A stretch of 63,987 bases of DNA, counting the filler, from Aduncisulcus paluster (lineage: Eukaryota), in NCBI GenBank assembly GCA_024181965.1. It is 10 parts of 10 records of this genome, joined end to end, with 100 filler letters (N's around TTAATTAATTAA, not from the genome) between each part and the next. Parts side by side here need not be neighbours in the genome. Positions count along the whole stretch, not along the records: positions 34,208 to 47,826 come from BQXS01011388.1; 9 more parts are not named here. One strand, written 5' to 3'. A program made the translations under genes and the position numbers. The notes under the pieces were generated by a model, which saw only the letters and a list, made by a program, of their open reading frames with translations, did not search any database and was not told where the DNA came from. Positions 1 to 63,987 of this stretch are shown here, piece by piece (the first letter of the stretch is position 1; every line of letters starts with the position of its first letter).

Positions 1-1
1 T

Positions 2-2908
2 GGGCATGAATGTGGGAATTATGATGGAACCGATAATAATCCCTGTGACTCTGAAACACACACATGCACCTGCTCTTCATCTTCATCGTCACCTCTCATG
101 ACTGGTGACCTGTGTGAGATTGAGAGTGGAGTGACACTACTGTCTTCCCTTGGGATGGATGTTACCCTTGTTGAAGCTATCTGTGAGTCCATGCATGTTG
201 CTGATTATGATGTTACTGCTGTTCAATCGTTATGTTCTTCTTCTTCTGCTGAAAACATTCTCTCCTCGCTGACTGTGGATGATCTCTCCACCATCACATC
301 TCTCACCATCCCAACCACCGTGGCTTCCCTCTCAGGGCTTGAATATGCCGAGCACCTTGAGATCCTTTCGTTTGCACCGGGGAACACTCTCATCTCCGAT
401 CTATCACCCATTGCATCCTTATCCTCGTTGTATGTGATTGAGCTTGATTCACTTGAAAACATGGATGTATCACTTCTGAGCACATTGACGGATGCTGTCG
501 GTGCTCTGAAGATGGATCTTGAGTCTGACACTTCACGCTGGAATGGAACATCTGAATCGTACTGTGTCGGTTTGTGCTCGTTGCGAAAGCTTCGTATCAG
601 TGGACTTGACAATGATCTTAGTGTTGATTCATCCTCACACTCAACATTTGATTCCTTTGTCAAAGTGGAAGCATCATCATTTATACTTGATTCATCGTTT
701 ACTTCTTTGCTGAACAACATTGCCATGTGCAGTGGTCAGTGTGTCAGCAGCTATGATGATGGAACGAAAGTGTATCCATTGTCATCCATTCTGACACATC
801 TTGATCTGTCCTTCAATGATATCTCTGACCCTACCATCGTTTCACTGCAGCCTGGTCTCTCTGGTGTGACGCATCTGACTCTGAGTGACAACTCCATCTC
901 TGACCTTGCTCTGTTGCAACAGACCATTGATGGTCTTGGGAATGTCACATATGTTGATGTGAGTGACAATAGACTCGATTGTGGGTCGACTGTGTCTGAG
1001 TGTACTGAACTACTTAATAACATTTGTGATCGGGATCTTTATGACACTAGTTCCTTTAGTGCTGTCGATTTCGGTAGTGGTGATGTTTTAGGGTCTGTCT
1101 CCCAGGATACAACATCTGCATGTGGATCTGACTCTTCTTCTTCCTCTTCTTCCTCTTCATCATCATGCTCATATCTGGAAGATCATCGTGTGTGTGGAGT
1201 CGATCATTCTTTTTCTGTTGACAATGATGATGACACTGAGTTGGCATGCATCTGTGGGTCAGGATACTATGAAGACATATCCTCTGGTGAATGTGTGTTA
1301 GCTTCTTCTTCTTCTTCTTCTGAATGTTCCAACTGTGGTGGTCAGCGTGGTACATGTGTGTATGACTCTGACTCTGACTCTAGTGATGAATCCTCTCCAC
1401 TATTCTGTGAGTGTTCTGATGGATGGTATGGCACTGATTGTTCATCCATTTGTCCTGTTTCTGATGATCTTGGTTTGTGCAGCGGATCTTCTCATGGAAT
1501 ATGTGATGCTGCCACCCATACATGTGTGTGTGAATCTGGGTATTATGGCTCAGCGTGCAACCTCTATTGTGATAGTTTGTCGAAATGTGGTCTGCATGGT
1601 CGATGTGCTGTCGGTGATCTATTTTCTGATTATTCTTCTGAGACATTGTATTGTGAATGTGATGCTGGATGGTATGGGTCATCATGTTCTTCCCAATATC
1701 CTGTTGAGACTGTTGAGTATGTGAATGATGATGACGAAACAAACCCAACTATCGTTGATTATGTGTGTGGAGTTAATTACTCCACAGATCCATCTTCATC
1801 ATATTCAGCCTATGGAATCTATTCATCAGACACTGACACATATTCGTGTAACTGTTCCTCCTATGGTCTCATCACTGATGCATCCACATCCACATGCATT
1901 GATCCTGCGACTCACCCTGAATACAAGGACATTGCTGGAAATGACACTGCTTGCTTGACCTGTGGCACAACCACGGATAGTCATGGCACATGTGTTCTTG
2001 GTGAAGGAGAAGATAGTCTCATCTCAGCCATGTGTCAGTGTGAGTATGGATGGGGAAATGATAGTTCAACAGTCTCATCATCAGCATCATCATGCTCTGT
2101 TGACATGTGTGGAGTGAGTGAGGATACTTACACTGAAAGCAATGCAGATCCATCCACTCTGTGTTCATCGCATGGAGTGTGTTATCTCTCCTCCTCTTCT
2201 TCTTCTTCTTCCTTCATGTCATACGATTGCAGCTGTGATGGTGGTTGGTACGGATATTTGTGTGGACAAGAAACTTCATTCTGGTCCATTCAAATCATTG
2301 TTATTCTTATATTATCCATTGTAATCTTGACCTTATCTGTGTGTATGGTTTATCATATCTGCTACAGAAATGGTAAAATGAAATCCATGGAGGATCTTGC
2401 CAACACAACCAATATTGAGAATAGTAGTAGTAGAAATGTACTATCACACTCTATGGATATATCAATTCCTATGTCTTCACCACCATCAGTATCTCTGCAC
2501 ACCAATGCTGATGATAGTACCATTGACATTGTTGATCATGCTTTGCCTTTATCTGGGGAGAAGAAAACTGTTGATGTTTCTTGTGCTGATCTTGGAGTTG
2601 GAGTGAGTATAGGAAAAGAAAAAGAAGGAGAAGAAGATCATTATGATCCCAAACCAAAGAAAATGGTTGTTCGTCGCAAGGTGTCTCGTGCCAAACGTGG
2701 TTGCAAAATAACTCCAAAGACGACATTGGAACCAATGTCACTGAAGGCAAACAGTACCGAAGCCGACGCTGAGTCCAAGACTGAAACATCAGGTACAACA
2801 GCTGTTTCTTTTGATATTCCTCCTTCCGTGACATCCGTAAGTGTTAAAAGGAAGAAGAAGAAACGTCGTATTGTCAAGAAAATTGTGATTGATAATCCTG
2901 AACAGTGA
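2..2908 (+). CDS. LRR plus EGF-like cysteine-rich type I membrane protein, 5'-truncated by the window edge
   Basis: Frame is open from position 2 (GHECG...CTC). Internalin-like LRRs (LTVDDLSTITSL...LSGLEYAEHLEIL, LTHLDLSFNDISD), many EGF-like C-x-C-xx-G-W/Y-Y-G-xx-C repeats, TM helix IQIIVILILSIVILTLSVCMVY and a basic cytoplasmic tail. Confidence 0.85.
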   Translation, partial: GHECGNYDGTDNNPCDSETHTCTCSSSSSSPLMTGDLCEIESGVTLLSSLGMDVTLVEAICESMHVADYDVTAVQSLCSSSSAENILSSLTVDDLSTITSLTIPTTVASLSGLEYAEHLEILSFAPGNTLISDLSPIASLSSLYVIELDSLENMDVSLLSTLTDAVGALKMDLESDTSRWNGTSESYCVGLCSLRKLRISGLDNDLSVDSSSHSTFDSFVKVEASSFILDSSFTSLLNNIAMCSGQCVSSYDDGTKVYPLSSILTHLDLSFNDISDPTIVSLQPGLSGVTHLTLSDNSISDLALLQQTIDGLGNVTYVDVSDNRLDCGSTVSECTELLNNICDRDLYDTSSFSAVDFGSGDVLGSVSQDTTSACGSDSSSSSSSSSSSCSYLEDHRVCGVDHSFSVDNDDDTELACICGSGYYEDISSGECVLASSSSSSECSNCGGQRGTCVYDSDSDSSDESSPLFCECSDGWYGTDCSSICPVSDDLGLCSGSSHGICDAATHTCVCESGYYGSACNLYCDSLSKCGLHGRCAVGDLFSDYSSETLYCECDAGWYGSSCSSQYPVETVEYVNDDDETNPTIVDYVCGVNYSTDPSSSYSAYGIYSSDTDTYSCNCSSYGLITDASTSTCIDPATHPEYKDIAGNDTACLTCGTTTDSHGTCVLGEGEDSLISAMCQCEYGWGNDSSTVSSSASSCSVDMCGVSEDTYTESNADPSTLCSSHGVCYLSSSSSSSSFMSYDCSCDGGWYGYLCGQETSFWSIQIIVILILSIVILTLSVCMVYHICYRNGKMKSMEDLANTTNIENSSSRNVLSHSMDISIPMSSPPSVSLHTNADDSTIDIVDHALPLSGEKKTVDVSCADLGVGVSIGKEKEGEEDHYDPKPKKMVVRRKVSRAKRGCKITPKTTLEPMSLKANSTEADAESKTETSGTTAVSFDIPPSVTSVSVKRKKKKRRIVKKIVIDNPEQ

Positions 2909-3239
2909 TGATATGATTCAATGCGTTCATTTAACTTGCTCAAAGCTTGGAATTGAGCTTGATTTACTTTTAATAAAATTGTGTTTTTGGATTGGTATTT
3001 GGTGGATTTCATGTACAACTTTTACATGTAATACAATATGATCCATCGAAATCTCGAGATTCTCAACTCGTCGAGTTGCAACTCAACTCGGGTTTGAAAT
3101 TGGAAAAAATAATAGTTTACTCATCGAGTCTTCTGAGGACTGTTCTCATATGATATGAATACGACTCTTCATATGTTCTAGGCTTTCAAAAGTAATCCGT
3201 GAATTCATTTCAAATCCATACATTTTCCACTCATAGTCG

Positions 3240-4001
3240 TCACTTCTTAACGACAGTTTTAGATTCCTTAGCAAGTTTCATAAGGAGATTCTTTGAAGAT
3301 TCCTTAATGGTTGAGCTAGGTTTGCATAAAATAAAGACATTCTCATCCCAAGAACCCCTTACTTTATGGATCATGAGCATCTGATTGATCTTTCTCCTCA
3401 CCTCGTCCTCTGAAAGGTCAAACTCCACACAGAGACTGGAGAGTTTGAATGAAGTGTACTGGTGCATCCTTGTGACAATAGAGATCTGAAGAGCTGAGAT
3501 CTTGAACCCATATGTCAACAATTCACGCAGGGAAGAGCATCCATCGATCCACCCATTGTTAGGCATCTCATTCCACCCACCAAAGAACATGGCAGTGTTC
3601 ACAGCCTTCTTCCATTTCCCTTCAAGAAGCAGACCCAGAGCAGATCCAATGCAATCACTGTCAACCTCAGTGGCCTGGACAGCACAACGCTCGACCCGTT
3701 GGATAATTCTTTGGACAGGACGTTGGGCATACATCAACTCATCGATAGGTCCCTGGATATAGGCATTTGCAATGGATGTGGCTTCAGAGAACATACATGA
3801 GAGAGTGAACACAGTGTCGACAAGGTTCTCGTTGATTCGTAAATGCAATGGAATGTACCCATAACTTCTGTATCCTTCCTCTTCTTCGTTCTTATTCCCA
3901 CGTTGCTGTCCAAGATTCACACGGAGAGCACGAGATGTTCCAAAGCAGAGCTCATTGAGACATGAACGCTGGACCTCAGAGAACAGTCCTTTTCTAAAGG
4001 C
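3240..4001 (-). CDS. EIF3C: Translation initiation factor 3 subunit c (eIF3c/NIP1), C-terminal PCI region, 5'-truncated at scaffold end
   Basis: Frame is open to the linker. AFRKGL...LGQQ, IPLHLRINENLVDTVFTLSCMF (eIF3c [21 protein letters not shown]), GKWKKA and PCI winged helix YTSFKLSSLCVEFDLSEDEVRRKINQML. Confidence 0.85.
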   Translation of the reverse strand, partial: AFRKGLFSEVQRSCLNELCFGTSRALRVNLGQQRGNKNEEEEGYRSYGYIPLHLRINENLVDTVFTLSCMFSEATSIANAYIQGPIDELMYAQRPVQRIIQRVERCAVQATEVDSDCIGSALGLLLEGKWKKAVNTAMFFGGWNEMPNNGWIDGCSSLRELLTYGFKISALQISIVTRMHQYTSFKLSSLCVEFDLSEDEVRRKINQMLMIHKVRGSWDENVFILCKPSSTIKESSKNLLMKLAKESKTVVKK

Positions 4002-4101
4002 NNNNNNNNNNNNNNNNNNNNNNNNNNNNNNNNNNNNNNNNNNNNTTAATTAATTAANNNNNNNNNNNNNNNNNNNNNNNNNNNNNNNNNNNNNNNNNNN
4101 N
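4002..4101. other. Artificial scaffold linker N44-TTAATTAATTAA-N44; the same linker is at 12754-12853, 16339-16438, 29455-29554, 34108-34207, 47827-47926, 51932-52031, 57409-57508 and 61026-61125
   Basis: Identical 100-nt spacer with stop codons in all frames. Genes on either side are truncated at it. Confidence 0.97.
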
Positions 4102-4102
4102 T

Positions 4103-4288
4103 ACAGATGGAGCTTTTGATAGTACTTCCAAAAGAAATTCTTTGTTCGAGGAATCTTTGTTCGAGGAAGTTTTCCATGAAATCGAAGGAGAGAAAGCCAC
4201 CAGTGGTCACTCTCAAGGAGATTTGGCCACTGATATAGCTTTAGATGTTGATTTCCACACTGATCTTCTCTTGCCTCCGAGCTCTTCT

Positions 4289-4320
<32 letters not shown>

Positions 4321-7300
4321 CTCTTCCCACCAAAGATCACCCCTTTCCACCAAAGATCACCAAATATCTTTCCCCTCCCTTGGAATCCCATTTGACTCTC
4401 CATTTTCCCTTGTTTCAGACGTTTGTCATGATACCAAACTTGCCCATGCCTCCCTTGCTGTTCTAAAAATGGATATCGATGAGTATGTATGTGCTCAAGT
4501 CCCCAATGAATGGGATCTCCTACCCCCACCACCCGATGTTGTTGATCCCCAATCTGGTATGGACCCGTTGTCCGAGGACTCTCAGTCATATTACCTCACT
4601 TCTCATCCCGTTGCTTCTCTCCTTAACTCCCCAGAGAAGTTATCTTCCCCCACCTCTTTCCTCTCACACCATTCGTTACAAATCCCTGTGAAATTCTCTT
4701 CAACTGCGACTGATATTACATCATTTCTTTTCAATTCCTTTCCAGTTGTCCCTCACTCCTTATTGTTCAATACTGTGTTGCTTCTGAGCAAATTGGATGA
4801 TAACGAAGCAATTGTTCGTCTATATAGGGATATTAAGGCCACTGAAAAGGATATGAATGATCTTAGATCCAGGGCTGTAGAAGAGATGCTGGTGATATGG
4901 AAGAATGATATTGAAGGAAATATCATCAAAGAGCTAGAAAATGGAGCCATTTCCATCAGAAACAAAGAAGAGGAGGAGAAAATACACGATTTGATCAAAC
5001 TTCAACGAAAACGGGAAGCAATTAGAAGGAAGGAAGAGGAGGAAGAAGAAAAACGGAAAGAAATGTCAAGAAAACCACAAAAAGAATTGCAAGGAGAAAA
5101 AGAAGAAGAAGAAGAAGAAAGTATGAGAGCTGAGGAAGAAATAGAGGAATCGAGTGATATAAATATAAACGATATTGAGAAAGAGATTGAACAAGAACTT
5201 GAGAAACTGTCCCAAAATAGACAATTTGAATCAGAAGCTGAAAAATCAGAAGAAGTGGATATTCAAGACAACCAAACGCTTGAAGAAGAAGAAGAGGCAC
5301 AGAAAGGGGAGGAGGAGGAAGAGGAAGAAGAAGAGGGAGAGGAGGAGGAAGAAGGGGAGGAGGATGACGATGATGTGTATGTAGCTACTGGTCATTCTGA
5401 AGAAGTCGATGAAGAAGTTGATGTTGAAGTTATTGGGCATCATGGGATAGATATCCTTCCATTTGAACTAACTAAAAATCAAACAATATCAAGGCAAAGA
5501 AGAGGCAGAGGAAGAGGCAGAGGCAGAGGCAGAGCAAGAGGCAGAGGCAGAGGCAGAAGAAAATCTACTGACGCAACATTAGAGAGTTCCCTTCTCTCGT
5601 TTCCAGTTGAATCTGAACCCTCTTATTCTGCATCTTGCGTGTCTTTCTTTTCAATGCCCTTGCATGAATTTAAGTCATATTTGAATATGAAACTCCAGAC
5701 TTCACGAGCTTTGGTGGAATATGATATTGGAGTCATTGGGAAAATATGTCATAGTTTGTTAGTCCAAACTTCAGAAGGCGATGAAACGTCCTCCACAACT
5801 GACGGGCTGGGAGAAGAAGGAGAAGAGGGGACTCCAAGAGGATTTATTGAAAATTATCGGAATGAGGCAACCACATTACTAGCCTCTCTTTTCAAATATC
5901 ATTATGATTCTATGAAACAGAGAAAGAGCATTCTCCAAGATGTGTATCGGTACCCTAGTTTATATCCAAGAAGTATGAGTTCTTTCCATCTTTTTTCCTC
6001 AATTCAACAAATATCAATGTCCAAAAATATACCTCCAGCTCTAATTGCGTCCAGTAAGCGGACTCCTCCTCTGTTCTCCCTCATTAAAAGTGTTTCTGAG
6101 AGTTTCACATCCGCCATAGCCTCCATGTGTTCTTTTCTACTTGAAGCCTTGTGCCCTGAACTCTGCTCGTCAATCCTTAAGAGAGCCATAAATATTTTTA
6201 AGAAGGAAAACATGACTGTTCGTGTGTGCATTGGTCCTTCTAAATCAAGGCATATTTTCGTCGATGGATGGGATATCATCTCTGACCCTGAATCAAAGAA
6301 TGCCGGAGAAACTATCCCAATTCGTTCTCCTCTTTTGTCTGAAGAAAGTGAGTTCCCATTCAGATCATATGTGCTTCCCCGTGTTCTTGAGGAGTCTATG
6401 AAGTACAAGAGAGAGCATCTTGAGAATCCAAATGATTGCATTCATTATTCGGTCGAATCTATTCCCAACCATTCTCAGAATCGGTGTCTGCTTCTTCCTC
6501 ATCACGTCATGTCTCTCCCTGTTGTCACTTCAGCCATATGGCTACTTTTAGGAAGAGCAATTGAGCAGGGAGAAAGGAAAGAAGAGAAGGAAAAGGAGCG
6601 GGAAAAACTTATCACGATGGCTTCACAAGCAAACATAGCCACTCAATCTATTAATAGTCAAAGTGAAGCTAGAGATCAACAATTAACCTTGAACAAGGAT
6701 GGAACCGTCAATAGTAATAATGCCAATTCTGCTGCTGCAAAACAACAGAAGAAACGTAAGAAAATCCCGGGTCGGAAGAAAGATAGTTTACTTCATGTTG
6801 CCCAACGACCTCTCCCTCATATCGCTCCTACTCGTCTCGAAGGGTTATCTGTTTCCATTCCTTCGTTCTCTCTTCCTCCATCGTCTCTTGCACTGTCTTG
6901 CTTCGTTCGTGCTGTCGATGAATGCCGTGTGAACATCCTTGCCAGGTTATGCTGGGCAAGACAGCATGGAAGGAGTGGAAATTGGCTCAAGGGACTTAAA
7001 ATCCTCATGTGGATGGATAACGGAGAGGAAGAATCTTGTGATCTTGCACTCACTGAGACCAAATCCATCACAAAACGAACCTCAAAGTCTGGTTTGAGTG
7101 CTCATCCGGGAGCTGTTCGTTTGGACGGAGATGATATGGTCATGTATATTCCTCATGGAGAGGATATATCGAGCTTAAGCCAACTACCAGAGCCCCAGGT
7201 GTTATTTGGTGACAAGAACATCACGGATAAAGCGAATTCTCCTATCTCTGAGGATGCCAGTGTTGTGTGTTCAAAACTTGCATCTCATCCAGCTGTTGCA

Positions 7301-9286
7301 ATGCTTCGTTTGATATTCCTGTTGATTGTACATGCTTATGATAGGAAAAAGAAGTGGAACAAGTGGCGCGATGGTCTTGGAAAACGAAGATCGAGTACAA
7401 TTTCTCCTAGTAGCCCTTCTTCTCCTTCCCAGAGTTCTCCTTCAGTCCATGGTGGTTCTGAAACCAGAGTGGCTCGTTCGAATGATTTTCTTTCCAAACT
7501 TTCTTCCAAATATGCCCGAATATATCGGCATACGTATGATATTGCCTCTTCTGTCCTCGATTTCTTTGAGGAATGTGCTGGTAATGATGATATCGATTGG
7601 TATAGTGAGTTTTACACTGACAAGGAAAGACGGAGAACTATTGGGGAATCAAATTATCCCACATCTGCTCCACCACCGCCTCTTCCTCCTTCCACATTCT
7701 TCAGCTTGATCTCTCCTCTCGCTTCTGTTTTCTTCTTCTCTTTGAGATTTCTCTGTTTCTCAAGACTTTCTGCATCTAATTTGCGAACTATCCTTTCTCT
7801 TGAACGGCGGTACGGTAGCATCATTACTCGTTTGGAGGGTGCTGGAATCTGGGTTGGAAATGAACGATCCACTTCATCCCTCCCCTATTTGATGTCATCT
7901 TCACTCAATTCGATCAACTTACCGCCCCATATCACGAGTGCAGCCTTTGCTCCCGCGTCACTAAGTGCAGAATTATCCCTGATCACTCGTCCTGCCTGGT
8001 TCATGCTTGGTTCGTTCGACAGAGCTGTGGCACATCCTCCCTTCACATCCACACTCAGTGCCATGTCAATCGAGTGGGGTGTCTGCCTATGTGATATCAT
8101 GTCAAGGTATTATATTCGACAGGGTAGAATAGAGGAGAGTAATCTTATTCTTAACTATCTCATCGCCCTTGAAACAGTGCAAAAGAGTATCTATTTTAGG
8201 AATGTTGAGAAACGAGTGAAAGGACGTATGGTCACAACCACAATGAAACTTGGAGACTACATTGGGGGAATGTCTTTTCTGAGAGATACGGCTGTTCGTT
8301 ATCCGCACGACATTGCTCTCTGGCAGATGTTTGCTACTGTTACAAGACGAGGATTTGGATCATCATACAGTCGTCAATTGCTTCGACTTGTAAACAAAAA
8401 CATGAAATCTGTCGGTTTATTCCTTATTTTGGCCAGTCAGGCTTATCGTCGTGGATCTCATCATTTGTGCATCTCTCTCCTCTCTTCTCCTCTCGGGGTA
8501 TTCCCTTTCCAGCCTTCATTCCTCCTTATGCGAGCCCTCTGTTATCTTGCCATTATTACAAAGAAAAGTACCGTTTCACGCGAAAAGGCATTGGTTAACT
8601 TCCTTGCTGCATTCTCGGATTATATCGATGTTCGTGGGAGCTGGTCAAGCGAGGTAGTTTTTAATCTAGCACGCGCTCTCCAGCAGATTGGAATGGTTTC
8701 GCTTGCGATTCCCCTGTATCGGGCTGTTCTTCACTCCCCATCAGCATCTGTCTCGCTGTATTGTGTGTATGATGCCCTTCGTGGCGAAGAGAGTGTTGGA
8801 AGTGAATTGACGATCACCGAACAGCACGATGCTCGCGGGATGATGGTACCACTGTCTAATTCGAGGGGTCCATCGTATGAGTGGTTTAATGTGCAAGTGC
8901 GTATGATCGATGACACACCAGGGTCTGGAGATGGTGTGGATATTGACACCTCTTCCGATGTTGGAAAGGGGCGTAAGAAGAAGAAAAGGAGTGGTTTGAA
9001 ACAGAAAGGGATGCGAAAAGTTGGTACCGATATGACGGGTGCACTCATGTTGAAGGACGCTTTATTTAACCAAGAAAGGCGGAGGAGACGAAGGACTCCA
9101 CCGAGAACAAGCCAAAGTGCATCCGTCAACATCCACTCGACACAGGACATGCCATTCATGGTTGACTTCAGGGAAGGGTTTGCTTGCGATCTAAGATGGT
9201 GTGCGGCCATCAACTTGAGTTCGATATATCAGGACTGTGATGCATATGATCTTGCCGCAGAGGTTGTGAATCAGTTCGTTATTTGA
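4103..9286 (+). CDS. GTF3C3: Pol III transcription factor TFIIIC TPR subunit (Tfc4/tau131/GTF3C3)-like, 5'-truncated
   Basis: C-terminal TPRs SEVVFNLARALQQIGMVSLAIPLYRAVL and DLRWCAAINLSSIYQDCDAYDLAAEVVNQFVI match the GTF3C3 C-terminus (ESFYNLGRGLHQLGLIHLAIHYY; DLRRDIAYNLSLIY). Acidic N-terminal region. Frame is open from 4103. Confidence 0.75.
5501..5557 (+). repeat. Imperfect (AGAGGC)n hexamer microsatellite encoding an RG repeat
   Basis: agaggcagaggaagaggcagaggcagaggcagagcaagaggc... translates to RGRGRGRGRGRARGRGRGR. Confidence 0.9.
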
Positions 9287-9297
9287 CCAGTGTGATG

Positions 9298-9903
9298 GTT
9301 AATCCAACTGCTAATTATCACACCAGAACGTGTCAAGCATACATTTGTGTGTGGATGGAACATGAATTGGAATAAATCTCAGGAATAACAAGAGTGGCGA
9401 GAGCTGCAGGATTCAAGACATCATGACACCATTAATCACCTATTCCATTTCATCGTCTGGCAGTTTTGCAATTCTACATTTCATCTCAGAAGATTCAGTA
9501 TCGTCACTAGAGAATGACTCGGATGCATCCTCCTTGAATATATGTTCATTTGATGCAACATGTAACGATAATTTCGGTGTTGGGGGATGANNNNNNNNNN
9601 NNNNNNNNNNGTTAATCCAACTGCTAATTATCACACCAGAACGTGTCAAGCATACATTTGTGTGTGGATGGAACATGAATTGGAATAAATCTCAGGAATA
9701 ACAAGAGTGGCGAGAGCTGCAGGATTCAAGACATCATGACACCATTAATCACCTATTCCATTTCATCGTCTGGCAGTTTTGCAATTCTACATTTCATCTC
9801 AGAAGATTCAGTATCGTCACTAGAGAATGACTCGGATGCATCCTCCTTGAATATATGTTCATTTGATGCAACATGTAACGATAATTTCGGTGTTGGGGGA
9901 TGA
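9298..9903. repeat. Gap-flanking duplication 9298-9590 = 9611-9903 (unmerged assembly overlap)
   Basis: 293-nt copies on either side of the 20-N gap at 9591-9610. Confidence 0.9.
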
Positions 9904-12752
9904 CGAGAAGAAAGAGACAATTTGCTTTGATGGGTCGAAACGGAAGCTGAAATCGGTGCACTAGAGCTTGATAACTCTATTGACTCGGAAGAAGAGGAAC
10001 TACTCGAGGAAGTCTGGGGTATTGTATCCCTTGAGGGGATCTGACGAGAAGTCATTAAACGCTGAGGATCTTGATTATGAATGGAAATGGGAGATGAACG
10101 ATATTCATCAAAGCTTGAAGAGGTATGACCCCACGCCCTTCTATATTCACTGCTTACGATAGAATCAGATGAATCTATCCATAGCTTCCTAATTTCACTT
10201 GCTGTAGAATCTATCGAGGAATTTTCCAAGGTGTTTGGTTGTCCATACATTATATCAGTTCCATTTCTAAACAAATTTTTCATCGATTTTGGCATTGGAA
10301 ACATTTTTTGCTTTTTCTGGACAATTTCATCAATGGATGGATATTCCCACCCTTCTCCAATCTTTGGAAGAAGATGCATAATGGATTGAACTTTATCACG
10401 GGCTTCGTGGACTTTCATGCGTTCATCAACATTAAACCTTGTCAATCCTTCGAAGATTTCATTCAAACAAGAATATACGGGATTGAATTCGCCAGCTCCA
10501 ATCGTTTTAAGGGTTCCAAAAAGGGGACTTTCGGAGATTGTTGGAAATGAATTTCTTTTAAGAATCAACATAAGATTTTCGACATACTCACCAGTACTAG
10601 CAAAAAATTGAAGGGAAGGTATTTGAAGGAGCGGATTATAACCGAAAAATAGAGTGAGGATAGAAATTCCAAGAGAGTGGGCATCACTCATTTGACTATG
10701 CAACCCTCGTAGAGCTTCATAGGAGTTGTAAACAAGAGTTCCACAAAAAGAACGTTTTGCTTTTGAAGCTGTAGCCTTTTCAACATCTTTCCTAGAATCG
10801 GAAGAAGAATCAACGAAGCTCCTGGAAAACGACGACGAAGAGATGGAATCCTTGATTTGGACAAGACCCAAATCTGCGAGAACAACAGCACATTCTCCAT
10901 CTTTGGGATCAACACGGATGAGGAAATTGTCAGGTTTGATGTCTCGATGAATAAGCTTCTTCTTTGCCGTGAACACATCATCGAGACATTCAATCATGCC
11001 AACACACAGGGCAGCAACTTTCACGGGGTTCAGTGTCATGGGGTCAAACAAAGTGGGGTCTTCATCTTCATCTTTTGAGGAAGCGTCAGAATCAGATTCT
11101 TCGTCATCCTTCGCACTCACATACTTGCCATCGGCACACCAACGCTTGGCAAACTCATTCACACTGCCTCCAACACAGAATTCCATCAAGAACCCATAAA
11201 CACCCTTCATATCGGAATCAAGCAGGTCAAGGATATCCAGAGGACGTGGGATGCGGTTGAAACACTTGGGATTCAAAAACAACTTTTGTTGCATCTTGAA
11301 CTCTTTGCGACATTCACTCATAACTCTTTTGTCAGGAATCTGATTCATTTTTTTCAAAATACAATAAGGCTCGGAAAGATCGTCAACTTTAACAAGAAAA
11401 ACTTCACCATATCCTCCTCTACCCAAAATACACAACGGTTTGGGAATCGAAGGATGTGGTAAGTGTGTGGGGATATGATTAGATTTGGATCTATCGCCAA
11501 TGAAAAAAAGAGAAGTGAACAAAAAAGTCTGATATTCTTCAAATCTTTCTCCCAACACTTCAATCTCACATAAAACGATATTGCGTAGATCAATAGCAAG
11601 GAAATACCATTCATATTCATATTTAGGTTTAATGAATTTATACCTCTTGGATATTTTCTTTCCATGAGAATCAGATAAAGTTAAAAATAGAGAAAGAGAC
11701 CTCTTATCCCTCTTCAAACAAATATATGTTCCTTTAACATGGCAAGGAGAGGAAAATGGAGAGAAAATATGAGAGAATTTCGCACTAAGCTCTCCATTAA
11801 ACAGTTTCTTGGCATTTTGACTCTTATGATTCTCAGATTTCCAACTCATGGAATCATCAAATGCTTGAACATTATTAATTGAAGGGTATATGATTGAAGG
11901 ATCATCACGTGGGATGGGAATAGAGTTCCGACCAAATGATTTTTTATCACCTTCCACTATAAACTTGGCTTTTATAATTGGGGTGATTAATTTCCTTTTC
12001 ATTAGAGCATACTTAGGGTCAAAATCAATTGTTTGGTTCGGCTTTTTGAGATAGGGGAAAATATACCAATATGGAATTGACAGAAATTTCAAATCAGAGT
12101 ATAGAAAATCAAGATATTGCCCTGGGAAACAGCGATAGATGGAATAGATAATGCCATACAAAGAGAGAATAGCACCAAAACTTGACGTAATATGACCCTT
12201 CCAACCAAGTTTACATTCACATGGACTTTGATTCTGAATTGTAGTTGTTGGAATTTTTTTACACAATTTTTCATATGGATCGAACATAAAACCGTCATTA
12301 CACTCATCTAAAACTACTGAATTAAAAATAGAATCCTCTATATCAGAAATAAATTTTTGCCTTCCCTCACATGTCCTATATTTCAACTTGTTTTCATCAA
12401 TCAGAGCTTCTTTACACTCTCCAGTCGGCATGTCAAAGTAATATCCCTTCCAGCACTCAACATCCCAAAAGCCAGAATCCACTTCTCGACACACTTGATG
12501 CGACGAGAAAGAGACGGGATCGTCACACTCACACCTTTGATCAGCAGACGAGAGCAGAAGCGAAGAATCGGTGAGATGGGTGAAATGGGCAAGCAACTCA
12601 CGGCGGACATTGTCAACATCACAGATATTGTTACCACGGAGATCAAGGAATCGCAAATTGTCACGGGGGAAAATGGCCTCCGTGATGAGAACAGAGACAT
12701 CAGAGATGAAATTGTAGGAGAGATTCAATGATTCGAGACGGAAAGGTCTGGT
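9753..12752 (-). CDS. Receptor-like Ser/Thr kinase: LRR - Cys-rich - putative TM - unnamed domain - kinase; 5'-truncated
   Basis: LRRs (LESLNLSYNFISD, LRFLDLRGNNICD), Cys-rich CWKGYY and CKLGWKG, hydrophobic FGAILSLYGIIYSIY. Kinase motifs LGRGGYGEV, ILKK, MEFC, HRDIKPDN, DLG, GTLVYNSYE, SDAHSLG. Confidence 0.85.
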   Translation of the reverse strand, partial: TRPFRLESLNLSYNFISDVSVLITEAIFPRDNLRFLDLRGNNICDVDNVRRELLAHFTHLTDSSLLLSSADQRCECDDPVSFSSHQVCREVDSGFWDVECWKGYYFDMPTGECKEALIDENKLKYRTCEGRQKFISDIEDSIFNSVVLDECNDGFMFDPYEKLCKKIPTTTIQNQSPCECKLGWKGHITSSFGAILSLYGIIYSIYRCFPGQYLDFLYSDLKFLSIPYWYIFPYLKKPNQTIDFDPKYALMKRKLITPIIKAKFIVEGDKKSFGRNSIPIPRDDPSIIYPSINNVQAFDDSMSWKSENHKSQNAKKLFNGELSAKFSHIFSPFSSPCHVKGTYICLKRDKRSLSLFLTLSDSHGKKISKRYKFIKPKYEYEWYFLAIDLRNIVLCEIEVLGERFEEYQTFLFTSLFFIGDRSKSNHIPTHLPHPSIPKPLCILGRGGYGEVFLVKVDDLSEPYCILKKMNQIPDKRVMSECRKEFKMQQKLFLNPKCFNRIPRPLDILDLLDSDMKGVYGFLMEFCVGGSVNEFAKRWCADGKYVSAKDDEESDSDASSKDEDEDPTLFDPMTLNPVKVAALCVGMIECLDDVFTAKKKLIHRDIKPDNFLIRVDPKDGECAVVLADLGLVQIKDSISSSSFSRSFVDSSSDSRKDVEKATASKAKRSFCGTLVYNSYEALRGLHSQMSDAHSLGISILTLFFGYNPLLQIPSLQFFASTGEYVENLMLILKRNSFPTISESPLFGTLKTIGAGEFNPVYSCLNEIFEGLTRFNVDERMKVHEARDKVQSIMHLLPKIGEGWEYPSIDEIVQKKQKMFPMPKSMKNLFRNGTDIMYGQPNTLENSSIDSTASEIRKLWIDSSDSIVSSEYRRAWGHTSSSFDEYRSSPISIHNQDPQRLMTSRQIPSRDTIPQTSSSSSSSSESIELSSSSAPISASVSTHQSKLSLSSRHPPTPKLSLHVASNEHIFKEDASESFSSDDTESSEMKCRIAKLPDDEME

Positions 12753-12853
12753 CNNNNNNNNNNNNNNNNNNNNNNNNNNNNNNNNNNNNNNNNNNNNTTA
12801 ATTAATTAANNNNNNNNNNNNNNNNNNNNNNNNNNNNNNNNNNNNNNNNNNNN

Positions 12854-13360
12854 TATCAGTTCTCTTTCCACTTCTTTCAGGCCGATCATAATGTTTATCG
12901 CTGTCATGATGCTTCTCATCAGCATGCTCTCTGTCGATCGCAGAAGAAAAAAATGGGGAATGAAGGTCGGAAGAGAGAGGAGGAGGAGAAGAGGAACGTT
13001 CCATTCGTTTCCTTCTTCTCTCTTCAACAACTGTTTATCCTTTTTCTCCTGCCTTCTCCTTCTTATCTCTTGTTCTCTCAAAATCACCAGAGGATCAACA
13101 ATAGCTTCTTTATCTTTAGATGTAAGTGGCTCTTGTGACATTATCGACTCAGAAGAATCCCTCGCAGATTGAGCAGAAGCACGATCGATATCAGTTCTCT
13201 TTCCACTTCTTTCAGGCCGATCATAATGTTTATCGCTGTCATGATGCTTCTCATCAGCATGCTCTCTGTCGATCGCAGAAGAAAAAAATGGGGAATGAAG
13301 GTCGGAAGAGAGAGGAGGAGGAGAAGAGGAACGTTCCATTCGTTTCCTTCTTCTCTCTTC
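12854..13360. repeat. 172-nt direct repeat, 12854-13025 = 13189-13360
   Basis: Identical copies offset by 335 nt (out of frame) at the scaffold end. Confidence 0.85.
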
Positions 13361-14068
13361 TCGTTTTTGTTTAATTTGAGCTATTCTCTTCTCTCCATGC
13401 TCAATTTTTTGTTTTTGAATGGGTGAATCGGAGGAAGACTTCTTCATTTCTTTCATTTCCTCGTCCAATTCAGGAATTTGCATTATAGCCCATCTGAACG
13501 CCATTTTTTCATGCATAACCCTGGCATTATCATTTCTATTGCCACCTATAGCACATAAACGATACCAAGGGAGAGTGTCCGGACCATGGGAGGCCCTAGC
13601 TATGCTATAAACACATGATTCTGCATCCAAGAGTGGATGTCTATATCCAACATCTTGATAGACAGAGGTAAATGCTGGAACACCAAAGAAAAGTGACCGA
13701 TGCTTCACTTTGGATGAACAATTGTCTGTTCCGTTTTCAAAATCAATTAAACAAATATTTCCATCTTTTCTATTGATCATGATATTTCGGGGATGAATAT
13801 CACCATGAGAAATTCCATAACGTGCAAGTTCAGCGATATATATGAGAGTTTTGTAACAGACAGAACGAAAAAACATCGTTTTGGGAGAAGATCCGGGTTT
13901 CCAGTAATAATGTGATAAATCTGCATGAGTTGTTGCAATGTTTATATAATGCAACTCCCCATTTGAATTTGAAACAAGTTCAGGAGTAAATAAGCCCTTT
14001 TTACGGACCAAATTGGTTATTCGCTCTTCTTGTTCTGGGTTTCGTGAATATTTTGAAAACAATGACAT
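12854..14068 (-). CDS. Divergent CK1-like protein kinase without a Gly-rich loop; 3' end truncated or misassembled
   Basis: HGDIHPRN, LIDFE, GVPAFTSV...DAES...LPW resemble CK1 HRDIKPDN, LIDFG, GTARYAS...DDLES...LPW. In-frame TGA five codons upstream of the ATG at 14068. Confidence 0.65.
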
Positions 14069-14411
14069 TATGGTAGTGAATCAGCAAAATATTTGTTTTT
14101 TGACTGGAACTATTTATATAATCTTGATATTGGAAAGCAAAGGAGTTCAATTTATTTCTTGTCTTAAGATAGAAATTAAAGGAGATGAATTGTCAAATAT
14201 TTGATATATAATGTTAATTTTGAGTTGATTTCTTCGGTTTAATTATGTTGTAACGATTGATGAAAGTCGTCAATTGCAAAATGGCTTGGATCATTTCAAA
14301 GTTCGTATATTAGTTGTTTGGATAGTATTTTTCCATTCAATTTGGTATCCTATTTAAATTTGATTTCTTTTGATAATCTTCAATATATGTTATATCCCTT
14401 TTCAGATAAGA

Positions 14412-16064
14412 ATGGTGCCTCATACAAACTCTAAATCTTTCTGGAAAGAATACGTCAATCATCTTCATATTATCCGAACATTGATAACTGCTTTCAGCTA
14501 TATATTCATGTCATATTTAAATTTGATGGCTACTAGTTATGCCACCCAAGTTACTCATGATCTTCCTTCAAATTGTTCACCTTCATACGCATTATATATA
14601 AATAATAATCAGATAGAACATGACTCTAATGGGAATTCTCATGTTCAGGCCCAGAATCATATTGACTCTCTTCAATTACTTGATTTTACTATTGATTCGC
14701 CAATATATAATCCGTCGCACTATTTATCACCATTATCTCATCTAGAAGCTCCATATCCATCAAATTGCAATCCTTCCCATGGTCGATTGAATGACATAAT
14801 TATGGATGTTCTCGAAGATTTTGTTAGTATCAAGATTCCTGATTATTTGATCACAATATACGGGTTTTCCCTTGGATTATTTGCATTCTGTGACGGCCCT
14901 AATGGCTGGGTGAGAGTTCGTAGTTATTTTATAATGTATAACATGTGCTTTTTATTTCGGGGATTATTCATCCCATTGTCAGTCCTCCCTGATGTTGAAT
15001 GGCAATGTATGCAACGCCGAGATCCTGATGATAAGATTTCATCCTTTTGGAGCCCCTTAATGGTATTATTTGGCCCAGAAACATTATGTGGTGATTTGCT
15101 TTTCTCGGGTCATAGTTGTGGTCTTATTATTGGATTGTCAACAATAATAGACTTTTGGGTGCAAAGATATAAAAGATATAAGAAATATACCACATATAAG
15201 CAATTTAACAAAAAGAAGCTATTTGCCAAATCCGCCAGTGGTGGCAATCTACATTCTTCTTCTCAATTTCCAATGAATCCATTAAAGGACAAAAGAACTT
15301 CTCTCGACTATCCTTTATCTATTTCTCTATCTGAAGCTGAAATTATTGAGAATACAGGTCAAATTATTCCCATTTCATATGATATTTCACCCGATGCCAC
15401 CGTCCGAAAGAAGAAGCAAAAGAATGCGTATTCCTCCGAAGATTCTATCGATAATCCAGATCAAATTCAGACTGTTCTTCCTCTTTCTCATTATGAATCT
15501 AAAAATATGAACAATGAATTACAAGAAGTTCCAAATTTAGATGTTCCTCGCATCGTTTCACCTTCCTCAGCTTCTCTTGAATGTGATAATATTATGGTTA
15601 TCAAAGAGATAGAAAGACCCACAGATCAAACAGATCAAAAAACAAAGCCTTCCGTGCACCAAGCTTCACCATCAATAATGGACAAGATATATGATTGGTT
15701 TTCCATAGATTTACAATCCATGGAACTATTTTTAGAAGATAACTCTTCATCTCCACTGACCACTCGAGGATATGCCCTCTCATCTCGAAGAAAGCATCCA
15801 GTGTTATCTTGGCTATTGATATTTCCCTTCCAACTTATTCGTCTATCTCTCCAGATCTTTTTATCCATTGCCCTCGCTTGCCTCGCTTTCTATACCATGT
15901 TTACTCTGGCGCAATCACGATTACATTATTCGATTGATATTATTCTTGGGATTTCGGTCTCTTCCTTATGTTGCACCATTTATTTCTTGAAAAGGAACAA
16001 AGTGAGAAGAAGAGGGGCATCAAACTTATTTGAAAGAGTCGTGCAATATTGTGAAGATAGTTAG
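14412..16064 (+). CDS. Sphingomyelin synthase / IPC synthase family (PAP2_C) phosphotransferase
   Basis: FRGLFIPLSVLP, catalytic motifs CGDLLFSGHS and SRLHYSIDIILG, several TM segments. First ATG at 14412. Confidence 0.85.
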   Translation: MVPHTNSKSFWKEYVNHLHIIRTLITAFSYIFMSYLNLMATSYATQVTHDLPSNCSPSYALYINNNQIEHDSNGNSHVQAQNHIDSLQLLDFTIDSPIYNPSHYLSPLSHLEAPYPSNCNPSHGRLNDIIMDVLEDFVSIKIPDYLITIYGFSLGLFAFCDGPNGWVRVRSYFIMYNMCFLFRGLFIPLSVLPDVEWQCMQRRDPDDKISSFWSPLMVLFGPETLCGDLLFSGHSCGLIIGLSTIIDFWVQRYKRYKKYTTYKQFNKKKLFAKSASGGNLHSSSQFPMNPLKDKRTSLDYPLSISLSEAEIIENTGQIIPISYDISPDATVRKKKQKNAYSSEDSIDNPDQIQTVLPLSHYESKNMNNELQEVPNLDVPRIVSPSSASLECDNIMVIKEIERPTDQTDQKTKPSVHQASPSIMDKIYDWFSIDLQSMELFLEDNSSSPLTTRGYALSSRRKHPVLSWLLIFPFQLIRLSLQIFLSIALACLAFYTMFTLAQSRLHYSIDIILGISVSSLCCTIYFLKRNKVRRRGASNLFERVVQYCEDS

Positions 16065-16438
16065 CTTGCAATGGATTTGCATTGAGAGAACCATCATGCT
16101 TGTCCAAAGAAGAGGAGGAGGAGGGTGGGAGAGATCACGAATCATCTCGTGTTGGGGATCCTTCTCGTGAGAGGAAGTACACAACACTCGGGAGAATAAA
16201 GACATAAAGTCATCTCGACAATGCATCCCGTAGGTCTCGTTTTTCACTTACACTGCATTGGATGAACACTCAGTGTGACAGGCTGTCCGATGAACAACAA
16301 TAAATATCAAATAGTATTCCATGAGAGTCTCATGAGAGNNNNNNNNNNNNNNNNNNNNNNNNNNNNNNNNNNNNNNNNNNNNTTAATTAATTAANNNNNN
16401 NNNNNNNNNNNNNNNNNNNNNNNNNNNNNNNNNNNNNN

Positions 16439-19400
16439 TAACAAGACACTACATTGGACCCTATTGATGGAAGAGAGGAAGAAGAGAGAGAGAGAACATG
16501 AGACATAATAGGAGAAAAGGATGAGAGCAAATACGATGAAAAGTGAAGAGAGGAGGGGGAAGAATCTGTAATAGGATGGGAAACCGGTTGAGGAGTGATC
16601 TCATCTTTTTTCTCACAATTACTATTTATAGAATCCTTAATATCAAAAACATCTTGTTGCTTACCTCGTTCTTGTGATTCATTGCCAGCCTTAGAATCCA
16701 TATCAGGTAAAACCGTCTTTTTCTTTTTGAGTGATAACCTTTTCCCCTTCTTTATCCCTCCACAAGGAATTATTGATGGATTTGAGAGATGAGAAATGAT
16801 TTCGCCCTCTCTAATTCCCCTCATCTTCAAGAGTTTTGAATATTGGGGGTGATGTAAGATATATAATGGATAACATCGGTCATAGAGCAATTGTAAAGAA
16901 TAAGAATGGACAAATGCGTGCGATGACCGGTTCAATACATTTCGATTGGCCCACAGAACACACAATAATCGGTACCAACATCGAGATGATGGCATGAGAG
17001 AACATTGGAGAGAGTATAGATAATTTCCGTCATATCTCGATACTTCTGAAGCATTTGACGATATTGTGAAATCAGATTCACCAGTGAAGAGTAGGGAATC
17101 TTTTCTTTCTTCAACATCTCGATGGTCATTTTCTGTTAGAAGTTCAAATCTTATAATGTCATTATCTCTCCTCTTGCTTTCATTCCGGAGTTTAAATAGC
17201 CATTGATGCCAAATATAGACTTCTTTCTCACGCTCCAACCATCGATCAAGGCGATCTTTCATCTTTTCATGAACGGATTTTGTTTGTTCATATTCAAAAT
17301 AAAGACGTTGTAAAGATGATGATAAAGAAGAAATATGCGAAACTGAAGACACAAGGGAGTCAGACAAAGCAGATAAAGACTTGGAGATTGCGGTCTTAAG
17401 AACTTCAGAAGGAGTTCGTTTTGAATGACATCCACTCGATTTAAGCATTGAATTTTTCCCTTTCTTTTTCAATTCCTTCGATCTGAGACTCTTTTTCTTC
17501 TTTCCACCGGTGCTCAAAGAGATATCTTTCGCTTTTGAATTTCGAGGGGTTGATACAGCCCGTGATTTACAATCAAATGGCTCATTAGAGTCCTGTTCCT
17601 TGGTAACAGTAGTGGGATCAGATGAGGTGTTTGTTTGAGAGATGGAACTGATCGAGTGCGACCTCGGAGTATGCACTGAAGAACTCTCAACAAAATCATC
17701 TGGTCCATGACAAATATCCAATTCTTCTCTCATCATATCCATTATTCGAGTGACTTTTCCTGCCCAAAATCGTTGTTCAGTATCAATTTCTGAATAACTA
17801 GATTGGGCTTTATCCTTATCTTTTGTAAGAGTTGAGAGGAACTCAGACAGATTATGGGAATTTAATTGTTCAGATTCTATCAGTAGTTTCAGAGTAAACG
17901 TAGCATTGGAAAACATAGAATATAAATGAAACATTCGAATAGATAATGGGATTGAGAAATTATCCAGATCTATGATATTATGTCCCGATGGAATGTCAGA
18001 AATGGACGGATCGCTTTGTTGATCAACATGAGATCCTGAATCTCGCATTGATATTTCACCAGAAGATGAGGATTGGAGTGATGAATGAACATATAACTCA
18101 GGGAATCTGGAAGGTACATGAATGGGGAAAGACATCCTCGAAGTCTTGTCGATGTTTGAGTATTTGGTGCCGTCATAGGATATATTTTTGAAATAATTAA
18201 GATAATTGTCGTTATCTCTCCATTCTTTTCCATTCCAAACCCCATATCTCTCAGAAGAAACCCCCCACTTAGCCTCACAAACACCACACACGGGTCGATC
18301 ACAATCAACACAAAAAGACTCAAGGGAAAGGGATGAAAGAGAAGAGAAAATAAGAGAAAAAAGAGAAGGGAAAGGACATTCTTCAGATATACGTGGAAAA
18401 AGAACATCTTTTGACTTTGATTCAGTTGATATTGGCTCGTAATCCGAATATTCATGAGAAAGATTTGAAGATAGAGAGGGGGGGAGAATGCGTGTAATAG
18501 GGTGAACATAAAGAAACAAGTCAGAATCTGAACTGAAACGTTGAGTTTTATCACTGGATAATGACACAAATTCACTCTCCGGCTTATTTGGATGTTGACT
18601 CATGGGAAGTCGTATCCCATGAATCGATTGCTTGGTTAAAGAAGACATTTTCGATTTCGATAAATGAGATTCAACTTGTTGAAGAATTTTTTCATGTACG
18701 ATTTGGCATCCTTGTCTCTTTTCCCATAATAATGTGATGATCATAATGCGTTCTGAGTAAGTATCGAGGAGGTGAGAAAAATGGGTCGACGGGAGGGATT
18801 CAACACAAGATAAGAGAGACGCTTCGCGGAATGGGATGTGAGAGGAAGGGAGAGGAGGTGGAGATGGAAAAGGAGGAAATTCTCTATGAAGAGAATCTAT
18901 AGACTTAGCCTTGGGAGAAGACAAACCAAATACAGAATCGTCATGGTACAATGAATTCTCTTTGGCCCGTTGAGATGATGAAGAATGCTGTGAGATCATT
19001 GGTAAAATGATGGGAGAATTATGTTGTTCTGAACGACTGTGGAAAGATCGATGCATGAATTGAACTCCACGCTGGACTTTCCTCTTCTTTTCATGGCGTT
19101 TTTTCCTCTTAAATTCATTCATGATTTGCAAATATTTCTTTTTTGATTTCGGTTTCGGTATGTTATGAATGTTAAAAAAATAATCATGATGAATTGGACA
19201 GAGAATAGGATCTGGAGAGAACAAATATTTAAAAGAAGAATCGTCCATACAAGAAGAGGAGGTAATATGCTTTTCATCAATCGGATTTGACAGTTCTTTC
19301 TCACATTCAACACCATGAACTGAAATAGGCTCGTGATGGTGTTTTGAGAAAATAAAATACGAGGGATTTAATAATTTTTCACCGGTACTATTATCATGTA

Positions 19401-19896
19401 TCCTCAAGATGTGATCTGGCATCTTTAATCTGGAATATGACACCACAACCTCGCGAATATGAGAGATGGCAGAAATTTCAGCATCAAGAATTCGTCCCCG
19501 TGTAATGGTTTTGGCATAAGATAAATCATGCATAAATGGCATATAATATAATTTTGGCAAATGATTAATAGTTGAAGGGCAGCGAGTTCTATCTTGATCA
19601 GTTTCAACACTTAATGGCGAATCATGGGGGGTAATTTCATTTTTAACTTCTTTATGTATACTTATCGGGCCTTTATGATCAAGATTCAGTGGAGGAAGAC
19701 GAGAGGAGGGGTTGCATTGTTTTCTTCCAGATCGTTGGGTAAAATGAGTTGGAACTGGGATAGATAAACCAATTGGTGGCTGGGGTATATTAAGTTCAAA
19801 ATCTGGAATCTCAAATCGTAATTCTGTACTCAATAGGGTACATCTAGGTACAAAAGCCTCTAAATATATAGTAAGATCCTCAAGTTTAATATTCAT
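16439..19896 (-). CDS. Hypothetical protein with dispersed B-box-like zinc-finger motifs and a coiled coil; 3' end at scaffold edge
   Basis: Long open frame with CPIHH, FCVDCDRPVCGVC and GHNIIDL motifs followed by heptad-rich segments. Confidence 0.7.
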
Positions 19897-20090
19897 GTAT
19901 TTCTATTAACGTCTTTATCAATAAAAACTTATTCTAGTCCCCTCATCACACAAAAAAAGCCCCCCGTGACTGAAACTTTCAGTGAGTCGCTTCAAGCGAC
20001 TTTAATAAAGTTTTATTCTGGCAGAATGCTCTCTTTGCTTTGTATAACTAAGTAATTATTAATATTTAGATATCAAAAGGATGTCTTTGT

Positions 20091-21596
20091 TTATTTCTTT
20101 ATAAGTAAGTGAACAGTCTTTTTGGCTTTCCTTTTCCTTTTCATCGATTGAATAAATTCAGAACAAGTAATAAGTTGTTGTTTTAAGCGTTCTTTATGAG
20201 CTTTCAATGTTTTAATTTCTTCATGTAAATCCCTCATCTCTTCATCCTTTTTCGAAATGATTGACATTAGATATTTGTGTGGCGTCTGTGATGATAATGC
20301 TATATACATTTCATTCTGAACCTTCATTTCGTCGACAAATTTTTGATGTTTTTCTTCAAGCGACGAAAATTTCTGAGCAATACAAGACGATGAATCCTTC
20401 GCCTTTTTGGCTTCAGACATTAACCGAACAAGTTCATGTTGATCTGCCGGTTTTCCTTCCATCAATGCAGCCTCAAACGATTCTTTGCTTCGTTGGACAG
20501 CTTCAAGAGCTGCCTTCAATTCTTTGATCTCAAGGCCTAAAGAGCAGCATTTTTCTTCTTTCTCTCGAAGATGAAGAGTTAATTCTTCATTTCTCTCACG
20601 CTCTTTACGGCATTCTTGCTCAAGTCTCAGTTTTAGCGAGTGATATTGGGAATTGAGGTGAGCTTTCGAAGTTTCAAATTCTTGGCTCATCTTTATGCTT
20701 TTTTCTTTATATTCCTCTTTCATTTGCTTACATTTTTCTTCCATCATATCCATTGTTTTTTTCATTGACTCTTTCATCCCCTCACTTATTTCAGATTTGG
20801 TTCGTTGGCTTGATAATTGGTCCAATAAATCAGATATTTTTTTAATATGTTCCTTTTGTTGATTAAGAAGCATATCTCGTGCGATTGAAAGTTCACTTTT
20901 GTCGGCTCTAAGCTCTTTAAGATCATGGGATAATCGAGTTTTCTCATCTTCCAATTGTTTACGAAGATGAGTCAGTTCAAGCGATTGCTTCTGGATTTGA
21001 GCTTGATAATATGTTTTGTCTTTTTTATAATTTTCAATTTCAGCTTGTAACATTGATTTTTCTTGGATATATAGTGATGGATTCTCAACTTCTGAAAGTT
21101 CTCTTTTTTTCTCACGCAATTCCGTTTCAAGAATCCGATATTGTCTTTTATAATCATCTAAATCCGACTGTAATGTTGATATTTTTCTTGCACTAACACT
21201 TTCACGATGTGCTAATGTTTCTTTCTCTCTTTCTTCTCTCAAATCAGTGAGCTCCGAATGAATCTCCCTCATTTTCTTTTCAGCTTCATCTGCTCTATCC
21301 ATTTCTCGACCTTTTTCAAGAAGGAGTTCTCGATTTTCCCTCCTCTCCCTCTCTTTCTCTTCCCTCAAATTATTGAGTTCTATATATAATTCCCTTATTT
21401 TCTTTTCAGCTTCATCTGCTCTTTCAGTTTGTTTTTGGACTTCACTTTTTAGGCGTCGAATCTCCAAACCTACATCAGGAGATTGAATACCCCCCATCCT
21501 GTCAGGAACTGTGGGAGAAATACTCTTAATAAATGGAGAAACTGAACCATATTTTGCTCTTAACGTTCGAACTTCATCACTTGATGGAGTGTCCAT
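20091..21596 (-). CDS. Coiled-coil protein, possibly PIBF1/CEP90-like centriolar protein
   Basis: Continuous coiled coil. C-terminal QTPHKYLMSIISKKDEEMRDL resembles PIBF1 [21 protein letters not shown]. Internal repeat RADEAEKK.RE...L..LREE occurs twice. Confidence 0.7.
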   Translation of the reverse strand: MDTPSSDEVRTLRAKYGSVSPFIKSISPTVPDRMGGIQSPDVGLEIRRLKSEVQKQTERADEAEKKIRELYIELNNLREEKERERRENRELLLEKGREMDRADEAEKKMREIHSELTDLREEREKETLAHRESVSARKISTLQSDLDDYKRQYRILETELREKKRELSEVENPSLYIQEKSMLQAEIENYKKDKTYYQAQIQKQSLELTHLRKQLEDEKTRLSHDLKELRADKSELSIARDMLLNQQKEHIKKISDLLDQLSSQRTKSEISEGMKESMKKTMDMMEEKCKQMKEEYKEKSIKMSQEFETSKAHLNSQYHSLKLRLEQECRKERERNEELTLHLREKEEKCCSLGLEIKELKAALEAVQRSKESFEAALMEGKPADQHELVRLMSEAKKAKDSSSCIAQKFSSLEEKHQKFVDEMKVQNEMYIALSSQTPHKYLMSIISKKDEEMRDLHEEIKTLKAHKERLKQQLITCSEFIQSMKRKRKAKKTVHLLIKK

Positions 21597-21901
21597 CTCA
21601 TATCGTGCAAAAAATGGGTCATTAAATCAATAATTTTCATCAACCAAATGCATAGAAAATAGTTATCGAAAATAAACAAAATTAGCAACAACTCCACCGA
21701 ATTGCCTCGTTTGACATGGTTTATTTTGCACAGAAAGCCTCCACATTTTTTGTGGGTCTGTCGTAAATAGAATCACAGCATGTATGCTTGCAACATTAAA
21801 TAAAACCAATGATTAATGAAATTATTAATTTCAATTTTATTCTTATATCACTCCATCCGCAGAGAGTAATCAAGAGTTCCTTTTGGAGAACTAAGAAGAA
21901 T

Positions 21902-22905
21902 ATGAGCATTGATTTTAAGGCATTTGTATGTGACAATGGTGACTTTTTGGAGTTTTGGCGAATTCATGTTGTTTTTAATTGATTTTGGTTCCTTTTTCCC
22001 TCTCCTCTCGTATATCTTTATTTTAGACATTTGAAGTTCAAAAAATTTTAGAAACAGCCTTGAAAAGTTATAAAGAAATCGTTGTCAAGTACCACAATGC
22101 TGCAACAGTGACTCTTGGATTACCAGATGAAACTCCAAGTTCAGAGATTTCCATTAAAGATTTAACTTCTAAATGCGATTGTACTCCCCTTGATTTGTTT
22201 CAAGTTGCTGAGGCTTGCATTTTTTTGAAGAGAATTAAAGGGGAATATCCCAAAACCATCTCATCAATCGTAAAAAGAGAGTTTCTTTCCAATATGAGTG
22301 GAAACACTGTCAAGACTATTTTAGCCACCTTCCCCCCAGAGGAACTCTGCTCTTATCTTCCTATCATTCGTGATGAGGCTATCCGTGATCCTCTTGTTTT
22401 CCTTGCAATTTCTCGTTTATTGGATAACCAAGATTCCTTCGAAAAATTACCAAGGCCTCAATGGAAAGAAGAAGAACTTGAAAGATTGATCCCAAAGAAA
22501 AAGAAATCTCCATCTAGAGAAACAGAAGGTTCTTCTCAACCTCTCACCCAGCCTTCTCAACACCTTTCTCAGCCCATTGAAGTTGTTAGATCCCAATCCG
22601 TGGAGCATGAATCAGAATCAGAGTCAGAATCAGAGGAAGTAATTGCTGTTTCAAACCCTCTCCCTCCAAGCAGTCGTAAACTTAGGACTTCTCACGATGT
22701 CGTTATTCCTTCTGTTGAGGTTGAGAAAGAAGAAGAAGAAAAGGGCGTTGAGAGCAAGAAAAAGGAAAAGAAGAAAGAGGAGAAAAAGAGAAAGGAGGAG
22801 AAAAAGAGCTCTGAACATAAGAAAAAGGAAGGGAAGAAACACTCTAAGGATCAAAAGAAGAAAAAGCGTGATAAGGATAAGAAGAAGAAGAGCAAAAAGG
22901 AATAA
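21902..22905 (+). CDS. Hypothetical protein with K/E-rich tail; join(21902..21925,22027..22905)
   Basis: Phase-0 intron 21926-22026 (GTATGT...TTTTAG) joins MSIDFKAF to TFEVQKILETALKSY. A further upstream exon is possible. Confidence 0.7.
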
Positions 22906-23319
22906 CTTATTAGTTGTAAGTTGTAGTAAAGCATAGACTCCATTCCTGTCATGAAAAATAAATTGCACACAATATGAATACGTTTTCATTGGAGTAAGTA
23001 AGTTAANNNNNNNNNNNNNNNNNNNNGAGGTTGAGAAAGAAGAAGAAGAAGAAAAGGGCGTTGAGAGCAAGAAAAAGGAAAAGAAGAAAGAGGAGAAAAA
23101 GAGAAAGGAGGAGAAAAAGAGCTCTGAACATAAGAAAAAGGAAGGGAAGAAACACTCTAAGGATCAAAAGAAGAAAAAGCGTGATAAGGATAAGAAGAAG
23201 AAGAGCAAAAAGGAATAACTTATTAGTTGTAAGTTGTAGTAAAGCATAGACTCCATTCCTGTCATGAAAAATAAATTGCACACAATATGAATACGTTTTC
23301 ATTGGAGTAAGTAAGTTAA
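22717..23319. repeat. Gap-flanking duplication 22717-23006 ~ 23027-23319
   Basis: Copies flank the 20-N gap and differ by one GAA unit. Confidence 0.9.
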
Positions 23320-23554
23320 TTTTGCAATAACTTATGTATTTTCTCCGTGTACTTAAGCTAACATATGTATACAGAAAACTTTCTGTTTTATCATTAATTC
23401 AAAGGATCCATTCAATAAAAAATATTGATATATCATAATTATTCTTGGGCAATTATAATTTTATGCTTCAATTAACTTATATATCTTTGTGCCAATCTGA
23501 AGGTAAAAAGGGCCACTCTTGCAAACATCTTTATTTTTCCATTGCAAAACATAC

Positions 23555-24154
23555 ATGAAAATTCATGTTGATATTCTGGGGGTTTTCAGATTTATTTCAA
23601 TTCCATTCGATACAATCATCCCTGTTAAAACCTGGATGAAACAAATAGAAGACGAATTCAAATATATTGCCCAATTGCATAAACCATTAAAAGTAGCATC
23701 AGTTCAGAAAGCATCAGTACCTCACACTCCAGTTTTAGAATCGGCCACTGTTGCCGAAGCATTTAATGATGAAGAATTAGTCTGTGTTCGGCCGACTGAT
23801 GAATGGGCAACTATTCTAAAGCATGAACCATGGGTATTGGTAGGCCTTGATAAAAAAATGTTTGAGACGAGGGTGATGTTCCTCAGAACTTTGTTTCAAG
23901 ATGCTCATATTCCTGTTCTACGTTCTTGCTTAGTTCGGGCGGCAGGAAACGTATCTAAGGCCGCAGCAGTGTGTTGTTATCTTGTCCCTGAAATTCTTGG
24001 TGTGAAAGATAAAGTTGTTTTCACTGTTGTTGAAGGAAGTGAACAAGATATAGAATTACAACAGCGACTTACTCGTATCAAAGATTTAGTTGGAAAAGAA
24101 GGAGATGAAAAGATGAAAATGAGGACTTCTGATCTAATTTCGAAACCAAAATAA
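23555..24154 (+). CDS. Small protein with a ubiquitin-like-fold N-terminus and a CUE/UBA-like domain
   Basis: ATG at 23555. MKIHVDI...ATVAEAFNDEELVCV has a beta-grasp-like pattern. RVMFLRTLFQDAHIPVLRSCLVRAAGNVSKAA resembles CUE. Confidence 0.6.
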   Translation: MKIHVDILGVFRFISIPFDTIIPVKTWMKQIEDEFKYIAQLHKPLKVASVQKASVPHTPVLESATVAEAFNDEELVCVRPTDEWATILKHEPWVLVGLDKKMFETRVMFLRTLFQDAHIPVLRSCLVRAAGNVSKAAAVCCYLVPEILGVKDKVVFTVVEGSEQDIELQQRLTRIKDLVGKEGDEKMKMRTSDLISKPK

Positions 24155-24348
24155 AGCATATCTATATACTGTATCTATTTTATAATTTTGAAATCTCAAT
24201 ATTTGAGCTTTTTATTCAAAATTTCTGCATAAATAATTATCTTCTAATAATATTTTGAATATTATCAGAAATATATGCCAATTTATTCCGCAAAATTCGA
24301 TTTGGAAGCATCAGTTTTTCGCTCTTGTTCATTTGCACCAAAATACAA

Positions 24349-25140
24349 ATGAGTAAGGCATACGAATATGCAGTGAAGGATTTAAAAGAGCAAGTACATG
24401 TTCATAATCATCTTATTAATAAGCATCTTGAAGCTATTGAGCAGATTGCTGGAGCTTCTGGTACAATCGGGGAATTGATACGTGCCCTTGAATCTACTGG
24501 GATGTACATAACAGATGATGCAAAAAGGTATTTATCTCAATGTAAATTAGTTGGAAATTGTAAACATTCAATTCTAGTTGATGCCCTAATTACTCCTGAT
24601 GAAGCTCTTCTTGAACAATATCGTCAAGGAAAATTCCTTTCTATAACCCCCTCAAAACCATCTACAGAGAACACTTATCAGGTTGTTCGTCATTTATTGC
24701 AGGAGTTCTTTGATGGGAAAATGGATGATCTGTCTCTCTTACGTAAATTGGATAAGGAGAGGGTAACCGTATCTGCTGAAGCCGAAAGAGAAATAATACA
24801 TCAGGCTCGTTCAGGTTCTTCATCTTTTAATCGTGTTTACCGCCTTGTATGTGAAGGGATTTCTTCAGACATTGAAAAAACTCCATACAAATCACATGAA
24901 ATGTTTGATAAAACTGGTGTTGTCGCCTGGGGTAAGAGATTAGATAAACTTGAAAAAGAAGGATGGGATCGCGTAAAACCAATTAAATCACATGATTCCC
25001 CAGCTGCCCGAGACCATGGAGATATTTTACGTTGGGAAGAGGGAAAATATCGAGAAGATCCAAGAGGGAAAAGAGTTTCAAGGACTCCACACAAGTACGG
25101 AACTCACAGTGAGCTTCATGATGCTTTGCAATGGAAATAG
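24349..25140 (+). CDS. Hypothetical protein (263 aa)
   Basis: Clean ATG-to-TAG ORF between AT-rich spacers. No family recognised. Confidence 0.7.
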   Translation: MSKAYEYAVKDLKEQVHVHNHLINKHLEAIEQIAGASGTIGELIRALESTGMYITDDAKRYLSQCKLVGNCKHSILVDALITPDEALLEQYRQGKFLSITPSKPSTENTYQVVRHLLQEFFDGKMDDLSLLRKLDKERVTVSAEAEREIIHQARSGSSSFNRVYRLVCEGISSDIEKTPYKSHEMFDKTGVVAWGKRLDKLEKEGWDRVKPIKSHDSPAARDHGDILRWEEGKYREDPRGKRVSRTPHKYGTHSELHDALQWK

Positions 25141-25262
25141 ATATAATCAATCTTGGTCTAAAGTCTCATGTTGTTGGAAATAGTAAAATTAATTTGTCAA
25201 TAATAATGTCAATTTATAATTAATATATTCAACATTTTTATTTTTGTTCACGATAAAATTCA

Positions 25263-26072
25263 TTATTCCTTTGTTTCAAGAGGAAATTGATGGCAAGAAA
25301 CTCCTTTAATCATTCGAGAAAAATGTTCAATGTCAGCATCGACTCCCATTAACTCAACATGAGATGATTTCTTTTCTTGTACAACCGGGATTGAAGATCC
25401 GGAATATCTCCGTTTTTCCACATCCTTATCATCGGTTTTCTCCTCGATAGCATCCTCTTGGATACGTTCATTTTCTTCTTCCTCCTCCTCTTCTTCTTCC
25501 TCTTCTTCAAGATCCCTTCTTCTTCTTCTTCTTCTTCGTCAAGATCAATATCTTCTCCTTCTTCATCATCTTCCTGCGATTTGTATTTAAGCAACATTTC
25601 TTTGGACTTTGTAGACACGGCAGTAATTAATCCAGCTTTCCAAATTAGATGTTCTTTTTCTATTTCTTCAGTAAACCCATCGGAATCTACCTGTACAATT
25701 TTTTCAAGGTAAAAACATGTTACCATGATTAACGTTACGCCCAAGAGAGATGATCTCGGAATTTTTGAAATAGATGGCCCGGGAAATGTCAGCGAAAACT
25801 TGCTTTTCCCTTTTAGAATTGCCACAAATTGATCATCGCCAAGAGGTTGGTCAAACTTATCAGAGGATGCTGCTCCAACATAATATGCTCTAAAACATAA
25901 CACTATACAAAAAATAATTAAAATAATTTTGAATTTGAGATTCTTCAACAGTGAATGGAAGGTACATACAATTCTTTGATGTCTTTTTTGACGCAGTAGT
26001 AATGTTAAGAATAATATTATCTGATAATTTTGAAACTGGATTTTCGACTTTAATATCCTTGATAACAACCAT
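25263..26072 (-). CDS. ASF1: Histone chaperone ASF1-like; intron 25903-25969; apparent 1-nt frameshift near 25514-25516
   Basis: Exon 1 MVVIKDIKVENPVSKLSDNIILNIT, intron GTATGT...TATAG. Exon 2 AYYVGAASSDKFDQ...GKSKFSLTFPGP...IP...LLGVTLIMVTCFY matches ASF1 YVGSAESEEYDQ...GVTVVLITCTY. The final segment DIEHFSRMIKGVSCHQFPLE is in a shifted frame ending at TAA 25263. Confidence 0.8.
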
Positions 26073-26536
26073 AACCCTCAAAAAGCCAAATTACAAAAAA
26101 AATCCTGATAGTGAAACAAAAAATCAAGCGTAAGATATATTTCTCAAATAATACTTCAACTACAGGACATTAAGTTTATTTAATCAAGCCGAAATAATCT
26201 CTACGAGAGTGAAGGATAGAAATCGGTACGAACAAGCATTAACCATGGAAGAATCCAGAATGCTCTTTGTATTCAATGTTCCAATGAATTTCAGTATAGT
26301 ATAGTTGAATAAATCGAACCTGAAACATCATATTATTTCATCATCGAGAATAACAGGATCCAAAGAAAACGCAATCAAAACATCCTATCAAGAACGGAAC
26401 CAAGACTAGAACGAGAATTCACAGAATAAATGGGTTTTCATCGGTAAATGCATCTCAACTGCCAGTTGAATACCACCACAACCACTGGCCATAGGGGAAA
26501 AAAAATTGGATTCTTGCTCTTGAAGGAGAAATGTTT

Positions 26537-26851
26537 TCATTTGGCCTTAGATGTCGAAATAAAATATATTCTATCCTTTCTATTATCACCCCTTTTCTTG
26601 TCTAATAGATTGGTAACCTTTTTCTCTCCACGATCACCTTTAATAATACTTGATTTTTTGCGTTTCATTTTAATTTTATCTAACATTTTTTTATCTTTTC
26701 CCGTTAGTCCTTTTGATATCCCTTCTCGTTTAACCTTAATAGTTTTCACTGGTTGGATTGATGGGGTATCATCCCTCTCAACAACAATTAAACCAGTATC
26801 GCCAAGTTTATATCCAATTCCATAAGGCGTTTCAACTTTTGTCACCTTCAT
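26537..26851 (-). CDS. Small lysine-rich hypothetical protein
   Basis: 104-aa ATG ORF with coding-like composition, divergent from the next gene. Confidence 0.5.
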   Translation of the reverse strand: MKVTKVETPYGIGYKLGDTGLIVVERDDTPSIQPVKTIKVKREGISKGLTGKDKKMLDKIKMKRKKSSIIKGDRGEKKVTNLLDKKRGDNRKDRIYFISTSKAK

Positions 26852-27068
26852 TTCTTTAGATTCTGACGAAAACAGTGGATTGAAGTATTTTTAATTATCA
26901 ATGAAGCATAGATGGATAAATGGCCAGAAATCATATAATTCTTGGACAGTCTGTTTAATTTAGTTTATAAATTATGACAGAGAAAGTATCTATATTGAGA
27001 ACGTGTTATTCTTCAAGAAAAATGGGTTTTGAACCAACGACTCTGCATGTCTTCATAAATAATACATA

Positions 27069-29454
27069 ATGGAAAAGAAAAGAAAGAAAAATAATAGAAG
27101 AAAAACTCAGAAGAAAGATATAAAACCGTCAATTCCTAAATTTCAAACCAAGAGGATATTGGTGAATGAAACATTCCAGAAATGTTCATGTTTTTTTTGT
27201 AAAAACGTTTTTGTTCCCGGAGATGAGGCTAGATGTATTACTATCCCAATTTCAATATGTCAAAATGAATTGATGAGCTCTGAGCAGCGTGAAATGGTTT
27301 GCTCTGCTGAAAAGGATCGTAGAAAAGCTCGGCCCATTGAATTAGATGAGACATGTGTATCGTTTTATTCTTGTTTACATCATTCCAATCGGTTTTTTGA
27401 TCATAGGATCGATGGGAAGGTTATTCCCTTTAATTTGCCACCTAAGATGGAAGAATTGATGAAAAAAACATATATTCAGAGTAATTTAATGAATTATAAT
27501 ATTTTTTCCTCTTATTTACTCGATTTCATTGAAGATATGACCCGAAAAGATAAAGTTCTTCCCCAAACTGCATCTTTATTCTCTTTACTGCCACCATTTT
27601 TTATTAAAAATCGCTCAGTATTTAGGAAATTAAAAGCTCAAGAGAAGGAATGGATGGTTTTAAAATTTTCTCCATTTTTCTCAATTTGTGAGATGGAAGA
27701 AACTTTGAATAGTTCTGACATTTCTGATATTAGTGAAAAACTTGCTTCTTTGGCGCCAAAAGCCAAGGTACGTGCGTCCAAGAAGAAATCGGGCACCAAA
27801 CCCACACTCCCTCCCCCATTGCCGTTCGATCCTTCCCCATGTACCTTTGATTCTCTTCTTGTTTCACGGTCTCCGTCTGTGATTGTGTATTCGTCAGAGG
27901 AGACTCATACTCAGTGTTTTGCCCAATGTGTATGCAGATATGTTGGAACAGGCCTTGAGAGGTCGTGGAAAACAAAGGATGATATGCTTGTTGTGTCTTC
28001 CTCTTCTTCGTCTGCATCCATAAGCACCTCTGAAGAAGGAACACGAGTACTGAATGAAATGGATGGATCATTGGGCAGGATTGATATTAAGACAGGTCTT
28101 GATGCTTCACAAAAGCCAATATTATCTTTGCTTCCCAAGACATTGGATACTCTCAAGCCCCTTACTATGACGTATCTCCTTGCACCTTGTCCCTCTCCTT
28201 CCTATATCTGGGATCGAGAGTCCATGTCATTGTTCCTTGTGCTTGTCGTTGATGAAGAGAGAGCACGGGAAACATGGAAAATCAACAAATTGGTTGCCCT
28301 CAGAGATAAGATTGCAGACAAACTGCGACAAGCCAGGAGAGAAGGTAGAGATCTGAGTGAAGCTGATGAAATCCTCGGGGACTTACTCCATGAAGAAGAC
28401 GAGTCTGTATTCTGTGAGACATTCTGCAATTCCCTTGGACCTCTCTTTGATGGATTCATCCTTGATATCACCTTGTCATATGTTAGTCCTGAAAACCCTG
28501 TAAAGCTTACCGCAGAGGACATTCAGCTTGCAAAGTCAGAAGCGAAGTTTATGGTAGAATCCGAGACCGATACGAATGGAAACGTGCCTCAGGGCGTTGA
28601 GAAAGATGATTCTTCCGGTATAGTACAGTATAATACAGTTCAATCAGGAAAGGACAAGGGCGAGGTGAAAGAAGAGGACATAGATGAAGAAGATAAGATG
28701 AAAGAAGAAGAGGAGGAGCAAGAGAAAGCTGGACCTTCTTTAGTCAATCAACTAATCCTTGCATCACATTTCCCGACTCCAGCCATCTCCTCTGCTCTGT
28801 GTGCATGCGTGTGTGTATGGGAACGGGATAGGGGAGAACGCAGACGTCTAAATGGGGAGAGGAAAGTTGTGCGGGGAAGGTGGGAGATGAAGAAATTGAT
28901 TGTAGGGGGAGAAGAGGTGAAGAGGCGAAAACGGCGAACGAAAAAAGAATTGGAAGCAGAAAAAGAGAAGAAGGATGAGAAGAAAAAAGAAGAGGAAAGG
29001 AAGAAAAAGAAAGAGGAAGAAGAACAAAAGAGAAAGGAAGAAGAAGAGCAAAAGAGAAAGGAGGAAAGCCAAAGAAGAAGAAGCACTAGAGTCAAGGAAA
29101 ACGCCTTGGTTATGCCTGAAGAAAATACAGAGGAGGAAGAAGAAGAAGAAGAGGAGGAGGAGGAATCAACAACGACTGTCCTAAGTACCCATTCTCAAAC
29201 TCTTCCTTTAACTCAAGATTCAGGAGCGTCAATCCATTCTTTGCGGCGTAAATCCACGCCTAATAGTCGTAAGAGAGATGATAACCCACGAGAAGAGGAA
29301 GATGAGGAAGAGAAGAAGAAGCGAGGGCGTCGTAAAACTCCAGCCTCTCACACTCTCTATATTCCTCCTCTTCTTGCCTTTTCTGATCGTATTTCTTTCT
29401 GTTCATCCGATCAAAAGTGCATGTGTGTAAGATCTTGTGAGAGCGGCGTGTGTG
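27069..29454 (+). CDS. Hypothetical protein with Cys/His motifs and a K/E-rich coiled coil, 3'-truncated
   Basis: Long open frame running to the linker. CSCFFC and CLHH near the N-terminus, CSSDQKCMCVRSCESGVC at the break. Confidence 0.7.
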
Positions 29455-29555
29455 NNNNNNNNNNNNNNNNNNNNNNNNNNNNNNNNNNNNNNNNNNNNTT
29501 AATTAATTAANNNNNNNNNNNNNNNNNNNNNNNNNNNNNNNNNNNNNNNNNNNNA

Positions 29556-30959
29556 AAAAGAGAAGAAGAGAGAGAAGAAAGAGAGAGAGAAGAAAGAGAG
29601 AGAGAGGAAAAAGAGAGAGACATTCAACACGAAGGAGATTCCGATTCTATTTATAGAAATCAGTGTAGACAACTTAGTGAACGCGAAGAAGCCATACGAA
29701 AGAGAGAACAAGAACTCCAGCGTGAGAAAGATGAGCTGATGCGTAAAAGTGTAATGATTGACACTGTCGAAAAAGCTTGGAAAGAAGAGAAGCAACGAGA
29801 GAAAAAATCTGAAGAAGAAACTCAAAAGAAAATACTTGAAAAGGCCAAGGAATTATCAAGACTCGAAATACAATCCATGACTAAACATTCTCCTCATTTT
29901 CACCCTTCTTCCTCTTCTTCCTCTTCCTCTTCTTCCTCTTCCTCTTCCTCCTCCTCTCCGCAATCTATTTCTCCCTCTGCTTCTTACAAGATTAGTTACT
30001 TTGACAGGTTACTTTCCTCTGAAACTCTTGAGGATTACCAGGCAGTTGAGAAAGCTTTCATCAATGATCAGGCTTCTTCTCTTCCATCTTCCTCCATCAA
30101 TGCTTCCTCTCCTTCTTTTGGGTGTCTCTTAGAGAGTCTACAAGAATCGAGAGATGACATCTTTTCACTGATAGGCGATGGATTTGTTCGTGCTGTCCCA
30201 TCTCGAAGCCAACGTCTTTCCTCATCTTCCTCTTCCTCTTCCTCTTCCTCTTCCTCTTCCTCTTCCTCCTTTTCCAAGCAGAGATATGAGTCTGAGAGAA
30301 GAGAAGAAGATGCAAGTCCATTGATAGTGAGATCTCCTCGTGAATATCCTGTGGATAATCGTCTATGGCGTAGAATGGCTGAAGATGACTACTATCCCAC
30401 GTCAAGAAGACAAGGAGAGGAGCGTGACGATGGCCTTTCTGATGATCTTGAAGTCAACGTAACAGTCAGTGTGAGCAGGGAGTTACCGACAGGGAGTCAT
30501 GAGGAAGAAGGATATGCTAGGAGGAGTGGGGATATCTCTCGTGGTGTAAAAAGGAGAGAAACAGCCACCATTGTCACCTCCAAGACACCTCAATACACCA
30601 AAAAGGAGCTGGTATACACAACGTCTCCTTATTCCTCCCATTTTCATGAAAATCAGATGAAAGAATCACATGATAGATATGAGACGATAATAGGACCTCG
30701 GTATGATGCTTCCAAGGAGTATATGCGCCAGTCTCGTGATTCGTGGGCTGGAAATGACCATCAGAAACACCCTTCTGCTTCTTCTTCTTCCTCTTCAAGA
30801 ACACATCACTCACATACTATCCTTGACGATGAAGATGTTCCAATTCAATCAGTCAGCGATGGTCCTCGTATTATTGACGATGACGGTGGACCAGCGAGTC
30901 TATTACGGAGTAGATTAGTATACATGTATGATAGTTCGCGAGGAGAATATGTATCGTAG
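29556..30959 (+). CDS. Hypothetical coiled-coil/Ser-rich protein, 5'-truncated
   Basis: Frame stays open upstream of the 29739 ATG toward the linker (QCRQLSEREEAIRKREQELQREKDEL). Poly-Ser tracts. Confidence 0.7.
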   Translation, partial: KREEEREEREREEREREEKERDIQHEGDSDSIYRNQCRQLSEREEAIRKREQELQREKDELMRKSVMIDTVEKAWKEEKQREKKSEEETQKKILEKAKELSRLEIQSMTKHSPHFHPSSSSSSSSSSSSSSSSSPQSISPSASYKISYFDRLLSSETLEDYQAVEKAFINDQASSLPSSSINASSPSFGCLLESLQESRDDIFSLIGDGFVRAVPSRSQRLSSSSSSSSSSSSSSSSSFSKQRYESERREEDASPLIVRSPREYPVDNRLWRRMAEDDYYPTSRRQGEERDDGLSDDLEVNVTVSVSRELPTGSHEEEGYARRSGDISRGVKRRETATIVTSKTPQYTKKELVYTTSPYSSHFHENQMKESHDRYETIIGPRYDASKEYMRQSRDSWAGNDHQKHPSASSSSSSRTHHSHTILDDEDVPIQSVSDGPRIIDDDGGPASLLRSRLVYMYDSSRGEYVS

Positions 30960-31270
30960 GTAATATAGACACAATAGAGATAATAATAATGATAATAATT
31001 GATACAAAGCATAATACATCAACTAAATGTTCCATATTTCTGGAAGTTTTCTTGTGTATACTCATAATTTTGTTTTTAAGAAGGAGATTGATTTGTTTTT
31101 ATAAAATTATTTTCTTCATAATATATTTTGGATATTGTAAATAAATTATATCACTCCTTTCAATTGGAAAAAGTGAATACTCGTTTTCTCGCCACCCACA
31201 AATTTAAGAAAATATATATTAACAATTTTCTTGCAAAATCACTTGTATAAATTTATAAACGATCCATATT

Positions 31271-34107
31271 ATGGCGAAAAAAAAGCAATTTTCCGAATTA
31301 AGTGATGGTGATGAGATAGAGATGCCTTCTTCATCATATGAAGAGTCATCCTCCTCTGAAATATATTCTATTGAACAGCTTGACGATGAAGAAGAGAGTG
31401 ACTCATCGAAATACAGAGTAACTGATGATGTATTCAACGATGGATTAACTCCCGACGAAAGGCGAAAGCTAGCCGAAGAACATGCGAAAATTCATATAGT
31501 AGATGAAGAATCATCTTCGAAATCTCTCCCTAACTTTGTTGTTGAAGAAGGAGAAGAAACCACTACGTCTAGTGTTTCTTCCACTTCAGTTCCTGATGTA
31601 ATAGTTCCCCGTAAGCCATCAAAACCCCAAAAACGTAGTGAATTCGATGTTTCTAGCTCCTCTGATGATCTTGATATATTGTTTGATGAATTTGATGAAA
31701 AAGTTCAATCGAGAAAGAAGTCAATCAGTCACCTGTCTTCCAAGAAAAGATCGAAAGAAACTCAAGATCCCCACAGTCCCATGAAGAAAGATAAGAAATC
31801 TCCCAAGAAGAAACCAACGATTAATCCACTTATGACACTTATCCAGGCTGAGCAAGACTATAAGGAGCAACAAACCCTTGAACGTGCTGCAATTGCTGTA
31901 GAAACTCATAATTCGGACGGTGATATGTGTCAGTTCTTTGTCCAAGCGTGTGTCCGATTCATGTTATCTGATTTATCTGGCCCTGACTTTGTGAAAGGGA
32001 TCATATCTCCTAACCCACTCCTTAGGGCAGCCATGCGTTGGATGGAGGTTATTGACATTGCCACGGACGACCTTTTATCCACTCACTGGCGCCGAGAAGT
32101 TCTCCTTGGTCTCCAGCACATGAGCACTGCATGTGTTAAGAGAGGATCTTTTGAATATCGAATGCGACAATATATAGACAGTATTGTGGAGGATGTTCTT
32201 AACAAGCTTGAGGAAGAAGAGGATGAGAAAATCAAGGATAAGATAGCGAAGAAGAGAGAGGATGAGAAAATACAGGAGAAAAGAGAAAAAAAGAGTCAAA
32301 TTGAAAATGATGATATTATTGACATTGACGATTCATCCTCACACAAAAAAGGAGAAGAAAGAGGAAAAGGAGAAGAAAAAGATAATGAAGAGGAAGAAGA
32401 AGAAGAAGAAGGAGAATCTTCAGTAATTTCTGGGGAGTCCTCAGACACATTTGATGGGGAAAATATATTTTCTTGTTCAAGAAGAATTCGAGAACGTTTC
32501 ACGGCAAGAGTTGATCGTCTCATATCGAATTGTATTGTTGGGCGAAATGAGAAAGATATGATTGGAAATACTCCCGAAATAGATTCCATGATGAGAAAAC
32601 AAAAGATTCGTACTGCCCGATCCATTGTGTATGATATTGATGATGAGTCCGAAGAAGAGAAAGGTAGAGCAAGTGAACATTGGAAAAATNNNNNNNNNNN
32701 NNNNNNNNNATCTTTTGAATATCGAATGCGACAATATATAGACAGTATTGTGGAGGATGTTCTTAACAAGCTTGAGGAAGAAGAGGATGAGAAAATCAAG
32801 GATAAGATAGCGAAGAAGAGAGAGGATGAGAAAATACAGGAGAAAAGAGAAAAAAAGAGTCAAATTGAAAATGATGATATTATTGACATTGACGATTCAT
32901 CCTCACACAAAAAAGGAGAAGAAAGAGGAAAAGGAGAAGAAAAAGATAATGAAGAGGAAGAAGAAGAAGAAGGAGAATCTTCAGTAATTTCTGGGGAGTC
33001 CTCAGACACATTTGATGGGGAAAATATATTTTCTTGTTCAAGAAGAATTCGAGAACGTTTCACGGCAAGAGTTGATCGTCTCATATCGAATTGTATTGTT
33101 GGGCGCAATGAGAAAGATATGATTGGAAATACTCCCGAAATAGATTCCATGATGAGAAAACAAAAGATTCGTACTGCCCGATCCATTGTGTATGATATTG
33201 ATGATGAGTCCGAAGAAGAGAAAGGTAGAGCAAGTGAACATTGGAAAAATAAGAGAGGGTCCCATGGAATGGATAGTACAGGACATACAAAACATACAGG
33301 CCAAGAGTCCAATGCGTCAGACTTTGGCAGAGATTATGAACACACCAGTCTCCATAATCTCCCTATCGATTATCCACACCTGCGAGGCTTTGTGAGAGAC
33401 AGAGTTGGATGCACAACCACCGAGGCTGCACACAGATGTCATGCATGCACACAGAAGGGAACGTCAGGAGGAGTGTATTTTGGTCTTTGTGGGCGTGTTT
33501 ATAATCCATTTTGTTTGCGCTATTGGCAAATGGACACGGTTGCTTTCCCAAAGACATCAAATAGTCTTAAATTAATGGAGGAAAGAGAACGAATTGGAGT
33601 TTCTCAAGATGATTTCGAGACAGACATTGACCATGCTTATGCTTGTAAGGAAGATCTCGTCGAAACAGAGTTTATTGGGAAATGTAAAACGAAACGACCT
33701 TCTACATCCAGCAGAGATAAAGATGATTCAATAAGAGAAAGAGAAACTGAGAAAGTTATAAAAATAGATGATATATCAGCCGATGGACACGGAGCCAAAG
33801 ATGATCCATCCAGAGCCAGTATTAATGATAACAATAAGAAATATATTCCGAGTGGTCGTAAACTCCCATTCCAAGACTCCATTGCATCGATTGTGCTCAG
33901 TGCTAGAAGTTTCAATCCCTCTTCCCTGGTCGTTCTACGCTCCACTGACTCAATCATGGAAGATCCTATCGTAAACATTCCTCTATCTCCCTTATTCCCT
34001 CCTTGTGCATTCTATTTTTATCCTCAGTGTGTCAGAGCCGTTCATGCAGGTCGACATTGTGCCGTAAGGATGTCTTTGTACCATCGTGCTCTTCATTTCC
34101 GTCTGAG
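31271..34107 (+). CDS. DUF4211 / CCDC82-like protein, 3'-truncated; contains an artefactual internal duplication
   Basis: Acidic N-terminus, FFVQAC...AAMRWM...LLSTHWRREVLLGL, CHAC...GRVYNP and GRHCAVRMSLYHRALHF follow the DUF4211 pattern. Confidence 0.65.
32146..33250. repeat. Gap-flanking duplication 32146-32689 ~ 32710-33250
   Basis: Copies differ by one GAA unit and an A/C substitution (32545 vs 33106). Confidence 0.9.
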
Positions 34108-34207
34108 NNNNNNNNNNNNNNNNNNNNNNNNNNNNNNNNNNNNNNNNNNNNTTAATTAATTAANNNNNNNNNNNNNNNNNNNNNNNNNNNNNNNNNNNNN
34201 NNNNNNN

Positions 34208-35354
34208 ACTCACGGTGAAGAGCAGCATGATGTGATTCTTGTGCTTGCTCATGATGTGGAACCAATGGAGATGTGTGTAGAGGAGATGGATGTAGAGGAG
34301 ATGTATGTAGAGGAGAGGTGTGTTGAGAGTGGGAAGAATGAGAGGATTGTGATGCAAGGGGAGGACTTTTGGATGCAGAATATTGCTGTTGTTTCATAAT
34401 ATAATTCTTCTGGAAAGATAGAGACACAGGCGTGGGGAGAGAAGGCGTTGAGAAAGAAGAAGAGGGGGGAGAAGAATGGGAAGAGGTGGAATGGGAAGAG
34501 GTGGAATGGGAAGAAGTGGAATGGAGAGAATGAGGAGAATGGAGAGAAGGAGAAGGTGACAAGGGAGGAGAAGTCTGAGTCCAATGAGAAGACACAGTAG
34601 TTTCTGCAGGGATTAAAGTTTGAGTTGAAGAAGAGATAGAAGCTTGAGGAGGTAATGTTTGGGTAGAAGAGGAGCAAAAGGGCTTTGGAGGAGGAGATTT
34701 TAGGAGAGAAGCTTCCTTTTCATCCTCATAAGTTTTCAGAAGGGAAGAAAGGAAATGATAACTTTCTGTTAAATTTAATGGATAAATTGGGAATGAGATT
34801 ATAGATACAGGGCCAAAGCCACTCAAATCTTCAATAAAAAACTCCAAGTAACTTGAGTCATAAGATCGATCAGTCTTTGGGAGTACGATTGAGGAATGCG
34901 GGGATAAGGATGAAAAATGAAGGGATTTATGCATTGATGAGGCCAGAGGGGATTGGAGAGCATCCAAATCCTCTTCGACCAAAACAGTGTCTTCATCGTC
35001 AGTTGTGCAAAGAGTAGCTGGAGATGGAATAGACGAGGATATGTCATGTTGGGGAATAGAATTAAGAAATAGAACGATTAAACCTTCTTTTTTATATGTT
35101 TTATCGATGAGATCACATATCTTGGAAGGAAATTCTGAAAAACTGAAGCTAATATTGGTATAATTAGAAGCCGTTATTGTATTATGATAAAGAAAGGGAT
35201 TCTGAGTATCTATTGATTGGATTGAGAGAGAGAGGGAGTCTAACTGACCATCTCCTCCCATGATGGGTTTCATTCTAATTGATGCCCATAATGTCGAAGG
35301 AAATGCCGGGGATTCCCTCTTTCTAACAATAATTCTTACCTTTTTAGCAATCAT
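34208..35354 (-). CDS. SAS-6 N-terminal head-domain protein (SAS-6-like), 3'-truncated
   Basis: DTQNPFLYHNTIT...FSEFPSKICDLIDKT and LEFFIEDLSGFGPVSIISFPIYPLNLTESYHFLSSLLK align with SAS-6 DDTDPFFLYNLVIS...FLAFPQKFIDLLQQC and [36 protein letters not shown]. Confidence 0.65.
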
Positions 35355-35520
35355 TTGCGAGAAAGAGCGAAACAAATAGTTGAAAGAGAATCTTTCTATT
35401 ATTATTATAAATATATTGAAATAGATAACTATTATAACATTTTATTTAAGAATAATGATGTTATTATCAATTTATTTCCCACAATCGAAGATTGATAATT
35501 TTTCCCGTGTATTCGTTACA

Positions 35521-36382
35521 ATGAGCTATTTAAAGAAAAGGTATGAATATAAATTTTGTGATTTGTTTTTTTAAGATTATCTTACATTGTATAAAATCTC
35601 TCATACCACACAGATGTACGATTTTGGAACAAGGGGTGACTGGAGGAAGATGTCTCTCTGTGAAATATCCAACAGCCCCTCAAGTCCCTTATCCTTGGGA
35701 TCCTAAACCCTCAAGCAAGTCTCAAAAGTGTTATAGGGATATATTTTCATCTGGTTTCAAACGACATGATAATACTCTTTTCCATTCCCTTTCTATGGCT
35801 CCAATTGAGGCATTTGAAGAAGTGGAAGATACAGATGTCAAGATAGATGATGAATTCAGACTTCACTTCGATACTACTCATATTCAAGAAGATCCCCACC
35901 TCACTGATGTTCAAAAGAAATATTACGTCATGTGGAATGTTTTTATCTCATCTTTGCCCGTAAAACCAGCAAATGTTCACATGTATGACGTATTTAGGCA
36001 TTTTATTCGACAGACCTTTCGTGAATTTGGTCCTGAAAACCGAATTTTGTTTGCTTTCCATCTACATTCGTTCGCTCTTCAGAAAGTTTTGAGCGCTAAT
36101 CATATAAAAGTTCTTCTTTATGAACTTGACACTCTCTTTTCAAAAGACAAGATAAAATCCGACGCTACGCATCATCACACCAAAATAGCGATATATCCAA
36201 GCTCGGAAATGTCTAAAGAAGAAAATAGGAAGGTATTCTCTGAATATCACGATAAATTATCCTCGATGGAGAAAGAGAGAGATGAAATGAGAAAGAGTCA
36301 TTGGGGAGATAGAGTCAGAATGGGAGAAGTGATGAGTGACGGTGGGTTACGAGGGATTCATGTGAAGATGGATGGAAAATAG
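35521..36382 (+). CDS. SUZ12: VEFS-box protein (PRC2 SUZ12/EMF2/VRN2 family); join(35521..35540,35614..36382)
   Basis: HDNTLFHSLSMAPI...EDTDVKIDDEF...IQEDPHLTDVQKKYYVMWNVFI...FRHFI...FAFHLHSFALQKVLSANHI matches VEFS (HNRLYFHS...DSEDE.D...[22 protein letters not shown]...FMLHL). Phase-2 intron 35541-35613, GTATGA...ACACAG. Confidence 0.75.
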
Positions 36383-36394
36383 AAGATAATCTAA

Positions 36395-37249
36395 GGAAAT
36401 ATCGACGTCTTACAGGCAGAGAAGAAGGAGAGACGAGGATCTCTCGCTTCACAGGGTTCTTATCGGAATGTTCGACTCCACCATAAAGATGTTTCAAAGG
36501 TTGCTCTTCCTTCCATTGCTAGATGCATTCAGATACAACGTGAATGTGTGTTCAATGGATGCACATTCCACTTTTGTGGGCTTCGATCAAGGCTTCGAGT
36601 GCATGAACTTCAATATTATGAATCTATCGTTGTTGCTAAACTATTTGGTGCTCAAATCATGTATTCGACTGTAGAACAAGACTATTTGAAGAGAAGGAAA
36701 GCCCATCTACTGCACCAGAATGAAGAAGAGAAGAAGCGATTCTTGTCCAATCCACTCCCTTTTTGTCATGATTCAATTAAACACAAGCGTGCTGATGGTG
36801 ATCTTGAGGAATCGAGTGAGAGTGGAGAGTCTGAGGAGGAAGAGGATAGTCATGGTCGATATGCAGGCAGAGAAGAAGAGAAGGATTGCAATACGAAGGA
36901 ATTTGAAAGTGGCTCAAAGGATTATTGTTATGCTCAGATGGAGAAGTACAACATCACGGAAGATGATGCATTTATTGGACGTATTGGGAAAGAGTGCACA
37001 CATGTCATTGCAGAGAATATGAATGGGTTAAGAGAAGCAAGGGATTTGTTTACAACGTTAGAAACAAATGGGAATAGTCGAGTGTTTAATATTAATTATC
37101 TTGTTTTTATTGAAAAGGGAGTTACTTTGAGTCAGATCCGTAGCAATCAGATGACCCCTCATTCAATCTCAGCTTCATGGGATAACAATAAACAAGATGA
37201 ATACAAAACACCCACCAATAGTTTCCACGCTGCTTGTTCTTGTTTTTGA
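36395..37249 (+). CDS. BRCT-domain ORF (FCP1-type BRCT) with no ATG before the domain
   Basis: QRECVFNGCTFHFCG...AKLFGAQI...CTHVIA...RVFNINYL. Frame is open from 36395 and is the same frame as the upstream VEFS ORF. Confidence 0.6.
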   Translation, partial: GNIDVLQAEKKERRGSLASQGSYRNVRLHHKDVSKVALPSIARCIQIQRECVFNGCTFHFCGLRSRLRVHELQYYESIVVAKLFGAQIMYSTVEQDYLKRRKAHLLHQNEEEKKRFLSNPLPFCHDSIKHKRADGDLEESSESGESEEEEDSHGRYAGREEEKDCNTKEFESGSKDYCYAQMEKYNITEDDAFIGRIGKECTHVIAENMNGLREARDLFTTLETNGNSRVFNINYLVFIEKGVTLSQIRSNQMTPHSISASWDNNKQDEYKTPTNSFHAACSCF

Positions 37250-40200
37250 AGGAGTTCTTCCCTTTCCTCCCCTTTCATGGCACTCTCTGGCTCATCTGTC
37301 ACCATTCTTGTTTCTTGAATTTCTGATGGGCTTGGTGTCACATCATCTTCCTTTTTCTTCTCTTCTTTTTCTTGAGAAACCAAACGACTACCACTAGTAT
37401 TGTCGACAACACTGACAAAACTATTCAGAATCAAGCGAATTATTCTCATCCTTTTGCCAATTTCAATCGAATTATTCAAATCATTTTGTAATGTCTCACC
37501 AATTTTCTCTTTTGGGCATACAATGTCTTTTTCAAGCTCTCCACAAAGGTAAGTAAGACGAGAAATACTCACCCGAAGGTTTGAATCCAAATCCTCTTCC
37601 TTTTTATACCGTTTAAGACGTTGTTTCAAGGCTTCACTGCTCATCTTGACAATTGTTGACTCTAAGAGTTGAATAAAGGAGAGAATTGTCGGATTAATTA
37701 CATGTGATGTGTCTTCTGTTCTCTTTTTCATAAATTGCTCTTTCAAATCTGTCTTTGTTCGTATCAATTCTGACTCACAAAGACTGAGTCTCCTTCTCAA
37801 TTTCAGATATAGTTGTGATATCTTGGCACAGGTTTCATTAGATGTTTGAGAACAATCAATCGTCATATCATTATCACCATCCATAGCAGAGGAAGAAGAA
37901 GAAGAGGAAGGATTCCGAATAATGCTTTGACGTAAGGCAAGTTCAAGAGCACGATTTCTTCTGATTAACTTGGCGTTTTCTTTACCTATTGAATATAATG
38001 CCTGGCGATGTTTTGAAGATGTGATAGATGCGACTCCAAGCATCGAATCCACCTTTTTCTTAGCTTCTTGGGCCTTCCTTGATAGTTCTTCAAGATTGGC
38101 ATAATCCCTTCGCATTTCACTTACCTTAGCTTCCATCTCATCCATCACAGCCTTCAAACTCGATATTTCTTCATCCTTGAGTTTGATTGTATGTTCAGAC
38201 TCAGACAGACGCTCCATGGTATCTTGTGAATGTGAATGAAGAGAACTAAGAGAATCCTCTGAAATCTCAAGCTTTTTAGATAAATTGGAAAGTTTAGCTT
38301 CATATTCTTGTGTTAAGACTATAACGGAATGCGCATGATCTGATTCCATACCTTGTTTAATACTTTGAAGAGTTTTTAAGTCACAACAACTCTGGCAATG
38401 TTGAGATTTTAGCTCAGAATGTTCTTTCTCAAGGATTGAGTACTCGGAACTCAGTGAAGAATGGCAATCTTTCAATGAGATCAGTTCAAGACGTTGAGAT
38501 TCATATTTTTTCTGGAGGTTCGTCAACTCGATATTAAAAGTTTCTTTAGCTCTTTTCTCTTCATCGAGTTGCCGTTTGGTCCTTTCGAATTGTTCTTTGA
38601 GTTTTTCTTTGTCTCTTCTTTCATCTTCGGCTAGTTTCTTGGCTCTTTTCTTCTGTCTGTTCTCTTGTTCTTTTAAAGATATCTCTTTCTGTTTCTCAGA
38701 TCTCTCATATGAGAGTTTCTCAGTCACAGAATCTAAANNNNNNNNNNNNNNNNNNNNTCTCAAGGATTGAGTACTCGGAACTCAGTGAAGAATGGCAATC
38801 TTTCAATGAGATCAGTTCAAGACGTTGAGATTCATATTTTTTCTGGAGGTTCGTCAACTCGATATTAAAAGTTTCTTTAGCTCTTTTCTCTTCATCGAGT
38901 TGCCGTTTGGTCCTTTCGAATTGTTCTTTGAGTTTTTCTTTGTCTCTTCTTTCATCTTCGGCTAGTTTCTTGGCTCTTTTCTTCTGTCTGATCTCTTGTT
39001 CTTTTAAAGATATCTCTTTCTGTTTCTCAGATCTCTCATATGAGAGTTTCTCAGTCACAGAATCTAAATTAGATTGCAGTGAGAAACTTTCCTTCTCACT
39101 CTTTGATATGAGATTCGATAAACGAGTCTTTAAAATACTCACTTCAGCCTGAACTGTCTCTAATTCCTCAGAATGATTCTCAATGAGTCTATTTTTATCC
39201 TTTTTATGTTGAGAAACTAATAATTTTATCCTATCTTCAGCTAAAGTGATGCCGTGGGTCTTGGATTCGATAATGGAGTTGAGTTTTTTAGATTCTTCGA
39301 TAAATTCCCTCTCTTGGTCTTTCCAGGAAGACATCTCTCTGCAATGTTTGGACTCTTCAACACGACATTTTTCCTCAAATTCTTTAAGTTTTTCAACGAA
39401 TCTTTTTTCGCTCTGTTCATTTTCCTCCTTGAGTTTCTTTTCTTCCGACTTAAATTGGTATTTCTGTGTTTCAAGATCGTTTGTCAATTCTTTAATCCTT
39501 TTGTCTTTCTCTTTTAATTCAGATTGTATTGAATGGCATTTCCCATCAAGGGATTCAATTTCTTCTCTCAATTGTGCACAATCATCCTTACAAGTCTTCA
39601 ATTTCATAGAACTAATTGTGATTTCCTCCCGTAGATTTGATACTTTTTCTTGTAATTCGTTCCTGACCTTTGTAATGGCTTCCTGATGCTGCAAAGAAAG
39701 AGAAGAAGAGAGAGAGGAAAGAGAAGAAGAGAGCACTGCTGAATGCTCAGATTGAGCATGTTTCATGTCTTCCCTGCTCTTCAAAAGCTCAGATTGTGTC
39801 GACTTTAATTCAGTACTAATCGAAGCGTAATCTGCTTCTAATTCCCTCAGTTTATCCTCAAGTTTGGACTTATTCTCTTTCTCAGCAATGTACATGGACT
39901 CAAATCTTCTCAATTTCTGAACTATTTCCTGAGTTTTGTCTAAATCAGTCATCAAAGAAACAATACGACTTTCAGATATTTTCTTATCACTCTTACATTG
40001 GGTTAAATGACTTTCACTTACTGAATATTGTTCCCTTAATGTGTCAAGAGTCGTCTGCAATTCGGAACAGCGAGATTCAATTTCTATACGAGTAGTCTCA
40101 GAGATTTGTAACAGTCCTTGGCATTCAACGAGACGATTGTTGAGTGTTTGTGCTTCCTCCTCTTTTCCTTTGAGAATTATATTGATTTGATCAATTTTTT

Positions 40201-43200
40201 TCTCTAATTCAACACCCTTTTTGCTCGATTCGTCAAATTTACACAATATAGTGTCAAATTCTTCTTCCTTTGAGTATAAATCTTGCTTAAGAACTTCAAT
40301 GCGACTATCTTTGGAGGAGTTGTCAGTCCGAAGATCTAATATTGACTGTTTCAAGAGTTTTATAGAACTCAACATCTGCAGTGTTTGGTTATCACGAAGA
40401 GAAAGAGATGTTCCTTGTTCCTCTTTATGCTCTTCTTTCCCTTCCATTGAAGCTTTAACAATACTATCACCACTATCACTACCACCATTCTCACTTCCTT
40501 GTAATATTTGGAACAATTTCATTCTTCTATTGACTTTATCTTGCATTCCTTTCCGAATTGTATCTTTTCTATACACAGATAAACTGTCATCCACATCACT
40601 ACCACTGTCACTGCCACTACAAGCATCAATATCGGTTGTAATACTTGAGTCTGTTCTAAAAATAGAAGATCTATTATTAGATACCCAAGATACGAGCACA
40701 CCGATATCACATTCCAGTTCAGATATACAATTTAATAGCATTTTAACTCTATTATTTGCATCCTTCAAATCAATAGCTTCTTCAGACACAGAAAATGGCA
40801 GATGAGAGGAAAGCAAGGAAGTTGCTCCACACATAGTGCCAAGTGTGGTCTTTGATGTCATAGTTGTTGAAGGAGAATAAGTTGAACAAGGAGAATGAAG
40901 AGAGTCCAAAGAAGGAAGAGGAGGAGTCATGGGTTCTTGTGCTTCTTCTCTCTCTTCTCCTCCACCATCTTCTTCCATTCCAACGTCTTGTATTGAAGTT
41001 AAATCCTTTGAGGCTGCATGAGTCTTCTCAAAAGGTAAGATAAGATGGGTGAAAGCAGACAATGGGAGCTCAGAGAGAGAAAGAGAAGGGAAAGGAACAG
41101 ACATGCCAACATAATGTTGCTCTTCACGCCTCTTGGATTCCTTGGCCCGCTTTTCTTTCTCTTTCAACTGACTCTTGCACAAATCTAACTCAGATAGAGC
41201 ACTTTGGAGCTGACCCTTGAGATCTGAATAATCATCCGAAAGATTCTCAAGATCTAATTCGGTATGCTCAAGCTTGGACTCCTGTTCCTTATATTTCACC
41301 ATAAGATCCTCATAGTTAGCTTCACTCTCTTGTAAGTCCACGGAAAGATCATTCACAACTGCCTCAAGCTCAAGGATATGACTTTCAACATCAATCATCA
41401 TCTCTGCTTCTTCTCCTTCTTGAGCTTCTCCTTCTTCTTGTGCTTCCTCCTCCTCTCTTCCTCTTTCTTCTTCTTCTTGCAAGCTTGAATTCAACATGAC
41501 TTGAGATTGAATAGATCCACTTACTTGATATTGCTCGAGTTGAATGGTAAGTTCGGACACTACAGCCTCAAGCTCAGCAATTTGAGCATCACGGAGGTCA
41601 ACAATTTCCTGTGTATTGTTTTCATACACCCTTTTCTCTTCGAAAAATCTCTCCTCTTTCTCTTCAAACTCTTGTACACGATCTCTAAGAGTCACTATCT
41701 GATCTTCAAGTTCTTCATTGACTCGTTCACACTCTTCCACTATTCCACACAACTCTTTCCTTCGCTCTTCACCTTCCCTAGAGGCCTCTTTCTCAACAAC
41801 AAGCTTCCACTGGAGTTCCTGAAGACGTTCTCGCATAGATGCACTCTCTTTTATAAGGTGAGCATGGAATACAGTCGTGAGACCATGGGAAAGAGTTGGA
41901 GAGAATGACGGGAAAGGGTGATGGTGCGTTTGATTTTCAGTCAGATCGGATTCAGTTCCTGGTACAGGGGGGGACATCGATGTACCAGCATTTGTCACGA
42001 TCATTGTTCTTTGTGCAACAGACTTAGTACTGATATCATACTTCTTGGCTTTGGTCAGGATTCCATGGAGACCTGTCTGTGTGCTTGAAGAAGTCCGAAT
42101 GCACGCATTGTTATTTCTACCTTTCGTCTGTTTGGTCTCAATCTTTCCAATCTCCTTCTCCTTGCCTTTCTCTTCTTCTTCCTCTTCTTCCTTTTCTCCA
42201 TCATCTTCTTGGTCTTTTGTCAATTGGTTCTTTTTCACAGTGCTTGGTNNNNNNNNNNNNNNNNNNNNTTCCATGGAGACCTGTCTGTGTGCTTGAAGAA
42301 GTCCGAATGCACGCATTGTTATTTCTACCTTTCGTCTGTTTGGTCTCAATCTTTCCAATCTCCTTCTCCTTGCCTTTCTCTTCTTCTTCCTCTTCTTCCT
42401 TTTCTCCATCATCTTCTTGGTCTTTTGTCAATTGGTTCTTTTTCACAGTGCTTGGTGTTGTATCCTTTCTGAGACGACTCGATTGGACAACAGCAGGCGT
42501 ACCAAGCGTCCCTACTATACGTGAATCAAACCCAGAATGCCCAGACATTGACTGAGAATGGTCACCACATCCTCCTGAGCTCACGAAAGGAGAATATCTC
42601 CTTCCAACTGTTGTAGTAGGACTCAATGATACTCCACTGTTGTGTTCTCTCACACGAAGTCCCATAGATGATCTATGGTGAGATGCTGGAATAGCTACAC
42701 CGGTGGTACCAGGAATAATATTACTACTAGAGGTAACGAGAGGAGTGTTAGAGACAACCTGAGAGAGATGGGAGAGGGAGAGAGGATGTGGAGACAACTC
42801 AGAAATATCCTCAATCTCAAAAATATCCTCCTCTTCTTCTTCTTCTTCTTCATCATCATCATCGACTTCTTCTCTTCCTTCCTTTCCTTCCCTCTCTTCC
42901 TTACCCTCTGCTTTATCTGTCCTTTCATGTGACCCTATTGATTGAGACTCTGCATCAGTAAATGTCTCATTGGAAGTATTAGGAATAGTATTATCTAATG
43001 TACTATCTTGACGGTCACTCAGTACACTTTTCCCTTTCTCCTCAATACATCTCTTCACCATGTCATGAATGTCGGCTTCTTTCTTGCCCATTTGCACTCC
43101 CATTTCAAGCATGGCAGCCAGGGTATCTGATTCACTGAGTAAACCACGAGATAAAAGGTCCAAAAGAGACAATAAACTTAAGGAAGGTGATTCTGGAACA

Positions 43201-45581
43201 TTATCATAATCAACAAGGGTTATAGCATTCTTCGATTGTGAATCATACTCTTCGTTCAGAACAATTCCACGAGACGATGTCATAATAGGGCTTGGAGTCG
43301 GTTCAACAGCCATACCACTCCGAATAACAATGGCATTCACATCACCATGTTTCTCTCCTTCCTCTCCCTCTCCCTCCTCTACTTCCTCTACTTCCTCTAC
43401 TTCCTCTCCCTCCATAATCTCTTTCATGTGATCTCCAAGAAGACTTGGGATGGACCATCTCATGAAATCTCTCACAACCTGACCTGCTTTAACTGTCACA
43501 TGAGATGGTTTGTGTACAGAGGTTGTTGTAGAGTCCTTTCCAGTCGCTCCATAAAGAGATGGCTGCCTTTGCATTGCTCTTTCATCCCTCTCTGCGGCTA
43601 GACTTGCCTCAAGCTCAAGTTGTGCCTTAGACACTCTTCCAATGACACTTCCATACAGACAATCACCCCAAGCAACAATATGAGTGCAATAACTATTAGA
43701 TTCCTCGTCAACCGTGCAAGACACAATGGAAGATGGCGGTGAAAAGTCTTCGTAGAGATCATAGCACTCAAGAGAACCATCAACTCGACCCACAAATAGG
43801 AAATGACCAACACTAAGCAAGCAACGAACACCTCGCTTGGCTGGTATAGTATGTGAACTGTGTGTAACTACGTGAGAACGAGAAGAATGATCTGCTTGCT
43901 GAACATCTACTTTACACTGCACAATACTCGAGTCAGCAGTAATGCCAGAGATAGCTGATAGATCATGAGAGTCAGCAGTATCATCATGCATATCGTCACC
44001 ATGCACATGTGATATTGAAGGAATGTCCAATTCAGCTTCTCTCTTGACTCCATCACACGACCAGACAATACATCCACTCTCAACTTCAAATACACTCACC
44101 GAACCATCTTTGTGACCCATGCAGACACACAGACTAAGATTGGAAGGAACGGAATCGATCGGAATGGAGCCAGATGCCTGCGAACGGTCAGTGTCAGAGA
44201 AAGATTCAGAATGTGTAGTGTCTCGTGAAATAGAATACATTCCAGTCGTTGAAGTGGGCGATACAGCTGAAAGAACACTCGACTGAAACATAGAATGACC
44301 ATCTCCAGAGATCTCTCCAAGATCCCCAGGAGGAACGTCATCCTCGTCACCTCGATACATGGGGTTTGCATCGTCATACCCATCAATATTGAGCTCTAAC
44401 TCACATAAGGCAAGCATAGATGTTGGTTTATCGCATATACACACGCCTTTACCACGGCTGATTGATCCTTGCCACATAAACACTCCTTGTTCACCACAGG
44501 CGTATATATGTCCGTTCTCAAGCATCATAATAGAAGTAATGGCAGTTGAAGAAGAGCGTTTGGCCGATTTGGATGGTTTGGTGTCAGAGCTGCAATGTGA
44601 TTGGCCCCCNNNNNNNNNNNNNNNNNNNNGGTTTATCGCATATACACACGCCTTTACCACGGCTGATTGATCCTTGCCACATAAACACTCCTTGTTCACC
44701 ACAGGCGTATATATGTCCGTTCTCAAGCATCATAATAGAAGTAATGGCAGTTGAAGAAGAGCGTTTGGCCGATTTGGATGGTTTGGTGTCAGAGCTGCAA
44801 TGTGATTGGCCCCCTTTCTTGGAAGAGACTGGAAGGACCGTGAGAAGATTGGGCCTACTAATTGCCTTTAAACTGGTTGCAGAACAAGTGCATCGCCGTA
44901 TAGATCCATCAGAACAACCAATAAGAACACTCTTATGTTGAGTACTGCCACAAATAGAAGTGATCTCAAGCTTTTTTTCTTTTGAGCGCTTAGAGTTGGT
45001 GGATCTCCTTCCCACATGCCTTGGGGCAACTATCGAAGCGGAAGAAGAGGAGTGAATAGAAAATATCTTTATAACAAATGGAATAACTGGTGATTTACCA
45101 GTTTCAGTAGGGCTTGGCCGTTCTTCGTCACTATAGCTTTCTCCAGCTTCTGTTTCGGTATCAGTGATTGGTTCCAAATCCTTAAATCCCCAACATACAC
45201 AAGTACCTTCTTTATCAACCGTCCATAAACGGCCCATTCCATCTTGGGTCATACATGTAATGGGAGACGTATGTGGTGTCTTTTTTTGCTCGCAAATAAT
45301 ATCTAGAGATGTTGAATCGACAATAGCAAACCCTGCAGAGGCAAGACCAAGTACTAGGCAATCAGAACAAAAACATAACGAACTTGTTGGAATACCCAAT
45401 AGTGAAGGATACTAAAATGTAATAAATTGTTAATATTATTTAAAATTATGCAATTGCATTTCGGAAAATAAGGGAAATTCACGTGATAAGATAGGAATAT
45501 GGGAAAATAAGTATTCGTTCAAAATAATGCTTGATTTGTGCACAAAATACATACATCAATTAATTGTTCATCCGATTCCAT
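37159..45581 (-). CDS. Large WD40 plus long coiled-coil protein; intron 45412-45554; split by three 20-N gaps
   Basis: Exon 1 MESDEQLID|GTATGT...TTTTAG|YPSLLG. WD repeats (HTSPITCM...LWTVDKEGTCVCW, LIGCSDGSIR, GHKDGSVSVFE, VGRVDGSLECYD). The four ORF pieces overlap through the duplicated gap flanks. Confidence 0.75.
38427..39068. repeat. Gap-flanking duplication 38427-38737 ~ 38758-39068
   Basis: One T/A difference (38660 vs 38991; QENRQ vs QEIRQ). Confidence 0.9.
42061..42456. repeat. Gap-flanking duplication 42061-42248 = 42269-42456
   Basis: Copies flank a 20-N gap. Confidence 0.9.
44425..44814. repeat. Gap-flanking duplication 44425-44609 = 44630-44814
   Basis: Copies flank a 20-N gap. 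Confidence 0.9.
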
Positions 45582-46208
45582 CAAGTAAAATGATGTGGTT
45601 ATTTACCACAATGTCAAGGATACAAAGTGAAACACAAGAAACTTAAAGGGGCATAAAATTTAATGACAAATATTAAATATTGAATAAATTAGAATATGAT
45701 TGACAATGCATTTTTTTTATTCATTCAGTTTCTAATACAAGACGAGATAATTAAGACCTTGTTTGAGACCACCGATCACAGGAAGAAAAACATTCATAAT
45801 TAACAATTTAAGTCTGCAATTACATTTATGCCGATACTTTAAAGATTTGAAAAGGCGACTCTCCTCTGAGAGATCATTTTNNNNNNNNNNNNNNNNNNNN
45901 CGATTCCATCAAGTAAAATGATGTGGTTATTTACCACAATGTCAAGGATACAAAGTGAAACACAAGAAACTTAAAGGGGCATAAAATTTAATGACAAATA
46001 TTAAATATTGAATAAATTAGAATATGATTGACAATGCATTTTTTTTATTCATTCAGTTTCTAATACAAGACGAGATAATTAAGACCTTGTCTGAGACCAC
46101 CGATCACAGGAAGAAAAACATTCATAATTAACAATTTAAGTCTGCAATTACATTTATGCCGATACTTTAAAGATTTGAAAAGGCGACTCTCCTCTGAGAG
46201 ATCATTTT
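45573..46208. repeat. Gap-flanking duplication 45573-45880 ~ 45901-46208
   Basis: One T/C difference (45763 vs 46091). Confidence 0.9.
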
Positions 46209-47384
46209 CGACTTAGATCCTATACTATCTTACAAGTAGTATGAAATATTTATATGTCTTTATCAAAGATAATCCGGCGAAAGGACAGATATACAGATAG
46301 AGTATGAGAAGAAACGTAAAATCAGAGATTATAATTAATAAAACCTCTATGTCTACATTCAATGTCTACTTCGAAGTTGTAACTAATCTACAAATTCTTT
46401 TTTTAAAAAAAGATCACACAGAAGACATGGAAAACACGACAAACAATAAAGAAACAGACGAAATTGATGAAATTGATGAATCGACCAAAATAACCAAAAC
46501 AACCAAAATAAATAAGGTTGATGGGGACGAAAATGGGGAAAGAAATGGTGGAAAATATATGGTAAGATAATGTTCAAAGCTATGATAATACAAGAAACGT
46601 CGCGGCGACCCATATTGCCAATGACTCGGTCGTTTTGATGTTCTCAAGGGTGAATACGACAGAGGATTGGTCAAATGGCCGGGATATAATTGACATACAA
46701 TAAAATAAACGGTCTTTGTGTGTCCAGGAAAGAACGAAAGGAGACAAAATCGAAAAACAAAAATGGTCGATCCATTTCATTTCATTTTGGACCCATTCCC
46801 GACCTCCCATGTCCGAATGTTTTATGCTACTAACCATAACTATGTAAAATGATTGCCTTGGGTGTGTTTTCCAAGAAGAGATTTCTCGATATTAGTATAT
46901 AACCTTCCAGAACTTCCGATAGTCGCTACAACTTCCATTACTCCCTAAGTTGTCAACATGATGTCCATATATCCATTTATTATGATTTATATAAACGTGA
47001 TTAGTTGCCGATTTTATCATTCTCTTAAAGACTTTGTCTCTGTAGAAAATTGAATCCGATTCGAAATTCGAATCTTCAAAACATGGTTGTTTGGGGATCT
47101 AAATGCCCCATTATCTGGGCTATTGTAACGATGGTCAAATCGATTTCAAGAAGTGGATTGCCACAAAATACAAAATTATTCCTGCCTGAAATCGAAGAGA
47201 AAATATCAATCTGAAACAGAATTAAATTATAAGACGAAAAATTAATATTATATATAAAACATGAACCATTGAATTGAGCCAAGAATGAGATAAACACTTG
47301 AGGGAAGTATTTATAATAATTTCTCTTGAGCAACAAATGGATTTGTTTTGCAAAATTTGTTTTGACACAATTAAAATCATTAAA

Positions 47385-47826
47385 ATGTTTAAAACAAATA
47401 ATTTTAATCCCCCTTGGTCCAGAACTATTGCTGGTTATAATAATTCCAGCCATTCTAAGACCAAGTTGAGATTCACTTCTGCTTGCCTCAGCCCCATTGC
47501 TTCCCTGCACATTATTTGGGTATTATTCGCCATTATGCTTGTCCTTCCCATTTATGGTTCCTCTGATGTCATTCCAGATTCTTTCCTCCTGAATGACGTC
47601 TGCCTTGCCCTTGACCATGGAGCTCATTGTGACGACCTGACTTCTGACGACCTCCAAGATCTGACCTCCCTGAACACGTACTTTGTTGACTCCTTCGCTG
47701 GGCTTGGTGGTGCGACGAACCTCACGACGCTGTATGTGAGCAACACGGACTCTGTGTCCAAACAGATGGGCACCAGTGACATCGAGCAGCTTCCCACGAG
47801 TCTTGAGACGCTGACGCTGAATAACA
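47385..47826 (+). CDS. Internalin-like LRR surface protein, N-terminal fragment (start could be 47337)
   Basis: Signal-like IIWVLFAIMLVLPIYGS, cap IPDSFLLNDVCLAL, LTSDDLQDLTSL...FAGLGGATNLTTLYV, LPTSLETLTLNN. Confidence 0.7.
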
Positions 47827-47926
47827 NNNNNNNNNNNNNNNNNNNNNNNNNNNNNNNNNNNNNNNNNNNNTTAATTAATTAANNNNNNNNNNNNNNNNNN
47901 NNNNNNNNNNNNNNNNNNNNNNNNNN

Positions 47927-50900
47927 TTGTCACGGATACAAGTGTTCTTGGCAATGTTCATACATGTTCCAAGCAAAAGCTGGGAGTTAACTTTTCTCGT
48001 ATCTCGACTGATGACACACTCTTCGAGCCATTGGATAACAGATATAAGGAATTTGGAGGAGAGAGTGTCAGGGTGACGAGAGAAAGTATGAACACAGCAG
48101 AGTTGAGCAGAGGAAGTGATTTCAGCATGAGCCAAATCATTAGACAAAATACAATACCACATGGGAGATGGAGGCAAGGAAGACATTGGACGTTCGGATG
48201 CACGAATAGTTATGCCTTCAAGGTCAGGAAGAGATGCATCAGAACGTGTTGGGGATGGAGTAGAATTGGACAACCAATTAATCTTTGGAATATCTTGCCA
48301 AACCTTTTGAACGACCTTCTTTCCTTCAGCCTTTTCTTGACGGATCAAATTCTCGCTCACAATTCTTGACATAAGAAGATTATCTCTCAAGTGAATCATC
48401 TCTTCCTTGTCAGCAACTCTTGAAAACTCAATGAGGGCAATCGAAGCTAATTTAACATCTCCAAAGATAATTGAATTAAGACTGACGCCCATAACAGAAA
48501 CCTCGAGACCAGTATCACGGATGTAATAAGTTTGAGAACACCACACCAAGAAACGGACCAAGCATTCCCAAAGGTCACGAGAACACTCGTTAACAATGTC
48601 CAATTCAGATCCAAGTGTATAAAGGGTCGAGGAATCTGAAGTTGACTTGGGTTTCGCAATAATTCGATGTAAAGCAGCCTCACGTTTCTTGATTTGGGTT
48701 TCTAGATCATTTTGTTTTTGAGCACAATATTTCAACACAAATTTGAAGAAATCAATGGATCTAACCTGAGAGAGCAACTCAGATATCCATTCACGGGTCT
48801 CAGTGAAATCTCGGTGAACTTCTTTCGTTATGAGTTTCACAAGGACATGAGCCGTCTGTCTGAATATCGAATACTGATTCAAGTGTCCTCTAAGAATAAG
48901 AGAGGTGAAGAATCTAGCAATGTGAATGTGAATCATTGTTCCAGAGCCATAAAGACCCCTGAATTGGATTGAAGCATCAGACATCATCTCTTTGAGTCCT
49001 CTAATGTGTAACATCTTCTCAGCAACAAATGGTCGGGCAGATAAGTTGGCAGCCATCGTCACAACATACAAAGTGGCAGAGTAAGACAAGAGAATGTTAT
49101 TGTTCAAAATGATGGAGATAATTCCTCTAAATACAACAGAACTGACCTCTTCCTCACCCAAACACTCGCTAGCACTCAAGTTACTCAAGATACAAGCAGA
49201 AAGACCGCATGAAAGGGTATAATACAAGGGTATCAAGTGACTACTGGCTTGAATGACAGTTGTGAAAGTGGGAGAGATAGCTCCAGAGGTGGAAGAAGAC
49301 GAAGTCGAGGAGGAAGAGATGGAGACAGAGGTTGAGATAATCGAAAGTATAGCATCAAGCTTCCTTAAAATATTCAAATTCTTAATGAGATATTGATGAG
49401 CAAATGAATGTAAACTCAGACTCAAGAGCAAACGAAGTAGAGACAAAGAGAGCGAAAGAGATTTGGAATGTGAAGTGATCAAAATAACATCAGAGAGGGT
49501 TTCATTGAAAATGGGACTTGCAGCGAGTGCAACTGCCGCTTGAGGAGATTTGGACAAGAGAGGAATCAATAACTCATTAATCTTTTTCTCAACATCTTGA
49601 GTTCGTTTCTTGATGAAATAAGAGTCATGGAGGGTGTTGGAAGGAGCAAGCTGTCTTGTTAATGAATCCAATATCTCATCTTCCTCATCATCTAACGAAG
49701 AGTGACGCTCTTTCTTGGCCTCGGGGGACGGATATGGGTCCAATACACTTTCATCTACGTCAAACTCTGAATCCTCAACCTTAGATCCTCTTCTAGCGTT
49801 CTTCTTAGTGTTATCTTTTGCCTTGAAGGCAGTCTTTTTCTTCGTCACGAGCTTCTTTTGCATGACAACACCACACAACACCTCAACTAACATCTCTCGG
49901 GACACATAATTCCTTTGAATGGCCGATTCTCTTCTCTCATCGTCAACGTCACTGCCATAAGAGCCAGATTTAGAGTGTTTCTTGAATAGTTCAATGAACA
50001 TTTGGGAGCTGTAAGGCGTGTGAATGTGGGTATAGGTCGAAACAGAGACACAATCTCGGATACAATCGAGAAGGAAAGGAATCACAGAATCGTCCTCTGA
50101 CTCAAGCTTTGATATGTGTTCCCTTGCTTCACATTCTTTGAGGATATCCAAGAGAGTGAATGAATAAGACGGAACATAAGCCAAGTATGGAGTGAGTAAA
50201 GGATGTTGGAGGAGTGACACTGTATGAATAGAGAACAGAGGATGAGGAGAGAGACGGATAGTGCAACCGACACACTGGGTAAGGGTACGTTGTTCATACG
50301 TTGTCAAGTCTTGAACCAACAGAGCCCTTGAAGAAGTGGCAATCTCACGTAATTTAGGGAGAGGGATTTCACTCATACGACGTTCACTAATAAGTTTTTC
50401 AATGTCAAAGAGAAGCTGAAACAGATTCCCGACATAAATATTTACAATATATGTACACAAGAGGAACAAGAGAGACTGATTTGTAAAGGATGGCAAAAGG
50501 GAAAGAATGAAGAAAGCAGACAAATTTTGGTGATTCTTACCAAGGAGGAAATCGTCATCAATATTGGACTTTCTCAAGTGATCCGTGGCATCATACAAAT
50601 TAAGAACTCTGTTTGAAGAGTCAACAATTCCAATTGAAAACCCCCAAGAAAGCATCTTTGCTTCAAGCCATTCGATATACCCACATTTCTCAAGTTCAGT
50701 GCGAACATCCTGCAATGACCAGAGCTTCTTGCCATGAGATTTCCATATAGGATGGGTGAACGAAGATAGAGGGGATATATCGGCCAAGAAGGATGAAATT
50801 GAGGGGAAAGGAGAACTCGAAGTGGAAATAATGAACTTAATGGCTTCAAAGAGAGAAGAGGGTGAGAACAGATGGTTTTGGGCAGCAATACGGATTAATG

Positions 50901-51930
50901 AACTCATTTCAACCTCATTGAGGCGAAGTAATACTTGGGAAGGAGATCCGCTGTCATCCTTGGTGATATCTTTGGCATGCGAAATGTCTGAAGAGGACAC
51001 ATGCTCCAAGAAGAGCTGCTGCCCATAAATGATTGGAACATACTTTCTCAAAATTCTAAAAATAGCAAACACGCTATTTCTAGTCAACTTAGAAGGAGAG
51101 ACAACATTGACTATTTGGCGAACAGTCTTAACAGCGTTCACTGTCAAACCACTCAAACTTTCAATTCTAATGGAATTAATATCAGACATTGGAGTGATTT
51201 TTATCAGGCGATTGACCTCTTTAATTGTGAATTCACAGATATACAGGCAAATCACAGCGAGAGATTCATGAGGAAGGACTCGAGACGAAGACAAGGACAA
51301 GAGGGAAGATTTTGAGTGAGAAGAAGCAGAACTATGTGAGTCACGTCTCTGTCTGGGCGACTTCATAATGCCTTCCTGACTTGAAGAACCATCATCTTCC
51401 CTTCGCTCCTCCTCGCTGATAACCTGGTCTACATCCAATACATCAGAGTGCTTAAGGATGAGTCCAATCACCATATCGGCAACAGGAGTCAGGGACAATG
51501 AGTGGAGGAGAGAGAGAGAAAGAGTGAGAGTGGTAGGAGATTTGAGAAGAGTAGAGAAGGCAGAATGGAGGAGAGCAAGGGCTTTTCTTGTGAGAACAAC
51601 ATTATGGTGGGCTGTTGACATTCCCTCGGCATCATGAAGGGATCTTGAATCTTCCCCAAAAGAGGTAACAGGCAATCCAAGTTCCCTTTCAATACTATTC
51701 TGGATTTGTAAGACCTGATCGGGTTTGCCTCCACGAGTTGCAGTCTTCATAGTTGATTTTTTTGTCTGCCTGGGTGATTTGACACTGGTTTGAGTGGTAG
51801 AGAGTTTAAGAGTCGATTGTTTCGCAAAGCCACTCTTCAACTTAGCCCAATATGACTTCTTCTTGGGAGGGACCTGTCCTTCCTCGTCCAATTCCTTTGC
51901 TTCCTTTCCCTTGCCATCCTTGGATTCTTC
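47927..51930 (-). CDS. Large ARM/HEAT-like alpha-solenoid protein, both ends truncated
   Basis: Open frame across the whole scaffold. Leu-rich helical repeats (ACILSNLSA, MAANLSARP). Confidence 0.7.
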
Positions 51931-52031
51931 TNNNNNNNNNNNNNNNNNNNNNNNNNNNNNNNNNNNNNNNNNNNNTTAATTAATTAANNNNNNNNNNNNN
52001 NNNNNNNNNNNNNNNNNNNNNNNNNNNNNNN

Positions 52032-54483
52032 CAAATACTCTATCAAATGCAGTCCGAATAACCCTAGAAACGGATCCTCTGAGCAAGGTAAGAACACGGA
52101 AGATACGTTCATCAACTCGAATAACGCCCCCTTCCTCGTACTTCCGAACAGGATGGAGTGCTGGATCTTTGCCCAACGAATAAATGAATAGAGGCATGTT
52201 GGAAAGGGAGGAGGGAAGATGAAGAGAAACACGGTCTGGTTGTACCTTGACTTCCTTTCTATAACAAACGAGAGGGGTTAAAATATTACGACCAAATGCA
52301 TCTCGAATGGAACGTAGAGTTACATATGGAACTTTCGCCACGGCCGTTTTCACTGCAGATGCAACAAATGCATTGCAATTGACTGTTTTAAATAATCTAG
52401 CCAGTTCAACAATGGAAAAAGCCATGTTACTGACTCTAACTCTTCTTGAACCATCCCTGTGAGTGTACAGGCAGGCAGCCTGAACAAAAGAGAACCCACC
52501 ACTATCACCAGCACTGCCACCAGCCAGTCTTGCCTCATCCCAGGCCAAATGGGCCTCAACACTACTCTCGTTGTCACACAGACACCCGTGTACTTGCTCA
52601 ATGGAAGGAAGGAAAGGCTTGTCACTGATACATCCAGAGTATTTCTGAATGCTCAATCCCTTTGAACATCTGAGTCGAAGGGAACAAGCGATTGCCTGTT
52701 CTTTCGTAAGAATATTGGAAATGACACTCTTCAAGTACAGCAAAGGATGTGGAAGAAGAGGAGATCCCCTCTCGATATCATAAACAGAGAGGGGATCATT
52801 ACATGGAGTCAGGACAGGGGTTAGATGCATCTCTCCGCCTGTCTTGCGGACAAGTTCGAAGAAAGAAGGTAGTGACAAGGGCTTTGGTTCGGAATACTCA
52901 AGCCTAAGCTCTGTCTGAGGGTGGGACACAACGTGGGTTGGATCTGACTTCTTTACAAGCGTTCTATCCGAGGGCGAGGAAGAGGAGAACACAGTCGGAG
53001 AGTCAGGTGCATAATGTTTGAACGTGCCGATCGAGATGTCAGTGGATGAAGTAGTTGTCGTGGATGATGTGGCCTGTTGTTCATGTTTCGATTGGGTGTC
53101 AGGAGAAGAAGCGTGATGAGAGAAATCGGTTGAAGAAGGAGAGGAAGCAGTGATATCACCAGCAGCAGGGTAGCCAGAGCCAGAAGTCGATTTCTGCTTT
53201 GACACATTCCGAACAGGTGCTCCAATGACATCAAAGGCAATGTTATTCTCAACAAATAGAGACGATAGAGACTTGAAATAGTCAGTTCCACCACACAACA
53301 GTAGCATCTCTTTCTCTCCTCCATACTCGCTAAGAGAGTCAATATCGGCCGCATTTCCACTGCCTACGTTAGGACGATTGCTAATGAAACACGTCACTCG
53401 CCCACCAATACCACACAATACGGAGAGAGAGAAAGATATGGCGTAGGATAAACAGAACGGTTGATAAACACTTGAGGCAAGCAAGGTTGGAGAGAATGGC
53501 GAAGGACGTGCATCTGAAGATCCAGAACGAACACGTTTCATGAAGTGTTGTTTGACAGTATCCCTTTCTTCTCTTTCTTGGATTACTCTTCCAGGAAGGC
53601 TTCTGAAGAAGTCAATAGTGCTATCTTTGTCATGAACAGAAAGAGACATGTATTCAAGGGGAAGAGGAGCGAAAGGAACTTCATCATCGACACATACGAT
53701 AACTTCAGCAGCGATGATGACACCTCCTTCCTCTGCAACCGAACTTCTGTCAAAAGAGAACACCCGAACACGATCATCACACAGAACAGGGAGGATACGA
53801 ACATTCGTTGGGATAGTTTCACTTTCAATTGCATCAATAATACCCAAACATATAGCATTTACAGAACCACCACTAACGGCAAGAGGAGTAGTATCAATGA
53901 TTAAAAGGTGGACAAATGGGAGAATATCGTACGAAGAGAGAGGTTGAGCTGTCATTTCCATTAGCTCTTGCTTTTCTTGAAGAGGTTTGACTTGTTGGGG
54001 AGGATATTCTTCAAAAGGACCAGTAGGTAAATATTTCTTATCTTTAACAATATATTCAACGGTATTTTGTGTTAACATGGGTACTCCATCTTGTCTGGCT
54101 GGGTTGACCTGACCTCTAGCTGTATCAAGATATTGCATAATATATTGAGGCAAAGCAGTCTCAATTCCACAAAGTTTACAAGTATATTTATGGCCTCCAG
54201 GGTGAATATAGACATTTGGATTCAAATAAGCTCCACAACGACGACATCTAATGGGATCTGCCGTCCCAACATCAATTATGGGAACAGATTGATCTAGAGA
54301 AGGTTGCTTTATAAATGGAGAATAATGAATACTCATGGGAATCCCAGTTTTCTCACAGAGTTCCGCTCTTGACGGGATGGAATTTATGGTAGCAGTTAGA
54401 AAACTATCCTTGGGAAGACCCTCTGAAAAAGTGGGATGAGGATTTGTTTTAGGTGGAAATCTCCCTCCAGTTGATTCGTTCAT
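52032..54483 (-). CDS. SEC24: COPII cargo adaptor Sec24, 3'-truncated
   Basis: TINSIP...GIPMSIHYSPF, zinc finger PIRCRRCGAYLNP...YTCKLC, trunk LIIDTT and GGRVTCF...PNVGSG, LRLRCSKGL, VQAACLYTHRDGSRRVRV. Confidence 0.92.
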
Positions 54484-54807
54484 TATTAGGAAACCCAGAA
54501 CGAGAAAAAACGAGATGAAATCACCCCACCGTTAAATCAGAATAAAATCACTTCCAAAATTTATTAAAAGTTTCCCGATGAAATATTAATATGTTTTGCT
54601 TTAATTAATTAGAAAAATAAATAGTAATTGACAATTTACATGCAGATTAGCAGACCAGAGAGAGAAACGATTGATGATAAAATTCGAAAATTTATTTTTC
54701 ATCAATCCATTGATATTGTATCATTCACCTGCTGGGCAAAACATAAACTAAATGTTTCGAGTCCAGAGAGAGTGTTTTCTATGTTTTCTCGCGTGTCATT
54801 AGCAAAG

Positions 54808-56417
54808 ATGATTATCAAAGAGTAGTATGTCATATTTTATTTTATCTACACCCAAGAATTATTAAATTTGGTATCTTATTTCTATTTTTGTCACTTTTCT
54901 CCAGTCGAATTCCCATGCCCCTTCCCCTTCGGAAATACAGAATTGGTCAAAGGTATATGACCGCCAAAGCCAGTCTCGAGGAGTTACGGGAGAAAGAAAC
55001 ACACCAAAAAGCTGCTTTAGAAGTTCAGAAAAAGAAATATGATGCGGCCAAAGCCAAAATGGATGATAAGATTCGTCACATTCGAAAAAAATGTGAAACA
55101 AAGGGAAAAAAAACTCAGGATGAAATCGAACAAGAAGTTGCAAAAGCAACTTTGAAGTATGAAAAGAAGCTGCCCAAAATGAAAGTGAAATCTGAAGGTG
55201 AAAGTATCATTTTTGTGACCAATGAAGAACAAACTCGTGGAGGAGTCAAGGGAATTTACACTGAAAAGATATTTAATCTTCAAAAGTCGATTCCCAAGGT
55301 TCTTCAACTTCTTGCTGGAAAAAAGAATCGTTCCAAGATGATGGCGTATGAATATTGTTGGAACGCCTATCCATACAGTAAGACTTGGTATTCTTGCCCT
55401 CTTTTGAAGCATTTCTTCTTGTCTGTTGAGAGTTACCATGAGACAATCGGTGGTGAGCAACGTTTGGAGGAACTTCGTGCTAGTGCTGCTCTTGTTGAAG
55501 AAACTGTCCTTGAACATGTTGAAAGCAGCCCCATTTCTGCCATGACCGATGAGTCTATTGAGTCAGCCGTGAGTCCCAGTTCAACTGCCTCTACTTCAAC
55601 ACCTTCTTCCTCATCCTCTTCTTCCTCAATGGAGACATCCACTCATACCTTCGAGTACCCATGTCCAGAATATGCCCGTATGGCCCCTCGTGAGCCTGCT
55701 GTCTTCCCTGTTATTTCCCCCTCTGTGTGTCACCTTCAGAATGCTCTCCTCTTGCCTGCCGATCATTTGTCCATCCGAGAGGTTGTTCCCTTGGATATTG
55801 GCAAAGATCCTCTTCCTAAAAAGAAAGATATCGATCTCCACAACCCGACTCTTGTCCAAGTAAGTGAAGCTCGCACTCAAAGCGGCGATAAATACACCAT
55901 CCTTCCCCTTGTCGGTGATTGGCAAGAGGCCAGAATTCTTGAGATGGATCGTGAAGCAAGACACGGCGTATCTTTGGAGGAGGCTAAGCATGCAATTACC
56001 ACGGTCTACAAGATTGTGAAAGCTGATATTAAGGCCTTCGGAATGCAAAAGAAGATCGAAAAAACAATTCAGGGCAGCATGGGCACTGCATTCTTGGAGT
56101 ATCACAAGAAGTTATTCTGTTGGGGAGACGAATGGATGTCAATGGACGAATCTGATGTTGAGAAGATGGAAGAAGAAGTCCATATGCTGTCCAAGGCCAT
56201 TTTGGAGAGGGAAAGAGTCGATGATATCATCAAAATGCTCGATGGAGATGATGAAACGGAGACAGAGACCACCGAAAAGGAAACAGATACTGGTGAAGAA
56301 GAAGAGGAGGAGGAGGAGAAAGAAGATGTTGATGTCTCTGTAAAAATGGTTGTTCCACCTCCTGCCCCTGGCATGATCCCACCAATTGATGGTCCATGCC
56401 GTAAACTGTTCCACTAA
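54808..56417 (+). CDS. PITP: Phosphatidylinositol transfer protein (PITP/IP_trans); join(54808..54824,54905..56417)
   Basis: Intron 54825-54904 (GTATGT...CTCCAG) restores MIIKEYRIPMPL. YRIGQRY, GIYTEKIFNL, EYCWNAYPY, VYKIV, YHKKLFCWGDEW. Confidence 0.9.
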
Positions 56418-57040
56418 TCGGCGTTACTTTTGTTCAATGTATATCGTCTTCAAATTGATGAATATTAATAATTGAATTCACTATCCTTCGAATCACTATT
56501 CATCGATTTCCATTGTTGTGTCATACAACAAGGTGTTTTTTAATATTAATCGTGATTTTTTCTCCTTTTTTTGCTCTATAATTCTAATATATAACATTCA
56601 TATTCAACTAATAGAGAGTTTCTTTGATATTCGGGTACATTACAGTTATACGATGAACTATCAAGTAAATTTTATTCTATTATAATAGAAAGTTATTTTT
56701 TTTTGGTCCAATAATCATATTTATGTGTAGCAATTGGCCCAGAAAGTACGAAATGTAATATGGCAACAAGAGAATTAGAAGTAAATTTAAAAAAATATTT
56801 TACAAGATACATACATCATATATATGCTAATGCCAAAAATATGTCCAATACCTTTTATTTTAAGATAAATGATGATAGTTTTGCTGTTTGGCCTTAATAT
56901 ATTTTACCTACATGTATTTATTTGAGTGGACAAAGTATTTTCGGCTGCTATTTAACCTTTCATTTGTTCTTCCTTTCATTTGTATCGTGTTTTCTCCCCT
57001 TTCGGGATGTGATTCTCTCACCATCGAAGAATCGTTGCAT

Positions 57041-57408
57041 ATGTTGGTCCTGCAGATTGTTTCTGATCACGAGTATATTCCTGATGATATTATGACCCAG
57101 TTTGCTGAATTAGAAGACACTACGGAAGAGATCACATTTGACCCCGATTCCATCACTGAAGCTCTTCAAGGTGTCTATCTCGAAACCTTTGAGACCACGG
57201 AGATCATGCTTCGTGAGATGAATGCCAAATTCCATGAATCTCTTGCCGAATACCTGAGTACTGGGACTGATGGTATTTCCACGCCTCTCCAAGATGCTCT
57301 TCTCCCACTCTCCAGTGGAACATATTCTGACATCCACCGTACAGAGGTCGATCGTTCTGGCATGTCTGTCCTTTGTCCTTCCTTTGTTGCCGATTCCGAT
57401 TGTATGGG
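57041..57408 (+). CDS. Hypothetical acidic protein fragment, 3'-truncated, start uncertain
   Basis: Open frame with coding-like GC running into the linker. Confidence 0.4.
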
Positions 57409-57508
57409 NNNNNNNNNNNNNNNNNNNNNNNNNNNNNNNNNNNNNNNNNNNNTTAATTAATTAANNNNNNNNNNNNNNNNNNNNNNNNNNNNNNNNNNNN
57501 NNNNNNNN

Positions 57509-60500
57509 CCAAGTGCTGTTGAACCGACTGAGAAAAGACCTGGGCCGAATGTGATGTTAAGGAATAGACTTCAACTTGATGACCAAATGGGCTTTGCTAC
57601 CCCCAGTTTGAATGCCAAGATGCTTGGAACTGGTGCTACATCATCCAATCCTGATCAACGTGGTGCTTTTAACATTACTCCTCACCTTAAAAAGTCAAAA
57701 CCTATTGATACGATTGCTGAACATGACATTATCTCCCTTCTTTTTACCCACATGCATAGTATCTCCAAGAACTCACGTGAAGATCTCCGGAATATTCTGA
57801 ACAAGAACACTGGCATCCTCAAGAAGAAATTCTTTGGAACTGGGGAAGAGTCTGCAGTCTCATCCGCTCTGAGTCCACGCGGCGACCGTCCTTCCGTGAC
57901 ATCTATGTCCTCTGTATCAGAATCCAAGGGAGATCCTCTCATCACAATCGATGTTGCAGGTGCTCACGAAGAGGTATTGCTCAAATTAGGTGAGATTAGC
58001 CGCGATATCTGTAAGGAAATTGCTGGATTGTATGATAAAGAGGAACAGGATGCTTGTTCTCGTCTTAGTTCTCTGCAAACCTCCCTTGAATCCCTCATCC
58101 TTGACCAAGAAGCAAGCACCGAAGATCTTGTGTATGCCATCAAGATTATCGGCAAAGCCAATCAAGATGTCAAGAGAGATATTCTTATTGCTGAAATGTT
58201 GAATGAATCATACGCTCTCTTGTCCGCTGCTGATTGCAGAGATATGATTAACAATCCACCGGACAAGATGCTGAATACAAACTTGGATAACGTGAAGATA
58301 CAACTCACTGAAAAACATGAACTTCTGAAAACCAACTTTGTTGCCCTTTCAAATCTATTATCTGATGCCAACAAGAAGCTCAGTGACAATGCTTTGAGAT
58401 TAATTGAGGAATGGAAGACTAAACGCCCTGAAAATCCAAGAAGTGTTCCCCACGATGCCATTACAACCTGTGATACATTCCATTCTGCCTGTTCTGCCAT
58501 GATTTCGAGCTGTATCGAACTTGAAGGCGGATGGACTTATTTGTCCTCATGTTCCTTATCCACTATGCCTGTAAATTCTTTGACCCAGCACTCAATCTCA
58601 GCCAAATTGAATGAGTTACTCGACGATGCTGCTCATTATCGCGCTGTTTGGCTCGATGTGAAGAAAGCTTACGATAAACGTGAGATCATTGGCGATAAGA
58701 TCTGGCATTCAATCAGCGCAGATGAGATTAAGGCTGGTCTTGGTGAAATTAGAACGTTATTCTCTACTTTCCCTGCTACAACAACCTCTGAGGAATGTTT
58801 CAGACATGCTGAAGCCGTTGTTAATAACTTATCTTCACTCCATGTGACTCTTTGTGCTCTCAAGGAGTCATTCATGAAGAAAAGGCATTGGATCTTACTC
58901 TCAAAACTGACAGCAACTCCTGAACTTGCTGAATATGATGGCAATTCACTCACTGTCGAACGTATGTGGCATGTGCTTGGTGGATGCAAAGGAAGCAAGG
59001 GAGATTCTCATGCTCAAGCGGTCATTATCAAAGCTCAGGGAGAATTCGCACTGGAACGTTTTATGCGAGGCGTTGAACGATTCTGGAGTGTTGTTGAATT
59101 CGAGTTTACCGAGGGTTCTGTAACCAAAGGTGGAGTTCATGTGCGTTTGATCAAAAATTGGGAAGAACTGAGTGCCAAGTTGGATGAGGATCTTGCTGAT
59201 ATTGGAAGTATGAAGAACTCTCCTTACTATGCCGAATTCAGGAAAGAGGCCACTGAGTGGGAAGAAAGGTTGCAATCATACAGCGAATTGTTCGATCTGT
59301 GGGCCGAAGTGCAGCGTAGATGGCTCCATCTCCAATCTGTGACAGATGCCCTTTCTTCTACTCCAGAACTCAGAGAAGAGGCTCAATCATTACGACAGAG
59401 CAATGCTACATTTGTGCGCTATATGAGTACCACATGTGAATACAAATTGGTACAGACAGTCGGTGTGGAAATGAACCCTGCTCCAGAATATCCTCTTTTG
59501 AAAGGCATTGAAGAGCTTGGGAATAGACTCAAGAAGGTGCAACAGGCCTTGGGTGCCTTTTTAGCCAACCAACGTGCTATTTTCGCTCGTTTCTTCTTTG
59601 TCGGAGACGAGGATCTCCTTGAGATGCTCGGAGCTGTGAATGACGTTAGACGCTTACAACGTCATATGCAGAGTATGTTCGCAGGCATCAGCAGTCTTGT
59701 TGTGGAAGATATTGATGGAGTTGAAACCAAACCAGCGAAGCAGAGTTCAACCAAAAGACAATCGAAGAAACAAGAGAAAGATGTGTCGGCAGAAGAGAAG
59801 AAGAATATATTGCAACAAATCAGTGCTTTGGCCTCATCTGAAGGGGAGATTCTTCCATTGTGTAATCCAATTCCAACTCATGGATTCAAACAAACTCATC
59901 AACTCCTTTCATGTGTTGAAGGCGAGATGAGAAGGAGTTTCCGTGTCCATATGCATTCTTGTATACAAGACCTGAGGAAAGTTACCAAGGAAATGGGAAT
60001 TAAAGGTAGTGGATGGTATGATGAAGCAGGATCCAAGAAGACATCATCAGAATCTCCAGCTATCGAGGGTAGTTCTGAGTTATCTGCCACTCTTCCAATG
60101 TGGTGTGTTTCCCATCTTACCCAATGCTGTGTGGTAGGTGTCCAAGTGCGTGTCGTGGAGTGTGTTGAAGAGATGATGGAAAAAGAAGGAAGCAAAGGAG
60201 TTGAATCTGTGAACATATGGGTCAGAAAGATGCTTAGTGTATTGGCTGATCCTCTCCCTGGAGAACAAGATGATACTGCTACAAGTACTGACGGAGAGGA
60301 TGGAATCGAAGAAGAAGCAGAAGAGGAGGAAGAAGGATCTGCTTCAGATCATAAGAATAAGTCTGTATCTAGTGTCCCTCCATCATTGCTTAGGAGACGT
60401 CGTCAACTTTTATTGACTGAGCTCATTCGTCTCCGTGATTTGACTGATCGTTTGTCTGTGTCCATGAAAGAAACTGAACTCTCCTCAAAACAATCACAAA

Positions 60501-61025
60501 AATCATCTGAAGATATTGAGAAAGTTCAAATCCCATTTATGTGGCAGGCACAAATGCGTCACTATCTTATTGAGCCTTCCAAATGTGTGAATTATAATGA
60601 AAAAGAATTCGAGGTCAAGGAATGGAAGAAAGTTCCCGGGTCACAATCGTTGTTCGATCACATTGAAGTCACCAACGCCACTGTCCATGACTATCCAATT
60701 GTGGCTGTGAGAGTGGCTGATACAGAATTCACTTATGGTTATGAATGGTGGGGTTCTGCTGATAGATTGGTTCAAACCCCACTGACTGATAAATGTTTCC
60801 TTATTTTGACTCAAGCACTGGCTCAAAGAAAAGGAGGATCACCGGCTGGACCGGCTGGAACAGGTAAGACTGAATCTGTGAAGATGCTTGCCCAACACCT
60901 CGGAAGACTCTGTCAGGTTGTTTGTTGTGATGAGAATTTCGACGCCAACGCTGTGTCTCGAACTCTGAGTGGGCTCTGTGCTTGTGGAGCCTTTGGATGT
61001 TATGATGAATTCAATCGTTTGGATG
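57509..61025 (+). CDS. DYNC1H1: Cytoplasmic dynein heavy chain (probably dynein-1), linker region plus start of AAA1; both ends truncated
   Basis: AQGEFALERF, MKNSPYYAEF, WAEVQRRW, FFFVGDEDLLEMLG, YGYEW, RLVQTPLTDKC, Walker A GPAGTGKTESVK, GCYDEFNRL. Confidence 0.88.
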
Positions 61026-61126
61026 NNNNNNNNNNNNNNNNNNNNNNNNNNNNNNNNNNNNNNNNNNNNTTAATTAATTAANNNNNNNNNNNNNNNNNNN
61101 NNNNNNNNNNNNNNNNNNNNNNNNNC

Positions 61127-61189
61127 AAAGAGCTTGTCAGAGCTGAACTTGCAACAATTGAACGATTATCGATGCTTCCATGGTTATAG
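61127..61189 (+). CDS. 3' end of a tandem paralog of the 61581-62165 gene
   Basis: KELVRAELATIERLSMLPWL* is nearly identical in DNA and protein to 62094-62150. Confidence 0.75.
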   Translation, partial: KELVRAELATIERLSMLPWL

Positions 61190-61580
61190 CTGATCCTTCA
61201 TGTCATCGTTTCCACAAGGATCGAATACAACTTCTTTCCTGATAACAATAATATTGTATGAACCATTACTTCCTGTCATGTCTTGAGATATGATGGATAC
61301 CATGTGTATATTGTCACTTTCATGTTTATATCGCTGTATTGTCAATAATGTCAATAATGTCTTAGTACGCCTTATTTGGAGAACAAATGTGTTTACAAAA
61401 TAAATAATTTATTATCATGTATGCATATTAATAATGATAAGAAACATCGATTTTGGATATTATTGTTCTCTCCCAAGACAATTGTAAAAATGTGCTTTTC
61501 CTTGCAATTGGAAGTTTATTGGTGTTTATTATTCTACTTAATTTGATATTGGATAATCCATAGTTGTGTTATTGTTTGTG

Positions 61581-62165
61581 ATGAGAATTATTGGCAAATG
61601 TATTGAAGATATTGGAACTTATTGGGACAATGACAAAGTGTTAAAAGGCCCCTACCCAATTGGTCATCCAGATCTATCTGAAATTGATGGATCCAAAGCA
61701 TATGGGGATTATCATTATGGTGATAATCATTCTAGTTTATTGCAATTATTAAGAGGTGAAGATTCGATCTTTTTCTATCCCAATTTACATCTCCCATTTA
61801 ATTTACGACATTATCTCGGTAAGTTTGTTGTAAGTCAGCATAGTTTTCCTCATGGAATCAAAGATTTCAATGCCACATTCACAACATCTGATGGAAAGAA
61901 GATTACAAAAGAATATCAAATGGGGGAGATAACACCACGGCATTATTTCTGGCAAGAATTCCCAATAGATCTTGATAATATTATTTCTTGTGATATTCAT
62001 GTTATATCGTCATGGGATGGAAGACAAGAAATGATTTATTTGGATGGCATTCGATTTGTGATTGACAAGAAGCGAGAGATAATTTTAGCCGCTAAAGAGC
62101 TTGTCAGAGCTGAACTTGCAACCATTGAACGATTATCGATGTTGCCTTGGTCTGAAGAAGTATAG
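61581..62165 (+). CDS. Stand-alone member of the unnamed domain family also found in the 9753-12752 kinase
   Basis: FTTSDGKKITKEY...YFWQEFPIDLDNIISCDIHV vs kinase LSDSHGKKISKRY...YEWYFLAIDLRNIVLCEIEV. Confidence 0.75.
   Translation: MRIIGKCIEDIGTYWDNDKVLKGPYPIGHPDLSEIDGSKAYGDYHYGDNHSSLLQLLRGEDSIFFYPNLHLPFNLRHYLGKFVVSQHSFPHGIKDFNATFTTSDGKKITKEYQMGEITPRHYFWQEFPIDLDNIISCDIHVISSWDGRQEMIYLDGIRFVIDKKREIILAAKELVRAELATIERLSMLPWSEEV

Positions 62166-62170
<5 letters not shown>

Positions 62171-62197
<27 letters not shown>
62171..62197 (+). repeat. Poly(A) tract (A27) 5 nt after the stop codon
   Basis: TAG-ATTCT-A27. Confidence 0.9.
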
Positions 62198-62216
62198 CGA
62201 ATCGGAGTCTAACTCT

Positions 62217-62662
62217 TTAAAGCTTCAAAAAATCAGCAACAATTAATAAATCAGTGCTTTCTTCTGGTTCAACAATAAAAGGGGGTCGAGTTTCAGCTTT
62301 CTCATTTCCGTATAAAAATTTATAAGTACAATATTTGAGAGCTTTTTCAAGTAAATATCCTGGAATATCTTGGATTTCAATTTCAATGTGAGTTTTAGGC
62401 TTTTCTTTTGGCGAAATAAACACTTCAAGAGGCTTTCTATCACGCTCAGCAACCTTTTTCATTAATAATTTCTATTGTGAAGGAGGAACAAAAAAATTAA
62501 GATTCTAAGATTAGACTACCAATAATCATAATTTTAATTTTTTTAAATATCACATACCTTCAAGACTGGCGAAATACAAGCAGCTTTTAAGGGAAGCGTA
62601 AATTCAACCCCATCACCAGATTTAATATTGACATAATCATGTATAGGTATTATTTCATCCAT
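62217..62662 (-). CDS. ELOC: Elongin C (Skp1/BTB family); join(62662..62558,62471..62217)
   Basis: YVNIKSGDGVEFTLP...ISPVLK, phase-0 intron 62472-62557 (GTATGT...CAATAG), DIPGYLLEKALKYCTYKFLY...PPFIVEPEESTDLLIVADFL. Confidence 0.9.
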
Positions 62663-63200
62663 ATCTATTCTTTAAGAAAATTAACTGTTATTATTTGAGG
62701 GCAAACCAAACAATTTAGCATAAGTTGAGGAAAAATAATAACACAATATTTATAATAACTTTTTGGGGCATCAAAATCACGATATTTTTAACTTTTTAGA
62801 TTCAATGTACTGTATATTTTGTATTTCAACCTTGATTGTCATGAAATCATTTCTCCTCAATTTTTAAAGTAAGTTGAATATAAAAGGAAAGAGAAATATA
62901 TAAACTACACAAAAAAGTGAAATAATGCATGAATAGTGGAAGCACTCCCATATTTCGATATATAAGCCATAATTCTGTTTTCTGTGCTTATTTTAACAAT
63001 AAACTTGAAGATAAAGCGGTACTTTAAAAATATATTTGTTTATTTAGTTTATCAATAGTGTAACAAATAAATCAATTACAAAAGAAAGTAGAAAATGAAA
63101 AATTATTCGAACTTGCACTTTTTGTTGTAATGCAAAATTAGAGAAGAAATACAATATGGTAATATCCGACTCAAATTCAATTCTAAAATTAAAATCGCCG

Positions 63201-63987
63201 ATGGATATGTCATCTAAAACTCCTATTCGTAGTATTAATCGTGCCAAGTTACCTGCACGTCTTGATGTTAGTAGTAGTTCCCCGTTGCAGTCCATTGAAG
63301 AAGTAGAAGATTATATTACGAGCACCTTGTCCTCTTCCCTCGTCAAGTCAATATCTGATAGCAAATGGAAGACTCGTGAAGAGGCTGTGTGCGAGCTATA
63401 CGATGGCCTCGAATCACTTAAATTTGAAGAACAATGGGGATCTGCCAAGAAAGCGGATTCGCTCATCCAATGGCTTGGCAAGCATAGTCTGGTTGATAAA
63501 CATTTCAAGATCGCATCTAAAGCATTTGACCTTGTCAGCAAACTTAATTCTACCCTTCATGAGGAATGTAGTGTCACTTTTCACCGCTCGACAGCTGAGC
63601 TTGTCGCCCAGTTGGCTTGTTTGAAGTTAGGTGATTCTAAAGTATACCGTTCCGCTGTACCCATTTTCCTACTGCTGACGAAAGAGTTCGGGGTTGCATG
63701 GGGTATGGATAAGCTTGATCGTTTTGCTGTAACGGCCAAGAGTCCTGCGTTGCAAGCTGGTGGTCTTCGGTGTGCATGTGATGTCCTCACTGCGTATGGA
63801 TATAATTTAAAGAAATACGGTGCAGACACCGAAACTCTTCTCCGTGTTTCCGTTCATGGGATCAACAACCCTGCTCGTAACATTCGTACGCAATGTCTTG
63901 AATTCTTGAAGCTCTGTGCCACCTTCATTGGCGGTTCTATCATTGGCCTGTTCTTCAAGAAGGCTGGCGATAAAGTATCCACGGCCC
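63201..63987 (+). CDS. TOG/HEAT-repeat microtubule-binding protein (XMAP215/CKAP5-like), runs off the window; in-frame ATG also at 63156
   Basis: Absent from the ORF track because there is no stop in the window. My translation gives SDSKWKTREEA, DKHFKIASKA, KLGDSKV, AKSPALQ, NNPARNIRTQCLEFL, which are TOG HEAT-turn motifs. Confidence 0.75.
   Translation, partial: MDMSSKTPIRSINRAKLPARLDVSSSSPLQSIEEVEDYITSTLSSSLVKSISDSKWKTREEAVCELYDGLESLKFEEQWGSAKKADSLIQWLGKHSLVDKHFKIASKAFDLVSKLNSTLHEECSVTFHRSTAELVAQLACLKLGDSKVYRSAVPIFLLLTKEFGVAWGMDKLDRFAVTAKSPALQAGGLRCACDVLTAYGYNLKKYGADTETLLRVSVHGINNPARNIRTQCLEFLKLCATFIGGSIIGLFFKKAGDKVSTA

Follow-up and report, generated by a model that had tools for sequence, protein, structure and literature searches.

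A putative leucine-rich repeat receptor-like kinase of Aduncisulcus paluster with a beta-sandwich from an amplified, species-restricted kinase family

In plants, receptor kinases with leucine-rich repeat (LRR) ectodomains serve as the chief sensors at the cell surface. In addition, LRR receptor kinases evolved independently in oomycetes, Monosiga, Chlorella, and Ectocarpus, and independent origins are few, at least four having been counted by 2011 (PMC3268121). That study names no excavate or metamonad, and "excavat," "Giardia," and "Trichomonas" have 0 occurrences in it. According to their abstracts, reports on Entamoeba histolytica describe the EhTMKs as a large family of single-pass kinases with Cys-rich ectodomains and many truncated copies, and some members have been implicated in phagocytosis (PMC2880585, PMC2211552). 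Furthermore, 198 of 278 Giardia kinases are reported to belong to an expansion of NEK kinases (PMC3916229). Our literature search found no report of receptor kinases in Metamonada.

Here we describe a partial gene of A. paluster, a free-living flagellate (Fornicata), in a window of 63,987 nucleotides (the whole stretch of DNA that was analysed, filler included). Translation of the minus strand at 9753-12752 gave a single frame, open for 999 codons up to a stop. Its protein is called P0001 below, and P0003, P0018, P0040, P0045, P0053, and P0093 are A. paluster paralogues. The parts follow one another in the order SDS22-type LRRs, 10-Cys EGF-like region, weak hydrophobic segment, beta domain, kinase, and Ser-rich tail. 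The features are as follows.

12567-12752, minus strand: the remaining 2-3 SDS22/internalin-type LRRs, residues 1-62, LESLNLSYNFISDVSVL...LRFLDLRGNNICDVDNV (Pfam LRR_4 below cut-off; homology to Pfam-LRR proteins)
12192-12545, minus strand: Cys-rich region, residues 70-187 (10 Cys, C.GYY.D..GEC motif, membrane-proximal EGF-like CECKLGWKG)
12123-12191, minus strand: weak hydrophobic segment, a candidate transmembrane helix, residues 188-210, ITSSFGAILSLYGIIYSIY then RCFP (KD19 1.37)
12045-12122, minus strand: aromatic-rich juxtamembrane linker, residues 211-236 (no match among the collected paralogues)
11457-12044, minus strand: one copy of an A. paluster-specific repeat domain, residues 237-432 (family HMM 190 bits; N-terminal helix plus predicted beta-sandwich)
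10263-11438, minus strand: divergent eukaryotic protein kinase domain, residues 439-830 (Pfam Pkinase, catalytic residues)
9756-10262, minus strand: Ser-rich low-complexity C-terminal tail, residues 831-999 (45 Ser in 169 residues)
9753-9755, minus strand: stop codon (TAG on the coding strand)
9298-9903, no strand: assembly artefact at the 3' end (293 bp of 9611-9903 duplicated at 9298-9590 across a 20-N scaffold gap)

An earlier note on this DNA had read LRRs, a Cys/EGF-like region, a "modest" hydrophobic segment at ~12135-12190, and a kinase with intact catalytic motifs in which DLG replaces DFG, and all four were borne out. It had overlooked that the gene is truncated at its 5' end. A linker (N44-TTAATTAATTAA-N44) starts at 12753, so the window is a chain of separate contigs, and the frame stays open to this contig end, which indicates the truncation. 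Past 12753, Logan contigs from the runs X1 and X2 extend by 1027 and 1207 nt, respectively. Thus, further ectodomain exists. At the 3' end, the two copies of the duplicate are identical at 293 of 293 positions.

The visible repeats have the pattern L..L.LS.N.ISDVS.L, and their top Pfam match is LRR_4 (E 2.5e-4, 21.6 bits against a cut-off of 27 bits). In addition, residues 1-177 are 95.5% identical to P0003 (BLASTP) and ~40-50% identical to A. paluster proteins with Pfam LRR_4, LRR_1, or LRR_6. The repeats do not follow the plant-specific 24-residue LRR consensus but are of the short SDS22/internalin type. The paralogues are labelled "ANP32-like" by their sources. The 10 Cys lie within residues 74-180 and close in CECKLGWKG, which is kept in P0001 and lost in P0003; a Pfam search gave no EGF match in P0001. 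Long paralogues carry up to 7 repeats of the LRR plus Cys supermodule after signal-peptide-like N-termini, and the same module order was found in P0040, P0045, and P0053. The even count of 10 Cys and the signal-peptide-like starts of the long paralogues suggest that the ectodomain is secretory.

The membrane segment of P0001 is sub-threshold, and it is clear in the paralogues. Residues 188-206 (ITSSFGAILSLYGIIYSIY, window ~12135-12191) have a Kyte-Doolittle 19-residue mean (KD19) of 1.37, below the rule-of-thumb membrane threshold of 1.6 and also below the value of 1.44 for a buried helix in the kinase of P0001. At the same architectural position, KD19 is 2.22 in P0003, 2.34 in P0040, 2.24 in P0045, and 3.45 in P0053, and basic residues come after the helix in P0045 (WFKKHKKTCNSRK) and P0053. 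Compared by eye with P0003, the P0001 segment has four positions changed from hydrophobic to polar. It still contains 15 successive uncharged residues (FGAILSLYGIIYSIY). On the Wimley-White scale, which is not decisive because it failed to separate membrane from buried segments, 20 of 42 presumed soluble paralogues have an equally or more hydrophobic segment, and the linker is the second most hydrophobic stretch of P0001. This linker (residues 211-236) had no BLASTP match at E <= 1e-3 among the collected paralogues.

The beta-rich domain had been put at ~160 residues (~11495-11990). It is real and somewhat larger, at ~190 residues, and the family HMM match (190 bits) spans residues 237-439, up to the kinase start at 439. 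Its AlphaFold2 model (pLDDT 89.4, pTM 0.83) shows a galactose-binding-domain-like fold, the class of CBM32, discoidin, APC10-DOC, and IFT25. The best Foldseek match was APC10 (E 3.4e-4), and VIA-align gave Z >= 8 for 64 chains, spanning CBM32, F5/8C, APC10, IFT25, HECTD3-DOC, and muskelin; these included 7jnb_A at the top (Z 11.1, rmsd 4.0, 138 aligned), IFT25 8ruy_R (Z 10.6, rmsd 2.6, 115 aligned), and APC10 5a31_L (Z 10.4, rmsd 3.7, 140 aligned). None of 26 domain copies matched Pfam F5_F8_type_C (PF00754) or another Pfam family of the fold at E <= 1; four unrelated families were matched by one member each (best E 0.055). Judged by sequence, the sandwich is a new family with no Pfam membership. 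The Protein Atlas gave leads below its recognition mark (0.89-0.91), some of them F5/8 type C clusters at 0.89-0.90. A complex prediction for a pair of sandwiches scored 0.00 with controls not run and is uninformative on self-association. Furthermore, a model of residues 170-831 built from 24 alignment rows (pLDDT 60, pTM 0.37, kinase N-lobe 30-50) was too poor for reading how sandwich and kinase pack, and in it the membrane segment was not helical, with low confidence.

Pfam Pkinase (PF00069) matched residues 442-783 (E 2.5e-14, 53.8 bits against a cut-off of 31.7), and the catalytic set is complete: G444/G446/G449, K467, E484, H602-R603-D604, N609, and D627-L628-G629. These residues are invariant across a 12-sequence family alignment. 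DLG is therefore no quirk of P0001, and the kinase looks active. It has an acidic insert (~residues 540-575) and a Ser-rich activation segment. The family profile gave 184 matches at E <= 1e-3 among all solved chains, the best with E 7.6e-9. Among the best 60 of these 184, there were CDPK, HRI, Cdc7, NDR, RIPK1, Aurora, MEK1, and CK1 at 25-38 bits, and there was no plant RLK, IRAK, or NEK. The Protein Atlas led to generic Pkinase clusters and one PDIK1L-like cluster. Since no RLK/Pelle affinity was seen among these best 60 matches, the likeness to plant LRR-RLKs is probably architectural only.

Over its last 60 residues, the tail matches the end of P0003 at 98% identity. A joint in an X2 contig from 9997 to 10185 was considered as an intron and rejected: seven other letters lie between the sides, the coding-strand ends are CT..TT, and the net 180 nt are in frame. 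Its flank has 9 differences in 187 nt. Thus, this contig represents a near-identical copy or allele whose Ser-rich tail is shorter.

We collected 235 relatives in a census based on protein databases; A. paluster is reported to have 15,316 predicted proteins (PMC9933649). The A. paluster sandwich-kinase family, as defined in this analysis, has at least one ~190-residue repeat directly N-terminal of a family kinase, and P0001 has this arrangement. The sandwich occurs in at least 181 protein clusters (50% identity), usually as tandem arrays beside the kinase. In the first 91 proteins the arrays reach 8 copies, and P0093 has 11-15 matched stretches. Many members are partial or fragmentary. Every relative found came from A. 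paluster (20 of 20 sandwich clusters checked and 90 of 90 named matches of one relative search), in agreement with the lineage-specific system that had been proposed. The sandwich adjoins the kinase in 64 of the 235 proteins, 59 of which have neither an ectodomain module nor a segment with KD >= 2.0. This argues that the sandwich is a cytoplasmic module. It had been described as an unnamed juxtamembrane domain; rather than being peculiar to a receptor, it is the hallmark, in repeated copies, of a large kinase family whose members mostly lack a membrane segment. The LRR-Cys module and the kinase are combined in only 5 of the 235 proteins. In P0003, P0040, P0045, and P0053, which lie on other contigs, a clear membrane segment stands between them, and in P0001 a weak one.

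The ectodomain had also been likened to that of the kinase-less gene at 2-2908, as half of a pair analogous to plant RLK and RLP. Both proteins have the order LRR then C.GYY.D..GEC, and BLASTP gave no more than marginal similarity (E 0.006; 142 aligned residues, 27% identical). Kinase-less LRR-Cys proteins do exist, and the gene at 2-2908 encodes one with a strong membrane segment (KD 3.22). The architectural analogy with plants held, but the "pair" found no support, because the gene lies on another contig and is only marginally similar. The earlier note had also suggested, speculatively, that bacterial prey or symbionts may be sensed. For this gene, a Pfam VSP or Giardia-type cysteine-rich protein was considered and rejected, as only EGF and LRR families were matched.

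Our best explanation, with a probability of roughly 0.55, is that the gene product is a receptor-like kinase of the single-pass (type I) kind, invented in the A. paluster lineage from two modules amplified in this species. Its likeness to plant LRR-RLKs is best read as convergence rather than homology. Outside the cell, an array of LRR plus Cys-rich/EGF-like supermodules, of which only the last is on the contig, would bind an extracellular ligand, and the marginal hydrophobic helix would anchor the protein in the membrane. Inside, one sandwich would stand ~10 residues ahead of the divergent kinase, followed by the Ser-rich tail. The sandwich may serve for protein docking in the cytoplasm, as DOC, IFT25, and muskelin do, and bring substrates or scaffolds to the kinase, whose output would be altered by ligand binding outside. 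The Ser-rich activation segment and tail may offer phosphorylation or docking sites.

From its pattern of similarity, the gene appears to be a mosaic, with ectodomain and tail of P0003 type (95-98% identity) and a kinase of P0018 type. For the kinase, identity is 79% with P0018 and ~55% with P0003, the kinase tree joins P0001 to P0018 (SH-aLRT 98) apart from P0003, and the P0003-likeness of the ectodomain stops at ~residue 210 (window ~12125). The gene probably arose by cassette exchange between paralogues, a P0003-type ectodomain and tail being combined with a P0018-type kinase. However, such a mosaic, together with breaks of the Logan de Bruijn graph at 12227-12256 and 9968-9997, is also what a mis-join of paralogues would give in an Illumina-only assembly (N50 4.6 kb; PMC9933649), and the unmerged 293-bp duplicate at the scaffold gap fits an assembly chimera in which short reads joined a P0003-like ectodomain and tail to a P0018-like sandwich-kinase body. 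We consider this the least probable of the rival explanations, since contigs of another assembler cross the point where the P0003-likeness ends. The X1 contig (918 nt) covers 11339-12256 with 0 differences and the X2 contig (1045 nt) covers 11212-12256 with 1 difference, leaving ~130 nt on the ectodomain side and ~790-910 nt on the cytoplasmic side. Both begin in the Cys region (residue 166), cross the membrane segment and the sandwich, and reach the kinase N-lobe, which argues against a chimera at this key junction. The X1 and X2 runs come from one sample, maybe the sample behind the window's own assembly, so this support is independent of the assembler and not of the data; the 3' junction is bridged by no listed Logan piece. 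X2 coverage is absent in 1 of 30 bins. No listed run is on record as RNA, and that X2 is RNA is a guess only.

Even if the locus is real, this copy may no longer be a membrane receptor. It could be a mislocalised or decaying young mosaic of a fast-turnover family, with an eroded segment, heading for loss. The low KD19 against that of the 95%-identical P0003, the non-helical segment in the low-confidence long model, and the many fragmentary members of the family all point this way. So does the sandwich, one of the more divergent copies: it scores 190 bits where most full-length copies score 200-320, and its identity to another copy never exceeds 46%. Nevertheless, we think such erosion unlikely, although it is the strongest of the rivals: the frame has 999 codons without a stop, every catalytic residue is retained, CECKLGWKG survives here, and the segment keeps its uncharged run. 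In addition, marginally hydrophobic helices can insert into membranes. More doubtful still is a sandwich that acts as a lectin-type (CBM32/discoidin) binder of carbohydrate or lipid in place of protein docking, and that could hold the kinase at the inner membrane leaflet or on cytoplasmic glycans. CBM32 and F5/8 type C domains head the VIA-align matches (Z 10.8-11.1), F5/8 type C clusters are among the Protein Atlas leads, certain discoidin C2 domains attach to membranes with phosphatidylserine, and the sandwich adjoins the membrane segment in P0001. However, cytoplasmic protein binders tie on Z (APC10 10.4-10.8, IFT25 10.1-10.6, HECTD3 DOC 10.0), and a membrane anchor is missing from most family members, which carry multi-copy arrays.

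More tentatively than the receptor-like kinase itself, we suggest that A. paluster has a toolkit made of a DOC/discoidin-like sandwich undetectable by sequence elsewhere, an unclassifiable and putatively active kinase branch, and LRR-Cys surface modules, in which recombination between paralogues swaps cassettes and sometimes makes true receptor kinases. If so, LRR receptor kinases would have originated independently once more among eukaryotes, in addition to the at least four origins of the 2011 count and for the first time in Metamonada, and a bacterivorous anaerobe would have a diversifying repertoire of surface sensors. An example from a free-living fornicate related to Giardia would add Metamonada to the groups with such an origin. 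The value of the gene is comparative and hypothesis-generating, as an entry to an uncharacterised family whose species-restricted sandwich occurs in those 181 or more clusters.

Compared with known systems, P0001 would share the order of extracellular LRRs, single membrane segment, and intracellular Ser/Thr-type kinase with the LRR kinases of plants, oomycetes, Monosiga, Chlorella, and Ectocarpus. Lineage-specific expansion, domain reshuffling, and kinase-less LRR membrane proteins in the same genome are also common to them and A. paluster. Unlike plant LRR-RLKs, P0001 has short SDS22/internalin LRRs followed by Cys-rich EGF-like repeats and a beta-sandwich between membrane and kinase, and its kinase shows no affinity to RLK/Pelle/IRAK kinases among its best 60 of 184 solved matches, which include CDPK, HRI, Cdc7, NDR, RIPK1, and Aurora (25-38 bits).

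The sandwich has the same fold as the galactose-binding-domain-like families (Z 9.3-11.1, 115-140 residues at 2.6-4.0 A), with just 4-15% identity to its structural matches. DOC, IFT25, and muskelin are cytoplasmic, as the sandwich probably is, and the APC10/DOC domain is known from APC/C, HECTD3, HERC2, and CUL7. The sandwich differs from CBM32, F5-8C, APC10, DOC, IFT25, and muskelin in an extra N-terminal helix and a PIPRDDP motif. To our knowledge, long tandem arrays fused to a kinase occur in none of the CBM32/F5-8C, DOC, IFT25, and muskelin families.

As far as the abstracts on the EhTMKs go, both they and the A. paluster family are protist-specific, with Cys-rich ectodomains, truncated copies, and bacteria-feeding phagotrophs as hosts. 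However, no sequence relation was seen, all 90 named matches being from A. paluster, and the EhTMKs are not known to have LRRs or an intracellular beta-sandwich. The A. paluster family resembles the Giardia NEKs in that one amplified, species-specific family, joined to repeated protein-interaction modules, takes up much of the kinome of a fornicate. The repeats of Giardia NEKs are ankyrin repeats, whereas the A. paluster family has the beta-sandwich and membrane-anchored forms, no NEK among its best 60 solved matches, and catalytic residues invariant in the 12 aligned members. In parallel with the NEK expansion, the A. paluster family clearly illustrates a growth of signalling complexity in protists through domains invented within one lineage, their amplification, and the exchange of cassettes.

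The gene under study lies on the minus strand at 9753-12752, and its frame, with 999 residues ahead of the stop codon, stays open as far as base 12753, where the linker follows. The gene is therefore 5'-truncated by the end of its contig (4102-12753, 8652 bp). This was overlooked in the earlier note, which had the parts of the gene and its catalytic motifs right. Past 12753, Logan contigs from two sequencing runs, X1 and X2, extend 1027 nt and 1207 nt, respectively; thus, further ectodomain exists. The product, P0001, has the following parts.

Parts of P0001 (residues)
1-62: last two to three short LRRs, with the pattern L..L.LS.N.ISDVS.L; match to Pfam LRR_4 under its cut-off
70-187: Cys-rich region with 10 Cys, C.GYY.D..GEC and a terminal EGF-like CECKLGWKG
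188-210: hydrophobic segment
211-236: aromatic linker
237-432: beta-rich domain, here called the sandwich
439-830: Pkinase with an acidic insert (Pfam, 53.8 bits)
831-999: tail, 45 Ser in 169 residues

The aromatic linker found no match in any collected paralogue. The catalytic residues of the kinase are complete and, DLG included, invariant in a 12-member family alignment, so that the claim of intact motifs with DLG in place of DFG holds. The ectodomain had also been likened to that of the gene at 2-2908 (+); the likeness is only marginal (E = 0.006). That gene, open at the window start, encodes a surface protein that combines LRRs, EGF of the teneurin-like type (Pfam E = 3e-5) and a strong membrane segment (KD 3.22). 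Its tail is about 185 residues long, and it lacks a kinase.

We found 91 related proteins at E <= 1e-3 among 7999 candidates scored; one came from the window itself, and each of the remaining 90 was named Aduncisulcus paluster. In BLASTP, P0001 residues ~257-432 match each paralogue several times, and an HMM built from these matches found the sandwich 211 times, in 65 of these 91 proteins and with up to eight tandem copies. To align the domain, 106 full-length copies were reduced to one per protein (53) and, by removing those >75% identical, to 38; 25 of these and the P0001 copy made up the alignment. The AF2 model from this alignment (pLDDT 89.4, pTM 0.83) consists of two helices and a beta-sandwich. 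Its best solved Foldseek match was human APC10/Doc1 (E = 3.4e-4; four matches at E <= 1e-3). In addition, VIA-align against 48,161 chains gave Z >= 8 for 64 chains, the best of which share Z values of 10-11; these matches include CBM32, F5/8 type C, the DOC domains of HECTD3 and HERC2, and the muskelin discoidin domain (APC10: Z 10.4, rmsd 3.7, 140 aligned; IFT25: Z 10.6, rmsd 2.6, 115 aligned). Meanwhile, none of 26 sandwich copies matched the Pfam families of the galactose-binding-domain-like fold at E <= 1. Taken together, these results place the domain in the class of galactose-binding-domain-like sandwiches by fold, and in a new family by sequence.

The sandwich profile matched 181 proteins at E <= 1e-3 among 1.84 billion representatives (154 at E <= 1e-10 and 108 at E <= 1e-30); a single protein can hold as many as 15 matched stretches. 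The source organism was checked for 20 of the 150 matches listed, mostly the weakest, and A. paluster was the source of all 20, one of which belongs to a transcriptome-derived set; the 161 proteins without an organism look-up could in principle include other organisms. A further sandwich copy in the window lies on another contig at 61557-62162 (+), within an open frame of 202 aa (E = 1.4e-17 with the family HMM), and no kinase was found beside it within its contig.

The hydrophobic segment of P0001, ITSSFGAILSLYGIIYSIY, reaches a Kyte-Doolittle mean over 19 residues (KD19) of 1.37, and a buried helix of its own kinase scores higher (1.44). Segments at the same position in four paralogues reach 2.22 (P0003), 2.34 (P0040), 2.24 (P0045) and 3.45 (P0053). 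Furthermore, a run of basic residues follows the helix in P0045 and P0053, as expected for a topology with the N-terminus outside and the kinase inside. The P0001 segment is thus a homologue of true membrane anchors that has weakened in this copy. The Wimley-White scale did not discriminate, since an equally hydrophobic stretch occurs in 20 of 42 presumed soluble paralogues. A long AF2 model has no helix at the segment and is too poor to help.

The architectures of the family were then counted as follows.

Architectures of 235 proteins (P0001 included, its duplicate P0002 left out). E, ecto module (phmmer, residues 1-187); T, membrane segment (KD19 >= 2.0); G, sandwich; K, kinase
G only: 117 proteins, many of them fragments
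G+K: 59 proteins
E only: 20 proteins
K only: 19 proteins
E+T+K: 3 proteins (P0040, P0045, P0053)
E+T+G+K: 1 protein (P0003)
E+G+K, T sub-threshold: 1 protein (P0001)
Other combinations, polytopic-membrane kinases among them: 11 proteins
Without E, T, G and K: 4 proteins

Thus, receptor-type members are rare, yet they recur on five contigs. Searches with the ecto module also yielded nine proteins of 1750-4995 aa (seven partial), none with a kinase, and 26 more of 549-1749 aa, all labelled partial, with a Pfam kinase in P0003 only. Because short contigs truncate nearly all of them, 'kinase-less' members are not reliably countable. In the long proteins the LRR and Cys supermodule is repeated up to seven times and several begin with signal-peptide-like stretches, which fits an extracellular location. 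At its end, the complete 1989-aa LRR-Cys protein P0241 has a stretch (…FCVGMLMFSMFAGK…) that resembles, by eye, a kinase C-lobe motif; P0241 was not matched with the query for the family kinase, and this end may be that of a very divergent kinase or pseudokinase. In addition, among P0074, P0079, P0086 and P0057 the family kinase is fused to polytopic membrane regions; P0074 has >20 hydrophobic segments and P0057 a poly(ADP-ribose) glycohydrolase domain (PF05028). The kinase family thus samples many N- and C-terminal partners.

The identities of P0001 to its paralogues are split. Residues 1-177 and 940-999 are closest to P0003 (95.5% and 98% identity), the kinase (440-830) is closest to P0018 (79%, versus about 55% to P0003), and the sandwich (257-432) is at most 46% identical to any copy. 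In a quick IQ-TREE analysis of 55 near-full kinase domains (midpoint root, no bootstrap; domains matching <330 of 392 query positions, such as that of P0053, left out), P0001 paired with P0018 (SH-aLRT 98) within a clade with P0014 and P0057 (SH-aLRT 98), and P0003, P0040 and P0045 were placed elsewhere, among non-receptor kinases. This pattern reflects either cassette exchange between paralogues or an assembler mis-join. The Logan graph is interrupted at 12227-12256 and at 9968-9997, and no piece among those listed bridges the 3' junction. Two contigs speak against a mis-join at the central junction: one of X1 (918 nt) spans 11339-12256 with no difference, and one of X2 (1045 nt) spans 11212-12256 with one. 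Each extends from residue 166, where the Cys region is P0003-like, across the membrane segment and the sandwich as far as the kinase N-lobe. Since X1 and X2 are one sample, possibly that from which the window was assembled, these contigs are independent of the assembler only. Furthermore, in an X2 contig the shared 3' end is linked to the end of a kinase with 95% similarity (9/187 differences in the adjoining stretch). At 9997-10185 this contig has seven other letters where the Ser-rich tail of P0001 has 187 nt, which leaves the tail 180 nt shorter, in frame. Hence, at least one near-identical paralogue or allele has the same 3' end.

An exact 293-bp duplicate flanks a 20-N gap (9611-9903 = 9298-9590) and repeats the final 49 codons of the P0001 gene together with its stop codon and 3' UTR; it is probably an unmerged contig overlap, an artefact without effect on the coding sequence. 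Seven such 20-N runs in the window are scaffold gaps. Nine linkers of the form N44-TTAATTAATTAA-N44, with stops in all six frames, lie at 4002-4101, 12754-12853, 16339-16438, 29455-29554, 34108-34207, 47827-47926, 51932-52031, 57409-57508 and 61026-61125. The window thus consists of ten contigs joined end to end, and adjacency across linkers is meaningless. Other open frames were noted as follows.

Other open frames and gene fragments in the window
4142-9283 (+): convergent neighbour of the P0001 gene, 1714-aa open frame with Ser/Glu/RG low-complexity runs and no Pfam match
12854-14080 (-): small open frame cut by the contig end, with a catalytic-loop-like HGDIHPRN and weak profile matches to APH, choline kinase, Kdo and Pkinase (E = 1.4e-5 to 6e-4); may encode an atypical small kinase
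57509-61024 (+): dynein heavy chain fragment on another contig (DHC_N2 E = 9.7e-76, AAA_6)

The observation behind the earlier note was thus confirmed, and its receptor-kinase interpretation is supported in part. The most likely reading, to which we give a probability of roughly 55%, is that P0001 acts as a functional type I receptor kinase and arose by the exchange of cassettes within a family specific to A. paluster. What chiefly casts doubt on it is that the membrane segment is weak, that the 5' end is missing and that the gene may be an assembly chimera.

A. paluster is a fornicate that lives freely, feeds on bacteria and is microaerophilic. The draft genome was assembled with MaSuRCA from Illumina reads alone (25,863 contigs, N50 4.6 kb, BUSCO 40.4%) and has 15,316 predicted proteins; the genome paper does not mention kinases (PMC9933649). 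Solved kinases match the family kinase weakly, CDPK1 best (E = 4.5e-6 with the single sequence, 7.6e-9 with the 12-member profile). The best 60 of 184 solved matches score 25-38 bits and are a mix of CDPK, HRI, Cdc7, NDR, RIPK1, Aurora, MEK1 and CK1; no kinase group stands out, and nothing among them points to an RLK/Pelle or NEK affinity. In Giardia, 198 of 278 kinases are NEKs, as quoted in PMC3916229. In free-living Hexamita, LRR proteins and Homeobox proteins are the most expanded superfamily, similar to Trepomonas, according to PMC11787283. We found no report of LRR receptor kinases in metamonads or fornicates in the open-access literature searched. The sections of the survey by Dievart et al. 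(PMC3268121) used here describe at least four independent origins of such kinases (plants, oomycetes, Monosiga, Chlorella and Ectocarpus) and name no excavate. Compared with these systems, P0001 would be a convergent LRR receptor-like kinase, and its intracellular part would carry a new, species-restricted sandwich domain.

Follow-up and report, generated by a model that had tools for sequence, protein, structure and literature searches.

A small, diverged SUZ12-type VEFS-box protein predicted in the free-living fornicate Aduncisulcus paluster

The locus, its source and its exon–intron structure

The stretch of DNA analyzed here (the window; 63,987 nt) consists of about ten contigs joined by spacers, each spacer being a pair of 44-N runs lying 12 bases apart. 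The subject of this study, a candidate VEFS-box gene on the plus strand, occupies its own piece at window positions 34208–47826 (13,619 nt, BQXS01011388.1), and because the window is a concatenation of contigs, only genes on that piece are its true neighbours. Abutting ORF pairs across spacers (e.g. 27063–29510 and 29511–30959) are artefacts of joining. The locus and the spacers are laid out as follows.

34209–35354, minus strand: divergent neighbour of the VEFS gene, encoding a low-complexity protein rich in Ser, Pro and His in which SHS/TSPLH-type units recur; no Pfam family was matched
35521–35540, plus strand: exon 1, 20 nt (ATG plus 17 nt), encoding MSYLKK and the first two bases of R
35541–35613, plus strand: intron 1, 73 nt, GTATGA...CATACCACACAG, ending in a fused branch/acceptor motif of metamonad type
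35614–36382, plus strand: exon 2, 769 nt, with TAG at 36380–36382 ending the 262-aa reading
35765–36079, plus strand: putative VEFS box, Pfam PF09733, residues 51–155 of the 255-residue exon-2 translation
36342–36419, plus strand: 78-nt in-frame segment, GTGGGT...TCTTACAGGCAG, holding TAG 36380 and TAA 36392
36420–36994, plus strand: downstream in-frame ORF (exon 3 of the public model), with coding-like codon usage
4002–4101, 12754–12853, 16339–16438, 29455–29554 and 34108–34207: spacers, N-run pairs
47827–47926, 51932–52031, 57409–57508 and 61026–61125: spacers, N-run pairs

The 255-residue translation of exon 2 is 100% identical to the Aduncisulcus paluster "hypothetical protein ADUPG1_009963" (445 aa, NCBI), a public entry that carries no precomputed Pfam domain. 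A. paluster is free-living and belongs to the Carpediemonas-like organisms (Metamonada, Fornicata), and this protein identity establishes the metamonad host that the initial annotation had read from the sequence as apparent. GC content is ∼0.36–0.43 in bins across the contig that holds the VEFS gene, fitting the genome-wide value of 39.1% (PMC9933649), and neither GC nor the gene content of the window gave any sign of contaminant origin. The database identity aside, that contig has no taxonomically informative gene. The VEFS gene is a genuine nuclear gene of A. paluster.

For the other ORFs of the window, a domain scan covered 32 picked from 65 stretches that are free of N and 120 codons or longer, and assigned the following features, all on other contigs.

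3243–4001, minus strand: eIF3c fragment
25352–26077, minus strand: ASF1-like histone chaperone domain (E 7e-10)
52033–54531, minus strand: Sec23/24 fragment
54747–56414, plus strand: phosphatidylinositol transfer protein fragment
57509–61024, plus strand: dynein heavy chain fragment
63099–63983, plus strand: CEP104-like TOG domain fragment

Going by their domain assignments, the putative dynein heavy chain, Sec23/24, phosphatidylinositol transfer protein, CEP104 TOG and eIF3c fragments confirm a eukaryotic flagellate source. The ASF1-like gene is a second chromatin gene of A. paluster in the window and is unlinked to the VEFS gene. No SET or WD40 domain was found in the 32 scanned ORFs, most of which lie on contigs likewise unlinked to it.

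The spliced reading joins 20 and 769 nt into 262 codons plus a stop, and the N-terminus of ADUPG1_009963 is identical to this exon 1/exon 2 junction as we read it. A Giardia intron motif, [AC]CT[GA]AC[AC]CACAG, is given beside Trichomonas and Spironucleus versions in PMC3916229, and the last 12 nt of intron 1 match it at 10 of 12 positions. Across the window, 13 of 8109 AG-ending 12-mers score ≥ 10/12, and the intron 1 acceptor is alone among the 13 in having GTATG no more than 100 nt before it (at 73 nt); in two other high-scoring 12-mers the distance is 270 and 284 nt. Codon-usage log-odds for exon 2 are 0.146 in frame versus −0.51 and −0.78 in the other two plus-strand frames, on a scale where the training ORFs gave 0.224 ± 0.094 in frame and −0.50 ± 0.31 off frame. 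The sole run containing the locus (X1) has no cover over 35311–35698, which takes in exon 1 and intron 1, and the structure there is read from the DNA and the public protein. The spliced ORF of about 262 aa described in the initial annotation is thus borne out by the exon/intron reading, with the deposited model running to 445 aa instead.

A diverged VEFS box and little else

On the exon-2 translation, PF09733 was the sole family at E ≤ 10 among 24,736 models (E 1.1e-5, 25.7 bits against a gathering score of 23, profile positions 16–120 of 137), and this E-value already allows for the number of models searched. The match covers 35765–36079, where the initial annotation had placed the box at about 35765–36130, and it stays above the gathering threshold, at 23.2 bits versus 23, when the 445-aa model is used as query. 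A phmmer search against PDB sequences returned seven hits at E ≤ 10, of which the top five are SUZ12 VEFS chains. The best of them, 4w2r_S (E 0.005, bias 0.1), aligns with query residues 44–188, and likeness to solved SUZ12 VEFS chains spans about 35744–36196. The landmarks kept in the alignments to 4w2r_S and 7td5_C are F-H-S, an acidic cluster and W-N, and the helices after the W-N motif are also kept in the alignment to 4w2r_S. With the Pfam score above threshold and SUZ12 in all five top PDB places, the description of the protein as essentially one VEFS box stands for the 262-aa reading.

Searches for relatives of the protein returned little beyond the protein itself. Against 1.84 billion representatives, phmmer found the query and one bacterial match, with no relative. 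That match, a 2388-aa TSP3-repeat protein (E 8.4e-4), was rejected as spurious: a repeated short motif in it resembles residues 73–110 of the query. The motif is ∼35 residues long and ends in Y-F-V-x-W, and repeats of this kind can fake a match. Word-indexed searches yielded the query only at near length and, at longer lengths, none of 592 candidates at E ≤ 10; the ESM Atlas gave no usable match, and a metagenome scan gave 127 pattern matches, 0 of them confirmed. Because no relative was found, the box comes with no alignment, conservation evidence or confident fold.

The single-sequence AlphaFold2 model, made with no alignment, is poor (mean pLDDT 40.1). When this model was submitted to Foldseek, ranks 1–10 were all PRC2 entries, at E-values of only 0.1–0.74 and TM-scores of 0.19–0.39; since Foldseek also scores sequence, this ranking speaks for consistency and is not independent proof of a VEFS fold.

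These data also bear on whether the VEFS match is a false positive, a chance resemblance in an orphan helical, acidic protein. Such a reading would draw on the small Pfam excess (just 2.7 bits on the exon-2 translation and 0.2 bits on the 445-aa model), on the empty homologue searches in every database queried, and on the low-confidence AlphaFold model with its weak Foldseek E-values. It would, however, have to accommodate a Pfam E-value that is corrected for all 24,736 models and a separate PDB search that put SUZ12 in places 1–5 with a bias of 0.1 and landmark motifs over ∼145 residues. A SUZ12-group protein of Carpediemonas membranifera moreover has a like order of motifs, as judged by eye with no alignment tool. 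We therefore regard chance resemblance as very unlikely, and conclude from sequence comparison that the gene very probably encodes a highly diverged VEFS box homologous to that of SUZ12.

Beyond this putative box the protein has little. No zinc-finger family was matched at E ≤ 10 on the exon-2 translation or at E ≤ 1 on the 445-aa model, and at E ≤ 1 neither the 262-aa nor the 445-aa model matched any other Pfam family except a sub-threshold Peptidase_C5. The stretch ahead of the VEFS match is only ∼57 residues long, too short to accommodate the ZnB, WDB1, C2, Zn and WDB2 modules that SUZ12 carries in animals and plants (de Potter 2023, PMC10638273). In agreement, PDB matches to full-length SUZ12 are confined to chain residues 546–704. 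The features of a canonical SUZ12 orthologue, namely the C2H2 finger and the ZnB/WDB1/C2/WDB2 modules, are missing, and their absence, already proposed from the sequence, held for both gene models in the Pfam and PDB comparisons.

The 3′ end of the gene

Comparison of the public protein with the DNA shows that 36342–36419 is treated as an intron in the 445-aa model and retained in the 262-aa reading. ADUPG1_009963 reaches 445 aa because this 78-nt in-frame intron takes out the stop; past 36419, the model continues through a further ORF and then a third intron. The relevant frame contains an ORF at 36395–37249 on the plus strand, which shares the frame of the VEFS ORF and is split off from it by TAG 36380 and TAA 36392. 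It encodes an acidic stretch rich in Ser and Glu and a segment with Cys and His residues, for which no zinc-finger family was matched.

That a downstream ORF should continue in frame raised the possibility of an alternative code in which TAA and TAG are sense codons. This was rejected: long ORFs read in the standard code end in all three stops, and abutting ORF pairs elsewhere are N-spacer artefacts.

Whether the product is the 445-aa public model, or whether the downstream ORF is a separate gene, was weighed against a 262-aa product. For the former stands the public annotation itself, a BRAKER2 model with RNA-seq hints that splices 36342–36419 (PMC9933649). The downstream frame is also coding-like, with a codon-usage log-odds of 0.206 over 36422–36994, and it remains so before its first in-frame ATG at 36659 (0.103 over the 79 codons of 36422–36658). 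Against it, a contig of X1, a run classed as RNA by guess and whose contigs drop minor isoforms, continues unbroken over 35699–36503, that is, with 36342–36419 unspliced and no joint reported. The acceptors that the longer model needs are weak as well: that of intron 2 matches the Giardia motif at 8/12 positions, a score reached by 5% of AG-ending 12-mers, and that of intron 3 at 4/12. Finally, neither Pfam nor PDB yielded a match to the extension, and a protein-database search with the downstream ORF recovered only itself among 640 candidates. On balance we slightly favour 262 aa as the length of the major product, and consider the 445-aa or two-gene alternative possible rather than probable.

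The X1 run has further features at this end of the gene. Its depth steps through 43, 0, 93, 174 and 312 over 4 kb (7-fold differences), and these steps, together with the uncovered divergent promoter, look RNA-like, we infer. X1 contigs leave the locus at 36467 and 37074 and continue for ∼255 letters foreign to the rest of the window; a 30-letter consensus at these loose ends occurs nowhere else in the window, and the ends probably reflect short words common to other loci. Contigs also break, and depth steps from 93 to 174, at about 36504–36521, which could be a second transcript start or, again, short words shared with other loci.

The gene model matters for how the protein is described. If the 445-aa form is the true one, "about 262 aa, essentially one VEFS box" is too modest a description, and the label "minimal" is accordingly uncertain, as it hangs on the choice between 262 and 445 aa at the 3′ end.

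Relation to known SUZ12 proteins and to PRC2 in metamonads

PRC2 is thought to go back to the last eukaryotic common ancestor. Metamonads are nearly blank in two published surveys of the complex: E(z) was recorded in no metamonad and ESC solely in C. membranifera by Sharaf 2022 (PMC9018016), and EZH, EED and SUZ12, which co-occur strongly overall, were each recorded in 1 of 11 metamonads by de Potter 2023 (PMC10638273). The same papers describe VEFS as the part of SUZ12 needed for E(z) binding and stimulation (PMC9018016) and as crucial for the catalytic lobe (PMC10638273).

The closest natural counterpart of the A. paluster protein is CARMEM003039 of C. membranifera, a 233-aa protein under the header OG_SUZ12 in Supplementary Data 8 of de Potter 2023 (PMC10638273). 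Both species are free-living Carpediemonas-like fornicates and both proteins are short (233 versus 262 aa), with CARMEM003039 apparently comprising a short leader and a VEFS box and having no zinc finger or N-terminal SUZ12 modules. By eye only, the two share an order in which a ∼60-residue leader with P-Y-P is followed by [FV]-H-S, next by an acidic run and lastly by Q-K-x-[YF]-x-[VI]-M-W-N-x-F-I. They differ in that CARMEM003039 is too diverged for phmmer to link it to the A. paluster protein at database scale, and in that the A. paluster gene is possibly extended at its 3′ end. In addition, EZH and EED are on record for C. membranifera, whereas A. paluster is known here from the VEFS gene only. 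In the ortholog FASTA archive of de Potter 2023 (PMC10638273), CARMEM006322 stands among WD40 (EED-like) sequences and an EZH-type SET sequence is followed by CARMEM003686, where CARMEM is read as Carpediemonas membranifera and a group header was seen for SUZ12 only.

Human SUZ12 and Drosophila Su(z)12 (PDB 4W2R, 5HYN, 6C23) share with the A. paluster protein the F-H-S motif, the acidic cluster, W-N and the later helices. Human SUZ12 chains are nevertheless 727–739 aa long, and carry ZnB, WDB1, C2, Zn and WDB2 N-terminal to VEFS according to de Potter 2023 (PMC10638273). A closer match in size comes from crystallographic minimal PRC2 (5HYN, 4W2R, 5IJ7), whose SUZ12 chains are VEFS-only pieces of 129–191 aa, although these EZH2–EED–SUZ12 VEFS constructs are engineered truncations. 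Strong divergence of the subunit has precedent in Neurospora, Tetrahymena, C. elegans MES-3 and Cryptococcus Bnd1, examples which show SUZ12, according to both surveys (PMC10638273, PMC9018016), to be the most divergent PRC2 core subunit and one that standard searches often miss. Those proteins differ from ours in having other domains or no detectable VEFS box, and several of them have been placed biochemically in PRC2, whereas the A. paluster protein is known from sequence.

We propose, with a probability of roughly 60%, that the A. paluster protein is a small, highly diverged SUZ12-type protein acting in a PRC2 reduced to its catalytic lobe, E(z)–EED–VEFS. If it works as in the PRC2 complexes characterised so far, the VEFS box would grip the E(z) methyltransferase, and VEFS and EED between them would keep the E(z) SET domain in its active conformation, which makes up the catalytic lobe. 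Docking of RBBP4/7 and of accessory or targeting subunits is the task of N-terminal SUZ12 modules that are absent here, and a natural VEFS-only protein therefore leads us to propose an E(z)–EED–VEFS lobe with no RBBP4/7- and cofactor-docking lobe. The predicted complex would match the EZH2–EED–SUZ12(VEFS) crystal constructs in composition. Such truncated constructs are active in vitro. On this proposal the protein would bind E(z), and A. paluster would possess both E(z) and EED.

A VEFS box is no proof of PRC2, because VEFS-box proteins occur where E(z) seems to be missing, and human, fly and Arabidopsis have extra, non-Su(z)12 VEFS proteins, as recorded in Sharaf 2022 (PMC9018016). A. paluster may have lost E(z), leaving a true VEFS protein that serves another complex or persists as a relic. 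The absence of E(z) from every metamonad of that survey, the NY0171 transcriptome included, and its presence in just one of the 11 metamonads of the other, would fit such a loss. The A. paluster genome announcement (PMC9933649) concerns strain NY0171, which Sharaf 2022 (PMC9018016) lists as "unclassified Carpediemonas" (ids Carplike_NY0171); the survey records one NURF55 for it and no E(z), ESC, Su(z)12 or VEFS protein. These zeros weigh little, however, since the transcriptome contains only 17.7% complete BUSCOs and the VEFS gene was missed too. Loss of E(z) also sits poorly with the strong co-occurrence of EZH, EED and SUZ12 and with the sole fornicate recorded with a SUZ12-group protein having EZH and EED as well (de Potter 2023, PMC10638273); an E(z)-independent function of VEFS is not described in the available text of either survey. 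We consider a VEFS protein outside PRC2 unlikely. Retention of a VEFS-only SUZ12 despite loss of E(z), whether for an E(z)-independent job or with a non-E(z) SET enzyme as partner, we consider slightly less likely again. A catalytic-lobe-only PRC2 with E(z) and EED is the reading we prefer.

The initial annotation had held that a stripped-down SUZ12 in this lineage matters for the distribution of PRC2. The part of this that stands is the addition of a SUZ12-type protein in a second fornicate lineage; its weight was overstated, as VEFS-only metamonad proteins had already been published, among them three "Pfam_VEFS-Box"-only entries for C. membranifera in Table S8 of Sharaf 2022 (PMC9018016). 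Known before this work are VEFS-only SUZ12-like proteins in Metamonada and a full EZH–EED–SUZ12 core in one Carpediemonas-like organism. New is the A. paluster VEFS gene, which is unannotated publicly and was scored as missing by the only survey to cover the strain. We found no literature report of it, and neither "Aduncisulcus" nor "ADUPAL" appears in eight supplementary files of de Potter 2023, a set that excludes the species table (Supplementary Data 1).

The gain is thus incremental: SUZ12 is added to a second fornicate lineage, and no new kind of system is described. The "hypothetical protein" ADUPG1_009963 can now receive a functional annotation. Because a second fornicate lineage has a SUZ12-type VEFS protein, our analysis suggests that the stripped-down SUZ12 is older than the split of the Carpediemonas-like organisms, and A. 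paluster offers a second place in which a catalytic-lobe-only PRC2 could be tested in vivo.
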